This document shows positions 1 through 64,000 of a stretch of DNA of 64,000 nt, piece by piece. Source of the DNA: Candidatus Nomurabacteria bacterium (GTDB taxonomy: Bacteria > Patescibacteriota > Minisyncoccia > Phycocordibacterales > UBA9973); contig CAWHSF010000003.1 in the NCBI GenBank assembly GCA_963832025.1, forward strand, positions 143,665-207,664. The letters are read 5' to 3'. Within the stretch, counting starts at the first letter, position 1. The number at the start of each line of letters is the position of its first letter. The notes under the pieces are model-generated. The model saw only the letters and a program-made list of their open reading frames with translations, ran no database searches and had not been told where the DNA came from. Made by a program: the position numbers and the translations under genes.

Positions 1-1
1 T

Positions 2-1060
2 GTCACCATTGCTTCCACTGGAAATACTTCTGCCAATCCAAATGCAAAAAGAACCGTTACGGTAAAATACGGAGTTCCGTCTTTAGCTGTTTATTCTTTT
101 CTCAGCAATGACATTATTTGGATCGGTCCTTCGGAGACAGTCAATGGAGAAATGCAATCCAACAATGGAATTCGTTTTGACGGAGTTGGTAATGCTCCAA
201 TCATGTCTGCAAAATCTACCTACACTTGTTCTTCCGGACAAGGTAGCCCTTGCCCGCATACTGAAAACGGAGTGTGGGGTAGCGCAAGTCAGGCCGTGCA
301 AAGTTTTTGGCAATACCCTGTTCCATCAGTCGATTTTTCCGCACTTACTTCAAACTTGGCTAGCTTAAAAAGCTCAGCTCAAAGTGGAGGAATTTATTTA
401 CCACCTTCAAATACAAATGGTTATTCTTTAGTCTTTAATAGTAATGGAACGGTTTCAGTTTATAAAGTTACTTCTTTAGTAAATGATCCAACGGGCTGGG
501 ATGTATACAACAATGCTCATAATGAAAATATTGATTATGCTAATAGAACTTTACAATACACAGTCGCCATACCGAGTAATGGAATCATTTATATCGAAGA
601 CAACACTTGGGTAGAGGGAGTGGTAAATGGCCGAGTGATGTTGGCAGCAGCTAGTTTACCCTATGTCCCAAGTACCGCTCCGAATATTTACATCCAAAAT
701 AATTTAACCTATCAAGCAAAAGACGGCACAGATGTTTTGGGGCTACTCGCGCAAAACAGCATCGTGGTCAGTTATGGAGCGCCTTCAAATTTAGAAATTG
801 ACGGAGCCTTGATAGCGCAAAACGGAAGTGCGGAAATGTATTATTATCCAAGTGGCGCAATAAAAAATAATATTTCTATCTACGGAGCAATCATGACTTT
901 TGGACAATGGACTTGGAATTGGGTTGATGGAAACAACAATAATGTCTCGGGTTATGCAACAACCAGTGATACCTATGACAATAATCTCTTGTATGGCCCG
1001 CCTCCCGGCTTCCCTCTTTCTTCTTCCGGATACAAACAAATAAGCTGGATTAGTAATTAA
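2..1060 (+). CDS. 3' part of a large secreted/surface protein (5' end outside window), function unknown; neighbour of type IV pilus genes
   Basis: Frame is open from the window edge (VTIASTGNTSANPNAKRTVTVKYG...) into tracked ORF 152..1060. Asn/Ser/Thr/Gly-rich, no catalytic motif recognised. Confidence 0.5.
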   Translation, partial: VTIASTGNTSANPNAKRTVTVKYGVPSLAVYSFLSNDIIWIGPSETVNGEMQSNNGIRFDGVGNAPIMSAKSTYTCSSGQGSPCPHTENGVWGSASQAVQSFWQYPVPSVDFSALTSNLASLKSSAQSGGIYLPPSNTNGYSLVFNSNGTVSVYKVTSLVNDPTGWDVYNNAHNENIDYANRTLQYTVAIPSNGIIYIEDNTWVEGVVNGRVMLAAASLPYVPSTAPNIYIQNNLTYQAKDGTDVLGLLAQNSIVVSYGAPSNLEIDGALIAQNGSAEMYYYPSGAIKNNISIYGAIMTFGQWTWNWVDGNNNNVSGYATTSDTYDNNLLYGPPPGFPLSSSGYKQISWISN

Positions 1061-1072
1061 CCAAATAAATAT

Positions 1073-1342
1073 ATGAAAGCAATATTTCCAAATGCAAAAT
1101 CATTACAACCGATGCCGAGCCCGGACGTGCACGCAAACATTTCGGGCAACATAAACAGCAATACAACTGCGACACCCGACAACGCACCCGCACAAAATAT
1201 CTCAAGCACTCAAAATAGTACTCCAAACATTACACCACCAAGCACCAGCACAACAAGTAATTTTTTTATTTTTTACTTAATCGGCATCTTGGCAATTGTA
1301 ATAATAATTGTTATTACCTATAAAAAACTCAAGAAAAAATAA
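1073..1342 (+). CDS. small low-complexity protein with C-terminal membrane anchor
   Basis: 89 aa. Thr/Ser/Pro/Asn-rich N-part, hydrophobic stretch FFIFYLIGILAIVIIIVI followed by KKLKKK. Starts 12 nt after the previous stop. Confidence 0.4.
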   Translation: MKAIFPNAKSLQPMPSPDVHANISGNINSNTTATPDNAPAQNISSTQNSTPNITPPSTSTTSNFFIFYLIGILAIVIIIVITYKKLKKK

Positions 1343-1347
1343 AGTAT

Positions 1348-2568
1348 TTAATTGATGCTACCAAGTATTGTATAGAGCGGAGAAATCATGGAAATGGCAA
1401 AAAAGCCCACGCCGGCGCCGATAATGAGCATCAACACCGGCTCGATAATCGTAGACATATTTTTGGTTTTGTTTTCTACTTCTTCTTCGTAAAATAACGC
1501 AATTTGGAGCAACATGTCGGAAAGTTTTCCTGTTTCCTCTCCAACTTGAATCATTTCAGACATCATGATGGGGTAAAGGTTTGTATTCGCTTCAAAAACT
1601 TCCGAAAACGGAGCGCCTTTTTCGATCGCGATTTTTACCTGCTGTAAAACTTTTTTATAATAAATATTTTGAACGACATCTTCGGTAATTTCCACTGCTC
1701 TGGTGATAGAAACTCCGGAAAATAAAAGGGAAGAAACGGTGCGGGCGGTACGGGCAGTATTTAATTCTCTGGTCAAGTTGCTGATAACCGGGATTCTTAA
1801 AATAATAAAATCAATATATTTAGCCATAAATTTGGCGCGAAAAAGTAAAAACATCGAAGCGCCTGCGCCAAAAATAATCAAAAAGGATAAAATTAAATTA
1901 TGAGAGAAAAAATTACCGAAAAATATTAATAGTTGGGTGGACCAAGGGAGTGTTGCGCCAAGTGATTTGAAAGTATTTGCCAAGGTTGGCACTACGAAAG
2001 CAAAAAGCAAAACACCAATTACAATCATTGCCGACATGATTATCCCAGGATAAATAAGCGCACCGGTTATTCTTTTCGTTAAAGCATGTGATTTTTCCAA
2101 ATTTACCCCGATATCGGAGAGTGAATTGGCGAGATTTCCGGATTCTTCCCCTGCCCGCACCATTGAGACAAACAGGTTTGAAAATACTTCCGGAAATTTT
2201 GCAAGAGCAGCGGAAAAAGTTTCACCTGCATTTATGTCACTGGCGATAGATGTCAAAATCACACTGAGCCTGACGTTCTTCGTCTGTTTTTTTAATACTG
2301 ACAAAGCTCTAGAAAGTGGCAGACCTGCTTTCAACATTCCGCTTAAATTTTTTGTAAGAAGAATTTGTTCTGAGACTTTTACTTTGGAAAAAATGCTTGA
2401 AGAAAAATCCGCAAATCTATCGGAAAAATTTTTTCCTTTTTCTTCAATAGTTAAAGGAGTAAAACCGCGAGACCGCAAATCACGAGAAAGCGCAAAACGG
2501 TCCGTGGCTTCCAAAACACTCTCTACGACTTCTCCTTCCTTTGATTTTGCGCTGTATGAAAAAAGCAT
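1348..2568 (-). CDS. pilC: type II secretion / type IV pilus platform protein (GspF/PilC family)
   Basis: 406 aa, duplicated T2SS-F architecture with 3 TM segments. Immediately downstream of the pilB-type ATPase. Confidence 0.85.
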   Translation of the reverse strand: MLFSYSAKSKEGEVVESVLEATDRFALSRDLRSRGFTPLTIEEKGKNFSDRFADFSSSIFSKVKVSEQILLTKNLSGMLKAGLPLSRALSVLKKQTKNVRLSVILTSIASDINAGETFSAALAKFPEVFSNLFVSMVRAGEESGNLANSLSDIGVNLEKSHALTKRITGALIYPGIIMSAMIVIGVLLFAFVVPTLANTFKSLGATLPWSTQLLIFFGNFFSHNLILSFLIIFGAGASMFLLFRAKFMAKYIDFIILRIPVISNLTRELNTARTARTVSSLLFSGVSITRAVEITEDVVQNIYYKKVLQQVKIAIEKGAPFSEVFEANTNLYPIMMSEMIQVGEETGKLSDMLLQIALFYEEEVENKTKNMSTIIEPVLMLIIGAGVGFFAISMISPLYTILGSIN

Positions 2569-2686
2569 CCCGTTAGAAGCAGATCGCGATCAATTCACGT
2601 ACCTGATATTTTATATTATTAATTTTTTTAAAACTTAATTTCATTTTTTTGTTTCTATTTCAATTTGCGATGGGCTTCTAATGGGA

Positions 2687-4447
2687 TTACTCCGAAACTA
2701 CTCTAAATATTTCTTCCAAGGAAATCAAACCCAGAACTGCTTGAAATACCCCATCTTCCAACATCGTCATCATTCCTTCTTTTTTTGCTTGAATCTCTAT
2801 GTCGTCTTGTGAACTACTTTTTAAAATCATTTCTCGAATTGTTTGGGACACGGTCAAGACTTCGTGAATTCCAACTCGACCAGAATAACCATCTTCGGAT
2901 TCTGCAGATTTTACAGGTTTATAAAAAGGGATTTTTTCCCAAGTATCTTTTTCCCCTACAATTTTTTCTATTTTAAGAAAACTAAGAGCTCTATCCAGGT
3001 CAACAATTTTTGCTAAATTTTCTATTTCCGTCGGTGATAAAAAGTATTTTTCTTTACTGGAAGTAAGTCTACGTACCAATCTTTGCGCAATGATTGTCTT
3101 GACGGTGGCAGTTATTAAAAATGGCTCAACCCCCATATCTATAAGCCTGGGAATGGCTCCAGCAGCGGAGTTGGTATGGATGGTTGAAAGTACCAAGTGT
3201 CCGGTGAGCGAAGCGTTGATTGCCAGCGAAGCAGTTTCCCCGTCACGAATCTCTCCCACCATTATCACATCCGGGTCTTGACGTAAAAGTGAGCGAAGGC
3301 CGTTAGCGAAAGATAATCCAATTTCGGGTTTGACTTGAGTTTGGTTTACTCTCGGCATTTGATATTCAACCGGATCTTCCACGGTGGAAATATTTACTTC
3401 AGGTCTATTGAGAATATCCAACATTGTATAAAGAGTGGTCGTTTTTCCGCTTCCAGTCGGACCAGTCGCGAGGACCATGCCTGTTTTTAATTTTAGAGAG
3501 CTATGTATTCTTTCCAATCCTTCTCCATGAAAACCAAGAATTTCCAAAGAAAAACCGTGAGAATTTTCTTTCAAGACTCGAATAACTGTTTTTTCACCAA
3601 AGAAAGTCGGCAAAGTGGAAACACGAAAAGAAATCTTTTCTCCATTTTGTTCTATTTTAAATCTACCGTCTTGTGGTAGTCTTTTTTCATCCAGTTTTAG
3701 ATTGGACAAAACTTTAATGCGAGCCGTAATTCCGGCACAAGCATTTTTATCCAAAACCATCGCATCGTGTAAAATACCATCGATGCGATAACGCACAGTG
3801 AGTTCATTTTCTCCAGGTTCAATGTGAATATCGGATGCATTTTGTAGGATTGCATGAAAAATCAAAGAGTCTACAATTTTTACCACCGGCAAATCCTCCG
3901 CCATTTCTTTCAATTCGGATTCTGATTTTTCGCCATTTTTTTCCCCGTCTTCGGATGCGGAAACTTTAAGTGAGCTTGATTCCTTTTCGATAATATCTTT
4001 AAATTCCGCTTTTAAACTTTGACGATACTGGACCAGCACAAACTTCATCGAAGCAGTATCAGTAAGTCTGGGAAGTATTTTTAACCCTGAACGCTTTTTT
4101 ATAAAATCAATAACCGGTAAATCATCAACATCCAGCATGGCGACTTCTAAGGTATCTGCGTTTTTTTTGTAAGCAACGATATTGTAATTTCGCGCAATCG
4201 GTTCCGGAATGAGAGAAAGAACAGGGAAATCTATTTTCTGATTGATTAAACTTATAAAAGGTATGCCCAACACCGAAGCTTCTGTCTTTTTCAAGTCTGC
4301 TTCGGAAATTTTTCCATCGGAAAGCAAAATATTGCTGACTTTTTGTTTTTTTGCTTCAGCTTTTTTGACCGCATCTTCAAAATCTGTCTTGGAAATAATT
4401 CCGCTTTTTAAAATAAATTTCTTTAACTGTTCTTCATCGATTTGCAT
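2687..4447 (-). CDS. pilB: type IV pilus assembly ATPase (GspE/PilB family)
   Basis: Walker A GPTGSGKTTT, Walker B DPDVIMVGEIRD, His box TGHLVLSTIHTN, N-terminal T2SSE_N-like domain. Confidence 0.9.
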   Translation of the reverse strand: MQIDEEQLKKFILKSGIISKTDFEDAVKKAEAKKQKVSNILLSDGKISEADLKKTEASVLGIPFISLINQKIDFPVLSLIPEPIARNYNIVAYKKNADTLEVAMLDVDDLPVIDFIKKRSGLKILPRLTDTASMKFVLVQYRQSLKAEFKDIIEKESSSLKVSASEDGEKNGEKSESELKEMAEDLPVVKIVDSLIFHAILQNASDIHIEPGENELTVRYRIDGILHDAMVLDKNACAGITARIKVLSNLKLDEKRLPQDGRFKIEQNGEKISFRVSTLPTFFGEKTVIRVLKENSHGFSLEILGFHGEGLERIHSSLKLKTGMVLATGPTGSGKTTTLYTMLDILNRPEVNISTVEDPVEYQMPRVNQTQVKPEIGLSFANGLRSLLRQDPDVIMVGEIRDGETASLAINASLTGHLVLSTIHTNSAAGAIPRLIDMGVEPFLITATVKTIIAQRLVRRLTSSKEKYFLSPTEIENLAKIVDLDRALSFLKIEKIVGEKDTWEKIPFYKPVKSAESEDGYSGRVGIHEVLTVSQTIREMILKSSSQDDIEIQAKKEGMMTMLEDGVFQAVLGLISLEEIFRVVSE

Positions 4448-4460
4448 TAAATATAGTATA

Positions 4461-4490
4461 GCAAAAATTCCCCTGCGGGGGAATTTTTGC
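4461..4490 (-). terminator. 13-bp stem hairpin between the giant surface gene and pilB
   Basis: gcaaaaattcccc tgcg ggggaatttttgc. On the minus strand it is followed by TATACT (4455-4460) 7 nt before the pilB ATG. Confidence 0.5.
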
Positions 4491-4506
4491 TAATTATTTT
4501 TCTTTT

Positions 4507-7500
4507 CTACTGCTCTATATACGTAGGTTTCATCTTGAATATAGAACACGAAGCAGTTGAGCCACTTGGCACACTGTCACAAATCCAAGTCCATTGTGAA
4601 GAGGTACTACTCTCACTAGAAGCATCTAATGTTCCTTGAGTACAAGTATTAATGGTTGTAGTAGAGCAAGAAACACTTCCTCCAGAAGGAGCTGCGTCTT
4701 GGCTAGCTGAACATATGCTGTCTGTGCCACTAGTTACGTGTAAACATTCCCAGTTTGCAGTTCCCCCTGGTGCTGGGAAAGAAATAACTGAAGGACTTTG
4801 GGTTCCTGACTCACAGAAAGTGTCAGAACCATAGCCCGGCCAATTGTAAGGGTAAGTTGTATTGTCTGCTGAACCACAAACTCCGTTAATAGAAGTTGCA
4901 GTAACACAAGTGCTACCATTCCAACTTGTGCCCGAAGTACAAGTGGCAGTCGATAAACTTGTCGCCAGTGATACAGCATTGTTATAAAGATAGAATGTCC
5001 TACCAGCATATGGAACAGCTAAGCCGTTTGCTGTGCCTGATTGAAAACTAGGACTGATTGTATTGGTTACATTTACGTTGGTCATTCCTGTCGCCGTAAT
5101 CGCAGTCGGAGTTCCGATTGGGTTAGTTATACTCCAGTTTAAGTTTACCGTACAAGTACTTGCTCCGGATAAAATGATACAGGAGGTGATGGGTGGAGTG
5201 AGGGTGCCGGACATTCCGACATTCCATTCGGAGAAGAAGAGCAAATACTTCCATTCCAACTTGTTCCCGAAGTACAAGTGGCTGTAGCTGAACTTGTAGC
5301 CAGTGATAGTGCATCATTGTAAAGATAGAATGTCCTACCTAGATATGGCACAACTAAACCGTTTGCTGTGCCTGATTGAAAACTAGGACTGATTGTATTG
5401 GTTACATTTACGTTGGTCATTCCTACTGCTGCAATCGCAGTCGGAGTTCCGATTGGGTTAGTTATACTCCAATTTAAGTTTACCGTGCAAGTACTTGCTC
5501 CGGATAGAATGATACAGGAGGAGGTGGGTGGAGTGAGGGTGCCGGTCATTACTAACTGACTAAACGTCGCGGTAACTGCTTTAGCTGCAGTCATGGTAAG
5601 AGAACATGTGCCTGTTCCGGTGCAAGCTCCAGTCCATCCGGTGAAGGTTGAGCCAGTGGTTGGGGTGGCGGTCAAAACTACTGCTGTGTTGTAGTTGTAA
5701 CTTTGAGAACAGTCAGCACCGCAACTGATACCGGCAGGACTACTGGTGACTGTTCCGGTGCCGGTGCCGGCAGGAGTGACAGTGAGAGCTTCTTGATTTG
5801 GAGAGCAGATAGTTCCGTTCCAAGTTGTGTTGGCGGCACAAGTTGCTGTAGCAACGCTGCTGTCGAGTTGAATAGCATCGTTGTAAAGATAGAATGTTCT
5901 ACCAGGATATGGCACAACTAAACCGGTTGCTGTGCCTGATTGAGGACTAGTTAAAGTTGTTGTTACATTTACGTTGGTCATTCCTGTCGCCGTAATCGCA
6001 GTCGGAGTTCCGATTGGGTTAGTTATACTCCAATTTAAGTTTACCGTACAAGTACTTGCTCCGGATAAGATCGTGCAAGAAATAGTCGCTGGAGTGAGCG
6101 TGCCGGTCATTTGAGTGAAGTTTGCAATCACCGTACAGTTGGCGGTAATTGCTCCGGTGGTATAAGTACTTCCAGACAATGTACCTCCACAAGTGCCGGT
6201 AGTTGTACCGATGGAGTAACCGGTACTGGGGGTGAGGGTGAAAGCTTTGTTGGAATCGTAATTAACTACTTGCACGTTACTTGGAGAGATGGTTCCACTA
6301 CCGGTTCCGACAGAGGGGGTGACGTTGTAGGTGTTGATTGTGAAGTTTGCAATCACCGTACAGTTGGCGGTAATTGCTCCCGTGGTGTAAGTACTTCCAG
6401 ATAGTGTACCTGCAGGACAAGTACCGGTAGTTGTACCGATGGAGTAACCGGTGCTTGCGGTGAGGGTGAAAGCTTTGGTGGAACCGTAATTAACTACTTG
6501 TGCGTTATTTGGAGAAATTGTTCCTCCGGTTCCGGCAGAAGGAGTGACGTTGTAGGTGTTGATTGTGAAGTTTGCAATCACCGTACAGTTGGCGGTAATT
6601 GCTCCCGTGGTGTAAGTACTTCCAGATAGTGTACCTGCAGGACAAGTACCGGTAGTTGTACCGATGGAGTAACCGGTGCTTGCGGTGAGGGTGAAAGCTT
6701 TGGTGGAACCGTAATTAACTACTTGTGCGTTATTTGGAGAAATTGTTCCCTCCGGTTCCGGCAGAAGGGGTGACGGTGTAGGTGTTGATTGTGAAGTTTG
6801 CAATCACCGTACAGTTGGCGGTAATTGCTCCCGTGGTGTAAGTACTTCCAGATAGTGTACCTGCAGGACAAGTACCGGTAGTTGTACCGATGGAGTAACC
6901 GGTACTTGCGGTGAGGGTGAAAGCTTTGGTGGAACCGTAATTAACTACTTGTGCGTTATTTGGAGAAATTGTTCCTCCGGTTCCGGCAGAGGGGGTGACG
7001 TTGTAGGTGTTGATTGTGAAGTTTGCAATCACCGTACAGTTGGCGGTAATTGCTCCCGTGGTGTAAGTACTTCCAGATAGTGTACCTGCAGGACAAGTAC
7101 CGGTAGTTGTACCGATGGAGTAACCGGTACTTGGGGTGAGGGTGAAAGCTTTGGTGGAACCGTAATTAACTACTTGTGCGTTATTTGGAGAAATTGTTCC
7201 TCCGGTTCCGGCAGAAGGAGTGACGGTGTAGGTGTTTAGCGTAAACGTCGCGGTAACTGCTTTAGCTGCAGTCATGGTAAGAGAACATGTGCCTGTTCCG
7301 GTGCAAGCTCCAGTCCATCCGGTGAAGGTTGAGCCAGTGGTTGGGGTGGCGGTCAAAACTACTGCTGTGTTGTAGTTGTAACTTTGAGAACAGTCAGCAC
7401 CGCAACTGATACCGGCAGGACTACTGGTGACTGTTCCGGTGCCGGTGCCGGCAGGAGTGACAGTGAGAGCTTCTTGATTTGGAGAGCAGATAGTTCCGTT

Positions 7501-8985
7501 CCAAGTTGTGTTGGCGGCGCAGGTACAATTAACAGTTAGGCCAGAACCGTTGGGAGAAGTCGGAACAAGCGATTTGGCATTATTGTAAAGATAGAAAGTT
7601 TTACCAGCATATGGGACAGTCGTTGGCACACTAGTTCCAGAATCTCCCAAAAAGACGTTTACACCAGAACTAGTTATAGCAGAACCATTTGGAACTTCTG
7701 GATTTGTAACATTCCAAGTTAAATTTACAGTACCACTACCAGAATTAGCTGGAACAGTACAAGCCGTAGCACTCATCGTACCCGACATAGTACCAACAAT
7801 AATAGTAAATGGTATTTGTGGGCCAAAAGCAGTGCTTCCATTAAACATCTGCCATATTTCTGTGTATGTCTTAGCGGCAGATGGAGCAGTTAAAGAACTT
7901 AAGGAAAAAGTTGTTGTTGCGTTAGAAGCAACATCGGCGCTACCACTAGTAGATTCTGTATATACTGCACTACAGTTGGTATTGCTGTTCCACGTTCCAC
8001 CACATCCAGCCTGACAGACATTGGAACTTGTCCCGCAACCTACGCTTCCATTAACAGTACATGAATTTGCGAGACCATTCCAGCTTCCGCCACACATTCC
8101 ACAATTACTAGCGTTAGCACTACAGTTAAAAGAACCACTAGAAGAACACGAACCCAAACACGATTGAGAGTTATATTTACACGTCTGAGTGGTTGTCTGA
8201 CTATATGGTATGGGATTCGGACTAGAACTAAAGCCTCCAGTAATATCTTTCAGTTTGATTGTGCTTGAATAATTTGTGATCGTGGCTGTACATGTGTCTC
8301 CTAAAGTTGTAGGACAAGAATAGAGACCATCAGTTGCTCCACAGTCTGATGATTTAGAAATCGATTTTTGGTCTGACACCCAATTAGGAGTTGCGCCAGT
8401 GCTGGTATTTTTGATAGTAAATATGTAAGGCCCACTTACTTGGCTTGTGTTCATCTGAGTCGGCATACTCGGAGAAAGTGGAGATACAAAAGAATCATTT
8501 AAGGTAGTTGATGGAGAGCCAAAAGATGCAGTACCGTCTGAAAGATAAGTAACAGAACCCCAAGGCGCATAACCTGGATATGGATTAGAATTTAAAGTAA
8601 AAGAATATGTTCCCTGCTCAGGATGATCACTTGTGCCACAATTATTATAACTTGAATTATAAGCCGTTTGTGTAATGGTAATATTACTAGAAGGAATACT
8701 TCCAGATACTCCATCAATTGTATATGAAAGATAACCACCCGACTCGAAGATGTCTAGTGGAGGACTTAATCCGAGTGTATTATCACATGTGACAGTTTGA
8801 ACGTTATAGCCACTTGAGAAAGTTCCAGAAATGGTAATACTGCTACTAGTAGAACTGGCACCCACGGTGACATTGGAAGTACAGCCACTGCCAGTGCATG
8901 ATGCTTTTGTCGTGGAAACATTAAAGAGAGCAAATAGAGCAATAACTGCTATAAGCAAACCAGAAACAAAAATTTTCTTTTTCAT
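4507..8985 (-). CDS. giant repeat-rich secreted surface protein (adhesin-like, InlB-B-repeat-like modules); reading frame interrupted twice
   Basis: Signal peptide MKKKIFVSGLLIAVIALFALF. Three tracked ORFs (6730..9021, 5145..6803, 4507..5277) join at protein-repeat level. They are broken by an extra C at 6748-6750 and an 8-bp tandem duplication at 5210-5225. The first and third ORFs share a frame (9021-5277=3744). Confidence 0.75.
5210..5225. repeat. perfect 8-bp tandem duplication (gacattcc x2) causing a frameshift in the surface protein gene
   Basis: Read directly. Deleting one unit restores ...CSSSPNGMSGTLTPPITSC..., which matches the other module junctions. Confidence 0.85.
5561..5837. 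repeat. 277-bp direct repeat, copy 1 (partner at 7242-7518)
   Basis: taaacgtcgcggtaactgctttagctgcagtcatgg...ccaagttgtgttggcggc appears identical by eye in both places. Confidence 0.85.
6115..7240. repeat. tandem array, 5 x 225 bp (75-aa module FTINTYxVTPSAGTGGTISPNNAQVVNYGSTKAFTL...CTVIAN)
   Basis: The marker gtgaagtttgcaatcaccg recurs at 6115, 6340, 6565, 6791 and 7016. The single 226-bp period contains the extra C. Confidence 0.9.
7242..7518. repeat. 277-bp direct repeat, copy 2
   Basis: See the partner at 5561-5837. Encodes the same ...EALTVTPAGTGTGTVTSSPAGISCGADC... module. Confidence 0.85.
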
Positions 8986-9139
8986 ATTTATTTTTTGATT
9001 AGTAAAAAAGATTAACTCCAATAATTATAATATATATAACAACTTAAGTAAAATATTTTGGTGTGTATAACCCATCTATGAACTTTTTTGAGCACCTTGT
9101 CTTGAAATAATTTTTATGATAGACTGCTTTATGTATGGA

Positions 9140-9164
9140 GTCCTGTCAAAACAGGGCTTTTTTT
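9140..9164 (+). terminator. intrinsic terminator-like hairpin plus T7 run in the nusA leader
   Basis: gtcctgt caaa acagggc followed by ttttttt, ending 27 nt before the nusA ATG. No upstream plus-strand gene. Confidence 0.45.
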
Positions 9165-9190
9165 AATAAAAAACTTAATACAATAATTAT

Positions 9191-10408
9191 ATGTTGGACC
9201 TAAAAACATTTAAATCGGCCTTAGAGCAGTTAGAGGAAGAAAGGAAAATTCCAAAAGAAAAAATATTGGAAGCCATTGAGCAAGCGATGGCTGCAGCTTA
9301 TAAAAAAGATTACGGCAAGAAGGGGCAAATCATCCGCGCCAAGTTTGACCTGGACACAGGCAAAACAGATTTTTTTCAAGTCAAAATCGTGGTTGATGAA
9401 ACTATCGCTATTTTGGATCACGAAAATTCTCTCGGCCATAGCCAAATAGGCGAAACACAAAAAAAACACGAAGAAGAATATTCTGTAAAAGATGCGGGAG
9501 ATGAACGCGTACATTTTAATGCCGAACATCACATTCTGCTCGAAGACGCAAAAAAAATAAAAAAAGGGGTAGAACTCAATGATGAAATTATTTTTCCGTT
9601 GGAACAAAAAGATGATTACGGACGTATCGCTGCGCAAACTGCCAAGCAAGTCATCATTCAAAAAATCCGCGAAGCAGAACGCACTTCCATTATCGATGAA
9701 TATGGCACCAAAGAAGGTGAGATTATTTCCGGTGTCGTGCAAAAAGTTGAACGAGGAAATGTTTATGTCGATTTCAACCGAGCGACAGGTATTTTGCCGG
9801 CCGAAGAACAAATTCCCGGAGAATACTGGCAACGTGGTCAACGCATTAGAGCTTACCTATATAGCGTAGAAGATACACCGCGTGGCATAAATTTGCGCCT
9901 TTCTCGCACCCATCCGAAATTTATAGAACGTCTTTTTGCCATGGAAGCTCCAGAAATAGAAAATGGAGTCGTGGAAATAAAAGGAGTAGCCCGCGAAGCC
10001 GGAGCACGTTCAAAAATTTCAGTTTACTCCAGCGATGAGCATATTGATGCTGTCGGTTCTTGTGTCGGGCAAAAAGGCACCCGAGTAAATACTATCACCG
10101 GAGAACTGTCCGGAGAAAAAATTGATATCATCCCGTGGTCGGCAGATGCCAAACAATTTGTCGCAAGCGCTCTTTCTCCAGCCAAAGTTATTTCCATTGA
10201 AATGGATGAAGGCGAACACAAAGCAATAGTAGAAGTAGGAAACGACCAGCTTTCACTAGCCATCGGCAAGGGTGGACAAAATGTGCGCTTGGCGGCTAAA
10301 CTAACCGGATGGAGAATAGATATAAAAGGCGACGGAAAAGAAATGGCCACAACCAATGGAGATAAAGTAGAAGTGAAACCTGCCCACGCAGGTGAGAAAG
10401 AAGAATAA
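9191..10408 (+). CDS. nusA: transcription termination/antitermination factor NusA
   Basis: N-terminal domain, S1 and two KH regions (GxxGQNVRLAAKLTGW). Confidence 0.9.
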   Translation: MLDLKTFKSALEQLEEERKIPKEKILEAIEQAMAAAYKKDYGKKGQIIRAKFDLDTGKTDFFQVKIVVDETIAILDHENSLGHSQIGETQKKHEEEYSVKDAGDERVHFNAEHHILLEDAKKIKKGVELNDEIIFPLEQKDDYGRIAAQTAKQVIIQKIREAERTSIIDEYGTKEGEIISGVVQKVERGNVYVDFNRATGILPAEEQIPGEYWQRGQRIRAYLYSVEDTPRGINLRLSRTHPKFIERLFAMEAPEIENGVVEIKGVAREAGARSKISVYSSDEHIDAVGSCVGQKGTRVNTITGELSGEKIDIIPWSADAKQFVASALSPAKVISIEMDEGEHKAIVEVGNDQLSLAIGKGGQNVRLAAKLTGWRIDIKGDGKEMATTNGDKVEVKPAHAGEKEE

Positions 10409-10456
10409 AAAATTATTATTAAGTAATTTGTCCTGCCTTAGCGGGAAATAAAAAAT

Positions 10457-12481
10457 ATGAGTAACTTTTTATTGTTTGCAATGTTGAGTGCGGTGATAGC
10501 TATCGTTTACGGTTTATTTTTAGCGAAAACAATATTAAAAAAGAGCGCCGGTAATGCTCGTATGCAAGAAATCGCCAAAGCGATTCAAGAAGGCGCGAGT
10601 GCTTATTTAAATAAACAATATAAAACTATCGGCATGATTGCGGTAGTTCTTTTTTTTATCATCGGCTCGGTGCCAAAACTCGGCTGGACGATGGCTTGTG
10701 GATTTTTAGTTGGAGCAGTCTTTTCTGCTTTGGCTGGATACATCGGTATGAATGTTTCCGTTCGAGCAAATGTTCGCACCACCGAAGCCGCTCGCGGTGG
10801 AATCAATGAAGCTCTTTCTCTCGCTTTCAAGGGTGGCACAGTTACCGGACTTTTAGTCGTTGGCCTGGCTCTGCTTGGAGTAACCGTTTTTTATGCAATT
10901 ACCAAAGATGTGACAGCCCTTGTCGGACTTGGTTTTGGCGCTTCGCTCATCTCGGTTTTTGCCAGACTGGGTGGAGGAATTTTTACTAAAGCAGCGGATG
11001 TCGGCGCGGACCTCGTGGGAAAACTCGAAGCTGGAATTCCGGAAGATGATCCTAGAAATCCAGGGGTGATTGCGGACAATGTCGGAGACAACGTCGGAGA
11101 CTGTGCAGGAATGGCCGCTGACTTGTTTGAAACTTATGCGGTCACTTCCGTCGCCACAATGCTCTTGGGCTCACTTATTTTTGCCGGTTTTCAAAATGCA
11201 CTTGTCTACCCTCTCGTGATTGGTGGTATTGCAATTTTTGCATCCATCATCGGAACTTGGTTTGTTCGATTGAGTAAAAAAGGGAATCAGTCAGACAACA
11301 TCATGGGAGCTTTATATAAAGGACTAATCGCTGCTGGAGTAATCGCTGCTATAGCATTCTATCCTGTTACAAAACTATTGATGTCAGGCAACGGCAGATA
11401 CTCTGTAATGAATTTATTCATCTGCTCTCTGGTTGGTCTTTTTGTCACCGGAGCTCTCGTCGTAATCACCGAATATTTTACTTCTACAAAATATTCTCCT
11501 GTTAAATCCATTGCAAAGGCATCCGTCTCCGGACACGGAACAAATGTGATTCAAGGATTAGCTGTTTCCATGAAATCTACCGCGTTGCCATTAATCACGA
11601 TTGTTCTAGGGATCATCATAAGTTATTACTACGGCGGACTTTACGGTATTGCTGTCGCTGCCATGTCCATGCTTTCTATGACCGGTATTGTTGTGGCAAT
11701 TGATGCATATGGTCCAATTACCGATAACGCCGGAGGAATTGCCGAAATGGCTGAACTTCCAAAGGAAGTTCGTGATGTGACTGATCCACTCGATGCTGTC
11801 GGTAATACCACTAAAGCTGTTACTAAAGGTTATGCAATCGGTTCCGCAGGACTCGCATCTCTCGTGCTCTTTGCTTCTTACACCGAAGAAATTGTAAAAG
11901 CTGGAAAAAGTATTTCCTTTGATTTAAGTAATCCTTATGTAATTGTCGGTCTCTTCTTGGGTGGGTTATTACCATATTATTTCGGCGCACTCTGCATGGA
12001 AGCTGTCGGAAAAACTGCCGGCAAAGTAGTGGAAGAAATTCGCCGACAGTTTAGAGAAATAAAAGGAATCATGGAAGGTAGCGCAAAACCAGATTATGCA
12101 AAAGCTGTCTCCATTATCACAGGTGAAGCGATACACCAAATGATTCTGCCTGCATTGATTCCCGTTCTTGCGCCAATTTTAGTAATTTTAATTTTCGGAA
12201 AAACTAACGGTTTAATAGTTTTGGGTGGATTGTTGGTTGGTTCCATTATCACCGGACTATTCGTCGCAATCTCCATGACTTCCGGTGGAGGTGCTTGGGA
12301 TAATGCAAAAAAATATATTGAACAAGGAAATTTTGGCGGCAAAGGCAGTGAAGCGCACAAGGCCGCAGTCACCGGAGACACCGTGGGTGACCCCTACAAA
12401 GACACCGCCGGTCCGGCCATCAACCCGATGATTAAAATCTTGAACATCGTGGCCTTGCTTTTAGTCATCTTCTTAATCTAA
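10457..12481 (+). CDS. hppA: membrane-bound ion-translocating pyrophosphatase
   Basis: 674 aa polytopic. Motifs [18 protein letters not shown] and [17 protein letters not shown]. Confidence 0.9.
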
Positions 12482-12500
12482 ATAAAAATTGTCGAAGGTG

Positions 12501-12616
12501 TAGTTTTTATGAAACTTTGTGCAGGTCATTCGACTCTGAGAGTCTCAGACTCGATGAGCGGGTAGCCGAGCAAAGCAAAAATTCAGCAGAATTTTATGCG
12601 TGTTGAATAAAAACTA
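12501..12616. repeat. family-B palindromic element, 116 bp (inverted twin at 54417-54532)
   Basis: The reverse complement matches 54417-54532 at 114/116 positions. Core gcgggtagccgagca, outer arms tagtttttatgaaac / gttgaataaaaacta. Confidence 0.9.
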
Positions 12617-12646
12617 TACCGAGAAAGATTTTTATTTAAACAACAT

Positions 12647-13741
12647 ATGCAAATAAAAATAACAAAATTACCAAAAAGTGAAATAGAAATTGAAGGAGAG
12701 CTGGAAGCAGATATTTTTGAGACTTATTTTTCCAAAGCGGTAAAAAGAATCGGAGAAACAATAAAAATTGATGGCTTTCGCCCTGGAAAAATTCCAGAAA
12801 GCGTTTTGCTTTCCAAAGTCCCAGAATCTCAAATCTTAGAAGAGATGGCAGAGCTCGCTTTGAATGAACACTATCCTAAAATTATTGATGAAAATAAAAT
12901 TGACGCAATCAGTCGTCCGGAAATTTCTATCCTAAAACTAGCTAGAAAAAACCCGCTCGGTTTTAAAATCAAAACCGCAGTAATACCGGAGATGAAACTT
13001 CCTGACTACAAAAAAATTGCCAAGGAAATAATTTCTAAAATTACCGACGAAGAAAAAAATGTCGCAGTCACGGATGAAGATTTAGAAAATACTATAATGG
13101 ATATACGAAAATCTCGCGCTCCAAAAATACATATGGCAGAAGTGGCAGTCCAGACGTCCGACGTTAAAGATGCCCCAACGTCGGACGTCGAGAATACCGA
13201 AATCAAAACAGAAACCAAAGAAGAACTTCCCGAATTCAATGATGAATTTGTGCAGGCGCTCGGACCTTTTAAAGATGTTAAGGACTTTAAAGAAAAATTA
13301 AAGGAAAATCTTAAACTGGAAAAAGAAAATGCTCAAAAAGAAAAAACCAGAATAAAAATAATTGAAAAAATAATTGAGGAGAGCGCAATAGAGACGCCTG
13401 AAATTTTAATTGAAGTTGAGCTAGATAAAATTTTATATCGAATGGAATCAGATATTACCCAGATGGGTCTCAAGTTTGAAGATTATTTAAAACATCTTAA
13501 TAAAACAATTGATGATTTGAGAAAAGAATTTCGCGGAGATGCTGAGAAAAAAGCGAAACTTGCCCTTGTGTTAAATGAAATAGCAAAAGAGGAAAAAATT
13601 ACTGCCGATCCCGAACAAGTTGCACGCGAAGTCGCTGCCATTTTGGAACATTACAAGGAAGCGGACCCGGAACGCGCAGCAATGCACGCCGAGAACGTGC
13701 TCACCAACGAAAAAATCTTTCAGTTTTTGGAAAATCAATAA
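12647..13741 (+). CDS. tig: trigger factor
   Basis: N-terminal GFRPGKIP motif and overall TF architecture. PPIase region short or divergent. Confidence 0.8.
   Translation: MQIKITKLPKSEIEIEGELEADIFETYFSKAVKRIGETIKIDGFRPGKIPESVLLSKVPESQILEEMAELALNEHYPKIIDENKIDAISRPEISILKLARKNPLGFKIKTAVIPEMKLPDYKKIAKEIISKITDEEKNVAVTDEDLENTIMDIRKSRAPKIHMAEVAVQTSDVKDAPTSDVENTEIKTETKEELPEFNDEFVQALGPFKDVKDFKEKLKENLKLEKENAQKEKTRIKIIEKIIEESAIETPEILIEVELDKILYRMESDITQMGLKFEDYLKHLNKTIDDLRKEFRGDAEKKAKLALVLNEIAKEEKITADPEQVAREVAAILEHYKEADPERAAMHAENVLTNEKIFQFLENQ
13153..13189. repeat. family-A-like hairpin inside tig coding sequence
   Basis: Perfect 13-bp arms gacgtccgacgtt / aacgtcggacgtc, 11-nt loop. Translated as TSDVKDAPTSDV. 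Confidence 0.8.
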
Positions 13742-13744
13742 AGG

Positions 13745-14662
13745 TTATAAACCAAACACGTAAAGAAATAACGCCATGCGCACATAGAGACCGTTTTGCG
13801 CTTGACGGAAGTAATCAGCGCGTGGGTCAGCATCAACCTCCAATTCAATCTCGTTTATTTTCGGCAAGGGATGCATGATGATTGCATTATTTTTCAAGTT
13901 TTTTAAGTGAGATTTTTTCAAAATAAATAAATCTTTGACTTTTTCATAGTCGGCAAGGTTTGCAAAACGTTCTTTCTGCACTCTGGTCATATAAAGCACA
14001 TCCAGGTCCGGTAAGGCTTCTTCTAAACTTTGCATCTCTTTGAATTCAACATTGGCATCTTTCAGTTCTTGAATAAATTCTTTCGGCAATTTTAATTCTT
14101 TCGGTGAAATAAAGTAAAATTTATTACCTTCGTAAAATCGCAAAAACGGAACGAGAGATTTTAATGTTCGACTGTTTAACAAATCTCCACCAAAGCCAAT
14201 ATTTAAATTGGTGAGTCGTCCATGCTCTTTTTTGATAGTATAAAGATCCAAAAGTCCTTGTGATGGATGTTGATTGGCTCCATCGCCAGCGTTGATTAAA
14301 GGTTTAGTAGCTACTTTGGAGGCATTTTCTAGGATACCTTCTTTAGGATGACGCATCACAATAACATCCGCATAAGCACAAAGCATTCTAGTGGTGTCCT
14401 CAATGCTTTCACCTTTATAGGACGAAGAATTAGCCGTGGCATTTTCTGCGGAAATAACTTGCGCCCCGAGTTTTAAGGCAGCTGTCTCAAAAGACAAACG
14501 AGTGCGGGTTGAAGGCTCAAAAAAAATACATGCCACAATCTTATCTGTTAATAATTTTTGTACTTTATTGCTTTTGCATTCTTGTTCCATCTTTTCTGCT
14601 GTAGCTAGAATCTTTTCTACATCTTCTTTTTTAAATTGCCTGGCTGAAATAATGTTTTTCAT
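13745..14662 (-). CDS. pyrB: aspartate carbamoyltransferase catalytic subunit
   Basis: FFEPSTRTRLSFE and HPSQGLLD motifs. Confidence 0.9.
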   Translation of the reverse strand: MKNIISARQFKKEDVEKILATAEKMEQECKSNKVQKLLTDKIVACIFFEPSTRTRLSFETAALKLGAQVISAENATANSSSYKGESIEDTTRMLCAYADVIVMRHPKEGILENASKVATKPLINAGDGANQHPSQGLLDLYTIKKEHGRLTNLNIGFGGDLLNSRTLKSLVPFLRFYEGNKFYFISPKELKLPKEFIQELKDANVEFKEMQSLEEALPDLDVLYMTRVQKERFANLADYEKVKDLFILKKSHLKNLKNNAIIMHPLPKINEIELEVDADPRADYFRQAQNGLYVRMALFLYVFGL

Positions 14663-17600
14663 AAATATTCTTTGTAAGACTTAATTTCTAAATTTTCAAC
14701 CGGGTAATGCGCTAGGGCTTTAATAAAAGCGCGGGCTAGATGTAAATCGGTAAATAAAGGAATCTGGCTATCAACGGTGGCTCGACGGATATGGAAGCCG
14801 TCACTCTCCACATGCCCTCCTTTTTCTTTTCCATTTTCTATTGTATTTCCTGTCTTGCTCAAAGAAACAACAAAGGAAACTTTTTTGCTTTCTATTATAT
14901 TAATCGCATTCGGAAGTTGTTGATATGCTTTGCGAACTGTTTCACACTTTATATTATACTTCTTTAAAAACAGAGCAGTGGTGTCTGTCGCAAAAATATT
15001 ATAGCCCATGGAAATTAAAATATTGGCTGCTTCCAGAAATTTAGCTTTATTTAATTCTCCGCCCAGTGAAAGTAAGACATTTTTATTTTTAAAATCAAAT
15101 TTATTGGTACTCAAAATTGATTTTAATAAAGCTTCATCGTAATCTCTCCCAAAACAAGCCGCCTCGCCGGTTGAAGACATTTCCACTCGCAATATTGGGT
15201 CGGCGCCAAGCAATCTGGAAAAGGAAAATTGTGGACTTTTTACAATCACGCTTTTCGGATAGATAAATTGATGGGGCTTGGCTTTCCCAAAAAAACTATC
15301 AACGGCAAATTCCGCAAAGTTCGTATCCATGGCTTTTGATAAAAGCGGGAAAGTACGACTGGCTCGCACATTTACTTCAATCACAAAAGGACGATTGTCC
15401 TTTACTAAAAATTGAATATTAAATGGTCCGGTTATGGAAAGTTCCTGCGCAATTTTTTTGGCAATTTCTCTCAATTGAAACTCGGTGGAAGCATATACTC
15501 TCTGTGATGGATAGACAATTGTCGCATCTCCGGAGTGTACTCCGGCATTTTCAACATGTTCTGAAATACCATAAATCATCAATGCGCCGTTTTGCGCGAC
15601 CGCATCAAATTCAAGTTCCTTGGCACTTTCTATATATTTAGAAATAGTTACGGGATGAAGCGGAGAAAGCACGGCAGCTTTGTTTATAAAATTATATAAT
15701 TGTTCCTTGTTGTAACACACTCGCATGGCCGAACCGGAAAGAACATAAGAGGGCCTAACCAAAACCGGGAAACCTTCGCGCTCAGTAAATTTTTCGGCTT
15801 CTTGACGCGAGGTAAAACTCTGCCATTTTGGTTGCAAGATGTTCAGTTTGTCCAGTAAAGCAGAAAACAAATTGCGGTCTTCTGCCCTGTCAATATCTAC
15901 CGCCTTGGTTCCTAAAATATTAAAACCGGCTTCTGCAATTTGCTTGGCTAAATTATTTGGCCTTTGTCCGCCGACAGAAATAATTAGTCCATCCGCTTTC
16001 TCAAATTCAAAAATATCTGCGACCGTTTCAAAAGATAAGTTTTCGAAATACAATCTATCTGACATATCATAATCAGTCGAAACAGTTTCCGGATTGCAAT
16101 TTATGATGATGGATGCTTTTTTGTGTCTACGAAGTGCAAGCCCGGCATGTACACATGACCAATCAAATTCTACGGAAGAACCAATATGATATGGCCCACT
16201 ACCCAACACAACAATTGCATTCTTTCCTATTGGAGAGACATCATTGTGCATGCCGTGATATGTCAGATATAAATAATTGGTTTTAGCTGGCACCTCTCCC
16301 GCCAAAGTATCAATCGCAAAAATAAATGGTTTAACTCCCAAACTGATACGTAATTTACGAATTTCCAATTCTTTTTTACCACACAAAGTTCCAATTTTTT
16401 TATCCGAAAAACCATTCTGTTTTAAAAGGAGGATACTTTCTTTATTAAAAGAATGTAAACGATTTTTGATAAAATTTTTCTCTATATTTACGATATTTTC
16501 TATTCTATATAAAAACCACAAATCGATGCCTGTTATTTTATGAATTTCTTTCACTGTCATGCCTTTTTTTATACTTTCGGCCACTGCAAATATTCTCCTA
16601 GGGGTTGGCGTTTTCAGAAAGAAATTTAGTTCCTGCTTATTTTTAAAACCATTGTCAGTGACACTTTCGGTGTTGCCGGATTGCATGCGAATTGCTTTCC
16701 CTAGTGCCTCTTCAAAACTTCGCCCGATTCCCATCACTTCCCCGACGGATTTCATAGCACTACCTATCTTTTCCACTGCGCCGACAAATTTTACTAAATC
16801 CCATCGAGGTATTTTTACCACCACGTAGTCCAGCGCCGGTTCAAAAAAACTTTGGGTAACTTTTGTGATTTTGTTCTCTATCTCAAGCAGAGTTTTCCCC
16901 AAAGCAAGTTTTGCGGCAACATAAGCCAGCGGATATCCGGTAGCTTTGGATGCCAAAGCGCTTGAGCGAGAAAGACGCGCATTTACTTCAATCACAAAAT
17001 AATCTACTCCACCCTTCGCCCTCCCCTTATTAAGGGGAGGGTTGGGAGGGGTCGGATTTAAGGCAAATTGTACGTTGCACTCACCGACTATTTTTAAACT
17101 TTGCACAATTTTAATGCTTGCTTCTCGCAATCTATGATATTCTTCGTTGTTTAATGTTTGGCTCGGAGCAACAACAATCGAATCTCCGGTATGAATGCCA
17201 AGTGGGTCTAAGTTTTCCATATTACAAACCGTCACAGTGTTGCCAGAAGTATCACGCACCACCTCGTATTCAATTTCTTTAAAATGGTGCAAGTACTTTT
17301 CAATTAAAACCTGCGGGGAAACAGACAATGCTCCTTTGACGATTTCCTCCAGTTCTTTTTCGTCATGGGCAACTCCGGACTTTTGCCCACCCAAAGCAAA
17401 AGCCGCCCGCACCATCAGAGGAAAACCGATTTTTTTCGCAACAACTTGCGCTTCTTTTAAATTCACAGCGCTACCGGAAGGTGGCACCGGAACATCAATA
17501 CTTCTTAGGTGTCTCGCAAACTCTTCTCGGTCTTCGGTTAAAATGATGGAAGAAATGGGACTGCCTAAAACTTCTATCCCGTATTTTTTAAAAACACCTT

Positions 17601-17922
17601 TTTTGAAAAGCGCCAACCCGCAATTTAAAGCTGTTTGGCCACCGAAAGAAAGCATGATACCGTCTGGTCGTTCTTTTTCTATGACTTTTTCCACAAAATA
17701 TTCGTCCACCGGCAAAAAATAAACTTGGTCGGCCAGAGTTTTGGAAGTTTGAAAAGTGGCAATGTTTGGATTCACTAAAATAATCTCCTTCTTTTCTTCT
17801 TTCAAGGCTTTAATTGCTTGACTGCCGGAATAATCAAATTCACCGGCCTCGCCGATTTTCAAAGCGCCTGAACCCAGGATTAATATTTTTTTCATTAATT
17901 TTAATTTTTTATTTTTCTCCAT
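14659..17922 (-). CDS. carB: carbamoyl-phosphate synthase large subunit
   Basis: 1087 aa, duplicated ATP-grasp halves, SRSSALASKATGYP motif, C-terminal MGS-like domain. The start could also be 17895. Confidence 0.92.
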   Translation of the reverse strand: MEKNKKLKLMKKILILGSGALKIGEAGEFDYSGSQAIKALKEEKKEIILVNPNIATFQTSKTLADQVYFLPVDEYFVEKVIEKERPDGIMLSFGGQTALNCGLALFKKGVFKKYGIEVLGSPISSIILTEDREEFARHLRSIDVPVPPSGSAVNLKEAQVVAKKIGFPLMVRAAFALGGQKSGVAHDEKELEEIVKGALSVSPQVLIEKYLHHFKEIEYEVVRDTSGNTVTVCNMENLDPLGIHTGDSIVVAPSQTLNNEEYHRLREASIKIVQSLKIVGECNVQFALNPTPPNPPLNKGRAKGGVDYFVIEVNARLSRSSALASKATGYPLAYVAAKLALGKTLLEIENKITKVTQSFFEPALDYVVVKIPRWDLVKFVGAVEKIGSAMKSVGEVMGIGRSFEEALGKAIRMQSGNTESVTDNGFKNKQELNFFLKTPTPRRIFAVAESIKKGMTVKEIHKITGIDLWFLYRIENIVNIEKNFIKNRLHSFNKESILLLKQNGFSDKKIGTLCGKKELEIRKLRISLGVKPFIFAIDTLAGEVPAKTNYLYLTYHGMHNDVSPIGKNAIVVLGSGPYHIGSSVEFDWSCVHAGLALRRHKKASIIINCNPETVSTDYDMSDRLYFENLSFETVADIFEFEKADGLIISVGGQRPNNLAKQIAEAGFNILGTKAVDIDRAEDRNLFSALLDKLNILQPKWQSFTSRQEAEKFTEREGFPVLVRPSYVLSGSAMRVCYNKEQLYNFINKAAVLSPLHPVTISKYIESAKELEFDAVAQNGALMIYGISEHVENAGVHSGDATIVYPSQRVYASTEFQLREIAKKIAQELSITGPFNIQFLVKDNRPFVIEVNVRASRTFPLLSKAMDTNFAEFAVDSFFGKAKPHQFIYPKSVIVKSPQFSFSRLLGADPILRVEMSSTGEAACFGRDYDEALLKSILSTNKFDFKNKNVLLSLGGELNKAKFLEAANILISMGYNIFATDTTALFLKKYNIKCETVRKAYQQLPNAINIIESKKVSFVVSLSKTGNTIENGKEKGGHVESDGFHIRRATVDSQIPLFTDLHLARAFIKALAHYPVENLEIKSYKEYL
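17009..17055. repeat. family-C palindromic element inserted in frame in carB
   Basis: Contains cctcccctta t taaggggagg. The coding strand gives PTPPNPPLNKGRAKGG between the conserved NVQFALNP and VIEVNAR motifs. Confidence 0.8.
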
Positions 17923-17923
17923 A

Positions 17924-19003
17924 TTATTTTATAAGACCAGATTTTTTTAAAAAATAATCAAAAATCCAATCCGTATCAAGCGGTCCCGGGGAACTCTCAG
18001 GGTGAAATTGCACGGACATAAAAGGTAAATTTTTGTGGATAATGCCTTCATTTGTTTGATCATTCGCATTATAAAACCATTTATTGAAACCTTCTGGAAT
18101 TTTATCTACCGCAAATCCGTGATTTTGCGTTGTGAGATAACATTTATTTGTGCCCATCTCCACCACTGGTTGATTTTGACTACGATGACCAAATTTCATT
18201 TTGTAAGTCGTCCCTCCGCAGGCTAGCGTCAAAATTTGATTTCCTAAACAGATGCCAAGAGTTGGAATATTTTTAGCAATTATTTTTTTTACATTATTAA
18301 TGGTAATTTTTACTTTTTGGGGATCTCCGGGACCATTGGAGATTACCACGGCGGCAAAAGGGAAATTCAATTTTGTTATATCTGTATTAAATGGCACTAT
18401 GGCAACTCTAAAACCTTTCGCCACCAATCTCCTGATAATATTTTTCTTTACACCGCAATCTAAAAGGACTATGGTGTTCTCCCCTTTCCCGATAAAAGAT
18501 ATTTTTTTGGTACTAACTTCCGCTACCAAGTTTTTCAAATTTGGGTCAACAAAAACAGTATTTTTCCCCCCGATAATTAGCTTGCCCAGACTGACACCTT
18601 CGCTACGTAATTTTTGAGTTAACATCCTGGTATCTTTTATTTCAATTAACGGAACATTTTCTTTTTTAAACCATTCACCTAGTGTCATAACGCTCGCATG
18701 ATGTGAGGGTGTATCTATATAATTGCAAACGATTAGCCCGGACACTTGAATTTTTTCTGATTCCCATGAATCTTTCTTCGGCACACCATAATTCCCAATT
18801 AACGGAAAAGTTAAAACTAGTATTTGTCCTTTAAAAGAAGGGTCGGTCAGAGCTTCGGGATAGCCCACCATTCCTGTCGCGAAAACTACTTCTCCGGCAA
18901 CGGATTTTTCTCCACCAAAAGATTGCCCTTCAAATGAAGTACCATCTTTTAATATTAATTTTGCTTGCCCCGCCAATGCGTGGGCTATTTTCTTATTTGG
19001 CAT
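17924..19003 (-). CDS. carA: carbamoyl-phosphate synthase small (glutaminase) subunit
   Basis: GATase triad region GICLGNQIL and HPE near the C-terminus. Confidence 0.9.
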   Translation of the reverse strand: MPNKKIAHALAGQAKLILKDGTSFEGQSFGGEKSVAGEVVFATGMVGYPEALTDPSFKGQILVLTFPLIGNYGVPKKDSWESEKIQVSGLIVCNYIDTPSHHASVMTLGEWFKKENVPLIEIKDTRMLTQKLRSEGVSLGKLIIGGKNTVFVDPNLKNLVAEVSTKKISFIGKGENTIVLLDCGVKKNIIRRLVAKGFRVAIVPFNTDITKLNFPFAAVVISNGPGDPQKVKITINNVKKIIAKNIPTLGICLGNQILTLACGGTTYKMKFGHRSQNQPVVEMGTNKCYLTTQNHGFAVDKIPEGFNKWFYNANDQTNEGIIHKNLPFMSVQFHPESSPGPLDTDWIFDYFLKKSGLIK

Positions 19004-20240
19004 TGTAAATTTCCCCTTTAATTATGGTCATTGCGACACTGCCTGGAAAAGTCACTCCTTCAAAAGGTGACCATTTACATTTTGTTTTTAATTTTTCTTT
19101 TGTAATCGTTACTGGTTCATTCATATCAAGAACAGTTAAAGATCCAGCAAAACCTTCTTTAATTTCCCCATATTGATTGTCTGTGAATTGGTTTATAAAA
19201 TTACCTGCATTGCAACTACAAATTTTCGCAATAATTTCTGGAGTAAAATTTTTTTCTTTCATGAGCCAAGTCACAAAAGGTCCATAAGTATCCAGCTGGG
19301 GCGTGCCGGAAGTCCCTTTTATTTTTTCCTCTTTGGTGTGCGGAGCATGATCCGTGGCCAGAAAATCAATCGTTCCGTTCCTTAAAGATTCAATCAAAAA
19401 ATCTCTATCTTCTTTGCTTCGAAGTGGCGGATTCATTTGCAGCCATTTACGATTTTTCTCTGTTAACATTTCGGAATCATAATATAAATGATGTGGGGAA
19501 ACTTCTGCCACAACTTTAACTCCACGAATTTTCGCATTTCTTATTTTTTCGATTCCTTCTCTGGTGGAGCAATGACAAATTTTCCCTTGCAGATTGTATT
19601 TTTCAATCATTTGAAGCGCAAAATCTATGGCTTTGGTTTCTGCTTCTTTTGGTCGACGTTTTTCATGTAGAATTTCATTTTTATTTTCTTCTAATATTTT
19701 TGGGTCTTCACAATGAAAACTTACCGAACAATTTTTGTATTGAGCTAAAACTTTTTCTAAGTCCACAAGTGAGTGAAAAAATAAATCCCCAACGGAAGGC
19801 CCCATGAAAACTTTATAAGGCACGTTTTGAGACAACGGTTTAGTGTTTTCTCCAATCCCCGCATAAATCACAACTTCCACTTTAGCATTTTTAGTTAATT
19901 TTTTTTTGTTTTTATAACTTTCATCATCAACTGGTGGGATTGGATTGTTTGGCATTTCCATAAAAGCTATCACACCACCATTTATTGCTGCTTCACTTGC
20001 TGTCCTAAAATCTTCCTTGTAATCTTGGGTATGACTCGTGTCTTCTCTTGCATGCACATGTAAATCCACGAACCCCGGAAAAATTAATTCGCCTTTATTA
20101 AATACTAAATCGGCGACTCCTGTCGGCTCACCAATTTTGGTAATAATTCCAACCTCTTGGTCGATTTCAATTCGGCCTTTTTTACATTCTCGTGTATTCA
20201 CAATAATGCCTTCTATGCTAAGCATAAATTTTATATTCAC
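18993..20240 (-). CDS. pyrC: dihydroorotase (amidohydrolase family)
   Basis: DLHVHAR metal-binding motif and position in the pyr block. Start is GTG 20240 or ATG 20225. Confidence 0.8.
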   Translation of the reverse strand: MNIKFMLSIEGIIVNTRECKKGRIEIDQEVGIITKIGEPTGVADLVFNKGELIFPGFVDLHVHAREDTSHTQDYKEDFRTASEAAINGGVIAFMEMPNNPIPPVDDESYKNKKKLTKNAKVEVVIYAGIGENTKPLSQNVPYKVFMGPSVGDLFFHSLVDLEKVLAQYKNCSVSFHCEDPKILEENKNEILHEKRRPKEAETKAIDFALQMIEKYNLQGKICHCSTREGIEKIRNAKIRGVKVVAEVSPHHLYYDSEMLTEKNRKWLQMNPPLRSKEDRDFLIESLRNGTIDFLATDHAPHTKEEKIKGTSGTPQLDTYGPFVTWLMKEKNFTPEIIAKICSCNAGNFINQFTDNQYGEIKEGFAGSLTVLDMNEPVTITKEKLKTKCKWSPFEGVTFPGSVAMTIIKGEIYNAK

Positions 20241-20254
20241 CTACTCGTTTGGAC

Positions 20255-20280
20255 AAAAAAATAACCCCTCTAGGGGCTTT
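20255..20280 (-). terminator. short GC hairpin plus U7 directly upstream of pyrC (terminator or attenuator candidate)
   Basis: Minus strand reads aaagCCCCtagaGGGGttaTTTTTTT, ending about 15 nt before the pyrC start. Lies in the 175-nt pyrF-pyrC gap. Confidence 0.35.
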
Positions 20281-20415
20281 AATAACAGAAAGTATATTGG
20301 GAGTGCGAAAGAAGAAAATATAAAATAGAGAGTTTGTCAGGTTTTTAAAATTTTTCTTTATTCTTTGCATTAGGAGAAATGGTAGCATTTTAAAAACTAG
20401 AAGCAAGTGGATAAC

Positions 20416-21222
20416 TTAAAGGGAAATATTCATATCTTTTCTGATTCCCTCACAAAGTTTTTTCGCTTCATTTTTGGGATTTTTAGAAAAAATAATTCCG
20501 CGTGAAGAGTTTATGATTAGTCCAAGTCCGTTTTTATTTAATCCTGCTTTTATCACAGCTTTGAGGTCTCCCTGTTGTGCTCCAATTCCGGGAACCAAAA
20601 AAATCATCTCGCCCACGATAGAACGTATTTTTTTCATCTCTTTCGGATAAGTCGCTCCCACCACGAGCATGCAATTGTTATTTTTATTCCATTGTTTTGA
20701 AACTCTTTCTGCGACAATTTGCCAAAGTTTTTTCGTGCCAACGTCTAAATCCTGAAACTCTTTCGCTCCTTCGTTTGATGTTCGGCAAAGAATTATGCAA
20801 GCTTTATCTTTCCTCTCCAAAAATGGTTGTAACGCTTCTTGTCCTAAATATGGATGTAGCGTCACGGCGTCGAAGCCGAGCCAGTCAAAAATCGCAGTCA
20901 CATAACCGTTGTTTGTGTTTCCAATATCTGCTCTTTTTGCATCCAAAATAGTAAAAATTTCTGGATAATTTTTATTTAAAAAATCCATCGTCATTTTTAA
21001 TTCTCGTATTCCTTTTTCTCCACGCGCTTCGTAAAATGCGCTGTTTGGTTTATAAGCGGAAGCATATTCATGAGTTTCTTTTATAATCCATTTATTAAAC
21101 TCGAACTGTGGAAACTTTTTCTGCAAAAATCTTTTAGGAATTTTATTAAAATCAGTATCGAGCCCTACGCAAAGCAGGGATTCTATTTTTTTTGCTCTTT
21201 TGTTGTATTTATCAATAATCAT
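20416..21222 (-). CDS. pyrF: orotidine 5'-phosphate decarboxylase (type 2)
   Basis: DAKRADIGNT motif, 268 aa. Confidence 0.85.
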   Translation of the reverse strand: MIIDKYNKRAKKIESLLCVGLDTDFNKIPKRFLQKKFPQFEFNKWIIKETHEYASAYKPNSAFYEARGEKGIRELKMTMDFLNKNYPEIFTILDAKRADIGNTNNGYVTAIFDWLGFDAVTLHPYLGQEALQPFLERKDKACIILCRTSNEGAKEFQDLDVGTKKLWQIVAERVSKQWNKNNNCMLVVGATYPKEMKKIRSIVGEMIFLVPGIGAQQGDLKAVIKAGLNKNGLGLIINSSRGIIFSKNPKNEAKKLCEGIRKDMNISL

Positions 21223-21851
21223 TTTTTATTTTTCTGCTCTTCTAAAAATTTTTTACCGTGTCCAAATTGTGTGTTTACAGTTATTCCAGCCTTGCACAGC
21301 GGACAATTTTTTGCTTCATAGGAAGGAACTTTCAAAACTCCAAGTGAATAAAATGGAGCACCGATACTTTTTGTATTAACCAATTTGGGATCCCGATTTA
21401 TCATCACACCGACGGCAACAACTTTGCCTCCGGCTTTCTTCACACTTTGTATTAATTTTTTGACTGAGCTGCCAACGGTTGTGGTATCTTCCACCACCAA
21501 AACCCGCTTACCTTTCACAGCAAAGTCATAACCGCGTTTAAATATTTGATCATTTTCAGAAGTTTTTTCGGTAAATGCACTCAGAACTTCTTTTTTAGTA
21601 ACATTGCTTAGGTGATACGCAGTCCATTGAGAAAACGGAATACCTGCGACAGCAGGAGCTACAACAATTTCTATTTTTTTATTTTTAAATTTTTGGGCAA
21701 ACAATTTGCCGATTTTCGATACATCTTTCGTGTGGAGTAAAAGTGCATCTTTATTGACATATACCGACATGTGTCTGCCGGAAGTACCAACAAAATGACT
21801 TTCTCTCTTGATTGCGCCAACTTTTTCTAAAATATTTATTACATTTCGCAT
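21219..21851 (-). CDS. pyrE: orotate phosphoribosyltransferase
   Basis: PRPP-binding motif VLVVEDTTTVGSS. Overlaps pyrF by 4 nt. Confidence 0.8.
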   Translation of the reverse strand: MRNVINILEKVGAIKRESHFVGTSGRHMSVYVNKDALLLHTKDVSKIGKLFAQKFKNKKIEIVVAPAVAGIPFSQWTAYHLSNVTKKEVLSAFTEKTSENDQIFKRGYDFAVKGKRVLVVEDTTTVGSSVKKLIQSVKKAGGKVVAVGVMINRDPKLVNTKSIGAPFYSLGVLKVPSYEAKNCPLCKAGITVNTQFGHGKKFLEEQKNKK

Positions 21852-21855
21852 AAAT

Positions 21856-22929
21856 TTATCTTAACCTTTCTTTTATCTCCCGCGCAAGGTAAGGATTCCA
21901 CATCGCTCCGGTCGCCGACATGACGATATCCGCTCCGGCATTTCGGTATTCAAAAAAATCATCAGGAGTGGTTACTCCACCGACTCCTATAATAGTGTAT
22001 GAGTAGCCCAACTCCTCTCGTAGTTTTTTTAATCTTTTCACCATATCCAATCCAGCCCATTTCACTGCATGCCCACACAAACCGCTTATCAATCTACCCT
22101 CGCCTGGTAAAGCTTGTTCGTTGTTTTCATCCAAAACTTTAGCCGACATAGTATTTATAGAGGAAATTCCTTGAACTAAATCCCCCATTTCTTTTACTAG
22201 ATTCTTAAGACTTTCTGTATCTGAAAAATATGCAATTTTAGCGATTAACGGGATTAACCCAATTTCCTCTTTAATTGCTTTTATTATTTTTATGGTTTTT
22301 CCTGCATCAAAACAAAGCAAGTGGCTAGAACCTTCATTTGGACAACTCAAATTCACTTCCATAACTTTTACCCCTGTTTCTTTTAACAGCCTTGCGCACA
22401 ATACAAAATCCGCAATATATGCTTCTGTATTTCCTTTTTCCCAACTTGTCCCCTGGAAACTTCCAACTACGATTTGTCCCAAACGAGTATTTTGTATTAA
22501 TTTATTCAAATCTTTTTGCCAAAATTCTGGAGCAAAAGACGGCACCCCAAAAGAATTGGTAATAAGTTCGGGAATTTTTTCATTATTTTTATCTACAAAA
22601 ACACCATCTTTCATTTTCTGTAATGTTAGATCACCTTCAATTTTAATTGCTAGCACATTCGGCCAAGGATGGCATGGATACTTTTGCGTCCGGACAGTTT
22701 TATAAACACAAATATCAAAACCTTTATCCAATGCAGCTTGAACAAATTTACCGTTTATTAATGGACCAGCAGGAATCCCAAAAGGTGAAAAAACTTTGTG
22801 GCCAAAAAAATTGAACATCGGTTCGCCTTTATCTTCCAAAATTTCGCCGTCGGCAAAAGCGCCAAATGGTCCTTGTTCAAAATTTTCTTCGTAAGACTTT
22901 TCAGGGTCATAAAATGGCGTAAGAAGCAT
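21856..22929 (-). CDS. pyrD: dihydroorotate dehydrogenase (class 1-like, Cys active site)
   Basis: NLSCPN motif. Start trimmed to the ATG at 22929, because the tracked N-terminal extension runs into the clpP promoter. Confidence 0.8.
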   Translation of the reverse strand: MLLTPFYDPEKSYEENFEQGPFGAFADGEILEDKGEPMFNFFGHKVFSPFGIPAGPLINGKFVQAALDKGFDICVYKTVRTQKYPCHPWPNVLAIKIEGDLTLQKMKDGVFVDKNNEKIPELITNSFGVPSFAPEFWQKDLNKLIQNTRLGQIVVGSFQGTSWEKGNTEAYIADFVLCARLLKETGVKVMEVNLSCPNEGSSHLLCFDAGKTIKIIKAIKEEIGLIPLIAKIAYFSDTESLKNLVKEMGDLVQGISSINTMSAKVLDENNEQALPGEGRLISGLCGHAVKWAGLDMVKRLKKLREELGYSYTIIGVGGVTTPDDFFEYRNAGADIVMSATGAMWNPYLAREIKERLR

Positions 22930-22962
22930 GATTGTATAGTAGCAAAAATTTTTTCTAATGTC

Positions 22963-22991
22963 TTGATTTAATAAAAAAACGAGTGTATTAT
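22963..22991 (+). promoter_or_regulatory. clpP promoter, apparently leaderless
   Basis: TTGATT, 17-nt spacer, TATTAT; 6 nt separate the -10 box from the ATG at 22998. No SD. Confidence 0.5.
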
Positions 22992-22997
22992 AGACGC

Positions 22998-23603
22998 ATG
23001 TTAATCCCAACCGTAATTGAAAAAAGCCAGTTTGGCGAAAGAGCTTACGATATTTACTCTCGCCTTTTACGTGAGCGTATTGTCTTTTTAGCTGGGCCAA
23101 TAGACGATAACACTGCAAATATCATTATTGCTCAGCTTTTGTTTTTGGAATCCGAAGATTCAAAGAAAGATATTTCACTTTATATAAATTCTCCTGGTGG
23201 CTCTGTCACTTCTACGATGGCAATAGTAGACACCATGAACCATGTCCGCCCGGATGTATCTACTTTTTGCGTTGGCCTTGCCGCTTCTGGCGCAGCCATT
23301 GTTCTCTCTGCAGGAAAAAAGGGCAAGAGATTTATTTTACCGAATGCTGAAGTCATGATTCATCAACCGATGGGCGGAGTAGAAGGGCAAGCATCAGACA
23401 TAGCCATCACGGCCAAACACATTCTGAAAACGAGAGACAATCTAAATAAACTTTTGGCAAAAAATACTGGCAAATCTTTGGCGCAAGTAGAAAAAGATGT
23501 AGAAAGAGATTTCTTTATGGATTCCGACGAAGCGCAAAAATACGGAATCATTGACGAGATTGTCACCAAATCCAAAACTCCAACTACGAAAAGTCAGGAT
23601 TAA
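22998..23603 (+). CDS. clpP: ATP-dependent Clp protease proteolytic subunit
   Basis: [26 protein letters not shown] and MIHQP motifs. Confidence 0.92.
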
Positions 23604-23663
23604 TATTTATATTTAAAAGGCTTTTTTGCAATTCTAGCTCTTTAATTTTGACCGTTTTATCTA

Positions 23664-23692
23664 TTGACAGATAGACAATATTCTGCTATAAT
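23664..23692 (+). promoter_or_regulatory. perfect sigma70-consensus promoter of the GC-rich island gene
   Basis: TTGACA (23664-23669), 17-nt spacer, TATAAT (23687-23692). Confidence 0.65.
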
Positions 23693-23752
23693 TATATACG
23701 TAACGCGTTCCGTCAAAATTCAATAAGATGTATGCTCGGAGGAGCAAAGACA

Positions 23753-24643
23753 ATGAAGAAATGGGGTTCGTTCGCCACCAGACTTGCCGCAACGCTTCTA
23801 ATCGTTGTCTTGACTGCCTGCACTTCGCAGGTGTCGAGCAGCAAGACATTCACCGTCCTCCCCACACAAAGCTACGACCAGTACAAACAGATGGTCGTCG
23901 ATGGAACAACGTGGACGATCCCAATGGGCATTGATTTCGTGCCTGTCGGACATCCCTTGTCTGAACACGAAGCTCGCTTACTCAAGCTCCACAAGGAGAC
24001 GCTGAAGTATCGCGGCTTCTTCTACAACGAGCTCCGCAGCCGGCACACCTTCGAGGCTAAATATCTTGAGGTAGGTACTGAAGTGTGGGCCGATGAAACC
24101 GACAGACCCAGGTATCTGGTGTCTTGTGGGAATCAGATCTCGATTGTTCCAATGGGAGTAACCTGCCCCAACACAGTATCGTATCCTAAGACAGAAGGCG
24201 CAGGGACCTTTGACTTGCAAGAGAAATTACTCGCTTTCTTGTTGGCACTTGCAGCCTTGATTGCGATTGGAATGATGCTCTTTGCTGCTATCGTCTGGCT
24301 GGCAGGAGCAATAGCCAGATTGCTATCACCAACTCCGCCGGTTCAAGAAACGACACCAACTCCTGAGGCACCTCCAACGCCTGCCCCAGTTCCTGTTGCA
24401 CCAACATCTACGCCAGCTCAGGTGCCAGTAGCGCCAGCTACTTCTCAGGAAACCCCGGCTTCTACGGTAACAATGCGCAGGTTTGGTCCGTTCAAAACGA
24501 CCACGACAAGTGACCGTCAGGAGGACGGGTTTCATGTTGTCGGAGATGGTCGAGAACTTGGGGTGTTCACAACACCTGTGACCACCGAGGACGCGGGAGA
24601 ACGCGGACACTTCGTCGTGCACACCACGACTACTACATCTTAA
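23753..24643 (+). CDS. hypothetical lipoprotein with internal TM helix and Pro/Thr-rich region; compositionally foreign
   Basis: GGAGG SD 10 nt upstream. Lipobox LTAC in MKKWGSFATRLAATLLIVVLTAC. Visibly much higher GC than its flanks. Confidence 0.7.
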   Translation: MKKWGSFATRLAATLLIVVLTACTSQVSSSKTFTVLPTQSYDQYKQMVVDGTTWTIPMGIDFVPVGHPLSEHEARLLKLHKETLKYRGFFYNELRSRHTFEAKYLEVGTEVWADETDRPRYLVSCGNQISIVPMGVTCPNTVSYPKTEGAGTFDLQEKLLAFLLALAALIAIGMMLFAAIVWLAGAIARLLSPTPPVQETTPTPEAPPTPAPVPVAPTSTPAQVPVAPATSQETPASTVTMRRFGPFKTTTTSDRQEDGFHVVGDGRELGVFTTPVTTEDAGERGHFVVHTTTTTS

Positions 24644-24680
24644 ATCAATCCCCTCTTGGCCCCAAGCCAAGAGGAAAACC

Positions 24681-24712
24681 AAAGGGCGGACGCGCAATGC
24701 GTCCGCCCTTTT
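24681..24712. terminator. bidirectional intrinsic terminator
   Basis: aaagggcggacgc gcaat gcgtccgcccttt flanked by A/T runs. Lies between convergent genes. Confidence 0.75.
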
Positions 24713-24723
24713 AAAATTATTTT

Positions 24724-26613
24724 TTAAAGTATTTTTATACTGCCTCCGGTGTTGCCAGCCATGATGTATTCGGCTACTTTGTTTTCCACAATTTGTTCCA
24801 TCGCACGTTTGATTGGACGAGCGCCAAATTCCGGGTCATATCCCGCAGATGCGACTTTTTCAATCAAAGCGTCGGTAATCTCTAACGTAATTTTTTTATC
24901 ATTCAAAAGATTTTGCGCAAACTCATTCAGCAACAATGTGGTTATTTTTCTGGCTTCGTCTTGGTTGAGTGGTTTAAAAAGCACGATACTGTTAAATCTG
25001 TTTAAAAATTCCGGAGCAAATATTCCGTTTCTTATCAAATCGTTAATTAATATTTTTTTATCAATTTCTGGACTAGCGATAATTTCTGCACTCCCGGCAT
25101 TGGATGTGGCAATAATTATCGCGTCTTTAAAACTTGCCTCCCTGCCAGAAGAGCGAGTCAAGCGCCCCTCATCAAGCACTTGCAAAAGTAAGTTATGAAT
25201 TAAAGAATTTGCTTTCTCAAGCTCATCAAAGAAAATCAAAGAGAGTGGCGCTTCTTCAACAGCAGAAGTCAATCTTTCAGTAAAAGCAGTCATGGAACTT
25301 CCGCTTGAAAATTCACTCATATCAAAACGAATCATGGCGTTTTTTCTGCCGAAATAACTTTCCGCCAAAATTTTTGCCGTATAAGTTTTTCCAACTCCCG
25401 TCGGCCCCAAGAAAAGGAAGCTCCCGGCTGGCTTGGTGTGATCGGCAATACCGGTACGTAAACGTCGCAATGCCTCGGCCACATCTTTGACTGCTTCATC
25501 TTGGCCAATAATCTTTTTTTCCATTGAAGCTTCAAGTTCTACGAGTACTTTCTTTTCATCGGTACCGATATCTCCGATTGGTATGTTTGTCTTGTCAGAT
25601 ACGACTTGTCTCACATCGGAAATAGTTATTCTCTTTCTCATGGTTTGTAACTCTTCCAAGACGGAAATAGATTTCAAGGGTTCTGCTTGATTGCCAATCA
25701 AACGGTCAGTCAATTTTACTATTTCTTCTACCGCATCTTGGTCTATTCTCACATGCATTTTTTGAGCGTTATTTAAAAGAATTGCCACCGTATCTTCTTC
25801 GTCTGTTTCCAGAATGTCCACTTTTTCAAATTTTGAAAGAAATTCTGGATAATTTTTTAACACTTGGTCGTAATTTGATAAATCAGTCGTGACGATTATT
25901 CCCAAATGAGGCATGTGTAGATAAGGCATGAGCTTTTCATACAAGGCTTCATAAGAATGTATATTTTCTATCACGAGAATTACATTGCCCGCAGAGGCTG
26001 CCTCCTTTAAACATTTTTCAAAATCTATTAAATTAATTCCTTCGACAAACAATTCCACCACTCGATGTTGGCGAATCTCCGGAGAAGACAAGCCTGACTG
26101 GCCCAAACGTCCGAGATAAGCTATCAAAGTTGACTTACCAACCCCCGTATCTCCCACCAAAAGAACATTGCGGTTGCTTTCTTTGGAAAGTCCTCGTTCA
26201 ATCATGCGAAGCGCTTTTTCTTTGCCATAAATTTTTTGTGAACTGGGAGAAATTACATCTTTACTGTGCAGAAAGAGAGTATAAGTATCTCCATAGGAAA
26301 GCGATGAACCTACACTCCCCAAATTTTTTAGATATTCAATACTAATATTTATCGGCAAAATTAAAAATATTGGAAAAGTTAAAATAATCAGAATGGTAAA
26401 AATTAAACCAAAAACTATCAAAATTATTCGAGCAATTAACCCTAAAAACCGGGAGAAAATAGAAAAAATGATTTTTTCAAAAAAAGATAAGTGGTCGCCG
26501 GAACCTTTGTCCATTTTCCAGGGCGAGAAAAGAGTTTTGACGAGAAGAGGAATAGAAAAAGCATTAAACGCATAAATGACTAGGTTCTTCCACGAACGTA
26601 TTCCTGAGTGCAT
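24724..26613 (-). CDS. Clp/Hsp100-type double AAA+ ATPase with N-terminal membrane anchor
   Basis: TM region at the N-terminus. D1 has Walker A GDTGVGKS but Walker B VILVIENIH. D2 has GPTGVGKT and IFFDELEKA. C-terminal ClpB_D2-small-like FGARPIKR. Confidence 0.8.
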   Translation of the reverse strand: MHSGIRSWKNLVIYAFNAFSIPLLVKTLFSPWKMDKGSGDHLSFFEKIIFSIFSRFLGLIARIILIVFGLIFTILIILTFPIFLILPINISIEYLKNLGSVGSSLSYGDTYTLFLHSKDVISPSSQKIYGKEKALRMIERGLSKESNRNVLLVGDTGVGKSTLIAYLGRLGQSGLSSPEIRQHRVVELFVEGINLIDFEKCLKEAASAGNVILVIENIHSYEALYEKLMPYLHMPHLGIIVTTDLSNYDQVLKNYPEFLSKFEKVDILETDEEDTVAILLNNAQKMHVRIDQDAVEEIVKLTDRLIGNQAEPLKSISVLEELQTMRKRITISDVRQVVSDKTNIPIGDIGTDEKKVLVELEASMEKKIIGQDEAVKDVAEALRRLRTGIADHTKPAGSFLFLGPTGVGKTYTAKILAESYFGRKNAMIRFDMSEFSSGSSMTAFTERLTSAVEEAPLSLIFFDELEKANSLIHNLLLQVLDEGRLTRSSGREASFKDAIIIATSNAGSAEIIASPEIDKKILINDLIRNGIFAPEFLNRFNSIVLFKPLNQDEARKITTLLLNEFAQNLLNDKKITLEITDALIEKVASAGYDPEFGARPIKRAMEQIVENKVAEYIMAGNTGGSIKIL

Positions 26614-26974
26614 TTATATATTCTAGCATATATAGACAAAATTTCAGCAATCTGTTATACTGAAAAAGTTGAAATTTACAAATTTTTTCGCTTAATTTAA
26701 GTCGGTTCTCAGGAATATTCCATATATTATGAAGTTTCAAGAAAAAATGTTAAGAAGAAATTTTCAAATCTTTACTAGTGTTTTTGCTAAAGGAGAAGTA
26801 AGGCCAAAAATATAATGGTTTGTTCTTGTAAGCTGGCTATCTAGCTTATGAGCATAACAATAATAATTTTAATCGGAGTCGTAGTACTCCTTTTGGGCGT
26901 CGGGATCAGGATACTATCTTCGCCTAATCATCGCGCTGGGCAAGAGAAGGTCCATAGAAATAGACATCAAGCAA

Positions 26975-28378
26975 ATGATGGTCGGCGCAAAAGAAGAGGC
27001 GCAAAAAATTACCGATGAAGCCAAAAAGGCTTCGGAGGCCAAACTCACCGAGCTTCGCGAAGAAGAGAAAAAGAAAGAGAATGAGTTTAAGGAAACCGAA
27101 AAACGCCTCATAAAAAAGGATGAGTTTTTGGATGCGAGACAATTGGAAGTAGATAAGGAGGTTGAAAATATAAAAGTGAAAGTAGAGGAAGTAAAAAAGA
27201 TTCAGGAAAAAGTTTCCAAAATAGAAGAAGAAAAGAAAGTTGAATTGGAAAGAGTCGCAAAATTGACGGAGCTGGAAGCCAAAGATGAACTCTTGAAAGA
27301 TATTGAAAAAAAATACGAGGAAGATATTCTCATTAGAATTCAAAAACTGGAAAATACCAATGAGGAGAAATTGGACCGCCGAGCCAAAGACATTTTGGCT
27401 ACCACTATTCAACGTTTGGCTTCAAGTACAGCATCTGAATTGATGACAACCATCGTTTCCATTCCAAACAATGAAATCAAGGGTAAAATTATCGGAAAAG
27501 AAGGCCGAAATATCCGTGCTTTTGAAAGAGCGGCTGGCGTGGAATTGATTGTGGACGACACACCTGGCTCAATCGTTATCTCTTCATTTGACCCCATCCG
27601 AAGGCAAGTTGCTCGCTTGGCATTGGAGAACCTTATTTTAGACGGACGTATTCAACCAGCCAAGATTGAAGAGCTAGTAGAAAAAGCTAAAGAGGAAATC
27701 AATAAAATAATCAAAGAAAAAGGAGAGCAAGCTGTTTACGAATGCGGAATCTTTAACTTTGACCCGCGTATCGTGGCAATTATCGGACGATTGTATTTCC
27801 GCACCAGTTACGGACAAAATGTTCTTCAGCACTCCATCGAAATGGCACACATCGCTGGCATGCTCGCAGAAGAGCTCGGTGCAGATGTCGCCATCGCCAA
27901 AGCCGGAGCTTTGGTGCATGACATCGGTAAAGCTCTGGACCACGAAGTGCAAGGCACCCATATTGAAATCGGTATGCGCATCTTGCAAAAGTTCGGTGCG
28001 GATGAACGCATCGTGACTGCTATGAAGTCCCACCATGAAGATTATCCTTATGAAACGATTGAATCAGTCATCGTACAAACTGCCGACGCCATCTCTGGCG
28101 GCCGGCCTGGTGCACGCCGAGACTCAGTAGAGAACTACTTGAAGCGTTTACAAGAGCTTGAAGCACTGGTAAACACTTTCCCTGCTGTAGAAAAATCATA
28201 TGCATTGCAAGCTGGCCGTGAAATCCGCATCTTTGTAACCCCTGAAAAGATTTCCGACGCTGAAGCAAAGCTCATGGCTCGTGATATTGCTCTAAAAATA
28301 GAACAAGAACTCAAATATCCTGGAGAAATTAAAGTAACAATGATTCGCGAAACAAGAATTATTGAATACGCTAGATAA
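26975..28378 (+). CDS. rny: ribonuclease Y (KH + HD domains)
   Basis: KH GKEGRNIRAFE, HD HDIGKA. The expected N-terminal TM helix is encoded from the ATG at 26848 in another frame. Confidence 0.9.
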   Translation: MMVGAKEEAQKITDEAKKASEAKLTELREEEKKKENEFKETEKRLIKKDEFLDARQLEVDKEVENIKVKVEEVKKIQEKVSKIEEEKKVELERVAKLTELEAKDELLKDIEKKYEEDILIRIQKLENTNEEKLDRRAKDILATTIQRLASSTASELMTTIVSIPNNEIKGKIIGKEGRNIRAFERAAGVELIVDDTPGSIVISSFDPIRRQVARLALENLILDGRIQPAKIEELVEKAKEEINKIIKEKGEQAVYECGIFNFDPRIVAIIGRLYFRTSYGQNVLQHSIEMAHIAGMLAEELGADVAIAKAGALVHDIGKALDHEVQGTHIEIGMRILQKFGADERIVTAMKSHHEDYPYETIESVIVQTADAISGGRPGARRDSVENYLKRLQELEALVNTFPAVEKSYALQAGREIRIFVTPEKISDAEAKLMARDIALKIEQELKYPGEIKVTMIRETRIIEYAR

Positions 28379-28390
28379 AAATCACTCAGA

Positions 28391-28437
28391 AAAGGCGGGT
28401 TTGGTAAATATTATTACCAAACCCGCCTTTTCTTTTG
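28391..28437 (+). terminator. intrinsic terminator after rny
   Basis: aaaggcgggtttggtaa ... ttaccaaacccgccttt followed by tcttttg. Confidence 0.75.
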
Positions 28438-28553
28438 CTACTTGCCTTAAAAAACCCTTGATATATAATGTATAGGTAGTATTTATATAGGTTAAACGGT
28501 CGAAACATTACAAATTTTGTCTAACTTGTCCCGCGTTAGTGGGAAAATATCAT

Positions 28554-28826
28554 ATGAACAAACAAGCATTAGCTGAATGGGTACATGGAAAGCTCGGTGG
28601 CACAAAGGTGCAAGCAGAAGAAATCGTCGACGGATTGTTTGAAGCTATCATTTCAACTTTGAAAAAAGGTGGTGAAGTTTCAATCGCTGGCTTCGGAATC
28701 TTTTCCGTAAAGGCTCGCGCTGCTCGCATGGCTCGCAATCCAAAAACTGGTGAGCAAGTCAAAGTAGCTGCAAAGAAAGTTCCAAAATTCCGACCTGCAA
28801 AAGGTTTGAAGGACACTATTGCATAA
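28554..28826 (+). CDS. hup: HU/IHF-family DNA-binding protein
   Basis: FGIFSVKARAARMARNPKTGEQVKVAAKKVPKFRPAKGLK. Confidence 0.9.
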   Translation: MNKQALAEWVHGKLGGTKVQAEEIVDGLFEAIISTLKKGGEVSIAGFGIFSVKARAARMARNPKTGEQVKVAAKKVPKFRPAKGLKDTIA

Positions 28827-28845
28827 CTTTTAATCTCGAGATTAA

Positions 28846-28880
28846 AAAACAAAAACACCCTAATCGGGTGTTTTTGTTTT
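28846..28880. terminator. bidirectional hairpin between hup and lexA
   Basis: aaaacaaaaacaccc taatc gggtgtttttgtttt. Confidence 0.65.
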
Positions 28881-28885
28881 GGTAC

Positions 28886-29452
28886 TCAATATTTCCTTAT
28901 CACCGCCTTTAGTATAGCTATCACGTTCAAGGAATGTTCCGGATGAATAGGTTTGTAATTTTTGTTTGCGGGTTCGAGCCAACGTTTGCTTCCTTTCTCA
29001 CGAAGATATTTCATGGTGAATTCTCCATCCACTTCGGCAATGATTATCTGTCCGTCTTTCGCATGATTTGTTTTCTCTACCAGCACCATGTCTCCCTTTT
29101 CTATATGCGCATCTATCATGGAGTCACCATCAACCTCAAGCATGTAAGTCAGCGGTTTATTTTTGATCAGAAGATCATCCAAGTTTACCGTATCTGCGAG
29201 CTCTTCTTCAACGGTCGCCGGAAAGCCAGCTGTAACGTATCCAAGCATCGGTACTTCTCCAAATGTTTCGGATGGCATTAATCTGCCAAGATGGTCCTTG
29301 GCTACGAATCCTGCTTCTATAAGTTTTTCTACAATTTTAAAAACCGCATTCTTGGATTTGAAACCGAAAAGTTTCAGCATCTCAGAGTATGTCGGCATTC
29401 TTTTGTTGTCGCTGTAAAAGGATTCTATTTTTGTTTGATAAATGTTTTTCAT
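28886..29452 (-). CDS. lexA: LexA-type repressor (wHTH + S24 peptidase)
   Basis: GDSM serine motif and downstream Lys (FTMKYL). 188 aa. Confidence 0.8.
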   Translation of the reverse strand: MKNIYQTKIESFYSDNKRMPTYSEMLKLFGFKSKNAVFKIVEKLIEAGFVAKDHLGRLMPSETFGEVPMLGYVTAGFPATVEEELADTVNLDDLLIKNKPLTYMLEVDGDSMIDAHIEKGDMVLVEKTNHAKDGQIIIAEVDGEFTMKYLREKGSKRWLEPANKNYKPIHPEHSLNVIAILKAVIRKY

Positions 29453-29497
29453 TTGATTTTACGAAATCATGTCGCGCAACCGTCCTCTAAGCGCGAC

Positions 29498-29710
29498 CTA
29501 GAAGGAAAATTTCGTAACTGAAGAAGTGGGTCGGCTGAAAAACCGACTGAAAAAACTTCTTCTAGTATGATAACGAACTTTCTTCAAGAGCAACTTGTGC
29601 TCTCTTGCTTCCTTGGCATACTTTTCTCCCTCCAAAATCTTCAAGTCAATCTTCTTGTTAATCTTTTGTATTTCCCTCTCTAACATTTTTAAATATTGCG
29701 ATTGTGACAT
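29498..29710 (-). CDS. small basic coiled-coil protein, first gene of the lexA operon
   Basis: 70-aa ORF downstream of the SOS-box promoter. No homology recognised. Confidence 0.4.
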   Translation of the reverse strand: MSQSQYLKMLEREIQKINKKIDLKILEGEKYAKEAREHKLLLKKVRYHTRRSFFSRFFSRPTSSVTKFSF

Positions 29711-29759
29711 AAAATTTATTTATTATTTACTAATCCCGACCCGACTTGGTCTTACAGAT

Positions 29760-29788
29760 AGTATAAGTGAACGCTCGTTCACTGTCAA
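29760..29788 (-). promoter_or_regulatory. SOS-regulated promoter: -35 TTGACA, LexA (Cheo-type) box in the spacer, -10 TATACT
   Basis: Minus strand reads TTGACAgtGAACgagcGTTCacTTATACT. The GAAC-N4-GTTC box lies at 29769-29780. Confidence 0.6.
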
Positions 29789-29810
29789 CAACCCCACCTG
29801 TGGATAACTC

Positions 29811-29856
29811 TCCAGACGTTGGACGTCTGTGTTCTTACAGACGTCCAACGTCTGGA
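29811..29856. repeat. family-A nested palindrome
   Basis: Arms tccagacgttggacgtctg / cagacgtccaacgtctgga (19 bp, 8-nt loop). Each arm is itself palindromic (cagacgt tgg acgtctg). Confidence 0.9.
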
Positions 29857-29871
29857 ATTCTGTCGTTTATT

Positions 29872-30453
29872 TTAAGGTCTGAACAATTCTTTCAATTCTT
29901 CCATTTTTCGGGGGTCAAGTTTTGCCTCAAAAAAGTAATAAGCAATTTCCCTCTCGGAAAAATTTTTATCTAGTGCTATATTTATCAATTCATCAAACGT
30001 TACCGTAAATAATTTTATTTTTTCTCCAGCATCGAGGTTCATCTCGGCAACTTTTTTTAAACCCTTAGCAATAAAAGTGTACACCACCCAATCAATCTTG
30101 CCGACAGGCTGTGTAGTATCCCATAAAATAAACTCTTCTGCTTCGTAACCACTTTCTTCTAAAAGTTCACGTTTAGCAGCATCAAGTATTTCCTCCCCTT
30201 TATCAACCCTACCACCAGTAGTGCCGACAAAAGGTTCTTTAGCCGGTTGTTCTTGCTGTGTCAAGATAATTCTTCCGTCTGGTAAAACAGGAAAAACGAC
30301 GACGGTGTCTGGACGTTTTAATTTCTCAAAAGTTTCCTTAGTGTCGTCAAACATTTCTTGCTCCCACTGGTAAACATCAAAAAGCACACCCTCGAATACC
30401 TTCTTGGCATTCTCGGGAATCGGCTGTTTAGATTTTGGACGTTCGATTTTCAT
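29872..30453 (-). CDS. NUDIX hydrolase
   Basis: Nudix box GGRVDKGEEILDAAKRELLEESG. Confidence 0.85.
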   Translation of the reverse strand: MKIERPKSKQPIPENAKKVFEGVLFDVYQWEQEMFDDTKETFEKLKRPDTVVVFPVLPDGRIILTQQEQPAKEPFVGTTGGRVDKGEEILDAAKRELLEESGYEAEEFILWDTTQPVGKIDWVVYTFIAKGLKKVAEMNLDAGEKIKLFTVTFDELINIALDKNFSEREIAYYFFEAKLDPRKMEELKELFRP

Positions 30454-30540
30454 GAGCTAAGTATACCAACAAAAAGGTTATTCAAAAAACAGTTCCTGTG
30501 TGATGTTTTGCTCATCCACCGATTAACAGTTGTATTTGTT

Positions 30541-32133
30541 TTATGTATTCACTTTCGGCCGATATTGCAACGCTTCCAAAATGTGATTTTCCTCAATCTC
30601 CGGAGAGTTTTCTAGGTCGGCAATTGTGCGGGCAATTTTGATTACCCGATGATAAGCGCGAGCGGAGAGTCCAAGCCGTTCCGCACTGTCATCGAGCATA
30701 TCTCGCACCTTGCCGTTCAGATGTATCATACTTCCTAAGTCTTTTACATTCATTTCGCTATTACTTGTGATGTCTTTGCCAAATTTTTTAAATCTATTTT
30801 TTTGAACCTCTCGCGCTTTTTCTACTCTCTCTTTTATTTTTTCGCTTCGCTCACCGTTTCCTTCTCCGCCCAATTTTTTATAATCCACACTGCCGACGGA
30901 AACCCAAAGATCAATCCGATCAATAATCGGACCGGAAAGTTTTCTTTTATATCTATCCAAGTCGGACGGTTTACAGATGCAAGCTTTTTGTTTATTTCCA
31001 GCGTTGCCACAAGGGCAAGGATTCATCGCTGCCACTAAAATAAAATTTGAAGGAAAAATTGCGGTGCCCTTGGCACGAGAAATGGAGACAATATTGTCTT
31101 CGAGTGGTTGGCGCAAAGATTCAATTACTCTCTTTTCAAACTCTGGAAATTCATCCAGAAAAAGAACTCCCTTATGTGCCAGTGTAACCTCTCCGGGTTT
31201 CGGATAAGTTCCTCCGCCAATAATAGAAACATAAGATGAAGTATGATGCGGAGCGCGAAATGGTGGAAAGCAAACTAGCCCACCTTCTGTGTTTCCCGTC
31301 ACTGAATGAATCCCTGTTATTTCTAAAACTTCTTCAATCTCTAAATCCGGCAAGAGTTGCGAGAAAGCTCGAGCGAGCATCGTCTTGCCGGTTCCCGGCG
31401 GACCATACATCGCGATGTTGTGTCCGCCAGCCGCTGCGATTTCCAATCCACGTTTGGCACCTTCTTGCCCACGAATATCTCGAAAATCTGTCCGCGCCGG
31501 TTCTTTTTTATAGTTTACTTTGGTTTGTGGCTGGACTGGAATTTTCTTCTCTTGTCGGACAACAAAAGAATCCCCGTTGTCCGACAAGTCCGCGTTTTTG
31601 TTTAAGCGCTTTTTTGTTTCATCAATATGCTCCACCACTTCCTTTAAACTACCCGCTCCAAAAATTTTTATTCCTTCCACCAAAGCTGCTTCAACCGCAT
31701 TTTCTTTCGGCAAAAATATTTCTTCAAAACCCATACGCTTGGCTTCCTGGGCCAGCGGTAAAGCTCCACGAATTCTACGCAAAGTTCCGTCGAGTCCGAG
31801 CTCTCCTAAAAAAATCTTTTTCTCTGAATTAAATTTAATATCACCGGTGGCGAGCATATAAGAAATAGCAATCGCAAGATCAAAAAACGGCCCTTCTTTT
31901 TTTAAATCCGCCGGTGAAAGCGAAACAATTATTTTTTGATTTTTTGCTTTGGGAGATTTGAACCCGGAATTTTTTATCGCGCCACTTACTCGGTCTTTCG
32001 ATTCATCCACTGCTTTATCTGGAAGACCGACGATATTAAAAGAATGAAGACCTTTAGATAAATCTACTTCAATTGTGACTACTGCTCCCCGTAATAAATT
32101 AACTTGCGCTGAATAAACCTTAGCGAAGCTCAT
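30541..32133 (-). CDS. comM: Mg-chelatase-like AAA+ protein YifB/ComM
   Basis: Lon-like N-domain, GPPGTGKTMLA, C-terminal ChlI-type domain. Confidence 0.85.
   Translation of the reverse strand: MSFAKVYSAQVNLLRGAVVTIEVDLSKGLHSFNIVGLPDKAVDESKDRVSGAIKNSGFKSPKAKNQKIIVSLSPADLKKEGPFFDLAIAISYMLATGDIKFNSEKKIFLGELGLDGTLRRIRGALPLAQEAKRMGFEEIFLPKENAVEAALVEGIKIFGAGSLKEVVEHIDETKKRLNKNADLSDNGDSFVVRQEKKIPVQPQTKVNYKKEPARTDFRDIRGQEGAKRGLEIAAAGGHNIAMYGPPGTGKTMLARAFSQLLPDLEIEEVLEITGIHSVTGNTEGGLVCFPPFRAPHHTSSYVSIIGGGTYPKPGEVTLAHKGVLFLDEFPEFEKRVIESLRQPLEDNIVSISRAKGTAIFPSNFILVAAMNPCPCGNAGNKQKACICKPSDLDRYKRKLSGPIIDRIDLWVSVGSVDYKKLGGEGNGERSEKIKERVEKAREVQKNRFKKFGKDITSNSEMNVKDLGSMIHLNGKVRDMLDDSAERLGLSARAYHRVIKIARTIADLENSPEIEENHILEALQYRPKVNT
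31551..31588. repeat. family-A-like hairpin inside the comM linker
   Basis: Perfect 13-bp arms cttgtcggacaac / gttgtccgacaag, 12-nt loop. Translated as LSDNGDSFVVRQE. Confidence 0.8.
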
Positions 32134-32142
32134 AATTATTTT

Positions 32143-32499
32143 TTAATTTTCTAAATGTTTTTTACAAGTTTGCGCTGCTGGGTTTACTTCCAATCTCGCC
32201 ATTTCGATATCTTTTTTACAAACGATACATTTGCCAAAAGAATCTCTGTTCAATCCTTTGAGTGCTTTTAAAATAGTTTTTAATCTTGGTTCTAAGGTTC
32301 TCATCACAGAACTTCTCGCTTCAAAGTCTTCAAAGCGGTCCGCTTTGTCATTTTCATCCGATTCCGGAAAATCCAACTCCTCCGGAGTTGTTTCCCACTC
32401 GCCCGTGTCCGTGTTCAATTTACCCATACCTTTCATCTGTTCAAGCAAGCCATCTCTTTCTTTTTCTAATTTTTCTTTTATTTTTTTCTTGTCCAACAT
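32143..32499 (-). CDS. DksA/TraR-type zinc-finger protein
   Basis: C-terminal CIVCKKDIEMARLEVNPAAQTCKKH and an acidic coiled-coil N-part. Confidence 0.65.
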   Translation of the reverse strand: MLDKKKIKEKLEKERDGLLEQMKGMGKLNTDTGEWETTPEELDFPESDENDKADRFEDFEARSSVMRTLEPRLKTILKALKGLNRDSFGKCIVCKKDIEMARLEVNPAAQTCKKHLEN

Positions 32500-32542
32500 G
32501 ACCGCATGATAGCAATATTCTTTTTTTATAGCAAGGGATTAA

Positions 32543-32604
32543 CCTCCAGACGTCCAACGTCTGGAGGAGATGTTGGACACCTGCTTTGCAGATGTCCAAC
32601 ATCT
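32543..32604. repeat. two adjacent family-A hairpins upstream of metK
   Basis: cctccagacgt cca acgtctggagg (32543-32567). agatgttggaca ... tgtccaacatct (32568-32604); the latter is an inverted relative of 43673-43709. Confidence 0.9.
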
Positions 32605-32622
32605 AGTGTTATACTCAAAACT

Positions 32623-33693
32623 ATGTTTTACAAGCACAACAACAACTATACTGTTGAGAGCGTTACGTCAGGCCATCCTGATAAAATCTGCGACCAAATT
32701 TCAGATGCTATTTTAGATGCTTATTTAAAGGTAGATCCAAAAAGCCGAGTTGCGGTAGAAACATTTGGTGGACATGGCAAGCTCGTCATCGGAGGAGAAG
32801 TCACGTCAACAGGGAAAGTAGACTATGTGAAAATTGCCAGAAAAGTCTACGAAAAAATTGGCTACAAAGACAAACTAGAAATTTCTGCGCATATCGTGAC
32901 TCAATCGCCCGAAATAGCCATGGGGGTGGACATTGGTGGAGCCGGAGATCAGGGAATAATGTATGGTTTCGCTACCGATGAAACTCCGGAATTTTTACCG
33001 AAGGGAGTTGTTTTGGCGCATAAACTGGCAAAAAAATTAGAAGAAACCAGAAAAAATGGAAAAATAAAATGGCTCAAGCCGGACGGCAAAACACAAGTGA
33101 CGTATGTAAATGGAAAATTACACACTGTGCTCATAAGTACACAACATTCTCAAAATATAAAAATTGAAGAAATAAAAAAAGAAATTACAAAAAAAATAAT
33201 CGACCCTTTACTCTCCCCTTCCGAAAGAAAAACGGTAAAAATATTGGTAAATCCTACCGGTAAATTTATTACCGGCGGTTTTGCCGCAGATACAGGACTG
33301 ACTGGGCGCAAGATTATGGTAGACACTTATGGTGGCTTGATTCCACATGGAGGCGGATGTTTTTCTGGGAAAGATGCGACAAAGGTAGACCGTTCTGGCG
33401 CATACATGGCACGTTTTGTAGCAAAGAATTTAGTGGCCAAAAGATATGGTAAGGAAGTTTTGGTTTCCGTTGCCTATGCTATCGGCATGGCTGAGCCTTT
33501 AATGATAGAAGCAATCAACGAAAAAGGAGAGGATTTGTCAAAAATTGTCCGCAAAAATTTTGATTTTAGTCCACTCGCCATCATTAAACGTTTAAATCTT
33601 CGCAAACCGATTTTTGAGCAAACAGCCACTTATGGACACTTCGGTAAAAAAAATCTCCCATGGGAGAAAATTGAAAAAAACTTTAAAAAATAA
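32623..33693 (+). CDS. metK: S-adenosylmethionine synthetase
   Basis: GHPDKICDQISDAILD motif. Start trimmed to the ATG at 32623, because the tracked N-extension translates the palindromes. Confidence 0.9.
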   Translation: MFYKHNNNYTVESVTSGHPDKICDQISDAILDAYLKVDPKSRVAVETFGGHGKLVIGGEVTSTGKVDYVKIARKVYEKIGYKDKLEISAHIVTQSPEIAMGVDIGGAGDQGIMYGFATDETPEFLPKGVVLAHKLAKKLEETRKNGKIKWLKPDGKTQVTYVNGKLHTVLISTQHSQNIKIEEIKKEITKKIIDPLLSPSERKTVKILVNPTGKFITGGFAADTGLTGRKIMVDTYGGLIPHGGGCFSGKDATKVDRSGAYMARFVAKNLVAKRYGKEVLVSVAYAIGMAEPLMIEAINEKGEDLSKIVRKNFDFSPLAIIKRLNLRKPIFEQTATYGHFGKKNLPWEKIEKNFKK

Positions 33694-33704
33694 AAGTTAA
33701 AAAT

Positions 33705-34620
33705 TTATTGTTGCAATTGACTAGCAGCCAGACGTAAGATTATTTCTTTAGCAGCATTTTGCGAATCGGTGATCACGACAGAATTATCGTCTGCAAAGAC
33801 ATACATCAAAACAATATTTCCATTTTGATCATAGAGAATGCGTGCATTTTTATTATCTATAATACCGTCCGTAAAATTTTTCGTAAAAAGATAATTGCTG
33901 GCACTGGAAATATTTAATCCCAAAAATCCATGTAGGTCGGTCAACATGTTTGGCTCCCAAGAACGTAAACTATTAAATACATCGGTAATTGAACGGACTT
34001 TAATTAAAATAAAAAATCCCGTGCCCGAATTGGCAAGAGCATTCGGCTGGTTTTTGACTACTCCCATTAGAAAATTATCACTAACTAAAAGAGGGTTACT
34101 GTCCGGAACAAAATGACCGTCAATTAAAGCGATAAACCTGCGCAGTCCTATTGCTTGTTTATTTTCCGTCGGATAAATTCCCTCCATGCCACCAGGGATT
34201 TACCGTAGTATTGTTAATTTCGCTCAATACCGCCCCTGCAATGTCATCCGGTTTCATCCCTCCGATTTCCAACGAAGTGCTTTTGTCGGTAAAGACCAAA
34301 GGAATAAATTGTGGTTGCACTTGGACCGTATCTGTTTTTTTTGTAGAAATTAAGAAAACTGTAACTGCTAAAGCAATGATTAAAAGCAAGAAGCTGCTAA
34401 ACAGAAACAGCTTATTTTTTTTTGACTGGGGAGATAAATTTTTTTTCTCCAATTCATGTTCTTCTTCGGAATGAATTATTTTTTTTACTATTCCTCCGGC
34501 ATCAGCTCCGATAGCTTCTGCCATGTCTTCAGCATAAGTTTCCACCAGCACACCGTGTGTTGGTTTGGGAACAGGGATTGTCGTTGGTTTTATTTCTTTT
34601 TTTTTATTGTCCTCCTCCAT
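33705..34620 (-). CDS. hypothetical single-pass membrane protein, split by a frameshift
   Basis: ORFs 34159..34620 and 33705..34187 join as ...EINNTTVN/PGGMEGIYPTENK at the G3/C3 run 34195-34197. Confidence 0.5.
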
Positions 34621-36742
34621 GATTATTTTTGAAGAAATCTTTATCGGCTTCTTTAATAGATAATCCTATTCTCCCTTTTTCAGTATCAATGTTTATGATT
34701 TTTACCGGCACAATCATTCCTTCCTTTATTATATCGCTAACTCTCTCTACGCGAAATGGTGCAATTTCAGAAATGTGAACCATCCCATCGGTAAAAGGAT
34801 TTAAGCGCACGAAGGCTCCAAAGTCAGCAACTTTGACGATTTCCCCTTTCAACATTTCTCCAACTTTAAATTCATGGGTCATTTCTTCTACGACAGCTTT
34901 TGCGATATTCACCGAATCTCCTTTTCCGGTAAAGTAAACTGTTCCATCATCTTCAATCGTTATTTCCGCACCAGATTTTTCTTTTATTTCTTTGATGGTT
35001 TTTCCACCACCACCGATCACCAAACCAATTTTTTCCGGATTGATTTTGATAATTAAAATTTTCGGAGCATTTGCGGAAATGTTTGCTCTGGGTTTTGGAA
35101 TCTCTTTTTCAATTCTATCAAGAATAGAAACTCTGGCGGTTTTTGATTGTCTCATAGCTTCACCCAATATTTTAACTGGCACACCTTCCACTTTTACATC
35201 TAGCTGTATTGCGGTCACCCCTTCTCTCGTACCGGCAATTTTAAAATCCATATCGCCATGATGGTCTTCCGGTCCTTGAATGTCTGTCAAAATTTTATAT
35301 CTAGTTTCATCTTCGTACATCAGTCCCATTGCGATACCCGCCACCGGCGCTTTGATTGGCACTCCACCATCCATCAAGGCCAAAATTGACGCACAAATAG
35401 AAGCTTGAGAAGTTGAACCATTTGAAGCCATTGATTCGGAAACAATTCTCATAGTATATGGAAAATCTATTTTTTTCGGCAACACCATCGCAAGCGCTTT
35501 TTCGGCTAGTGCTCCATGCCCGACTTCTCGACGATTCGTAAAACCCGCTCGGCCGACTTCTCCGGCAGAATAAGGAGGAAAATTGTAATGGTGCATAAAC
35601 CTTTTTTCTATTTTCAACTGTAAACCATCGACTAAATTTCTTTCTTCTGGACCTCCCAAAGTCAAAACAGAAAGAACATGCGTTCCTCCACGATAAAAAA
35701 TTCCCGAACCATGTAAGATAGTTGAAATTCCTCCGGCTTGCGCAAATAAGTCGCGAAGCTCGTCCATTTTTCTGCCATCAGCTCTTTTATTTTCCTTGAT
35801 TGCTTTTTGGTGTAAAATTTCATTTTCTGTTTCATCAAACAAATCGTCCTCCAGCGCAAAATCTTCTCTGTCCGGAAAATTATCTTTGACTAAATTATTC
35901 CAAACGTTATGTAAAGCGTCTATTTTTTCTTTTCCAGCTCCAGAGAAAAGCGCATCTTCTATTTTCGGCAAAATATTTTCTTTAAATAATTTTACGGACT
36001 CTGCGGAAATTTTTTCTTTTTCAATAATTCTCTTTTCTTTGCCTATTTCAACCACAATTTTTTTCTGAAAATCTTCTAATTTGGTTATCTCCAGGCTGGC
36101 AACCTTGAGCGCTTCTTCCAATTCATCTTCTTTTACTTCTCGAGCAGAAGCTTCAATCATGTTTATATTTCCGTCTTTACCACAAACAGTTAAATCAAAT
36201 TTGTATTCTGCATCTTCATCCAAGCGCAAACTCTGCGCAGGATTTACTGTGAGTTTTTCATTGTTTGTATCTGTGTATTTCCCGATACGTACCGCACCGA
36301 CGGGACCGGCCCATGGGATATTGGAAACTGCCAAAGCAAGTGATGCTGCATTTATAGCCAAAACGGTCGGATCATTTTCATCCACCGAAAGAACCGTGAC
36401 AATTAATTGCACCGCGTGTCGCATGGATTGGTCAAAAAGCGGACGCAAGGTGCGGTCGATTACTCGGCTCGCCAAAATTGCTTCTTCAGAAGGCTTTCCC
36501 TCTCTTCGCACAAAACGAGAACCCAAGATTTTTCCAGCTGCGTAAAATTTTTCTACATAATCAACCGTCAAATTAAAAAATCCCAAGCCTTTTTGTTTGT
36601 CGTGAGACATGCAAGCAGTCGCAAGCACTATCGTCTCACCATATTTTAAGATTACTGAACCTTGTGCTTGTTCTGCTAAGTCAGTAAAAATAGCAGTTAA
36701 TGTCTTCCCACCAATCTCTACACTATATTCTTTTTTTTGCAT
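34604..36742 (-). CDS. pnp: polyribonucleotide nucleotidyltransferase (PNPase)
   Basis: Two RNase PH domains, KH (GGGGKTIKEI) and S1 (GEIVKVADFGAFV). Confidence 0.93.
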   Translation of the reverse strand: MQKKEYSVEIGGKTLTAIFTDLAEQAQGSVILKYGETIVLATACMSHDKQKGLGFFNLTVDYVEKFYAAGKILGSRFVRREGKPSEEAILASRVIDRTLRPLFDQSMRHAVQLIVTVLSVDENDPTVLAINAASLALAVSNIPWAGPVGAVRIGKYTDTNNEKLTVNPAQSLRLDEDAEYKFDLTVCGKDGNINMIEASAREVKEDELEEALKVASLEITKLEDFQKKIVVEIGKEKRIIEKEKISAESVKLFKENILPKIEDALFSGAGKEKIDALHNVWNNLVKDNFPDREDFALEDDLFDETENEILHQKAIKENKRADGRKMDELRDLFAQAGGISTILHGSGIFYRGGTHVLSVLTLGGPEERNLVDGLQLKIEKRFMHHYNFPPYSAGEVGRAGFTNRREVGHGALAEKALAMVLPKKIDFPYTMRIVSESMASNGSTSQASICASILALMDGGVPIKAPVAGIAMGLMYEDETRYKILTDIQGPEDHHGDMDFKIAGTREGVTAIQLDVKVEGVPVKILGEAMRQSKTARVSILDRIEKEIPKPRANISANAPKILIIKINPEKIGLVIGGGGKTIKEIKEKSGAEITIEDDGTVYFTGKGDSVNIAKAVVEEMTHEFKVGEMLKGEIVKVADFGAFVRLNPFTDGMVHISEIAPFRVERVSDIIKEGMIVPVKIINIDTEKGRIGLSIKEADKDFFKNNHGGGQ

Positions 36743-36752
36743 ATGATTTCTT

Positions 36753-36773
36753 GCGTTAGGTCTTGCCTAACGC
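36753..36773 (-). promoter_or_regulatory. 8-bp stem hairpin in the pnp 5' leader
   Basis: gcgttagg tcttg cctaacgc, ending about 10 nt upstream of the pnp ATG. Confidence 0.35.
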
Positions 36774-36903
36774 TAGTTCCCCTTCAGAATAAAGTATTGT
36801 TCCACTCAAAAGTGATACATTATCTCTATCTAAAGGCGAACTTTTTATTAATTGATAAACCTGAGTTTATCCTAGCATTTTACGGCTAAAATGCAAAAAA
36901 TAT

Positions 36904-37416
36904 TTAGAACTTGCCACGCATTAAATATTTCTCTGGGTCCAAAGATAAATCCACAAAATCATCCACCGCTTCGCGAAGTTTTCCAGAAGTTGATTTGCCG
37001 AAAGAAACTACTTCCACTTGCACACCATTGGTCTGTAAATATTCCACCAGCGGAACAAAATCTCCATCACCGGAAACTATCACGACAGAATCCAATCGAG
37101 GTGACATTTTGATTGCATCCACAGCTAGGCCCACATCCCAATCTGCCTTTTTCGCACCACCGGCAAATATTTGCAAGTCTTTGGTTTTTGTTTCAATTCC
37201 TAATTTTGCCAAAGCTTCAAAAAAGTTTTTTTCATCTCCTGCTTCTGTGGTGATCACATAAGCTACCGCACGAACGAGCTTTCTGCCAGCGACTGCATCT
37301 TTCAAAACCGCGCCGAAATTCACTCGCGCCTGATAAAGGTTGCGAGCTGAGTGATATAAATTTTGAGTATCGATAAAAACACCTACTCTCTGTTCTTTAT
37401 GTTTTATAACTGTCAT
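36904..37416 (-). CDS. NYN/LabA-like domain protein (predicted RNase)
   Basis: RVGVFIDTQNLYHSAR ... VIVSGDGDFVPLVEYLQ. Confidence 0.75.
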   Translation of the reverse strand: MTVIKHKEQRVGVFIDTQNLYHSARNLYQARVNFGAVLKDAVAGRKLVRAVAYVITTEAGDEKNFFEALAKLGIETKTKDLQIFAGGAKKADWDVGLAVDAIKMSPRLDSVVIVSGDGDFVPLVEYLQTNGVQVEVVSFGKSTSGKLREAVDDFVDLSLDPEKYLMRGKF

Positions 37417-37450
37417 ATATATATTGTAGCAGATTTTTAAACTTGTTGCA

Positions 37451-37543
37451 GGCGTGCTTTTTAGAAAGCCTTGCGTAGGCGGACGCGCCGAGCAGTTCGC
37501 TGGCGTAGCAACGCCAGATAGATTGCTTTATAAAAAGCACGCC
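37451..37543. repeat. family-B palindromic element (diverged copy)
   Basis: Outer arms ggcgtgctttttagaaagc / gctttataaaaagcacgcc, core ccttgcgtaggcgg..gccgagcagttcgc, inner hairpin ctggcgt agca acgccag. Confidence 0.85.
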
Positions 37544-37568
37544 AAGAAAGAGTTTATAAATCTTCCTC

Positions 37569-37832
37569 TTATGCGAGATCCATTTTCTTCATCAAGGCAA
37601 GGTAACGAGGCTTACTTTTTCGTTCCAAATATTTCAAATGAGTACGTCGGTCTGCCACCATTTTGATAAGCCCTCGGCGAGAATGATTATCTTTTTTGTG
37701 TTTTTTTAAATGTTTGGCCAAGGCATCAATTTGGCTGGACAAAACAGCCACTTGAACTTCCGGAGAACCTGTATCTTTCTCGTGAATTTGGCTTTTCTTT
37801 ATAATTGCTTGCTTTTTCTTAGTTGCTAACAT
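37569..37832 (-). CDS. rpsO: 30S ribosomal protein S15
   Basis: [38 protein letters not shown]. Confidence 0.93.
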
Positions 37833-37890
37833 GCTTCAAATATTAGCATAAATAAGGGAAAAATGCAAGTCCTAAGGGCCATCAAGGGAA

Positions 37891-37980
37891 ATTGTTGTTT
37901 TAGAAAGCCTTGCGCAGGCGGGTAGCCGAGCAGTTCGCTCCGCAAGCTTGCGGAGATAGATTGCTTTATAAAATAACAAT
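37891..37980. repeat. family-B palindromic element (diverged copy)
   Basis: Arms attgttgttttagaaagc / gctttataaaataacaat, core ccttgcgcaggcgggtagccgagcagttcgc, inner perfect palindrome ctccgcaagcttgcggag. Confidence 0.85.
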
Positions 37981-38023
37981 TCCCGAAGATGGAAAATATT
38001 GTGCGACATGCTAAAATGAACAG

Positions 38024-38977
38024 ATGGTCACGGAAATGGACAAACTGAAGCGTGAATTTTTGGAATACATTGAAATTGAAAAAGGTAGAGCTATCCGCAC
38101 GGTGGAAAATTATGAACATTATCTCACTGTCTTTTTTGAATTTGCAAAAATTAAAAGTCCAAGTGATATTACCGATGCCTCGGTACGAGAATTTCGTCTG
38201 TGGCTAAACAGACAATCCACTGGCAATAATAGGTTGACTGGGAACACTGTTTCCAAAAAAACTCAAAATTATTACATGATAGCTCTGCGAGTTTTTTTGA
38301 AGTATTTAAACAAACGTGGTATTAAATCCATGCCGAGAGACCAAATAGAATTGGCCAAAACTCCAGAGCGTTCGCTCGACCTCATCTCCCCCGAAGAACT
38401 GACTAGATTACTAAAATCCCCTAGCGGAAATGATATAAAAGACCTACGCGACAAGGCTATTCTTGAGTTGCTTTTCTCTACTGGCCTGCGCGTATCCGAA
38501 CTCTGTTCACTAACCAATGATTTTGATTTTAAAAGAGACGAAATTTCTATCCGCGGAAAAGGTGGCAAGGTACGCGTCGTTTTTATTTCCGACGAAGCAA
38601 AAACCGCTGTAAGAAAATATCTGGACGCGCGGAAGGATATGAATGATGCGCTATTTGTTCAAGTAGATACTGAAAAGTTTCCCCAAAAAGAGAATATGAG
38701 AAACAAAAAAGAACTAAAGGATAAAAACGGAGCACTGACCAGAAGATCGATCGAAAGAATTGTGAAACAACACGCAATCAAAGCTGGCATCACAAAAAAA
38801 GTCACTCCGCACGTCATTCGCCACTCTTTTGCCACCGATTTATTAAACAACGGAGCCGACATTCGTTCGGTGCAAGTAATGCTTGGCCATTCAAGTATTT
38901 CCACTACACAAATTTATACCCACGTGACCGACAAACAGTTACGTGAAATACATAAAAAATTTCACAACAAAAACTAG
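38024..38977 (+). CDS. tyrosine recombinase XerC/XerD family
   Basis: RHSFATDLL and LGHSSISTTQIYTH catalytic motifs. The start may be the ATG at 38036. Confidence 0.85.
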   Translation: MVTEMDKLKREFLEYIEIEKGRAIRTVENYEHYLTVFFEFAKIKSPSDITDASVREFRLWLNRQSTGNNRLTGNTVSKKTQNYYMIALRVFLKYLNKRGIKSMPRDQIELAKTPERSLDLISPEELTRLLKSPSGNDIKDLRDKAILELLFSTGLRVSELCSLTNDFDFKRDEISIRGKGGKVRVVFISDEAKTAVRKYLDARKDMNDALFVQVDTEKFPQKENMRNKKELKDKNGALTRRSIERIVKQHAIKAGITKKVTPHVIRHSFATDLLNNGADIRSVQVMLGHSSISTTQIYTHVTDKQLREIHKKFHNKN

Positions 38978-39025
38978 GAGAAATTTTTTATTAATTATCA
39001 TAATTTCGTGTTATGATTAATTATC

Positions 39026-39814
39026 ATGAAAATCATAAGTTGGAACGTAAATGGAATACGCGCAGTGCATAAAAAGGGGTTTTTCGTGCCATTCATTGAA
39101 AAATACAAACCCGATATTTTGTGTCTACAAGAAACGAAAGCCGAACAACACCAAAACGAAGTGGTTTTAGATGATTATGAAGAATATTGGAACTCCGCCA
39201 TCAAAAAAGGTTACAGTGGAACTGCAATTTTCACCAAAGAAAAACCTATCGCGGTAATGTTAAATATTCCAGAGAGAATTCTAAAAAAGTACAACCTAAA
39301 AGATAGATACGGAGACCCAAACACTGAAGGAAGAATTGTTTCCGCTGAGTTTAAACATTTCTATGTAGTAAGTGTTTACACTCCGAATGCCAAAGACGAT
39401 CTTACGAGAATTCCTCTTCGTCACAAGCAATGGGATCCGGCATTTTTGGAGTATGTAAAAGAATTGGAAAAAAATAAACCTGTAATATTTTGCGGGGATT
39501 TAAACGTTGCGCATACTGCAGATGACCTCGCAAATCCAAAGCCAAATGAAGGGAAAAAGGGGTTCACGGTTGAAGAGCGTGAAGGAATAGACAACATTAT
39601 AAAAGCCGGTTTTGTTGATACTTTTCGCATGTTTACCAAGGGAAATGGACATTATACTTGGTGGAGTCATTTTGCCAATTCAAGAGCGCGAAACGTCGGC
39701 TGGAGAATTGATTATTTTTTCGTCAGTCAAAAACTCGACAAAAAAGTGAAGAAAGCCGAAATTTTGCCAGAAGTTTTAGGCTCAGACCATTGTCCAATTT
39801 TATTAGAACTTTAG
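39026..39814 (+). CDS. xth: exodeoxyribonuclease III
   Basis: MKIISWNVNGIR and the C-terminal SDHCP motif. Confidence 0.9.
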   Translation: MKIISWNVNGIRAVHKKGFFVPFIEKYKPDILCLQETKAEQHQNEVVLDDYEEYWNSAIKKGYSGTAIFTKEKPIAVMLNIPERILKKYNLKDRYGDPNTEGRIVSAEFKHFYVVSVYTPNAKDDLTRIPLRHKQWDPAFLEYVKELEKNKPVIFCGDLNVAHTADDLANPKPNEGKKGFTVEEREGIDNIIKAGFVDTFRMFTKGNGHYTWWSHFANSRARNVGWRIDYFFVSQKLDKKVKKAEILPEVLGSDHCPILLEL

Positions 39815-39933
39815 AAGCTTTGTGAATTATAATTTTTAAGAGACTTTGCGCAGGCGGGTAGCCGAGCAGGAACAAATTTTCAACAGAAAATTATGTGTGT
39901 CGATTAAAAATTGATAATTCATGAAGCTTTGTG
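39814..39933. mobile_element. family-B MITE-like element with terminal inverted repeats and an 11-bp flanking direct repeat
   Basis: The direct repeat gaagctttgtg at 39814-39824 and 39923-39933 flanks TIRs gaattataatttttaagagac / gtcgattaaaaattgataattc and the core gcgcaggcgggtagccgagca. Confidence 0.7.
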
Positions 39934-39946
39934 TTAAAATTTAGAC

Positions 39947-40609
39947 ATGAACCACAATAGATTAGATCAATTAGCTGATGGAATTTTTGCCATCGTGATG
40001 ACGATTCTCGTTTTTGAGATTAAAGTGCCGATCATTTGGGGGCCAATAGACAACGCAGGCCTTTGGCTCCAGATCAAACAACTTGCTCCGGTTTTCTTGA
40101 GTTATCTTTTGAGTTTCTCGCTTCTTTTCACTTACTGGCGCGCTCATCATTTTTTTATTTCCATCTACGCAAAAAACATCGACGCCATGCTCACCAATAT
40201 CAATGCTTTGTTTTTCATGCTGATTAGCTTAATTCCTTTTTCCGCCAGCTTGCTCGGCCAATATAGCAGAAATGAATTATCGGTGGTGATTTTTAGCATT
40301 CACACAATTTTAATCGGACTTACCTTGTACTGGATGCGCCGATATGTTTTCTATTCCCCATCAATTAAAAATCCCGAAATTACCAAACGGGAAATCCGCG
40401 GAAGTGTGATTCGCACCCTGGTTCCCGTCTTTTTCGCGCTCGTCGCCATTCTCCTTTGCTTCTGGAGTATAAAAGTTTCTATCGTAATGCTTACCTTGGC
40501 GGTACTCTTCAATCTTTCCACTTATAGCACTCGCCTCTTTGAGAATATCTTAAAATTTCTCCACAAATTCTTTTTTGGAGAAGATGTAAAAGGCCACTTT
40601 GCGGACTAG
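39947..40609 (+). CDS. TMEM175/DUF1211-family membrane protein (putative K+ channel)
   Basis: RLDQLADGIFAIVMTILVFEI signature, 6 predicted TM segments. Confidence 0.7.
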   Translation: MNHNRLDQLADGIFAIVMTILVFEIKVPIIWGPIDNAGLWLQIKQLAPVFLSYLLSFSLLFTYWRAHHFFISIYAKNIDAMLTNINALFFMLISLIPFSASLLGQYSRNELSVVIFSIHTILIGLTLYWMRRYVFYSPSIKNPEITKREIRGSVIRTLVPVFFALVAILLCFWSIKVSIVMLTLAVLFNLSTYSTRLFENILKFLHKFFFGEDVKGHFAD

Positions 40610-41385
40610 GGTTTAATTTCCTTTAAACTTTTTGCTCCGAGCCAAGCTAGTTCGTAGATCTTTTTCATCGCATCGGCAATTTCCGCGCTTTCAATAATGA
40701 TTCCGAGTTTTTCTCGCCAAGAAGCAATCATAATTTTATTGTCATAGATATTTACTTCCGGGATAAAGTTATATTTATCTATTGGAACAAGAATGGTTGT
40801 TCTTTTTTCTTTCTCATCCTCGCCAGCCCGAAATCTTCCAATCGGTGAATCGGGAATAATTGCTCTGATTGAAATTCCCTTACCCGCTCTCCTTTCATAA
40901 TATTTAGGGAAATATCCTGTGAGTCCTTGGTGCATCTGATCCACATTCGCAAAGGCTAAAATTTCTTCATGAGAAGTAAGCGTATCTTCATAAACATCCC
41001 TGAGCCCATCTACTCCTTCGTAAAATCGAACCCTTGGTCTGCCCGCAACGTTGTGAATTGATTTTAATGTAGGAATAATTTTTTTTATATCAGAAATTTT
41101 TTTAGTAGTTTCGTCTAACTCATCTTCAAACATAGTTAAAATTTTATCTGGAGATTCTACCAAGTATTCTTGTTTGGGTTCTTTCCCGGAAACACTGGCT
41201 AAACCTTTTGAAACCAAAGAATCTAAAATATCATAACCGGTAGTTCTGTTGAGTCCTGCCTTTCTGGTAATCTGGCTGACCGTGCCCTTCCCCAATTCAA
41301 ACAATGCCAACAAGACAGCTGATTCATTTTTTGAGAATCCAGCTTTGATTAGAACTTCGCTAATTTCTTGTGTCTCTTTATTCAT
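40606..41385 (-). CDS. TrmB-family transcriptional regulator
   Basis: N-terminal wHTH (LFELGKGTVSQITRKAGLNRTTGYDILDSLVSKGL) plus a C-terminal TrmB-type domain. Confidence 0.6.
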   Translation of the reverse strand: MNKETQEISEVLIKAGFSKNESAVLLALFELGKGTVSQITRKAGLNRTTGYDILDSLVSKGLASVSGKEPKQEYLVESPDKILTMFEDELDETTKKISDIKKIIPTLKSIHNVAGRPRVRFYEGVDGLRDVYEDTLTSHEEILAFANVDQMHQGLTGYFPKYYERRAGKGISIRAIIPDSPIGRFRAGEDEKEKRTTILVPIDKYNFIPEVNIYDNKIMIASWREKLGIIIESAEIADAMKKIYELAWLGAKSLKEIKP

Positions 41386-41479
41386 AAAACCATTATATTC
41401 CTTAATTAAAATTGTGTCAAACTACCTCCACAATTTTTATATTAAATAGAAAATATAAGGCTTTTTTAGTAATATATGC

Positions 41480-41507
41480 TTGACAATATTTTTACAATTG
41501 CTATAAT
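41480..41507 (+). promoter_or_regulatory. consensus promoter upstream of ORF 41598
   Basis: TTGACA (41480-41485), 16-nt spacer, TATAAT (41502-41507). Confidence 0.55.
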
Positions 41508-41557
41508 GTACGAGTAAATTTAAGTTCCTTGGCAACAAGTCTGTAAAACCGAAAGGT

Positions 41558-41582
41558 TCCCTCATCCGAAAGGAGAGGTTGG
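41558..41582. repeat. family-C palindromic element, non-coding copy in a 5' leader
   Basis: ccctcatcc gaa aggagagg ttggg. Compare carB ccctcccctt..aaggggagggttggg. Confidence 0.6.
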
Positions 41583-41597
41583 GCTGGAGAAAAGACA

Positions 41598-41897
41598 GTG
41601 AAGATCATCTTGTGTGGTCTAGACAATAATAGTTTTAATGAACCAGAAACTGATGTTGTTAGAGTCATTGAGATCTCTGGCTGCTGCTATGCAACTTTTT
41701 TGGCAGACGGTGAAGCAGAGAAAAAAATGGCCGAACATGGGCTAGAGTGGAATTTTAATTTCCCCTCTCCAGCAAGCATGCTAGGTAAGTTTGTAATAAG
41801 AGGTCTTGAGTTGAAGGGTCATTATGAGTCAGCTATTGAAATTCTTAAAAAGGCCCTGGGCGAAGACACAAAAGTCGATCTATCTCGTGTCGAGTAG
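41598..41897 (+). CDS. hypothetical protein (99 aa, GTG start)
   Basis: ORF between a consensus promoter and a terminator-like hairpin. No motif recognised. Confidence 0.45.
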   Translation: MKIILCGLDNNSFNEPETDVVRVIEISGCCYATFLADGEAEKKMAEHGLEWNFNFPSPASMLGKFVIRGLELKGHYESAIEILKKALGEDTKVDLSRVE

Positions 41898-41926
41898 ACT
41901 TCGAGAACATTCACAGTTACCAACAA

Positions 41927-41975
41927 TAGCCAGCAGACCGAAGGGAGGAAAAGTGCTGGCTATATAATTTTTTGA
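41927..41975 (+). terminator. hairpin plus T-run after ORF 41598
   Basis: tagccagca ...18 nt... tgctggcta followed by tataatttttt. Confidence 0.45.
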
Positions 41976-42014
41976 TTATGCTTGCTATAATTATTATTAA
42001 TATATTAAATAAAT

Positions 42015-43667
42015 ATGCAAAAAGTTTGTAAAACCTGCGAAAAAGATTTTGAAATAAGAAAAGAAGATCTGATTTTTTACGAACAGGTAAAAACTATTCC
42101 CCCAGTTGATTGTCCGGATTGTCGCGCAATGAAACGCCTCGCGTTTAGAAACGAACGGACTTTTTACAAGAGGCCGTGTGACATGTGCAAAAAAGACATG
42201 GTATCTTTATACCCGGCTGATTCTCCATACCAAATTTACTGCAACGAATGTTGGTGGAGTGATAAGTGGGACCCCAAAGATTTTGGACAAGAATATGATT
42301 TGAGTAAAACATTTTTTGAACAATACGCAGAGTTACAAAAAAAAGTACCCCGATTATCATTGATGAACCTTAATGCGGTGAGAACTGAGTATGCAAACGG
42401 GACATCGGACAACAAAGACAGTTATTTGATTTTTGCCGGAGAATATAACGAAGATTGCATGTATAGTAGGCTGGTTCAAAAATGCAAAGGCTGCGTCGAT
42501 TGCGCTTTTATTCACCAATCAGAATTATGTTACGAGTGCATAGACACTCGAGAGTGTTTTAAATGCATGTACTGCGAACAATGTCAGACTTCTACTGACC
42601 TTATTTTTTGTTACAATATGCGCAATTCAAACAATTGTATTTTTTGTACGAATGGAAGAAATGTTTCAAATTCAATACTGAACGTAAAATACAACAAAGA
42701 GGAATTTGAAAAGAAAAAAGCAGAAATTTTTTCTAGTTACGAAAATATTGAAAAAGCAAAAGAAGATTTTAAGAAATTAAAAGACAGTATAGTTGTAAAA
42801 TTTTCCGCGCAAACAAAATGCAACAATGTGACCGGTGACTATTTACATAATTGTTATGATGGTGTAAGGGTTTTTGATACAACAGGAGCTAAAAATTGTT
42901 CTTATGTGGCAGACACTGAAGAATCGATAGATAGCCAGGATTGTAATAATTTTTATTACAAAAATGAACTTTGTTACAACATTATGGGCGTATTACAGTG
43001 CAGTAAATCAAAAAATTGCGCCTTCGTTTTTTATTCTAATGAAGTAGAATATTCTGAAAATTGTCATAATCTCACCAGCGGTCTCGGCTGCAATGCCATA
43101 CGCAAGGGTGAATATATGATTTTAAATAAAGAATATTCCAAAGAAGAATATTATGCCTTAAAGGAAAAAATCAAAGAACAAATGAAAAGAGATGGTGTTT
43201 TTGATCAGTTTTTTCCTCCAAAACTTTCTCCATTTGGATTTAATGAATCCCTCGGATATGATTATTATCCTATAACCAAAGAATGGGCAACACAAAAAAG
43301 CTTTAATTGGCAAGATAAAACAACCGGGACATACGGAAAGGAAACAATTAAAGAAGCAGAAATACCGAAAACTATCGACGAAGTTACCGAAGACATTTTA
43401 AATCAGATTTTAGTTTGTAAGGAATGTAAAAAGAACTTTCGTATTACAAAAGGAGAATTAGATTTTTATAAAAAGATGGGTATTCCTTTGCCCCATAAAG
43501 ATTTCGAATGCAGATACCAAGAAAAAATGTCTGAAAGAAATCCTCGCAAACTTTGGCATCGCAAATGCATGAATGATGGATGCAAAAACGAATTTGAAAC
43601 AGCCTACTCCCCCGATCGACCAGAAATAGTTTACTGCGAAACTTGTTACAACCAAGAAGTATATTAG
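42015..43667 (+). CDS. cysteine-rich protein with near-duplicate N- and C-terminal zinc ribbons
   Basis: CKTCEKDFEIRKEDLIFYEQVKTIPPVDCPDCR at the N-terminus and CKECKKNFRITKGELDFYKKMGIPLPHKDFECR near the C-terminus. Two central blocks of regularly spaced Cys. Confidence 0.7.
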   Translation: MQKVCKTCEKDFEIRKEDLIFYEQVKTIPPVDCPDCRAMKRLAFRNERTFYKRPCDMCKKDMVSLYPADSPYQIYCNECWWSDKWDPKDFGQEYDLSKTFFEQYAELQKKVPRLSLMNLNAVRTEYANGTSDNKDSYLIFAGEYNEDCMYSRLVQKCKGCVDCAFIHQSELCYECIDTRECFKCMYCEQCQTSTDLIFCYNMRNSNNCIFCTNGRNVSNSILNVKYNKEEFEKKKAEIFSSYENIEKAKEDFKKLKDSIVVKFSAQTKCNNVTGDYLHNCYDGVRVFDTTGAKNCSYVADTEESIDSQDCNNFYYKNELCYNIMGVLQCSKSKNCAFVFYSNEVEYSENCHNLTSGLGCNAIRKGEYMILNKEYSKEEYYALKEKIKEQMKRDGVFDQFFPPKLSPFGFNESLGYDYYPITKEWATQKSFNWQDKTTGTYGKETIKEAEIPKTIDEVTEDILNQILVCKECKKNFRITKGELDFYKKMGIPLPHKDFECRYQEKMSERNPRKLWHRKCMNDGCKNEFETAYSPDRPEIVYCETCYNQEVY

Positions 43668-43672
43668 CAACC

Positions 43673-43709
43673 AGACGTTGGACATCTGCAAAGCAGGTGT
43701 CCAACGTCT
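43673..43709. repeat. family-A hairpin just after the Cys-rich gene stop
   Basis: agacgttggaca tctgcaaagcagg tgtccaacgtct. The loop is the reverse complement of the 32580-32592 loop. Confidence 0.9.
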
Positions 43710-43713
43710 CAAA

Positions 43714-45360
43714 TTAGTTTACTCCGTGTTTTTGGTGAAGTTTGGCAACTTCTTCTTCCTCAAGCTCTTCTTTTTTTTCTTTCCCTCGCTCGCCGAGAGT
43801 TTTTAGCTCATCGTCTCCGAGCATATTTAGAGATTTTACCAAGTGCTGAAAGATGTTCTACGGTATTTTTCTCTGGCGCATCCAAAACTTCTTCAAGTAA
43901 AGCGTGTAAAATCCATCCCATGCGTGGTCCAGGCGTAATTCCGAGTTCTTTTATCATAAATTCTCCATTTATTTTCAATTGTCCGACAGAAATTGGGTCG
44001 CGAAGTGCTTCTTCGATCATTGCAAAATATTTTCGCAATCGATAGGTGCTTCTTTTTTCTTCATCCCCACCCTGTCACACTCACGGACATTCATCAGAGC
44101 CCAAATATTTTCTTTTCCGACTTTGGCAATAATTCTTCGCACAGCGGAAAGCGTAATCAGTTCTGTATCGGAAAAAAACATATGATTATGAACAAGTTTT
44201 TCCACCAACTCAATTTCTTTTTTGGGAAATTTTAATCTCTCCATTATTTTTTTTGTCATCCGCGCACCGATAACTTCATGACCGTAAAAAGTATATTGCT
44301 TTTTTGGCTGTCGAGATGTAGGAGAATTCTGCTGGCGGAAGGTTCCGGCCGAAGGCTGGAGAAAAGCCGAAGAATTTTTCTGCATCTCGACAGCCTCACG
44401 TCTACTTCTTGGCTTTCCAATATCATGAAAAAGTGCTGCGAGCCTTATTTCCAAAGGCCAATTTTTGTCTGCTGCATGTTGCACCGCGTGTAATAAATGA
44501 TTCCAAACATCATAAATATGTTCCCCCGATTGTTCGCAATTTATTCCCTCTTCCAATTCCGGAATTATATTTTTTAGCAAACCAAATTTTTGCAACATCA
44601 AAATTCCACTCGCAGGATTTTTTGATAAAATTATTTTTTCAAATTCATCACGAATTCTTTCTTCCGATATTTTTTTTATTAATTCAGAATTTTTTAAAAT
44701 ACTTTCCATTGTTTCATACGACACAGAAAAATCTAGTTGGCAAGCAAAGCGCACAGCTCGCAACATACGTAGTGCATCTTCTTTAAATCTATCATCTGGA
44801 TTTCCTACCGCTCTAATGGTTTTGTTTTCAATGTCCTTTATCCCGTTATATAAATCTACAATATGTCTTTTATCTTGTCCTTTATACTTGCCTGCCAAAG
44901 CTTTAGCGTCGGCAGGTCCAAAGCCATCGCATTAACTGTGAAATCACGTCTTTTAAGATCATCTTCAAGCTTATCACTGAAAATTACTTCATCTGGATGC
45001 CTAAAATCAGTATATTTTGTTTCAATTCTATAAGGAGTGACTTCAATGATCATATATTCTGATGTTTCACGAGAAACATCTTCAATTTGTGTTACATGTG
45101 GAACATCAGTCTGTTTAGGCAGGCACAACTCCAACAGTTCCAAAGTTATTTTCATATATAGTTTTTTCAAATAAATCAATAATTTGTTCTGGCTTAGCAT
45201 CAGTGGTAACATCCCAATCCTTTGGCTCTCTACCATTAACAAGATCACGAACACATCCACCGACTAGGTACGCCTCAAAACCAGCTTCTTCTAATCTATC
45301 TGTTACTTGTGAAACTTCTTTGGGGATTTTCGATATTAAATTTTTTACGTCTTTTTCCAC
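43714..45360 (-). pseudogene. cca: CCA-adding tRNA nucleotidyltransferase with HD domain; frame broken about 4 times (error versus pseudogene unresolved)
   Basis: Segments [20 protein letters not shown]..., [11 protein letters not shown], ...RFKEDALRMLRAVRFACQL, LAALFHDIGKP and the C-terminal tail lie in different frames. Breaks are near 45120, 44930, the T6 run at 44052-44057 and the T4 run at 43834-43837. The GTG start at 45360 is tentative. Confidence 0.75.
44306..44395. repeat. family-B-like element, exactly 90 nt, in frame inside cca
   Basis: Perfect 13-bp terminal inverted repeats ggctgtcgagatg / catctcgacagcc. Interior has gaattctgctg and gccgaag. Encodes AVEMQKNSSAFLQPSAGTFRQQNSPTSRQP. 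Confidence 0.8.
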
Positions 45361-45372
45361 TTTGGAAATATG

Positions 45373-45443
45373 TGCGGCTAGGGAGAATCGAACTCCCGTC
45401 TCATCCTTGGCAAGGACGTGTTCTACCACTAAACCATAACCGC
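45373..45443 (-). tRNA. tRNA-Gly (GCC)
   Basis: GCGGTTA acceptor, anticodon loop TTGCCAA, GTTCGATTC T-loop. No encoded CCA. Confidence 0.85.
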
Positions 45444-45562
45444 TAATTTATGATTAATAAAACAATTATATATTATATTCAGGATATTGCAATTTATACG
45501 AATAGTGCTTAAAAATAAGGACATTTTGCAAATACTAAATAAGGTGTATAATAAAGTTTATT

Positions 45563-45634
45563 GCACCCGTAGTGAAATGGATATCACAACAGTCTTCGGA
45601 ACTGTCGTTGGGGGTTCGAATCCCTCCGGGTGCA
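45563..45634 (+). tRNA. tRNA-Arg (TCG)
   Basis: GCACCCG acceptor, anticodon loop CTTCGGA, GGTTCGAATCC T-arm. Extended -10 promoter TGtATAAT at 45545-45552. No encoded CCA. Confidence 0.85.
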
Positions 45635-45901
45635 CAAAAGATCAACAATCAGCTGTCCTTGATGCTTTAGCTTTGTTTATAAGGATTTTTGTTAAAAATG
45701 TGGATAACTATGTTAGTAATGTTTATAAAGGACACAATAAATTTCTGTCTTTAAGGCACTTTTTTTCAAAATATCATTATAAAATAAGGATATTATGTTA
45801 AAAGACACCTAATTATTGATTTTTGTTTCATGTGAAACAAAAATGAATAATGTTATTTATGAAACGTTAAAAAATCAGTATAAATAAGCCTACTTTCAAT
45901 T

Positions 45902-46291
45902 ATGCCTAAAGTATTTACATCAGAAAAACAAAAAATAGGAGAACTTGGAGAAAACATAGCAGTCAAATTTCTCACGAAAAAAGGTTTTTTTATATCAGAG
46001 AGAAATTATACTAAAAAATGGGGTGAGATAGATATTATAGCTGAGAAAAATAATAAGTTATATTTTATAGAAGTAAAATCTTGTTAACATATGTCCAAAC
46101 CTCATAACTATCGACCGGAAGACAACATGCACCCATGGAAATTAAAAAGACTCTCAAGGACAATCCAAACATATCTTTTATCTAAAAACGTACCGGATGA
46201 AAAAGAGTGGCAAATGGATTTATTGCTAGTTTTTCTTGATATAAAAAACAAAAAGGCAAAAATAAAAGTAGTCAGTGATATTATACTGTGA
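45902..46291 (+). pseudogene. yraN: YraN/UPF0102-family endonuclease-like protein interrupted by an in-frame TAA
   Basis: WGEIDIIAEKNNKLYFIEVKSC-TAA-HMSKPHNYRPEDNMHPWKLKRL. Both tracked ORFs are in the same frame; the stop is at 46085-46087. Confidence 0.65.
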
Positions 46292-46315
46292 ATATGACTA
46301 GCGCTATTATTCTAG

Positions 46316-46386
46316 TGCGGGATGGGAGAATCGAACTCCCAACCTCAGTTTGGAAAACTGACGTTTTACCATTAAACTAATCCCGC
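46316..46386 (-). tRNA. tRNA-Gly (TCC)
   Basis: GCGGGAT acceptor, anticodon loop TTTCCAA, GTTCGATTC T-loop. No encoded CCA. Confidence 0.85.
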
Positions 46387-46416
46387 AATGTTAAAAATCC
46401 TGAATTTACTGAAGGG

Positions 46417-46487
46417 TCGGGCTGCTGGGAGTCGAACCCAGCCTAAATGCTCCCAAAGCACTTGTACAACCGATATACTACAGCCCG
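46417..46487 (-). tRNA. tRNA-Pro (TGG)
   Basis: CGGGCTG acceptor, anticodon loop TTTGGGA with G37, GGTTCGACTCC T-arm. No encoded CCA. Confidence 0.8.
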
Positions 46488-46524
46488 TTGTTTTGACAAC
46501 TGAGTTTTATCTTAACATAACAAA

Positions 46525-47604
46525 TTAGTAATTCCAAGGTTTCCAGGAATCATTTGCTCCTGGATTTTGAGCACCATGGACTTCAAAGTGTAGATGAGGG
46601 CCGGTTGCATGACCGGTTTCTCCGACAAGACCTATGACATCTCCCTGAGAGACTTCTGCCCCTGTTTCGGTGAGTATTTTTGACTGGTGAGCATATAAAG
46701 TCTGTGTTCCATTTGAATGATCAATAATTACAACATTTCCAAAACCTCCATTATATCCATATCTAGCAAGGATAACTTTCCCGTCAGCGGCGGCGTGGAT
46801 TGGAGTTCCAGTTGGTACTGCCAAGTCTACTGCGTTGTTGTCGTGAATACCTTGACTTAACCTGTAACCAGGTACAGGGTCAATATAATAGTCAGCAAAA
46901 TTTTGCGTAGGATGCTGTTCATAATACAACTTATCTTTAGCAATACTTGCGCCCAATTCTTTCTCTGGGATAGGCGTACCACTTTCCGCAGAAGATTCTT
47001 CGGCATTTGGAATAATAAGAGTTTCACCGGCAATTAGGGGGGTATCTAAGGTTATGTCGTTGGATTGAACAATATCACTTACATTAACTTTATAAATTTT
47101 TGCAATACTTTGTAAAGTGTCCTTTGTTTTAACGGTATATTCAAGTCCAGAACATGGGAGAATCAAAAGAACTTCGCCGGTGGTGATAGTGTCTCCTTTT
47201 TTCATATCGTTAGCCCAAAGAATAGTATTCACTGATACATTAAAAGTCTTAGCTATCCAGGCTAGAGAATCACCACTTTTTACTACATAGTTAGAATCAT
47301 TTCCGGAACAATCGAGTGTATCTGCTCCATTTGAAACGCCCATTGGTCCAGTGGGAGCAGCAATAGCCGTACCTGTACTGTCAATGGTTGTAGGAGAAAA
47401 GTCGTCATTGACATCTTGACTATCACTGACCTGAGAAGAATCGCTAACTTGAAGAGCTAAATCCGAACTTTGAGAATTACTACCGACTTGGAGGGTAGTA
47501 GTGGCTGTTGAACTAGAATCAGCAAAGGCTGGACCTCCGATAAATAAGGAAGAAAAAATATTAGCTTGAGCTACCCCTACGGGCACAAAAAGTGTTCCAA
47601 ACAA
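46525..47604 (-). CDS. secreted peptidoglycan hydrolase, 2 x LysM + M23 peptidase
   Basis: YVVKSGDSLAWIAKTFNVSVNTILWAN and YTVKTKDTLQSIAKIYKVNVSDIVQSN (LysM). GHATGPHLHFEV (M23). The signal-peptide region continues upstream without an in-frame ATG. Confidence 0.85.
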   Translation of the reverse strand: MFGTLFVPVGVAQANIFSSLFIGGPAFADSSSTATTTLQVGSNSQSSDLALQVSDSSQVSDSQDVNDDFSPTTIDSTGTAIAAPTGPMGVSNGADTLDCSGNDSNYVVKSGDSLAWIAKTFNVSVNTILWANDMKKGDTITTGEVLLILPCSGLEYTVKTKDTLQSIAKIYKVNVSDIVQSNDITLDTPLIAGETLIIPNAEESSAESGTPIPEKELGASIAKDKLYYEQHPTQNFADYYIDPVPGYRLSQGIHDNNAVDLAVPTGTPIHAAADGKVILARYGYNGGFGNVVIIDHSNGTQTLYAHQSKILTETGAEVSQGDVIGLVGETGHATGPHLHFEVHGAQNPGANDSWKPWNY

Positions 47605-47900
47605 CAGGAAAAAAGAGACAAGAGATCTTAATTTTTTAAATTTAGGCTTTATATAACAAACTAAATACCATGAGATTTCCTTTTCTGTCCTTATTTTATA
47701 AGGCTAGAATGACAGGACGACCTATAAGGTACTGTATCCGCCGAAGGCGGAGAAGGTTTCTCACGATGTTACTGTCTACTCTATAATTCGGTCAGCTAGT
47801 ACCATACTTCTGTTCAGGACTATACAGAAATGGTATCTCAAAAACACCTAAAAGTCAATTTAGTAAGAGGTGGGTGTGGAAAAGTATTTTGGACTAAAAT

Positions 47901-47929
47901 TTGACAAACTTTGTAAAATATTTGATAAT
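47901..47929 (+). promoter_or_regulatory. promoter upstream of gene 47988
   Basis: TTGACA, 17-nt spacer, GATAAT. A second TATAAT at 47975-47980 lies 7 nt before the ATG. Confidence 0.45.
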
Positions 47930-47987
47930 ATATGAAATTTTCAATAAAAATTAGTCTTAAAAACTAAAAAGAAATATAATAAAGGAC

Positions 47988-49415
47988 ATGAGAGAACGAA
48001 AATTGCCCAGGAGAGTACAAGAAAAAATAGACAGAGGGGGCTTTAGTCATCCAGATATTGATGCCGCTAATTATCCAGTCTCCACGCAAGATATAAATCC
48101 AGAACCACACACAGGACTAGAGAAAACGCCAGGAACAAAAACCTTTGGAACTAAATTTATAAGTCAGCAAATTAAAACCTTGCTTGAAAGCCAAGAAAAG
48201 ATACAAGAAATAAAGAGTTTAAATGTTGTGGGTTCTGGCGGTGAGATAAGATTAGATACTTTTGTAAAGGCCAAAGATATAATAACAGCCACTGTCGGTA
48301 TACAAGCAGTTCTTGAAAACAAGAATGGTTCCTTGGCTGTAAAAAGTTATGAAATTGATGCTCCAATTTACGCAAAAGGGACAGTGGAAAAAATTATAGC
48401 CCCAAAGCTTGGTGAAGTTTCAGAATTATTAAAATCATACGTAGAAAAACAAGAGGGTAGGAAGGTAGCAAAAATTGAAATTGAAAACGGAGAGTTAAAA
48501 GTAACTTTTGCCAAACAAACAACAGTTCCTGTGGCAAAAAAGGAGGCGCCGGTTTTAGAAGCAACACAAGCAATACCTAAAGATCAGGTTGCACCAATCA
48601 CAGCAGAAACTATTGCAACACTTAAAAAAACAATAGAACACACTCAGGAGACACTTGAAAAAATTAAGGAAGAAAGAGCAGCATATAAAAAATTAATGGA
48701 AGATATGCGTAGAGAATTGGAAACACTGGAAAAAGAAGAGGGGACCACCGAGTCTGAAGCTCAACAAGTTGCTGTTCAAACACACAAAGAGATTTCAAAT
48801 GCTGATAAAACAAAAGTTGAACAGAGCAAAGATTCTACTGGATCTTTCACAAAAGAAGAAAAAGATAAAGAGGCTGATCCTATATATGAAGAGGCTAAGG
48901 CTTTAGTCCTAGAATTTGGAATAGCTTCTACTTTACTTCTACAAGGAAGATTAAGAATTAGATACAGTAGAGCTGCCAACCTGATAGAGATGATGGAAGA
49001 ACGCGGAGTTATAGGTCCAACGGATGGCATTAAGCCAAGAGAAATTTTAGAAAAAGTCACTCAAGCTAAGAACCCTACTAAATCCTTAGGAAAAGAACAA
49101 AAAATAACGGAGATTGGAAGAAAGTGGAAAGCAGAAATAGACAGCATGGAGGAAATTAAAAAAGAAAAAAGTTATTTAACAAGGAAAATTGAATCTGCAA
49201 TAGGAATCGAAAAAAAATACGCAGCCGAGTATCTTGAGATGCTTAACAATTCACCACTGGAATTTTATACAAAAAGATTAGGACACGCTACAATAACATT
49301 TTCTCAACAATGGGCTAAGGAAGAAGTTGAAAAAATTCAGAAAACAATTGATGAAATCAACACAATAAATACAAGGTACAGCAACATGCTTGAAAATTTA
49401 GAAAAAGAATCTTAA
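47988..49415 (+). CDS. coiled-coil protein with a stand-alone FtsK-gamma (KOPS-type winged-helix) domain
   Basis: DPIYEEAKALVLEFGIASTLLLQGRLRIRYSRAANLIEMMEERGVIGPTDGIKPREIL (nt about 48876-49056). No translocase motor motifs. Confidence 0.7.
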   Translation: MRERKLPRRVQEKIDRGGFSHPDIDAANYPVSTQDINPEPHTGLEKTPGTKTFGTKFISQQIKTLLESQEKIQEIKSLNVVGSGGEIRLDTFVKAKDIITATVGIQAVLENKNGSLAVKSYEIDAPIYAKGTVEKIIAPKLGEVSELLKSYVEKQEGRKVAKIEIENGELKVTFAKQTTVPVAKKEAPVLEATQAIPKDQVAPITAETIATLKKTIEHTQETLEKIKEERAAYKKLMEDMRRELETLEKEEGTTESEAQQVAVQTHKEISNADKTKVEQSKDSTGSFTKEEKDKEADPIYEEAKALVLEFGIASTLLLQGRLRIRYSRAANLIEMMEERGVIGPTDGIKPREILEKVTQAKNPTKSLGKEQKITEIGRKWKAEIDSMEEIKKEKSYLTRKIESAIGIEKKYAAEYLEMLNNSPLEFYTKRLGHATITFSQQWAKEEVEKIQKTIDEINTINTRYSNMLENLEKES

Positions 49416-49438
49416 ATTATTAATAATCTGTAAATTTT

Positions 49439-50050
49439 ATGGATAGACCACTAAAACCAGAAGAGAGAAGTGAAAAACAAAAAAGAATAGAGGCTATAAG
49501 AGCAACACTTCTCGAGGCAAAAGAAAGAGATAGACAAGCAGAAAACAGAGAGCTGGAAATACAAGAAAACTTAAGAATAGCTACTGATGCTTTAAATGCT
49601 GCTACCAGCAAAAAACCTGAAGTCTCCCTACAGGAACCAGTACCAAAACCAGAAGAAGGATACAAAGTCATTACACATCCAGACGGAACTCAAGAAATAT
49701 TTTCAAAAAGAGATGGGGAACCAATAAAAAGAGTATTTCCTGATGGCCAAGAGTATTATCCTCAGGAAAAAATAATCAAACATCCAAGTGGAGTTATAGA
49801 CTATCTTTACTACGCTGATGAAAAAAAGATTGTAAGAAGAGAATATCCCTCTGGGGTCATAGACTATGCGGGCTCGGGCCCTGAGGATAAATTTTTCAGT
49901 AGGAGGGTATATCCTGACCAAACAGAAGATAGGTTCAACCCGCAAACCGGAGAGTCATGGGGTAGTTTTGATAAAGACGGTAACAAAATAGGAATTCCCC
50001 CTCGAGCAACCGGTAAAAGCCGAAGAGCAATCACCGAAAAAGGAAATTGA
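49439..50050 (+). CDS. hypothetical protein with MORN/YwqK-like short repeats; probably fused to the next ORF
   Basis: Repeats of the type HPDGTQEIFSKRDGEPIKRVFPDGQEYY / HPSGVIDYLYY / YPSGVIDYAG. The downstream frame is open from 49992. Confidence 0.55.
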   Translation: MDRPLKPEERSEKQKRIEAIRATLLEAKERDRQAENRELEIQENLRIATDALNAATSKKPEVSLQEPVPKPEEGYKVITHPDGTQEIFSKRDGEPIKRVFPDGQEYYPQEKIIKHPSGVIDYLYYADEKKIVRREYPSGVIDYAGSGPEDKFFSRRVYPDQTEDRFNPQTGESWGSFDKDGNKIGIPPRATGKSRRAITEKGN

Positions 50051-50108
50051 ACAAGAAATAAAAAATCTTCCAGAGAAAGACAAAAAAAGGCTTGGTCATG
50101 GACTGAAA

Positions 50109-52247
50109 TTGTGGGGACTGGCGGTGGAAGAAATGAAGAACAATTTTTGGGCTGTGGCATTAACGCCATTAGCAAAAAATAAGAAAGAAAATCTTACAGG
50201 AAAAGGGAAATTCTTTACAGAGCTAAGAGATTCTTTTATCAGAGATAGAGATGAGGCAATAAAAAAACAGTGGGAAATTCAGGAAGGGAAAGACGCCGGC
50301 AAATTAGCCAAAACAAAAGGCGTTGTTTCAATTGTAGGAAATGTCGCAAAGTATGGAAGAATTGTCGCGGATGTAACAGGCGCTTCAATAGCAAATCCGT
50401 TTAGATACGTAATGATGTCGGGAATGGCAGCTGGCCGTATGGCTGAAGCCGGCAAAGAAACACGATTCAAAAATGCAAAACTTATAGAAAAAACTAGAAT
50501 TCAAGATGCTGAAAAAGCAGCCGAAGAAGCTTGGAAGATATATGAGAGAGCAGGCGGAAAAATTGATGAAAGTGGAAATATAAGTGGCGCTTCTGTTGAA
50601 GATATAAGTAAGGCTTATTTAGCAAGTATGCCAGAAGATCTTAAAAAGAGATTAGAAAGTCCAAAAGTGGCCTTAAACTTTGTACAAAAAGCATTAATAA
50701 AAAATATTGATATCAGGATTTCTAGGTTAAACAAGAAAATAGAAGAAATAGAAAATAGTGTAGGAGGCTCTAATTTTGATGCTTGGCAAAAAATAGAAAA
50801 AGAAAAACTTTTAAAAAAATGGGGAAAAGAATTAAAGGACTATGACCGTGTACTTGATCAATATGGAGCTGTTGACCAGATAGCGATGGGAGCTAGATAT
50901 GCACAGGTAATAAGTAAGGCAGTCGTAGTTGGAATGCAAATTGAAACAATTGCGGTTTCTTTGCCCCACCTACTTCATGGATTGCATATAATTTCTAGCC
51001 ATCATGACACAACAAATCACCACACAGAAAGTATTGACCTAAAAATACAACCACACCACACCCCAGAAATACCAAAAGACTATGCCACAAATCCTGCATA
51101 TTCCGCGCATGATATTTTGAATGAACCGGATTCTGCCCTTGTAAATAATTTTCCAGAAACACATATAACTATCGACCACGGACATGGTTTGATTTGGGGA
51201 ATCAGACACGCCCAAGAAGATTATTTGAAACATCTGCAAGCAAATCATATAGACCCATCCAAGGCGCCGGCTTGGACGCATGAAGACCCGACAAAACTGG
51301 CGAGAGACTTGGGAGGATATGACCCCAATGCGACAGATGGGAAAGAAAGTTTATTGGTTGGCAACGGTTCGATTTTAAATATAGATGCTCATGGACAACT
51401 TTCCTTGCACGATGCATTGACGGGAAAAGATAATATTTTAATCCATGGAGACACTTTTCAAGAGGAACAAATTCACGGAACGATGTTTCATTCAGAGTTT
51501 GGTCAGGCGGGAGGAGAACATGTTGCAGGACCTGCTCATTCTCTTACAGAATCTTCAGTTGGGCAAACACCTGAAGGAATCTCACATTTAGGCCCGACAA
51601 AAATAGAGTCAGATTTGAATGCATTACATGCATCGGATATGCACAGAGAACACGCCGAACAATTGGCAAAAATACAGGAAAACATACGACAAAAAATGGC
51701 GACAATGGAAGCACACAAACCAAAAACTAATACTACTCCTGGACCAGGACATACGAACCCTGCAGGGGAAAATTCTCATTCTGACTTAAAAACAACAGAA
51801 ATTTATAAACACACCACCATGGGACATGGACATATGCCTATTTTCCCGGACATCACCCCTGAACAAAATGAATATTTAAGTCATTATCCGGAAATTGTTG
51901 GAAACAATTCTTTTCACCTGTCAGGAGTAAAATTGCTTGAAGTTTGCGAGGCAAGCCAAAAGGATAGAACTTTTCTATTTGGCAACCAATCAGCAAGTTT
52001 ATGGGAAGGTTTGAGTAAATTAAAAGCTGGCACAGTATTGGAACATGCAAGTTCAGTTAGAAATGTTCCTGGCTCTGATGGCTTAAGTAAATATTTAGAA
52101 GTATTGAGAAATTTCTCAAAAATAAAACCAGGAAAGGGATTATTTGGAATAGGTGGTGAAAAAACTGGACAATACATGGGACGCGCTTTGCAAAAACTGG
52201 CATATGAAGGAAAATTAAGAGATTTTGAAGAGAGCATAAGAAAATAA
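50109..52247 (+). CDS. large hypothetical protein with a histidine-rich central region
   Basis: 712-aa ORF (TTG 50109 or ATG 50133). HLLHGLHIISSHHDTTNHHTESIDLKIQPHHTP... No motif recognised. Confidence 0.6.
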   Translation: MWGLAVEEMKNNFWAVALTPLAKNKKENLTGKGKFFTELRDSFIRDRDEAIKKQWEIQEGKDAGKLAKTKGVVSIVGNVAKYGRIVADVTGASIANPFRYVMMSGMAAGRMAEAGKETRFKNAKLIEKTRIQDAEKAAEEAWKIYERAGGKIDESGNISGASVEDISKAYLASMPEDLKKRLESPKVALNFVQKALIKNIDIRISRLNKKIEEIENSVGGSNFDAWQKIEKEKLLKKWGKELKDYDRVLDQYGAVDQIAMGARYAQVISKAVVVGMQIETIAVSLPHLLHGLHIISSHHDTTNHHTESIDLKIQPHHTPEIPKDYATNPAYSAHDILNEPDSALVNNFPETHITIDHGHGLIWGIRHAQEDYLKHLQANHIDPSKAPAWTHEDPTKLARDLGGYDPNATDGKESLLVGNGSILNIDAHGQLSLHDALTGKDNILIHGDTFQEEQIHGTMFHSEFGQAGGEHVAGPAHSLTESSVGQTPEGISHLGPTKIESDLNALHASDMHREHAEQLAKIQENIRQKMATMEAHKPKTNTTPGPGHTNPAGENSHSDLKTTEIYKHTTMGHGHMPIFPDITPEQNEYLSHYPEIVGNNSFHLSGVKLLEVCEASQKDRTFLFGNQSASLWEGLSKLKAGTVLEHASSVRNVPGSDGLSKYLEVLRNFSKIKPGKGLFGIGGEKTGQYMGRALQKLAYEGKLRDFEESIRK

Positions 52248-52267
52248 ATCTGTGTTATATTGGACAG

Positions 52268-54391
52268 GTGACAGATGAGACAAAACATTTGGAAGGATTA
52301 AACCCTGAGCAAAAAGAGGCGGCGCTTCATATGAAGGGTCCGCTTCTTATTGTGGCTGGAGCGGGAGCGGGCAAGACTAAAACTATTACGCACAGAATTG
52401 TGAATCTGATAAAGAATGGCGTTCCTCCAGAAAAAATATTGGCGGTGACATTTACCAACAAGGCTGCGAAGGAAATGCGAGAGAGAGTCATTGCAGAAAT
52501 TAATAAAAACTTCGTCGGCAATGCCTTTTCTCAGGTCCTCGGTTCTCCGGGTCCCTATCCCGGCCAGACCATTCCAAAAGGCCTTGCCGACTTCGTAAAT
52601 AAGGCACCTTTTGTCAGCACCTTTCATTCTTTGGGAGTTTTTATTATAAAAGAAAACGCCAGATTGCTTGGGCTGACTAGGTATTTCACGATTTTGGATG
52701 AGGGAGATTCGACAGGAATGATAAAAGAAATAATGAAAAGCTTGGGGATAGACCCAAAACAATACGATCCGAAAAAAATAAAAAATATTATTTCGCGCGA
52801 GAAAGGAAAATTTGTTTATTTAACGGAATACACGGAAAGAGAAAATAGCAGTCTGGGAAGAATTGTAGCCCAAATCTGGAATTTATATGAGAAACAAAAA
52901 ATGAAGGAAAATTCTTTGGATTTTGACGATTTACTTTTAAAAGCGACAAAATTGTTAAAAGACAACAAGGAAATTAGGGAACTTTATCAAGATAAATGGG
53001 AATATATTCATATAGACGAATATCAAGACACCAATGAAGTGCAATATTTGATGACCAAATTGCTTTCCGAAAAATACAAAAATATTTGCGTGGTCGGGGA
53101 TGCAGACCAGAATATTTATTCTTGGCGCGGAGCAAATTTAAAAAATATTTTGAGTTTTGAGAAAGATTATCCGAATGCAAAAATAATTTTATTGGAGCAA
53201 AATTATCGCTCGACCAAAAATATTCTGGAAGCGGCAAATGAAATCATTAAAAAAAATAAATATAGACCGGATAAAAATTTATTTACAAAAAATGTTGTCG
53301 GAGAAAAAATCGGCTTGTATGAAGCATTGGATGAAACCGACGAAGCGGATTTTGTAGCGACAAAAATTTTAGAACTAATGGACAAGGGAAAAGATTTGTT
53401 TTTGCGGGGTCTCTCGCAGGCCGACGGGCCGAGAGGGAACGCTGTGCGAGCACGCACAGACAGTGACCTCGCAAAAACAGAATCTTTTTCTTTGTCCGAA
53501 ATCGCCCTGTTATATCGCGCAAATTTTCAATCGCGCGCGCTGGAAGAAGCCATGCTTCGCTACAACATTCCATACCAAGTTTTGGGTGTTAAGTTTTTTG
53601 AAAGAAAAGAAATCAAAGACACTTTGGCATATCTGCGCGCAGCGCTGAATCCGGAAAGTTTGTCCGACATAAAAAGAATAATAAATTTCCCGGCGCAGAG
53701 GCATCGGCAAGGTTACATTATTGAAAATATTTGCCGGAGAACGGGAAACTTTACCGATAAAAGTAAGAATTAAAGTTGATAATTTTTATACAACATTGGA
53801 AGAAATAAAAGAAAAAATATTAAAAGTGAAAAAACGAGCGAGGTAATAAAATTTGTAGTGAAAAAATCCGGCATTGAACAAGAATTGAGTAGCGGGGGAG
53901 ATGAAGATATTGAAAGATTGGAAAACATAAAAGAGCTTGCGACCTTGGCATTAAAATATGATAATTTAGAAAATGGAGCCGGTGTAGAAAAACTTTTAGA
54001 AGATGCATCATTGGCATCGGACCAAGATTCACTGATGATAAATCAAGAGAAGAAAGAAAGAAAAGAAGTAAATGCAGTGAAATTAATGACCGTGCATGCG
54101 TCAAAAGGCCTTGAATTCAAATACGTTTTTGTCACTGGTTTGGAAGATGGACTTTTCCCGCACGAAAGACAAAATGAAGGACAGAGTGGTGAAGACAGAG
54201 AAGAAGAACGCAGACTTTTTTACGTGGCGCTGACCAGAGCTAAAGAAAAATTATTTTTATCTTTAGCAAATTTCCGTACAATTTTCGGCTCACGCAACAT
54301 AAACGCACCATCAGAATTTATTAGCGACATACCGGCAGATTTATTAGAAAAAGAAGGAGAGGGGCACGGCATAAAAACAATTTATTTATGA
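52268..54391 (+). CDS. pcrA: UvrD/PcrA-family superfamily-1 DNA helicase; a 140-nt internal segment lies in a shifted frame
   Basis: AGAGAGKTKTITHR, TFTNKAAKEM, HIDEYQDTN, VGDADQNIYSWRGA, YRSTKNIL, LLYRANFQSR and VKLMTVHASKGLEF motifs. The motif RGIGKVTLLKIF is readable only in the +1 frame between about 53696 and 53834. Confidence 0.88.
53391..53487. repeat. family-B-like element in frame inside pcrA
   Basis: Arms agatttgtttttgcg / cgcaaaaacagaatct. Interior tcgcaggccgacgggccgagag resembles the core gcgcaggcgggtagccgagca. Encodes DLFLRGLSQADGPRGNAVRARTDSDLAKTESF. Confidence 0.7.
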
Positions 54392-54416
54392 TGGAGAACA
54401 AAATTCTTTCTTGGTA

Positions 54417-54532
54417 TAGTTTTTATTCAACACACATAAAATTCTGCTGAATTTTTGCTTTGCTCGGCTACCCGCTCATCGAGTCTGAGACTCTCAGAGT
54501 CGAATGACCTGCGCAAAGTTTCATAAAAACTA
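54417..54532. repeat. family-B palindromic element, 116 bp (inverted twin of 12501-12616)
   Basis: 114/116 identical to the reverse complement of 12501-12616. Confidence 0.9.
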
Positions 54533-54563
54533 CACCTGCAACGAATTTTGTTTAACAAAGAAG

Positions 54564-55508
54564 ATGCAACATAAAGCAAAAAAAACATTGGGGCAAAACT
54601 TTTTAAAATCGGAGCTAGCTCTGCGAAAGATTATTGAAGTCGGTGAAATAAAACCTGATGATATTATTTTAGAAATTGGTCCAGGAAAAGGTGCGCTGAC
54701 AAAAAAAATTTTAGAAAAAGCTGGAACGGTAATCGCTGTTGAAAAAGACCGTGAGTTGATAGAATTTTTGAAAACAAAATTTGCAAAAGAAATCACGACA
54801 AAAAAAATAATTTTGGTTGAAGATGATATTTTAAAATTTAATCTGGAGCAAGATATTCTCGAGCGAACCCTTGGTAGGAGCGACGGCGACGGACAGAGAA
54901 AATTTTCAGCAGAAAATTTTCGTGGTGAGTCCGAGAATATTTTGCTCCCGATTTCCTATAAAATTATTGCAAACATTCCATACAATATTACCGGCGCAAT
55001 CTTGAAAAGATTTTTGACAGAAAAAAACCAGCCGGAGCGCATGGTCTTGATGGTCCAAAACGAAGTGGCAAAAAGAATCGTGGCTTCCGACAAAAAAGAA
55101 AGTGTTCTTTCCATCTCCGTGAAAGCTTACGGTGAACCAAAAATGGTGATGAAGGTGCCAGCTCGATATTTTTCTCCAGAACCCAAGGTGGACTCCGCCA
55201 TAATTATTATAAAAAATATTTCTCGCAGACTTTTTGAAAAAAATAATACCTCACCCCAACCCTCTCCTTGCCAAGGAGAGGGGGGCAACGGGACTGTCCA
55301 AAATAAAATTTTGGACAGTCAGGCATTTGAAGAAAAATTTTGGGAAATAGTAAAAACCGGGTTTGCTCATAAGAGAAAAAAACTATCTGGCAACTTAAAA
55401 TCTCTCAAAAATTACGAAGTTTTAACAAAAAATGACTTTATGCAAACTTTGGGGAATAAAAGAGCGGAAGATTTGACGCTGGAGGATTGGATTTCGTTGA
55501 CTAAATAG
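54564..55508 (+). CDS. rsmA: 16S rRNA (adenine1518/1519-N6)-dimethyltransferase
   Basis: LGQNFL, EIGPGKGALT and ANIPYNIT motifs. Start trimmed to the ATG at 54564. Confidence 0.9.
   Translation: MQHKAKKTLGQNFLKSELALRKIIEVGEIKPDDIILEIGPGKGALTKKILEKAGTVIAVEKDRELIEFLKTKFAKEITTKKIILVEDDILKFNLEQDILERTLGRSDGDGQRKFSAENFRGESENILLPISYKIIANIPYNITGAILKRFLTEKNQPERMVLMVQNEVAKRIVASDKKESVLSISVKAYGEPKMVMKVPARYFSPEPKVDSAIIIIKNISRRLFEKNNTSPQPSPCQGEGGNGTVQNKILDSQAFEEKFWEIVKTGFAHKRKKLSGNLKSLKNYEVLTKNDFMQTLGNKRAEDLTLEDWISLTK
54853..54940. repeat. family-B-like element in frame inside rsmA/ksgA
   Basis: Terminal inverted repeats atattctcg / cgagaatat. Interior aaaattttcagcagaaaattttc matches the cagcagaa(a)tt signature of the intergenic copies. 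Encodes ILERTLGRSDGDGQRKFSAENFRGESENI. Confidence 0.7.
55248..55320. repeat. compound insertion in rsmA/ksgA: family-C palindrome plus a 13-bp-stem hairpin
   Basis: ccctctccttg c caaggagaggg (55260-55282) and gactgtccaaaat aaa attttggacagtc (55292-55320). Encodes TSPQPSPCQGEGGNGTVQNKILDSQ. Confidence 0.8.
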
Positions 55509-55510
55509 CT

Positions 55511-55556
55511 TCCAGACGTTGGACGTCTGTATCCGTCCAGACGTCCAACGTCTGGA
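55511..55556. repeat. family-A nested palindrome just after the ksgA stop
   Basis: Arms are identical to 29811-29856 (tccagacgttggacgtctg / cagacgtccaacgtctgga); the loop differs. Confidence 0.9.
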
Positions 55557-55638
55557 GATGCTCATAAACCTTGTTGGACTTGTTTTTTATTGATATAATC
55601 AAGCTATAAATAAATTATTTTGGTCAAAACACAAGAGG

Positions 55639-56556
55639 GTGGTTTGGGTTGCTGCTGCAATCGTGTGTATCGTCGTAATTTTTTTTATAAAAAACAAAAA
55701 TCTGTTTGAAGGGACTATAAAATATCTAGGAGGCACTCAAAAAACCGGACTGACTTATAATCCCAATGATACAGTGGCAGATTTGATAAACAAAAGCACG
55801 ACAGGGGACGGCATCCCGGATTGGGAAAAGATTTTATTAGGACTTGACCCCACCAAAACAGAAAATGTTCCAGGTGTTCCAGACAGTGTCACAATCCAAA
55901 AGATGATGCAGGCCAACACAGCAAGTGGGCAAACAGCAACAGACAACTCTAACTTATCTCAAACTGATCAAGTGTCCAGGGAATTCTTTGCCACCGTCAC
56001 CAGCCTAGAAGAAAGTGGCGCGATAGATGCAAATGGAAATATGGATCAGGACACGCAAGATCAACTTACCAATTCTCTGATAAACAATATTCAAAATTCT
56101 CCACAAAGAAAAATATACCAACTTTCTGATATCAACATAATAAATGACAACAGCATCGCAGCCATAAAAGATTATAATACGACCTTAAATATTATTTTCC
56201 CAAAAACAACTCTTAATTATAGTGTTGTGGATGTATTACAAAAATTTGCTCCTGACGATACTGGCAATAATACCGACCCATCTGTGTTGCCAGAACTTAC
56301 ACCAATTATCAGACAAATGAATGCTTCTTTATTTGGACTGCTAGCAATACCCGTGCCACAATCTTTAGCCACACTACATTTGGATGCCATAAACTCGACC
56401 GAGAGCGTAATTGAAAATTTAAATGATATACAACTTTACACTACTGATTCTATTGTTGCTTTTAGTGGAATGAGTAAATACGGACAAAATTCCACTGCCA
56501 TGTCGACCGCTTTTCAGAACCTTGCTAGTGCAATCGATCAGAAATTGAGTAATTAA
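55639..56556 (+). CDS. hypothetical N-terminally anchored membrane protein, first gene of the T4SS-like cluster
   Basis: TM VWVAAAIVCIVVIFFI, DGIPDWEKILLGLDP motif. GTG start. Confidence 0.55.
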   Translation: MVWVAAAIVCIVVIFFIKNKNLFEGTIKYLGGTQKTGLTYNPNDTVADLINKSTTGDGIPDWEKILLGLDPTKTENVPGVPDSVTIQKMMQANTASGQTATDNSNLSQTDQVSREFFATVTSLEESGAIDANGNMDQDTQDQLTNSLINNIQNSPQRKIYQLSDINIINDNSIAAIKDYNTTLNIIFPKTTLNYSVVDVLQKFAPDDTGNNTDPSVLPELTPIIRQMNASLFGLLAIPVPQSLATLHLDAINSTESVIENLNDIQLYTTDSIVAFSGMSKYGQNSTAMSTAFQNLASAIDQKLSN

Positions 56557-56587
56557 AAGATAAATTGTATAATACTACTATAAAAAA

Positions 56588-59488
56588 ATGAGGGGGAATA
56601 AAAAAACAACAAAATTTATTTTATATTTCTTAATTATCTTAGTAATCATACCAACTGTCATATTTTCTGCACCTCAAAAAACATATGCGGATCCAGCCTG
56701 TAGTGAAATTGTTGCTGCGGTGGATGTAGAGTTGGCTGAAGTAAAAGCAGATGCATTAACAGTGGCAGTCTCAGCAGAGAATGGGTGTTCTTTTGACGCT
56801 GGTTGTGCTCAGTCAGCCAGAAATATTTATGATGCTGCTGTTTCAACAGCAACGATAGGGGCAAGTGACGAGAAGAAGTCTATCTTAGCGACATGTAAAG
56901 ACCCACCCGCATCTGGTTGGATAGCAAGAACTGCTGCGTGGATAAATAATGTTAATACGCACTTAATCGCAGTATATGATGGGCAAGATCTTGGAATCGA
57001 TCTTGCAAGGGTAGGTAAAGAAGTTCTGAGACAGGCCTTAATCGCTCTCGGGCATCAACTTTTATCTCAGATGACCCAAAGCACTGTAAACTGGATCAAT
57101 TCCGGTTTTCATGGCTCGCCACTTTTCGTGCAAAATCCGGACCAATTTTTTAGTAACATCGCAGAGTCTGAAGTAAAAAATATTATCAACGAAGTGGGCT
57201 ATGATCCGAGGCAACCTTTTGGTCAACAATATGCTTTAAATTTGATAAATCAGTATAAAGCTAGTTCTGCTAGAGATGAGCAATACAGCTTAAGCCAAGT
57301 TACCAATAATCCTACTCTTTTGAATAGTTATATGAATAATTTTAGTAGCGGTGGCTGGAATGCATTTTTATTAAATACTCAGTATCCGCAAAATAATTAT
57401 ATTGGGTATACCATGATGATGAATCAAAACCTGGCTGCACAACTGGCAGGTAGTCCTGTTCAAAACACCATACAAAAAGCCACAACATTACTCAGCCAGG
57501 GTAATGGATTTTTGTCTCCGACAATGTGTCCAGCAAGTATAAATCCGAATTACAATACTGTTACGAATGAATTCAATCCTCCAGTCTTTAATGCCTCTGC
57601 AGCAAACGAAAAGGATTATAGCAACATACCTGATTGTATCCCTGCTTGTTCCAACCAAGCAGCAATAGACAATGAGCAGAAAAATGGTCTTATAGTAGAA
57701 CAATGTATTCAGGAGTTTGGAGTGTGTTCTAACCAAGCAGCCATAGATGCAGCTAATGCTGCTGGTGATACTGCATATGCTGCCGACCAAGCTGCTTTCA
57801 ACAAAACAAGTGCTTGTATCAATCCTGCAACTGGTAAAAGCGCTTTAGTTGCTACAACTCCTGGTGCAGTGGTTGGTAATCAAATAATGACAGCTCTGAA
57901 TTTAAAAACTGGGGTAGCCGGTTTGGATGCAGCTTTAGGAAATAGCATGTCGGCAATTCTAAATACATTGATGAATCATTTCTTGAGCGAGGGTTTGAGC
58001 GGACTTTCTACTGCAGTTCAATCTGAACCTCCGCTAGACAACTGGAGTTACAACGGGCAAAGTCTGGACGGCACAAATACTTTAGGAGCTTTAAATATCC
58101 CGACAAATGTTTCTTTGAATGCTGGAGACACGACAAGTACCGCTATTTCTGGAGGCACTGCGCCGTATAGTGTAGAAACACAATCTGCTGCTAGTTTGCA
58201 AATAGCCACAGCCACAATTTCTGGTAGCACTCTTAGCGTCACTGGAATCTCACAAGGGACGACTTCGATCACAGTGCAAGATTCTACTTCAGCAAACCAA
58301 GTCACGACTCCGGTTCCGATAGCGCAAGTAAGCACGATCACTATAGGGGGCGCCATCGGCACAGCGGGAACACTGAGCGCCACTATCAACAGCGTAGTGA
58401 CGAGTGTGTTAGTAACTTCAAATGACACTCCTATTACTGCAACTACCAGCTTGGCAAACGCCATTAATGCAAATAGTAAGATCAATGCTACCGTCATTGC
58501 GGCAAACAACACTCCCGGCACAATCACCATAACTTCAAAAGTTGCCGGCACAGCTGGAGTATTTTCTCTAACGTCTGCAAACACTACCACGTTGCTCACT
58601 GCGACTTCTGCTATCACCACTCCAGCTTCAGACGGACAAACCAACCAAAATCAAACTGCCATCGTCACGATAACGGTCGGAACAAATGGAAACATACTTC
58701 TAAATTTCAACAACCTTGCAAGCAATCCAAAAAATATTTCTGCCAGTGTCGGAAATTCAATGAACTTGACTCTCTCTGGTGGCACACAACCTTACAATGT
58801 ACAAACTGAACCAGACTCCACTATCGCGCTAGCTCTCATAAATAACAACACTCTCACTGTCGTCGGAGTAGGCCCTGGAATCACTTCGCTCTCGCTTCAA
58901 GATTCAAATGGAATCACAATAAATCTAGGCGTTACAGTGGGGAACGAAACGCCACTCGTCGCTTCACCTAGTTCTGTCTCTACAAATGTTTCCGGTACTA
59001 GTACTGCAACTATATCAGGAGGCACGCCACCTTACAACATAACCACAAATTCTTCCGACATAGCATCAGTAAGTGTTTCTGGTAACACCATCACGACTAC
59101 AGGTTCTGTAGAAGGAAATACTTCAGTAACAATCCAAGATTCTTATTCGCCAGCAGAAAGTATTACTGTGCCAATAAATATCGGCGCTACTACTGTTACA
59201 CTAAATAATACCAACGGCATATCTCCACAAAGTGTAACAATAAATACTGGTGGTTCAACAAATATAACAATGTCTTCAGTGATGTCTAACGGTACAGCAC
59301 CATATAGTATACAAACACCACCAAACAGTTCAGTGGCAAATGCTAGTATTTCAAATGGTGTTCTCACAATCACCGGCGTTGGAGCAGGGGCTACTACAGT
59401 AGTAGTCCAAGATTCTTCAACTCCCGCGCAAACAACCACTTTCAACATCACCATCACACAACCAGCCGGAGTAAATACGACGTTTTAG
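56588..59488 (+). CDS. large secreted protein with four Ig-like (Big-type) repeats
   Basis: Signal/TM at the N-terminus. Repeats of the type SGGTxPYxxxTxxxSxAxxxISGNTLTxTGxxxGxTxxxxQDSxxP occur four times. Confidence 0.65.
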   Translation: MRGNKKTTKFILYFLIILVIIPTVIFSAPQKTYADPACSEIVAAVDVELAEVKADALTVAVSAENGCSFDAGCAQSARNIYDAAVSTATIGASDEKKSILATCKDPPASGWIARTAAWINNVNTHLIAVYDGQDLGIDLARVGKEVLRQALIALGHQLLSQMTQSTVNWINSGFHGSPLFVQNPDQFFSNIAESEVKNIINEVGYDPRQPFGQQYALNLINQYKASSARDEQYSLSQVTNNPTLLNSYMNNFSSGGWNAFLLNTQYPQNNYIGYTMMMNQNLAAQLAGSPVQNTIQKATTLLSQGNGFLSPTMCPASINPNYNTVTNEFNPPVFNASAANEKDYSNIPDCIPACSNQAAIDNEQKNGLIVEQCIQEFGVCSNQAAIDAANAAGDTAYAADQAAFNKTSACINPATGKSALVATTPGAVVGNQIMTALNLKTGVAGLDAALGNSMSAILNTLMNHFLSEGLSGLSTAVQSEPPLDNWSYNGQSLDGTNTLGALNIPTNVSLNAGDTTSTAISGGTAPYSVETQSAASLQIATATISGSTLSVTGISQGTTSITVQDSTSANQVTTPVPIAQVSTITIGGAIGTAGTLSATINSVVTSVLVTSNDTPITATTSLANAINANSKINATVIAANNTPGTITITSKVAGTAGVFSLTSANTTTLLTATSAITTPASDGQTNQNQTAIVTITVGTNGNILLNFNNLASNPKNISASVGNSMNLTLSGGTQPYNVQTEPDSTIALALINNNTLTVVGVGPGITSLSLQDSNGITINLGVTVGNETPLVASPSSVSTNVSGTSTATISGGTPPYNITTNSSDIASVSVSGNTITTTGSVEGNTSVTIQDSYSPAESITVPINIGATTVTLNNTNGISPQSVTINTGGSTNITMSSVMSNGTAPYSIQTPPNSSVANASISNGVLTITGVGAGATTVVVQDSSTPAQTTTFNITITQPAGVNTTF

Positions 59489-59502
59489 TTTTACAAAAAT
59501 AA

Positions 59503-61965
59503 ATGAACACAAAAATAAAAAAAATAATTCCGTATTTCTTGACACTGATAATTTTAGTTGGAATTTTTGTTTTTGTGCCAACAAAGCAAGCGAAGGCAGA
59601 TAATCCAGGAGACAAGGGAACGTGTGTTTTAAATTGGTCATATAAATCTTGTACTGCCAAAAATGGCGCATCTACCTTACCACCAACTTCACCAGACAAC
59701 ATAAATGGACAATGTACCATGTCTGGATGGACGCGCAGTTCTTGTACTTCAAATTCTGCTCCTGCTGCGCCCAATTTCACCTTAACACAGTCATTAGTCA
59801 CAGGTTGTGTTAATCAAAGTGATGTTCTTGATCCCACAATAACAAGTAGCCCAAATTGCGTTTCCCCAAATGTCTGGGGACCAACTTATACAGATCCAGG
59901 AACGGCAGCAGCGCTTGCATCAAATACCCCACCACCTTCTGGGCAAACAGGGAATCAAGCAATTGATGGATATTTGCAAAAAAATACTTGCAATAATTTG
60001 TCGAATTTTTCTTTTTCAGGATGCATGGTGTTGGCTAGTTATTATTTATTTATTCCAATTCCAGCTTTACTGCTCACTGGCACTGCTTACTTTTTTAATT
60101 TCCTAGCGTCCATCACACTGTATAGCAATATATATTCTGGTTCCACTTTTATCCCCACAGCTTGGGGAGTGGTGCGAGACTTGTCTAATATTTTCTTTAT
60201 ACTCATTTTACTTTACATCTCCATTAGGTTGATTTTGGGAATAGACAGTCATGGGGTAAAACAAATGATAGGAAAAGTTGTAATTATTGCCCTCTTGATA
60301 AACTTTTCTATGTTTTTCACAGAAGTGATTATTGATTCTTCAAATATTTTGGCTTTGATTTTTTATAATAAAATGAGTGTGAGCACCACTGTGAACGGAG
60401 CGTCTACGCCGTATCAATCCGCAAACGGAGAAAAAGATATTGCTGGTGGAATGACAGCTGCTTTCAATCCTTTGTCATTATTAAAACCTGATTTTTTTTC
60501 ACCAATAACCGTGCCGGGACAGCCGCCGATACCAGGACAAACAGCATCACCATCAACAATAATGGGTATATTGATAATAGCAGGAGCACTGATGTGCTTT
60601 GCCGCCTATGCATTTTTTATCGCTGGTTTAAGCTTTGTCGGCCGCATGATTGAGCTTTTCATTTTAATTATATTTTCTCCTTTTGCTTTTATGTCCTCAA
60701 CTGTTCCTCTGTTAAATGGCATAGAAGACATAGGATGGAAAAGCTGGAGTCATAAATTGATAACATCGTCTTTCATGGCGCCAATTTTTATGTTCTTTAT
60801 GTATTTCATATTTCTTTTGATTCACGCAAATATGTTTAACACCTTATTGTCAAATACAAATCCAGGCTTCATGGTAAATTTGTTATATGTATTAATTCCC
60901 GCAATATTTATTTTAGTCCTACTCCTCAAAGCAACAAAATATGCCAAAAAGGGTTCTGGAGCATTCGGAGAATATGTGATGAAGGGCGCAAGTATGGTGG
61001 GTGGACTTGCCTTGGGGGCAGCGACGGGTGGTGCATCTGTTGTGGGCACAGCTACTTTAGGTAGAGCTGGTTCTGCCTTGGCAAACTCCGAGTGGGCAAA
61101 AACACACGGTGCAGTCGGAAGAGGATTGCAAAATGTTGGTAAGTTCGCTGGTTCTAGTAACTTTGACATTCGTGGTGTAAAAATTGGAGGAAAAACTCTC
61201 GCTTCGGCAACGGGTATGAATCTTGGTGAGGCAAAGAAGGGTGGATTCACCGAAAGAAGAAAGGAAGACGTAGAAAAAAGGAGAAAGAGGGCAGACGAAT
61301 TGAAGGTTGGAGAAGATGAAGAATTAACACAAACATTACACACACACGAAAACGCATTGCAAGATTTAAGAGCAGAAGGTTCACATGAAATTGAAGAAAT
61401 AGATAAGAGAATTGAGGGTGCAATTAAAGCAGATAAGGCAGCTCAATCTGCCCTAAATGCAGCACGGGGAACACCAGCTGAGGCAGCTGCACGAGCAGTA
61501 GCTTTAACAGCATCAAATAGGGTAAATGATTTAAGAGGACAAAGGGGTGCCATCAAAAACGCAACTGGTGATCAAGCAAACATGACAGATCTAAACACAA
61601 ATTTGACCAACAGGCAAAATTTCCTTCAATTAGCACAACAAGCTGGAAACCCAAGAGATATTGCCCAAGCTGAAGCTGACTTGCACAGCGCTCAAGTGGC
61701 ACTGAACGTAGCTGCAGTAGCTGCCCAAAATGGCAATAGGTCAATGAATAACTACGAAGATACTATTATTCCAGAAGCACACCACGCAATAGAAAATGAA
61801 AGCAGGAGAAGAAAAAGAATTTATGCCGATTCAGTAGAAGGTGGTGCTAGTAGAGTAAAAAACTTTATATTAAGTGGAGGACAATCTAGCCATAAAGGTT
61901 CAGTGGAGGCTGCGCATAAAATAAGAATGGAGGCAAAAATAGAAGAAAAGGGTAGTGGACATTAA
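59503..61965 (+). CDS. polytopic membrane protein, VirB6/TrbL-like topology, with a long charged C-terminal tail
   Basis: Signal plus Cys-rich ectodomain, at least 6 hydrophobic helices (aa about 180-480), Gly-rich segment, coiled-coil tail. Assignment by architecture and context only. Confidence 0.5.
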   Translation: MNTKIKKIIPYFLTLIILVGIFVFVPTKQAKADNPGDKGTCVLNWSYKSCTAKNGASTLPPTSPDNINGQCTMSGWTRSSCTSNSAPAAPNFTLTQSLVTGCVNQSDVLDPTITSSPNCVSPNVWGPTYTDPGTAAALASNTPPPSGQTGNQAIDGYLQKNTCNNLSNFSFSGCMVLASYYLFIPIPALLLTGTAYFFNFLASITLYSNIYSGSTFIPTAWGVVRDLSNIFFILILLYISIRLILGIDSHGVKQMIGKVVIIALLINFSMFFTEVIIDSSNILALIFYNKMSVSTTVNGASTPYQSANGEKDIAGGMTAAFNPLSLLKPDFFSPITVPGQPPIPGQTASPSTIMGILIIAGALMCFAAYAFFIAGLSFVGRMIELFILIIFSPFAFMSSTVPLLNGIEDIGWKSWSHKLITSSFMAPIFMFFMYFIFLLIHANMFNTLLSNTNPGFMVNLLYVLIPAIFILVLLLKATKYAKKGSGAFGEYVMKGASMVGGLALGAATGGASVVGTATLGRAGSALANSEWAKTHGAVGRGLQNVGKFAGSSNFDIRGVKIGGKTLASATGMNLGEAKKGGFTERRKEDVEKRRKRADELKVGEDEELTQTLHTHENALQDLRAEGSHEIEEIDKRIEGAIKADKAAQSALNAARGTPAEAAARAVALTASNRVNDLRGQRGAIKNATGDQANMTDLNTNLTNRQNFLQLAQQAGNPRDIAQAEADLHSAQVALNVAAVAAQNGNRSMNNYEDTIIPEAHHAIENESRRRKRIYADSVEGGASRVKNFILSGGQSSHKGSVEAAHKIRMEAKIEEKGSGH

Positions 61966-61977
61966 AATAAAAAATTT

Positions 61978-62478
61978 ATGACTGATAAATTAAAACAAAT
62001 AATTAAAGAAGAAACAGAGAAACTCCCAAAAGAAAACCAAGAAGCAATCAGCGCTTTGGATTGGGTAAAAATTGTGGAAGAGATAGGAAAAAAATATTCT
62101 TTGGAAGAAAACCAAATAAATGATTTAGAGACAGAAACACTTTTGGTTTTAGTCGGAATAAATGACCCACAATTTTTTGCAGTCAATGTTGAAAATCAAG
62201 TAGAAACTATCAAAGATTATGCCAAAAAAATTTCTGAGGAAATTACTAAGAAAATATTTATACCAGTCAATGAAGCTCTAGTAGAAAAAATTAAAAAAAG
62301 CGACAAGGTAAAAAAAGCAGGGGCAGAACAAAATCTTAATTTCATTTTATCAGGCGGGGATTATTCTGCTTTTCTAGATGAAAGTGATAATGCAAACATG
62401 CAAGAATCAACAGCCGAAGACGCAGTTGTTCCAGTTTTTTCTATCACGGAAGAAAATTTAAAAAAATCTAGTGTATAA
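61978..62478 (+). CDS. hypothetical protein, paralog of 62809..63456
   Basis: Shared N-domain: AISALDWVKIV...LETETLLVLVGINDP versus AINAVDWKDAI...LETETELVLCGLLNP. Confidence 0.55.
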   Translation: MTDKLKQIIKEETEKLPKENQEAISALDWVKIVEEIGKKYSLEENQINDLETETLLVLVGINDPQFFAVNVENQVETIKDYAKKISEEITKKIFIPVNEALVEKIKKSDKVKKAGAEQNLNFILSGGDYSAFLDESDNANMQESTAEDAVVPVFSITEENLKKSSV

Positions 62479-62794
62479 CCCCGTAGTAGAATTTTGATTT
62501 AATTATGTTCTATATATATTGTTTAGAAAGTTTAAAAAATAAAGAATTGTATATAGGTTTTACTAAAGACTTAAGAAAAAGATTGTTGGAACATAATCAG
62601 GGATTAAATTTTTCTACAAAAAGATATCTGCCGTGGAAAGTGATATACTATGAGGGATGTATTGAAGAAAGTGATGCGAAAAGAAGGGAAAAATATTTAA
62701 AAACGACACAAAGTGGAAGATTGTTAAAAAGAAGAATGAAAGATTATTTATATAAGAGTCGAAAAATTTAATTAATTAAAATTTCACTACAGGG
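62479..62794 (+). mobile_element. GIY-YIG gene cassette bounded by imperfect 17-bp inverted repeats
   Basis: ccccgtagtagaatttt (62479-62495) versus aaaatttcactacaggg (62778-62794), 14/17 complementary. Sits between two paralogous genes. Confidence 0.45.
62505..62771 (+). CDS. GIY-YIG nuclease-domain protein (UPF0213/YhbQ-like)
   Basis: FYIYCLES...ELYIGFTKDLRKRLLEHN. Confidence 0.8.
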   Translation: MFYIYCLESLKNKELYIGFTKDLRKRLLEHNQGLNFSTKRYLPWKVIYYEGCIEESDAKRREKYLKTTQSGRLLKRRMKDYLYKSRKI

Positions 62795-62808
62795 TATAAT
62801 AAAGGAAT

Positions 62809-63456
62809 ATGGAAGAGACAACTATAGACTTGTTACAAATAAAAATAGAAAAAGCAAAATCTCAACTTACAGATGAGACGTTGAATGCTATAAATGCCGT
62901 AGATTGGAAAGATGCCATTTTGAAAATGAGAACGAGCAAGGGTTACAGCTTTGAGCAATTGGGTGTCCTTGAGACAGAAACAGAATTAGTACTTTGTGGA
63001 CTTTTAAATCCCAGAGATTATTCCAAAGAACTAGAAAACAGAATGGGGATTTCAAAACAAGAAACGAATGAATTGGTGAACAAGATGAACGAACAAGTTT
63101 TTTCAAAAATTAAAGAAGAATTGATTAAATCTAGTGAAAGAAAGAGCACACCCCTGCCAACACAAATACCGTCAGCGATAGAAAAACCTGCAGAACAAAA
63201 AAACGATAACAACATACTAAGCAACGCTGGCATTGAAATACTACCAGAAGAAAATAATTTACCCGTTCCGGAAAAATTGGAAATTAATACTGCTCCAAAG
63301 ACAATAACTCAAACTCCTTCCATCTCGGCACAAAAATTGTCCGCCCCTGTGCAAACACCGGCAGTTCAGACAAATCATACTTTGGAAAATATTACAAAAA
63401 CCGTTCCCACTACCTATCCAAAAAATGGCGATCCGTATCGTTTGCCACCAGAGTAA
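62809..63456 (+). CDS. hypothetical protein, paralog of 61978..62478, with a Pro/Thr/Gln-rich tail
   Basis: See the paralog. TATAAT lies 8 nt upstream of the ATG. Confidence 0.55.
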   Translation: MEETTIDLLQIKIEKAKSQLTDETLNAINAVDWKDAILKMRTSKGYSFEQLGVLETETELVLCGLLNPRDYSKELENRMGISKQETNELVNKMNEQVFSKIKEELIKSSERKSTPLPTQIPSAIEKPAEQKNDNNILSNAGIEILPEENNLPVPEKLEINTAPKTITQTPSISAQKLSAPVQTPAVQTNHTLENITKTVPTTYPKNGDPYRLPPE

Positions 63457-63539
63457 AGAAAACAACACTTTAAAGTTATGAAAAACATAATTTTAAGGTT
63501 ATAATTAAATTGGCTTTTCTTGGTTTTAAGGCCGACCTT

Positions 63540-63975
63540 ATGCAATTTAAAGTTCCACAATTTTTAGACATAGAAGATAAAATTTTCGGACCCTTTACTT
63601 TTAGGGAATTTGTCTATTTAGCTGGCGCGGCTGGTCTGTGTTATGTATTTTACAAATGGTTCGGTTTGCTTCTCGGCATCGTGCCCATGCTCATCATGGC
63701 TGGCATTTGCATTGCTCTTAACTTTTTATCGCCCCAACAATAAGCCTTTGATTTTTATGCTGGAAGCGGGATTTAAATATTTCACCCAAAATAAGCTTTA
63801 CATTTGGAAAAAAGACAGTAAGAAAATTACTAATAATAAATCAAAAACTGCAAGTGAAGATAAAAATACAACAAAGCAGGAATATGGAAATAGGGTAAGC
63901 GGAAGCAAGCTACGAGATTTGGCTTGGAGTTTGGATGTTTTGGATTTAAGTAAAAATAAAAATAGTAATTCGTAA
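63540..63975 (+). CDS. PrgI-family (VirB3-like) small membrane protein, frameshifted at a T5 run
   Basis: MQFKVPQFLDIEDKIFGPFTFREFVYLAGAAGL is the typical PrgI N-terminus. It continues in another frame (...YRPNNKPLIFMLEAGFKYFTQNKLYIWKK) after 63723-63727. Confidence 0.6.
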
Positions 63976-63982
63976 AAATATT

Positions 63983-64000
63983 ATGGCTTTAAAAGCAAAA
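63983..64000 (+). CDS. start of the next gene (truncated by the window edge)
   Basis: ATG 8 nt after the previous stop (MALKAK...). By synteny a VirB4-type ATPase would be expected, but this cannot be seen. Confidence 0.3.

What the first reader, a model, noticed from the sequence alone, without database searches (positions are those of the whole stretch)
55248..55320. ksgA carries a compound 73-nt insertion made of two different hairpins
Two palindromes lie side by side: ccctctccttg-c-caaggagaggg (family C) and gactgtccaaaat-aaa-attttggacagtc (13-bp stem with the gtccaa/ttggac motif of family A).

Together they encode TSPQPSPCQGEGGNGTVQNKILDSQ, between the methyltransferase fold and the C-terminal RNA-binding domain.

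The same gene holds a second insertion about 88 nt long at 54853-54940. One small essential gene therefore hosts elements of all three families.
Basis: seen in the sequence. Interest (0 to 1): 0.6.

Follow-up and report, generated by a model that had tools for sequence, protein, structure and literature searches.

The report
Repeat elements inserted in-frame in ksgA
The rRNA methyltransferase gene ksgA of this ultra-small (Patescibacteria) bacterium carries, inside its reading frame, a copy of a short triplex-forming DNA repeat found across many bacterial phyla plus a second hairpin. Together they add a floppy 25-residue loop, and relatives show the same spot is invaded again and again.

Summary
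At 55248-55320 two perfect hairpins lie side by side inside ksgA/rsmA (54564-55508, +) and read in frame as T229-Q253.

- **Hairpin 1.** With its 12-nt 5' flank, it is a copy of the G/C-rich intrastrand "triplex motif" (TM; E. coli TMECO/BoxC/PIT, Holder 2015). Its 20-mer core occurs unchanged in Cyanobacteria, Bacteroidota, Proteobacteria, Nitrospirota and many Patescibacteria.
- **Hairpin 2.** It was seen only next to the TM in ksgA orthologs. It keeps its pairing through compensatory changes.
- **Orthologs.** They are 59-79% identical, with synonymous sites saturated. At this linker they carry nothing, TM alone, TM plus hairpin 2, TM in another frame, TM reversed, or other elements.
- **Second insert.** The core of the insert at 54853-54940 belongs to a ~105-nt inverted-repeat element (E1). 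E1 is found reverse-complemented at the same site in one ortholog. An 89-nt stretch is 100% identical inside uvrD of another genome.
- **Structure.** AlphaFold gives pLDDT <50 for exactly the two inserts.

Best reading: selfish structured repeats that survive in permissive surface loops, like Rickettsia palindromic elements but in Patescibacteria and with a triplex motif. How they move is unknown. No target-site duplication was found.

The parts
54564..55508 (+). ksgA/rsmA coding sequence (314 aa), host of the inserts
   Evidence: Pfam RrnaAD E = 2.6e-53. PDB KsgA hits by sequence and by fold, TM-score 0.73-0.84 on the target. Orthologs start at MQHKAKK.
55248..55256 (+). Triplex-motif block 1 (ACCTCACCC), the third-strand segment. 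On the minus strand it reads GGGTGAGGT.
   Evidence: It matches the purine arm base for base under purine-motif rules: 9 triads read from the sequence. The bases 5' of the search pattern are C in 127/127 and A in 104/127 independent copies.
55260..55282 (+). Triplex-motif hairpin: CCCTCTCCTT (55260-55269), loop GCC, AAGGAGAGGG (55273-55282)
   Evidence: Invariant stem in 6 orthologous copies. The 20-mer core is found in more than 120 loci of many phyla.
55283..55291 (+). Spacer GGGCAACGG between the two hairpins
   Evidence: Variable among orthologs.
55292..55320 (+). Hairpin 2: arms GACTGTCCAAAAT (55292-55304) and ATTTTGGACAGTC (55308-55320), loop AAA
   Evidence: 4 of 13 pairs show compensatory double changes in 6 orthologs. 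A further variant occurs in L252.
54845..54949 (+). E1: a ~105-nt inverted-repeat element (site-1 insert) with a 17-bp terminal stem GGAGCAAGATATTCTCG / CGAGAATATTTTGCTCC. Conserved core 54856-54944.
   Evidence: RNA MFE -48.1 kcal/mol, z = -6.1. Copies occur in ksgA, uvrD (two sites) and cca of other genomes. One copy is 100% identical over 89 nt and one is reverse-complemented at the same ksgA site.
54397..54552 (.). 156-nt MITE-like inverted-repeat element filling the uvrD-ksgA gap
   Evidence: Inverted repeat I3. A 97% identical copy lies at 12496-12633. uvrD and ksgA overlap by 4 nt in L002 and L003.
55511..55556 (.). Intergenic 'family A' hairpin TCCAGACGTTGGACGTCTG / CAGACGTCCAACGTCTGGA just after the ksgA stop. 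It is not related to hairpin 2.
17007..17053 (-). Second triplex-motif variant, in frame in carB: CCCCTCCC-aa-CCCTCCCCTT-aat-AAGGGGAGGG
53384..53492 (+). E2: repeat element in frame in uvrD (RGLSQADGPRGNAVRARTDSDL). The same element sits at ksgA site 1 of P0039 and P0120.
52516..52600 (+). E3: repeat element in frame in uvrD (AFSQVLGSPGPYPGQTI). The same DNA, read in another frame, gives FSGPRFSGSLSRPDHSKN at ksgA site 1 of P0037.
   Evidence: 100% identity over 54 nt.

Best explanation
The 73-nt segment is two small structured DNA repeats that landed in frame in the linker between the two domains of KsgA.

**What the parts are.**
- The first part (55248-55282) is a copy of the G/C-rich intrastrand triplex motif (TM), with its C-rich strand as the sense strand.
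- The second part (55292-55320) is an AT-rich hairpin, so far seen only beside the TM in ksgA of this clade.

**Shown.**
- The elements are DNA-level units. They occur in other genes, other reading frames and both orientations.
- The linker site and a second loop site are occupied by different elements in different lineages and are empty in many.
- The TM sequence is far better conserved than neutral sites.
- The encoded peptides are predicted to be disordered.

**Inferred.**
- The inserts are translated through as a Pro/Ser/Gly-rich surface loop that does not disturb the enzyme.
- They are selfish or neutral passengers. They persist only where the protein tolerates extra residues, which is why the same sites recur.
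- The C-rich sense orientation and the TSPQPSP frame are favoured because they encode benign residues without stop codons.
- Filled alleles may also spread between lineages by homologous recombination.

**Unknown.** The enzyme or process that copies the elements. The absence of target-site duplications argues against a classical cut-and-paste DDE transposase. It fits a single-strand or hairpin-based route, or a replication or repair template-switch route.
For: **Sequence and folding.**

**TM identity.**
- The minus strand reads CCCTCTCCTT-GGC-AAGGAGAGGG-TTG-GGGTGAGGT. The published pattern is CCCTCNCCC-N3-6-GGGNGAGGG-N3-GGGNGAGGG.
- The flank extends the motif in 127 copies.
- Three sequence variants each keep a hairpin plus a matching third block: window ksgA, window carB and P0059 ksgA.

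**In-frame copies in real genes.** IF-2, DHFR, PNPase, pseudouridine synthase, M48 and M16 peptidases, FemAB and the CCA-adding enzyme.

**State of the ksgA linker site in 120 orthologs** (my regex classification of the linker peptides):
- 41 empty
- 8 with TM only
- 17 with TM plus hairpin 2
- TM in frame 2 (P0004)
- TM reversed (P0078, P0109)
- other elements

This rests, with DNA.

**Conservation.** TM identity is 0.86-0.97, against 0.34-0.51 at four-fold-type third positions.

**Hairpin 2.** 4 of 13 pairs have compensatory changes.

**E1.** It is reverse-complemented in P0050, and an 89-nt stretch is 100% identical in L005 uvrD.

**Structure.** AlphaFold2 gives pLDDT <50 only at residues 1-12, 97-127 and 229-249. 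The core matches KsgA structures.

**Not an artefact.** Independent assemblies carry the composite.
Against: - No mobilising enzyme was identified. No target-site duplication was found around 78 TM copies (mean longest shared flank word 3.8 against 3.5 in controls), so mobility is inferred from distribution only.
- Hairpin 2 was not found outside ksgA. The metagenome scan gave 120 capped hits, and all but one were chance matches. It may therefore be a locally evolved structure rather than a repeat.
- The strong conservation of the TM and the compensated hairpin 2 stem could reflect a function of the structure rather than selfish spread.
- The KsgA tree is too weakly resolved to count gains and losses. 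Site-1-empty co-occurs with TM plus hairpin 2, which points to some vertical inheritance.
- Translation of the insert has not been observed.
Confidence: 0.78

Rival explanations
1. The hairpins are kept because the nucleic-acid structure itself does something at this position. One option is slowing ribosomes at the domain boundary to help co-translational folding. Another is acting on mRNA stability, transcription or replication through a hairpin or triplex.
For: - The RNA structures are very stable.
- The TM is far more conserved than synonymous sites.
- Hairpin 2 keeps its pairing through double changes in several lineages.
- The insert sits exactly between the two domains.
Against: - 41 of the 106 orthologs that could be scored have an empty site, and others carry unrelated elements or the TM in the opposite orientation.
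- The same TM occurs in unrelated genes at positions that are not domain boundaries, and in intergenic DNA.
- The published work found no promoter or terminator activity and no triplex in vivo.
- Paired changes in DNA palindromes can arise without selection, by hairpin-templated correction (general knowledge).
Confidence: 0.13
2. The 25-residue peptide is a selected, lineage-specific extension of KsgA, for example a contact with the unusual Patescibacteria small subunit. On this view the palindromic DNA is incidental.
For: The peptide TSPQPSP[YC][KQ]GEGGNGTVQ.K.L[ND]SQ recurs in about 17 orthologs.
Against: - It is absent in the closest relatives, P0003, P0007 and P0115, which are 78-79% identical.
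- The same DNA is read in another frame (P0004) or reversed (P0078, P0109) at the same site.
- The same DNA encodes loops in unrelated enzymes.
- It is predicted to be disordered.
- The DNA palindromes are conserved beyond what the peptide requires.
Confidence: 0.05
3. The insert is an assembly or sequencing artefact of this contig.
For: The neighbouring uvrD has a 46-codon out-of-frame stretch that may reflect indel errors.
Against: - The same composite sits at the same codon position in independent assemblies: Logan SRR22388211, JGI 3300037810 and 3300050014, NCBI GCA_943348755.1 and ENA ERZ27299977.
- The ksgA frame is intact.
Confidence: 0.01
4. The insert is not translated. It is bypassed by the ribosome or removed from the mRNA, like the GC-rich 'byp' elements of yeast mitochondria or the gap in T4 gene 60.
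For: Stable hairpins lie inside a coding sequence. Nothing here measures translation.
Against: Every retrieved carrier keeps the frame and has no stop codon through the insert. This set is biased towards intact ORFs. No take-off and landing codon pair is evident in the sequence.
Confidence: 0.03

Closest known systems
G/C-rich intrastrand triplex motif (TM/TMECO; earlier BoxC and PIT motifs of E. coli), Holder et al. 2015, NAR (PMC4666352)
   Same: - It has the same three-block architecture: C-rich arm, loop, G-rich arm, short loop, second G-rich block.
- The blocks are almost the same sequence (CCCTCTCC / GGAGAGGG / GGGTGAGG).
- The loops are variable.
- It is a dispersed repeat with no associated transposon, and the locus varies among relatives.
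   Different: - The E. coli copies are always intergenic. Here the motif is in frame inside housekeeping genes.
- One triad differs coordinately in all three blocks (T-A*T instead of C-G*G), so the strict published pattern is not matched.
- The published TMECO census covered 262 proteobacterial genomes. Here the motif is found in Patescibacteria.
Rickettsia palindromic elements (RPE), Ogata et al. 2000 and 2002, as summarised in PMC10969869
   Same: - Palindromic repeats are inserted in frame in unrelated housekeeping genes of a reduced-genome bacterium.
- They encode extra peptide segments thought compatible with fold and function.
- Several families coexist.
   Different: - RPEs are about 100-150 bp and restricted to Rickettsia. 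No sequence relationship was tested or is expected.
- Here the elements range from 35 to 105 nt.
- One of them is a cross-phylum motif.
- The same sites are re-used by different families in different orientations.
MITEs with in-frame insertions (for example Coxiella QMITE, ERIC), PMC10969869 and PMC5896051
   Same: E1 and the 156-nt element have terminal inverted repeats and multiple copies. E1 makes in-frame fusions.
   Different: The TM has no terminal inverted repeats and no target-site duplication. No parent insertion sequence was identified.
REP/REPIN elements mobilised by RAYT transposases (PMC3733652)
   Same: They are short G/C-rich hairpin repeats, sometimes in inverted pairs, with no target-site duplication.
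   Different: There is no GTAG or CGTC head tetranucleotide. The elements lie inside genes. No RAYT gene was looked for or found.

Membership tests
Intrastrand triplex motif (TM/TMECO) | Three consecutive blocks (pyrimidine arm, purine arm, second purine block) able to form purine-motif triads along the stem | tested here: met
   The minus strand reads CCCTCTCCTT-GGC-AAGGAGAGGG-TTG-GGGTGAGGT. It allows 9 triads (G*G-C, A*A-T, T*A-T), read from the sequence. The carB and P0059 variants also obey the rule.
Intrastrand triplex motif (TM/TMECO) | Strict published pattern CCCTCNCCC N3-6 GGGNGAGGG N3 GGGNGAGGG | tested here: not met
   The window has CCCTCTCCT / AGGAGAGGG / GGGTGAGGT. The end position is changed in all three blocks. 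It is therefore a variant, not a TMECO in the strict sense.
Intrastrand triplex motif (TM/TMECO) | Dispersed, multi-copy, conserved across genomes | tested here: met
There are 127 unique copies. The 64-kb window holds only one canonical and one variant copy.
Intrastrand triplex motif (TM/TMECO) | Intergenic location | tested here: not met
   It lies in frame in ksgA and carB here, and in IF-2, DHFR, PNPase and other genes of other Patescibacteria.
Intrastrand triplex motif (TM/TMECO) | Forms a triplex as single-stranded DNA in vitro | not testable with these tools
   This needs CD or NMR on the oligonucleotide.
RPE-like in-frame palindromic selfish elements | Repeat family inserted in frame in unrelated protein-coding genes | tested here: met
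RPE-like in-frame palindromic selfish elements | Insert lies at a surface or loop position compatible with the fold | tested here: met
   AlphaFold2 gives pLDDT <50 only at the N-terminus and the two inserts, with a confident core. The core matches KsgA structures. This is a prediction only.
RPE-like in-frame palindromic selfish elements | Sequence homology to RPE-1 to RPE-8 | not tested
   No RPE sequences were compared.
MITE | Terminal inverted repeats | tested here: inconclusive
   E1 has a 14-17-bp terminal inverted repeat. The TM plus hairpin 2 composite has none.
MITE | Target-site duplication | tested here: not met
   No excess of direct repeats flanks 78 TM copies. This was not examined for E1.
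REP/REPIN-RAYT | GTAG or CGTC head, extragenic location, cognate RAYT gene | tested here: not met
   The element starts ACCTCACC or GGGACTG and is intragenic. A RAYT gene was not searched for.
   Only a hexamer is shared, and in the opposite arm. Orthologous copies read GTTCAA, ATTCAA or GCTCAA. blastn of hairpin 2 hits only itself in the window.

The most novel reading that the evidence does not exclude
Patescibacteria of this clade may host an active system, not based on classical transposases, that copies very small structured elements (35-105 nt) into coding sequences. Those elements include the cross-phylum triplex motif. On this reading, the capacity to form a three-stranded fold is the feature the copying process needs. 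That would explain the three-way covariation of the blocks and the near-invariant sequence across phyla. It would make these genomes a natural system for finding what propagates triplex motifs, a question left open since BoxC/PIT/TMECO were described.
Probability: 0.3. Interest if true: 0.8.

Novelty: new variant of a known kind. Interest (0 to 1): 0.6.

Why it matters
Triplex motifs (BoxC/PIT/TMECO) are abundant and strikingly conserved. They have no known function and no known means of spreading, and they were described as strictly intergenic. Here the same motif sits in frame inside housekeeping genes of reduced-genome bacteria.

- Empty, filled, reversed and re-framed alleles occur at one site across many lineages.
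- A co-resident element is 100% identical between genomes whose synonymous sites are saturated.

This gives a comparative handle on how these elements move and what the proteins tolerate.

It also has a practical side. Length variation and low-complexity "Pro/Ser/Gly" loops in Patescibacteria proteins can be repeat insertions rather than lineage-specific protein features. That affects alignments, phylogenies and structure prediction for this group.

Tried and rejected
- **Rfam.** A scan of the whole window at gathering score found only four tRNAs. A scan of 54350-55650 at E up to 10 gave only chance-level hits.
- **Metagenome scan for hairpin 2.** The pattern GGGACTRTYCAAAAYAAA was too degenerate. 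It returned 120 capped hits, and all but one (a ksgA copy) were chance non-hairpin matches. The dispersal of hairpin 2 stays unresolved.
- **KsgA tree.**
  - I built a neighbour-joining tree of 102 orthologs with the inserts masked, to count gains and losses.
  - Insert states were as scattered as in shuffles (15 changes against a mean of 15.8).
  - The tree of a 227-column protein is too weak to interpret.
- **Target-site duplications.** Around TM copies there was no signal.
- **GC-island scan.** As a census of inserts in the window it was too noisy, because conserved protein motifs are also G/C-rich.
- **Literature.** Searches for in-frame repeats in Patescibacteria or the Candidate Phyla Radiation found nothing relevant. 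This is not proof of absence.
- **Ideas considered and dropped.**
  - DNA-uptake signal sequence: the copy number is far too low.
  - LexA-type operator in hairpin 2: the spacing is wrong.
  - Intein: the insert is far too short.
Full report
**1. The observation**

The window is AT-rich (about 38% G+C).

- **The host gene.**
  - The ORF at 54564-55508 (+) is ksgA/rsmA.
  - Pfam RrnaAD gives E = 2.6e-53.
  - There are sequence matches to solved KsgA/Dim1/Erm structures.
  - The closest database relatives are annotated Candidatus Nomurabacteria, Paceibacteria or Minisyncoccia, all Patescibacteria.
- **The two palindromes.**
  - CCCTCTCCTTG-C-CAAGGAGAGGG is at 55260-55282. It is unique in the window and absent from 100 shuffles.
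  - GACTGTCCAAAAT-AAA-ATTTTGGACAGTC is at 55292-55320.
- **Folding.**
  - The segment folds into two perfect hairpins.
  - As RNA the MFE is -40.5 kcal/mol, z = -5.5.
  - As minus-strand DNA it is -24.5 kcal/mol, z = -6.8.
- **The peptide.** It reads in frame as T229-Q253, TSPQPSPCQGEGGNGTVQNKILDSQ.
- **Position in the protein.** Against B. subtilis KsgA, query residues 215-256 face only 14 residues (207-221). This is the linker between the methyltransferase domain and the C-terminal domain.

**2. It is an insertion, and the site is a hotspot**

I aligned 36 orthologs, and then 120 orthologs of 59-79% identity.

- **States found between NISR..F and EEKFWE** (counts from a regex classification of the peptides):
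  - 41 sequences have nothing extra, including the closest relatives P0003, P0007 and P0115.
  - 17 have the same composite peptide.
  - 8 have only the first half (TSPQPSPYKGEG).
  - One has the same DNA read in another frame (P0004, SPHPNPLLVKERE).
  - Some have it reversed (P0078 PLLDKERAGVRF, P0109 PSPSQGEGLGVRS).
  - Others carry different elements, such as NSPLEEYPLGGGG...ATPQEGN and ESHASMDGARHDSAES.
- **DNA of twelve orthologs confirms this at the nucleotide level** (sequences).
- **Left junctions differ.**
  - Among carriers the left junction reads F|TSPQ, FEKNN|TSPQ or FTES|TSPQ.
  - So there was more than one event, or there was later remodelling.
- **Size of the gain.** The net gain in the window against empty sites is 25 codons.
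- **Not an assembly artefact.** The composite is present in independent assemblies from other samples.

**3. What hairpin 1 is**

- **A cross-phylum motif.**
  - The 12 nt upstream of the hairpin (ACCTCACCCCAA) are as conserved among orthologs as the hairpin itself.
  - The hits come from Nostoc and other Cyanobacteria, Bacteroidota, Methylobacterium, Serratia, Nitrospirota, Verrucomicrobiota and many Patescibacteria lineages.
- **A published motif.**
  - A sequence-string literature search led to Holder et al. 2015 (PMC4666352).
  - It is the G/C-rich intrastrand triplex motif (TM), called TMECO in E. coli and earlier BoxC or PIT.
  - Its pattern is CCCTCNCCC-N3-6-GGGNGAGGG-N3-GGGNGAGGG.
- **The window copy.**
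  - The window's minus strand reads CCCTCTCCTT-GGC-AAGGAGAGGG-TTG-GGGTGAGGT.
  - Nine purine-motif triads are possible.
  - Relative to the E. coli form, the last position is changed in all three blocks (C to T, G to A, G to T). That replaces a C-G*G triad by T-A*T.
- **Support from independent copies.**
  - In 127 unique copies, the two bases just outside my search pattern are C (127/127) and A (104/127).
  - Three sequence variants each keep a matching third block. They are CCCTCTCC in window ksgA, CCCTCCCC in window carB at 17007-17053, and CCTCCCCC in P0059 ksgA.
- **What the paper reports.**
  - The oligonucleotide forms a triplex in vitro.
  - No triplex was detected in vivo.
  - There was no promoter or terminator activity.
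  - The E. coli copies are strictly intergenic, and no transposon is associated.
  - Variability of the loci is raised.

**4. In Patescibacteria the motif is often inside genes**

- **Host genes.**
  - In low-G+C Patescibacteria loci the TM frequently lies inside long ORFs.
  - I confirmed several as real genes: IF-2, DHFR, PNPase, an RluA-type pseudouridine synthase, M48 and M16 peptidases and FemAB.
  - The CCA-adding enzyme also carries one, on the same contig as P0037 ksgA.
- **Orientation and frame.**
  - Almost all these copies have the C-rich strand as sense.
  - The commonest frame is TSPQPSP..GEG.
  - Five of the six frames of the motif are free of stop codons, as read from the sequence.
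- **Census of the window.** The window holds exactly two homopurine/homopyrimidine hairpins of 8 bp or more, in ksgA and carB. Both are in frame and in the same orientation relative to the gene.

**5. Hairpin 2**

- **Distribution.**
  - Among all DNA fetched (1.8 Mb), hairpin 2 occurs only in ksgA, next to a TM.
  - My metagenome scan for it was too degenerate to be informative.
- **Pairing is maintained.**
  - In six orthologs, 4 of 13 stem pairs show changes on both sides and 87% of cells are paired.
  - The TM stem is invariant.
  - P0059 adds further paired changes.
- **The family A assignment fails.**
  - The shared hexamer is replaced by GTTCAA, ATTCAA or GCTCAA in orthologs.
  - It also sits in the opposite arm.

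**6. The second insert and the neighbourhood**

- **E1.**
  - The insert at 54853-54940 is the core of E1, a ~105-nt element with a 17-bp terminal stem (54845-54949).
  - Its RNA MFE is -48.1 kcal/mol, z = -6.1.
  - P0050 carries E1 reverse-complemented at the same site.
  - An 89-nt stretch is 100% identical inside uvrD of L005.
  - Other copies lie at a second uvrD site and in cca.
- **E2 and E3.**
  - Elements E2 (53384-53492) and E3 (52516-52600) sit in frame in the window's uvrD.
  - They reappear at ksgA site 1 of other genomes, E3 in a different reading frame.
- **The intergenic element.**
  - A 156-nt inverted-repeat element (54397-54552) fills the uvrD-ksgA gap.
  - In relatives this gap is a 4-nt overlap.

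**7. Neutrality and constraint**

- **Conservation.**
  - Between carriers, four-fold-type third positions are 34-51% identical, which is saturated.
  - The 37-nt TM is 86-97% identical.
  - So the TM is either recently copied, homogenised, or constrained as a sequence.
- **Structure.**
  - AlphaFold2 with 36 orthologs gives a mean pLDDT of 74.8.
  - pLDDT is below 50 only at residues 1-12, 97-127 (E1) and 229-249 (the TM plus hairpin 2 insert).
  - The core matches KsgA structures.
- **No duplication.** No target-site duplication flanks 78 TM copies.

**8. Interpretation**

- **Best reading.**
  - The best-supported reading is selfish or neutral structured repeats inserted in frame and filtered by what the protein tolerates.
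  - This is the Rickettsia palindromic element (RPE) situation.
  - It differs in being in Patescibacteria, in having smaller elements, and in one element being the cross-phylum triplex motif.
- **Open points.** The copying mechanism is unknown. A functional role for the structures cannot be excluded (rival, about 0.13).

**9. Limits**

- Only 64 kb of the genome was available.
- Taxon names come from database annotations of relatives.
- Collection scans were capped.
- The KsgA tree is weak.
- Translation and triplex formation were not measured.

Noticed in passing
window 53697-53835 (uvrD/pcrA-like gene 52268-54391): A 46-codon stretch is out of frame. There is an extra C near 53696, and an A run of 6 where 7 is needed at 53829-53834. 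This gives in-frame stops at 53771, 53777 and 53780. The shifted frame matches orthologs (RGIGKVTLLKIFAGERETLPIKV...). It is either indel errors in the assembly or a pseudogene.
   Followed up: partly
window 54397-54552; 12496-12633 (-); 37431-37563: A 156-nt MITE-like inverted-repeat family. One copy separates uvrD from ksgA, which overlap by 4 nt in relatives. The copy at 12496-12633 is 97% identical. An upstream ATG at 54504 that extends the ksgA ORF lies inside this element.
   Followed up: partly
window 17007-17053 (-), inside carB: A second triplex-motif variant (CCCCTCCC-aa-CCCTCCCCTT-aat-AAGGGGAGGG) lies in frame and encodes PTPPNPPLNKGRAKGG. It has the same orientation relative to the gene as the ksgA copy.
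   Followed up: partly
window 53384-53492 and 52516-52600 (uvrD): Two further repeat elements (E2, E3) lie in frame in uvrD. Orthologous uvrD genes carry different elements at the same two positions, so uvrD also has insertion hotspots. The E3 DNA is read in a different frame at ksgA site 1 of L005.
   Followed up: partly
window 54856-54944 versus L005 7991-8079: The 89-nt core of E1 is 100% identical between this ksgA and the uvrD of a genome whose KsgA is about 77% identical over the aligned core (70% over the full length) and whose synonymous sites are saturated. This suggests recent transfer or very strong sequence constraint.
   Followed up: partly
loci L013-L101 (Nostoc), L022-L126 (Methylobacterium): In Nostoc the triplex motif sits inside a longer element bounded by GGGAGCATCTCA...TGAGATGCTCCC. 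In Methylobacterium it follows a second hairpin, GGGTGAGGTGTGTGAC...GTCACACACCTCACCC. So the motif travels as a module of different host-specific repeats.
   Followed up: no
window 29811-29856, 55511-55556, 32545-32608, 43673-43709, 13144-13198: A family of GACGTTGGACGTC-type double palindromes. The copy at 55511-55556 is intergenic, just after the ksgA stop. It is followed by a second GTCCAAC...GTTGGAC hairpin and a T run, which looks terminator-like, although the simple terminator scan did not call it.
   Followed up: no
window 4900-7620: Long direct repeats, including five copies of a 225-nt period at 6076-7276, lie inside large minus-strand ORFs rich in Thr, Gly and Ser. This is probably a repetitive surface protein.
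   Followed up: no
window 44306-44395: A 25-nt inverted repeat (88% complementary, 40 nt apart) lies inside an ORF and encodes a G/C-rich peptide (SSAFLQPSAGTFRQQNSPTSRQP). It may be another in-frame element. No second copy was found in the DNA held.
   Followed up: no

What the first reader, a model, noticed from the sequence alone, without database searches (positions are those of the whole stretch)
55639..64000. Type-IV-secretion-like gene cluster with large secreted proteins
A co-directional block of genes has the following members:
- An anchored protein (55639).
- A 966-aa secreted protein with four Ig-like repeats (56588).
- An 820-aa polytopic protein with VirB6/TrbL-like topology and a long coiled-coil tail (59503).
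- Two paralogous small proteins (61978 and 62809).
- A PrgI-family (VirB3-like) protein (63540).
- A further gene starting at 63983, where a VirB4 ATPase would be expected.

T4SS-like clusters are known in Patescibacteria and have been linked to the epibiotic lifestyle. The accessory proteins here have no recognisable function and could be substrates, adhesins or channel parts.
Basis: partly seen in the sequence, partly recalled or inferred. Interest (0 to 1): 0.55.

Follow-up and report, generated by a model that had tools for sequence, protein, structure and literature searches.

The report
Front half of Patescibacteria T4SS operon
This is the first half of a chromosomal type IV secretion gene cluster that relatives of this ultra-small (Patescibacteria) bacterium carry in the same place near the replication origin; this kind of system was described in 2023-2025, so the locus is a typical member, although half of its conserved proteins still have no known role.

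Summary

**What it is.** They are the 5' half of a 12-gene block with nearly fixed order in about 80 Paceibacteria/"Nomurabacteria" species:
- uvrD-rsmA | A(305 aa)-B(966)-C(820)-D(166)-E(215)-PrgI-TrsD-like-VirB4-J-pilin-like K-L | jag-yidC, with rnpA and dnaA next in the one relative read that far.

**Evidence for the parts.**
- PrgI passes Pfam's threshold.
- The gene at 63983 starts with "MALKAK". This is the exact N-terminus of a ~212-aa TrsD-like protein (a detached VirB4 N-terminal domain). The VirB4 ATPase follows it in every relative that reaches that far.
- C is only weakly VirB6-like. It has no TrbL HMM hit. Its best Foldseek match is R388 VirB6 (E 0.07), and it gives sub-threshold hits to a Mycoplasma ICE membrane protein.

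**Corrections to the finding.**
- A flanked GIY-YIG mobile ORF lies between the two paralogs.
- PrgI carries a 1-nt frameshift, probably an assembly error.
- The "coiled coil" tail of C is only partly supported.
- No VirD4 or relaxase is present.

**Verdict.** The system is already published (Wang 2023; Quinonero-Coronel 2025), so this is a new member of a known kind. A, B, D/E, J and L remain uncharacterised conserved subunits.

The parts
54504..55508 (+). rsmA/ksgA. Conserved left-hand neighbour of the cluster, together with uvrD at 52268-54391. Not a T4SS part.
   Evidence: tblastn against the L002 RsmA gives 62% identity. uvrD-rsmA directly precede gene A in nearly all related loci that extend that far (rsmA found in 67 loci). 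KsgA is reported as a frequent virB4 neighbour (PMC12102498).
55639..56556 (+). Gene A: 305-aa bitopic protein. It has an N-terminal TM anchor, then a DTDGDGIPDWE acidic (Ca-binding-like) motif and a conserved extracellular domain. Function unknown; I infer a scaffold role.
   Evidence: ORF; TM at residues 1-24. Homologue found in 69 of the related loci, directly upstream of B, median 39% identity. No Pfam, NCBIfam or PDB sequence match. No similarity to VirB5 TrwJ.
56588..59488 (+). Gene B: 966-aa secreted or anchored protein. It has a conserved N-domain (aa ~140-500) and a variable C-terminal half with four Ig-like repeats (nt 58106-58327, 58733-58945, 58973-59188, 59231-59461). Candidate surface adhesin and host-specificity subunit.
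   Evidence: The N-domain is found in 72 related loci, while the C-terminal half is found in only 22. Family length ranges from about 490 to 1330 aa (complete copies). Many database homologues cover only 35-46% of the query. Ig-like hits. The AF2 model of the N-domain was poor (pLDDT 56.6) and gave no fold match.
59503..61965 (+). Gene C: 820-aa 'extended VirB6-like' polytopic protein. Signal peptide; Cys-rich ectodomain (8 Cys, aa 41-174); TM bundle aa ~172-481 (nt 60016-60945); 335-aa hydrophilic, presumably cytoplasmic tail (nt 60958-61962).
   Evidence: AF2 of aa 140-530 gave pLDDT 84.7 and pTM 0.80. The Foldseek top hit is 8rt9_F of the R388 VirB5/VirB6 stalk (E 0.07, prob 0.98, TM 0.32/0.42), and 8rtd_L, 7o3v_J and DotA are also in the top 8. 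NCBIfam hits to Mycoplasma ICE membrane proteins NF045848 and NF045889 occur in 11 and 6 of 38 members, below the cutoffs. hhalign against a real VirB6 alignment gave prob 15.7%. No TrbL hit. The family has 5,223 cluster representatives at E<=1e-30.
61978..62478 (+). Gene D: 166-aa acidic cytoplasmic protein, paralog of E. Shared ~100-aa N-domain and a conserved EQNLxFILSGGDYSAF motif.
   Evidence: It was the best phmmer match in about half of the loci (36 ORFs). No PDB or Pfam match.
62478..62795 (+). Inserted mini mobile element: an 88-aa GIY-YIG nuclease ORF (62505-62771) flanked by 22-nt imperfect inverted repeats (62478-62499 and 62774-62795). Not a T4SS part.
   Evidence: PF01541 at 66.7 bits. 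Inverted repeats 82% complementary. Absent at this site in L002, where D and E are 35 nt apart. Homologous ORFs sit at other intergenic sites in or next to the cluster in 7 relatives.
62809..63456 (+). Gene E: 215-aa acidic cytoplasmic protein, paralog of D. Disordered C-half with conserved short motifs (ILAQKLS..V..P..KTEH.L.NITK and a terminal DPYR..PE). I infer a cytoplasmic adaptor or assembly factor.
   Evidence: Found in about 70 related loci directly upstream of PrgI. The exact protein is also on an independent Logan contig (L001).
63540..63975 (+). PrgI/VirB3-like gene, about 144 aa when repaired, interrupted by a 1-nt insertion within CTTAACTTTTTAT (63717-63729). The first part ends at a stop at 63741-63743. 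The rest reads in the +1 frame to 63975.
   Evidence: PF12666 at 30.5 bits against a cutoff of 27. tblastn with the intact L002 PrgI matches two frames. Relatives read ...CTTACTTTTTATCG... = ALTFYRP. The repaired protein aligns full-length with homologues at up to 83% identity.
63983..64000 (+). First six codons (MALKAK) of the TrsD-like gene, a detached VirB4 N-terminal domain of about 212 aa. By synteny the VirB4 ATPase (~617 aa) is the next gene, outside the window.
   Evidence: The N-termini of 16 relatives read MAL[KN]AKATQEF. The L002 homologue matches the VirB4_plasma N-terminal part (E 1.3e-10) and TrsD (E 2.7e-5). A precomputed PF26593 TraC-like hit is listed.

Best explanation
The region is the promoter-proximal half of the chromosomal, origin-proximal type IV secretion operon of a Paceibacteria-type patescibacterium. 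It descends from monoderm (MPF-FATA-like) conjugation machinery.

**Shown.** The operon order is A-B-C-(D)-E-PrgI-TrsD-like-VirB4-J-K-L, fixed between uvrD-rsmA and jag-yidC; rnpA and dnaA follow in L002, the one relative whose called genes were read that far. PrgI (VirB3-like) is present. The window's last gene is the TrsD-like N-terminal piece of a VirB4 that is split into two genes in this lineage.

**Inferred working model.**
- PrgI tethers the TrsD-like protein and the VirB4 ATPase to the membrane.
- The polytopic protein C takes the VirB6 role, as the membrane channel or assembly platform. Its long tail is presumed to face the cytoplasm.
- The pilin-like protein K is often fused to a cell-wall hydrolase. 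With J and L it forms the extracellular part.
- B docks through its conserved N-domain and exposes a fast-evolving Ig-like C-terminal half that recognises the host cell.
- A is a membrane-anchored scaffold.
- D and E are cytoplasmic adaptors.

No relaxase or coupling protein is present in the window or the related clusters, so I do not think it is a conjugation system. I think it is a contact-dependent conduit to the host cell. Uptake of host macromolecules is somewhat more likely than effector export, but the direction is not shown.
For: **Synteny.** L002 and 80 species-representative loci share the order. Gaps between genes are 7-83 nt and all genes run the same way.

**Component identities.**
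- PrgI passes Pfam's gathering score and has 2,539 homologues.
- The TrsD-like N-terminus is identical.
- H plus I together cover one VirB4 model: CD1110 positions 1-74 and 182-733, with I scoring 364.6 bits against a cutoff of 325.
- K matches PF18895 T4SS_pilin (39.2 bits against 26.6) and the Mbov_0395 pilin-like family in 25 of 33 members. Subsets carry VanY/LdcB or NlpC/P60 hydrolase domains.
- C, K and H+I match three Mycoplasma ICE families named after consecutively numbered genes: Mbov_0396, Mbov_0395 and Mbov_0397.
- The C fold model's best PDB match is R388 VirB6. In hhalign, C's invariant P393 and W415 align with VirB6's invariant P181 and W199.

**Selection.** Median identity to relatives is VirB4 89% and TrsD 79%, above uvrD and yidC at 75%. 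A, B, C, D and E are at 33-42%, and the B C-terminal half is mostly not alignable.

**No T4CP or relaxase.**

**Literature.** The Patescibacteria T4SS is MPF-FATA-related, lacks relaxases, and lies near dnaA/KsgA/RnpA in Paceibacteria (PMC12102498). It is essential for epibiotic growth of Southlakia (PMC10633639; PMC12857230).
Against: - The VirB4 ATPase of this genome is not in the window and could not be fetched.
- PrgI is frameshifted as assembled.
- C has no TrbL/VirB6 HMM hit and no PDB sequence hit. hhalign probability is only 16%, and Foldseek gave E 0.07 with TM 0.32-0.42.
- A, B, D and E have no detectable homology to any known T4SS part. Their roles rest on position, topology and conservation pattern only.
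- Transport direction and substrate are unknown. No experiment exists for this lineage.
Confidence: 0.82

Rival explanations
1. The cluster is a decaying, non-functional remnant in this genome, because the essential VirB3-like PrgI gene is frameshifted.
For: There is a 1-nt insertion and a premature stop at 63741-63743. No intact 100%-identical PrgI is in the protein database.
Against: All other genes in the region are intact. Both halves of PrgI still match relatives closely (75% and 58% identity to L002). The housekeeping uvrD 10 kb upstream carries two compensating frameshifts, which points to indel errors in the assembly rather than decay. The independent Logan contig shows no indels over 3.7 kb, but it stops 150 nt short of the site.
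Confidence: 0.08
2. It is part of an integrative conjugative element that transfers DNA between cells.
For: The parts descend from monoderm conjugation machinery: CD1110-type VirB4, PrgI, and Mycoplasma ICE-like proteins.
Against: - The cluster occupies the same chromosomal slot, between uvrD-rsmA and jag-yidC (with dnaA beyond them in L002), in about 80 species.
- No relaxase, coupling protein or integrase is present in the window or in the related clusters.
- G+C content is like the rest of the window.
- VirB4 is more conserved than housekeeping genes.
- The published survey found relaxases in only 103 of the surveyed Patescibacteria genomes.
Confidence: 0.03
3. Genes A, B, D and E are unrelated surface and cytoplasmic proteins that merely sit beside the T4SS genes. 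Only C, PrgI and the downstream genes belong to the machine.
For: None of the four has any sequence or profile similarity to known T4SS components. uvrD and rsmA are equally syntenic yet clearly unrelated to secretion.
Against: - Order and orientation are fixed, with 12-37 nt gaps and no terminator-like site between genes.
- D and E lie between C and PrgI, inside the T4SS core.
- A and B are envelope proteins, as expected for the missing extracellular parts.
- B shows the conserved-dock plus variable-tip pattern typical of adhesin subunits.
Confidence: 0.12
4. Functional rival: the machine exports proteins (effectors or hydrolases), or serves only as an adhesion pilus, rather than importing host macromolecules.
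For: Wang et al. suggested protein export or an alternative role. In subsets of species K carries cell-wall hydrolase domains that could act on the host wall. B looks like an adhesin.
Against: No effector-like substrates or coupling protein are encoded nearby. Import of DNA or other macromolecules is the hypothesis favoured in PMC12102498. A 2026 preprint reports host-RNA feeding with tubular structures that may be T4SS pili. Nothing here decides the direction.
Confidence: 0.35

Closest known systems
Patescibacteria-clade T4SS (Southlakia epibionticum SEML1_0006-0019, Wang et al. 2023; survey by Quinonero-Coronel et al. 2025)
   Same: Chromosomal and origin-proximal, next to KsgA and (in relatives) RnpA/DnaA. 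Has PrgI/VirB3, TrsD, an MPF-FATA-type VirB4, a VirB6-like polytopic protein and VirB2-like pilin. No relaxase, and no coupling protein in the cluster.
   Different: This is the Paceibacteria version. It has a single pilin-like gene with a variable, often hydrolase-bearing C-terminus, instead of the six-pilin array of Southlakia. It also has lineage-conserved genes A, B, D/E, J and L for which I found no named T4SS counterpart. The published survey reports few VirB8 homologues and no PrgB-like adhesins in Patescibacteria.
Mycoplasma ICE conjugation module (Mbov_0395 pilin-like, Mbov_0396 membrane protein, Mbov_0397 VirB4)
   Same: K, C and H+I give their best NCBIfam matches to these three families, which are named after consecutively numbered genes. 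Both are wall-poor or monoderm MPF-FATA-type systems.
   Different: All matches to C and K are below the curated cutoffs. There is no DDE transposase, TraG/VirD4 or other ICE backbone. Here VirB4 is split into two genes.
Firmicutes MPF-FATA systems (pCF10 Prg/Pcf; CTn2 CD1110-type VirB4; pGO1 TrsD)
   Same: PrgI family membership. In relatives, VirB4 passes the CD1110 family cutoff and the small upstream protein matches TrsD. There is a membrane-anchored cell-wall hydrolase, as with PrgK/TrsG.
   Different: No PcfC/VirD4, relaxase, or PrgB-type adhesin. No PrgH/TrbL HMM match for C.
VirB6/TrbL family, including 'extended VirB6' proteins with large hydrophilic domains (Alvarez-Martinez and Christie 2009, as cited in PMC12857230)
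   Same: Polytopic protein encoded near VirB3/VirB4. It has five or more TM helices plus a large C-terminal hydrophilic domain. Its best structural match is R388 TrwI/VirB6. Conserved Pro and Trp positions align collinearly.
   Different: It fails the PF04610 model, while the TrwI control scores 170.7 bits. hhalign probability is 16%, and TM-scores are 0.32-0.42.

Membership tests
Patescibacteria-clade T4SS (MPF-FATA-derived) | VirB4 ATPase of the MPF-FATA/Patescibacteria type in the cluster | not testable with these tools
   The window ends six codons into the gene before VirB4, and the source contig could not be fetched. In relatives a ~617-aa VirB4 follows (found in 65 loci); in L002 it scores 364.6 bits on NF045971 against a cutoff of 325.
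Patescibacteria-clade T4SS (MPF-FATA-derived) | TrsD-like protein next to VirB4 | tested here: met
   Window 63983-64000 encodes MALKAK. This is identical to the family N-terminus MAL[KN]AKATQEF in 16 of 16 relatives inspected. The L002 homologue hits TrsD (E 2.7e-5) and VirB4 N-terminal regions (E 1.3e-10). Only 6 residues of this genome's copy are visible.
Patescibacteria-clade T4SS (MPF-FATA-derived) | PrgI/VirB3-like small membrane protein | tested here: met
   PF12666 at 30.5 bits against a cutoff of 27 on the first fragment. The repaired protein matches 144-aa PrgI proteins over its full length at up to 83% identity. The gene is frameshifted as assembled.
Patescibacteria-clade T4SS (MPF-FATA-derived) | No relaxase and no coupling protein in the cluster; chromosomal site near KsgA and the replication origin | tested here: met
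   rsmA directly precedes gene A. No T4CP or relaxase domain occurs in any window ORF of 475 aa or more. In relatives the block ends at jag-yidC, followed by rnpA and dnaA in L002.
Patescibacteria-clade T4SS (MPF-FATA-derived) | VirB2-like pilin gene near virB4 | not testable with these tools
   It lies outside the window. In relatives K hits PF18895 at 39.2 bits against a cutoff of 26.6, and the Mbov_0395 pilin-like family in 25 of 33 members.
TrbL/VirB6 (PF04610) | Match to the family HMM | tested here: not met
   0 of 38 family members hit TrbL at E<=0.1. The positive control R388 TrwI scores 170.7 bits. The family profile has no PDB sequence hit to VirB6.
TrbL/VirB6 (PF04610) | Remote homology by profile-profile or fold comparison | tested here: inconclusive
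   hhalign against 11 genuine VirB6 proteins gave prob 15.7%, E 0.0017, over 134 collinear columns. The Foldseek top hit is the R388 VirB6 chain, but with E 0.07 and TM 0.32/0.42.
TrbL/VirB6 (PF04610) | Polytopic membrane protein (5 or more TM) encoded beside VirB3/VirB4 | tested here: met
   About 6-7 TM helices. The gene lies two genes upstream of PrgI (three counting the inserted GIY-YIG ORF).
VirB5/TrbJ pilus-tip proteins (considered for A and B) | Sequence or profile similarity to a VirB5 | tested here: not met
   hhalign of the B and A family profiles against R388 TrwJ gave prob 0.2% and 0.1%. The only lead is a sub-threshold DUF4141 hit in two B homologues.
Bacterial Ig-like repeats (Big_2 / PF13629-type) | Repeated ~70-aa beta-sandwich-type units matching Ig-like models | tested here: met
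   Four units share 39-43% identity with the first copy. PF13629 scores 25.1 bits against a cutoff of 23 in the window protein, and up to 73.9 bits in homologues. The fold itself was not modelled.

The most novel reading that the evidence does not exclude
Proteins A, B, D/E (and J, L downstream) would be lineage-specific core subunits. They would supply the functions that surveys report as scarce or undetected in patescibacterial T4SSs: a VirB8-like scaffold, a VirB5- or PrgB-like adhesin, and a coupling or adaptor role. B's fast-evolving Ig-like half, together with the variable, hydrolase-bearing end of pilin-like K, would set host range. The machine would serve as an import conduit for host nucleic acids.
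Probability: 0.25. Interest if true: 0.65.

Novelty: new member of a known kind. Interest (0 to 1): 0.3.

Why it matters
The patescibacterial T4SS is the first T4SS shown to be essential for the life of its bearer, and its substrate is unknown. This locus adds no new kind of system.

The comparison made here does give a clean parts list for the Paceibacteria version:
- a split VirB4;
- an 'extended VirB6-like' channel protein that escapes the standard HMM;
- a pilin-like protein often fused to wall hydrolases;
- five conserved proteins with no known counterpart.

One of those five, B, has the conserved-dock plus variable-tip layout expected of a host-recognition subunit. These are concrete targets for structure prediction of complexes and for genetics in the few cultivated strains.

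Tried and rejected
1. **Fetching the rest of the source contig.** The only same-organism contig (L001) ends at window position 63567. The genome-collection scan returned only relatives of at most about 50% identity.
2. **Structure of the B N-domain.** AF2 with 40 sequences gave pLDDT 56.6. Foldseek on that model gave nothing.
3. **VirB5-like idea for B or A.** Rejected at the profile level. The DUF4141 hit in two homologues lies near the signal peptide and is below threshold.
4. **Sequence-profile searches of A, J, L, H and D/E against PDB chains.** No usable hit.
5. **tblastn of the C membrane domain against 72,556 plasmids.** No match.
6. **A conserved LAS-type peptidase in K**, guessed by eye from L002. 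The K C-terminus is not conserved. Hydrolase domains (VanY/LdcB or NlpC/P60) occur only in subsets of species.
7. **Programmed frameshift in PrgI.** A +1 slip on the T run would restore the frame. But relatives are simply in frame and uvrD nearby has two more indels, so assembly error is the simpler reading.
8. **BLASTP self-comparison of B.** It missed the repeats at E<=0.01. Direct alignment showed them.

Full report
**Observation**

Gaps between them are short: A|B 31 nt, B|C 14, C|D 12, E|PrgI 83, PrgI|next gene 7. Hydropathy agrees with the description:
- The 305-aa protein (A) has a single N-terminal TM segment.
- The 966-aa protein (B) has an N-terminal signal-like segment.
- The 820-aa protein (C) has a signal peptide and about 6-7 TM helices between residues 172 and 481.
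- The 166-aa (D) and 215-aa (E) proteins are soluble and acidic.

B's four repeats lie at aa 507-580, 716-786, 796-867 and 882-958. They are 39-43% identical to the first copy and share a common motif. Weak but consistent Ig-like matches support them. D and E are paralogs (E 2e-10) that share a ~100-aa N-terminal domain.

Four corrections are needed:
- An 88-aa GIY-YIG ORF lies between D and E.
- PrgI is frameshifted (see "Integrity in this genome" below).
- The tail of C is a Gly/Ala-rich stretch followed by an Ala/charged helical region. Only 4 of 22 windows show heptad periodicity at z>=2.
- The gene at 63983 is not VirB4 itself (see "Identities" below).

**Context**

The closest retrievable relative is L002, where the C homologue is 54% identical. 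Its order is uvrD, rsmA, (three extra genes), A, B, C, D, E, PrgI, a 216-aa TraC-like protein, a 617-aa P-loop VirB4, a 328-aa protein (J), a 350-aa T4SS_pilin protein (K) and a 438-aa protein (L). These are followed by jag(R3H), yidC, yidD, rnpA and dnaA.

I scanned species-representative genomes with the C-family alignment and got 80 loci. All are labelled Nomurabacteria, Paceibacteria, Parcubacteria, Minisyncoccia or similar. Mapping their ORFs to the window and L002 proteins gave essentially one order everywhere: uvrD-rsmA-A-B-C-(D)-E-PrgI-H-I-J-K-L | jag-yidC. D was the best match in about half of the loci; the other genes appear in nearly all loci long enough to hold them.

**Identities**

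- **PrgI.** It passes Pfam's gathering score (30.5 against 27).
- **H, the TrsD-like protein.** Its family always begins MAL[KN]AKATQEF, and the window ends with MALKAK. In L002, H matches the N-terminal part of VirB4 models (Mbov_0397 family positions 102-233, E 1.3e-10; CD1110 positions 1-74) and TrsD (E 2.7e-5).
- **I, the VirB4 ATPase.** It covers CD1110 positions 182-733 at 364.6 bits, above the cutoff of 325. VirB4 is therefore split into two genes in this lineage, and the window holds the first codons of the N-terminal piece.
- **K, the pilin-like protein.** It has a conserved pilin-like hairpin: PF18895 at 39.2 bits, and the Mbov_0395 family in 25 of 33 members. Its C-terminus is not conserved. 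In subsets of species that C-terminus carries VanY/LdcB or NlpC/P60 wall-hydrolase domains.

**Is C a VirB6?**

- *By the family HMM, no.* 0 of 38 members hit TrbL, while the R388 TrwI control scores 170.7 bits. The family profile finds no VirB6 among PDB sequences. tblastn against plasmids finds nothing.
- *Indirect support exists.*
  - There are sub-threshold NCBIfam matches, nearly full-length on the profile, to the Mycoplasma ICE membrane proteins MMCAP2_0566 and Mbov_0396. These occur in 11 and 6 of 38 members, best E 7e-9.
  - A confident AF2 model of residues 140-530 (pLDDT 84.7, pTM 0.80) has as its top Foldseek hit a 272-residue chain of the R388 VirB5/VirB6 stalk. From my own knowledge of the lengths of TrwI and TrwJ, that chain must be TrwI/VirB6. 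The match has E 0.07, prob 0.98 and TM 0.32/0.42. Two more VirB6 chains and DotA are in the top eight.
  - hhalign against an alignment of 11 genuine VirB6 proteins gives only 15.7% probability. It is collinear over 134 columns and pairs C's invariant Pro393 and Trp415 with VirB6's invariant Pro181 and Trp199.
- *Reading.* I treat C as the functional VirB6 equivalent. Its layout fits the "extended VirB6" type described in PMC12857230. Family membership is unproven.
- *Family size.* The family is very large: 5,223 50%-identity clusters at E<=1e-30.

**A, B, D and E**

None has any Pfam, NCBIfam or PDB-sequence relative. The VirB5 idea for A or B found no support. B's N-domain could not be modelled.

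What can be said comes from pattern. Median identity of relatives to the reference proteins is as follows:

| Protein | Median identity |
|---|---|
| VirB4 | 89% |
| TrsD-like | 79% |
| uvrD, yidC (housekeeping) | 75% |
| PrgI | 64% |
| L | 57% |
| J | 55% |
| D | 42% |
| B N-domain, C | 40% |
| A | 39% |
| E | 33% |

B's C-terminal half is recognisable in only 22 of 72 loci. So the cytoplasmic motor is under very strong constraint, and the exposed parts evolve fast. B and K each combine a conserved module with a variable outer end, which is the layout of a host-recognition subunit. E ends in conserved short motifs (…KTEH.L.NITK…DPYR..PE) that look like docking peptides. That last point is inference only.

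**What it is not**

No ORF of 475 aa or more in the window has a coupling-protein or relaxase domain. The related clusters leave no room for one. G+C content is unremarkable. The fixed chromosomal slot argues against a mobile element.

**Integrity in this genome**

PrgI has one extra base within CTTAACTTTTTAT. Relatives read CTTACTTTTTAT, which encodes ALTFYRP. uvrD, 10 kb upstream, has two compensating frameshifts. Three indels in 10 kb, in genes that are otherwise highly conserved, point to assembly errors. An intact copy from the same organism could not be found.

**Literature**

- Quinonero-Coronel et al. 2025 (PMC12102498) describe exactly this kind of system. They report a Patescibacteria-specific VirB4 clade related to MPF-FATA, with TrsD, PrgI, VirB6 and VirB2-like proteins nearby. 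Relaxases are almost absent. In Paceibacteria the cluster lies near dnaA, KsgA and RnpA. They report few VirB8 homologues and no PrgB-like adhesins.
- Wang et al. 2023 (PMC10633639) showed that the Southlakia T4SS (SEML1_0006-0019) is essential for epibiotic growth and lacks recognisable coupling and relaxase proteins.
- A 2025 review calls these systems notable newcomers to the T4SS superfamily (PMC12857230).
- A 2026 preprint links possible T4SS pili to host-RNA feeding.

**Verdict**

The locus is a typical member of a published system, so novelty is low. The residual interest lies in the uncharacterised conserved subunits and in the unresolved function of the machine.

Noticed in passing
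window 62478-62795: An 88-aa GIY-YIG nuclease ORF is flanked by 22-nt imperfect inverted repeats and inserted between the paralogs D and E. Related ORFs (36-79% identical) sit at different intergenic sites in or next to the same operon in 7 other species. It behaves as a small mobile element that tolerates, or targets, this operon.
   Followed up: partly
window 52268-54391 (uvrD), about 53698 and about 53830: uvrD is split by two compensating frameshifts. The middle segment (RRGIGKVTLLKIF...) reads in another frame. Together with the PrgI indel this suggests indel errors in the assembly.
   Followed up: partly
window 54504-55508 (rsmA), esp. 55260-55282: rsmA carries two in-frame insertions relative to L002. 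The second contains a perfect 11+11 palindrome, CCCTCTCCTTG|CAAGGAGAGGG, followed by a second hairpin. It is a single copy in the window. Similar Gly/Pro-rich insert translations (…PSPLQGEGRGEV…) appear inside D/E homologues of other species.
   Followed up: partly
window 1348-9021, minus strand: Type IV pilus genes are present: PilC-like T2SSF (1348-2568) and PilB-like T2SSE ATPase (2687-4447). They are followed by three overlapping ORFs (4507-9021), two of which carry InlB B-repeat domains. These may be one very large surface protein split by frameshifts.
   Followed up: no
window 14659-23118, minus strand: Pyrimidine de novo synthesis genes are present: carB, carA, a dihydroorotase-like amidohydrolase and dihydroorotate dehydrogenase. 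This is unusual for Patescibacteria, which generally lack nucleotide biosynthesis.
   Followed up: no
window 46525-47604, minus strand: A LysM + Peptidase_M23 protein has homologues upstream of uvrD in at least 11 of the related loci. It is a possible T4SS-associated wall hydrolase (VirB1-like role), but such enzymes are also common in cell division.
   Followed up: partly
window 47988-49415: A 475-aa protein has as its only recognisable domain an FtsK gamma (KOPS-binding winged helix) domain, without the FtsK motor. It has no homologue in the 80 related loci.
   Followed up: no
related loci, e.g. L002:14163-16714: VirB4 is split into a ~212-aa N-terminal protein (TrsD-like) and a ~617-aa ATPase. 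Both are more conserved across species (79% and 89% median identity) than uvrD or yidC (75%).
   Followed up: yes
related loci, e.g. L002:17760-18812 (gene K): The pilin-like protein has a conserved hairpin and a hypervariable C-terminus. In different species that C-terminus carries VanY/LdcB-type or NlpC/P60-type peptidoglycan hydrolase domains. This is a pilin-hydrolase fusion of unclear meaning.
   Followed up: partly
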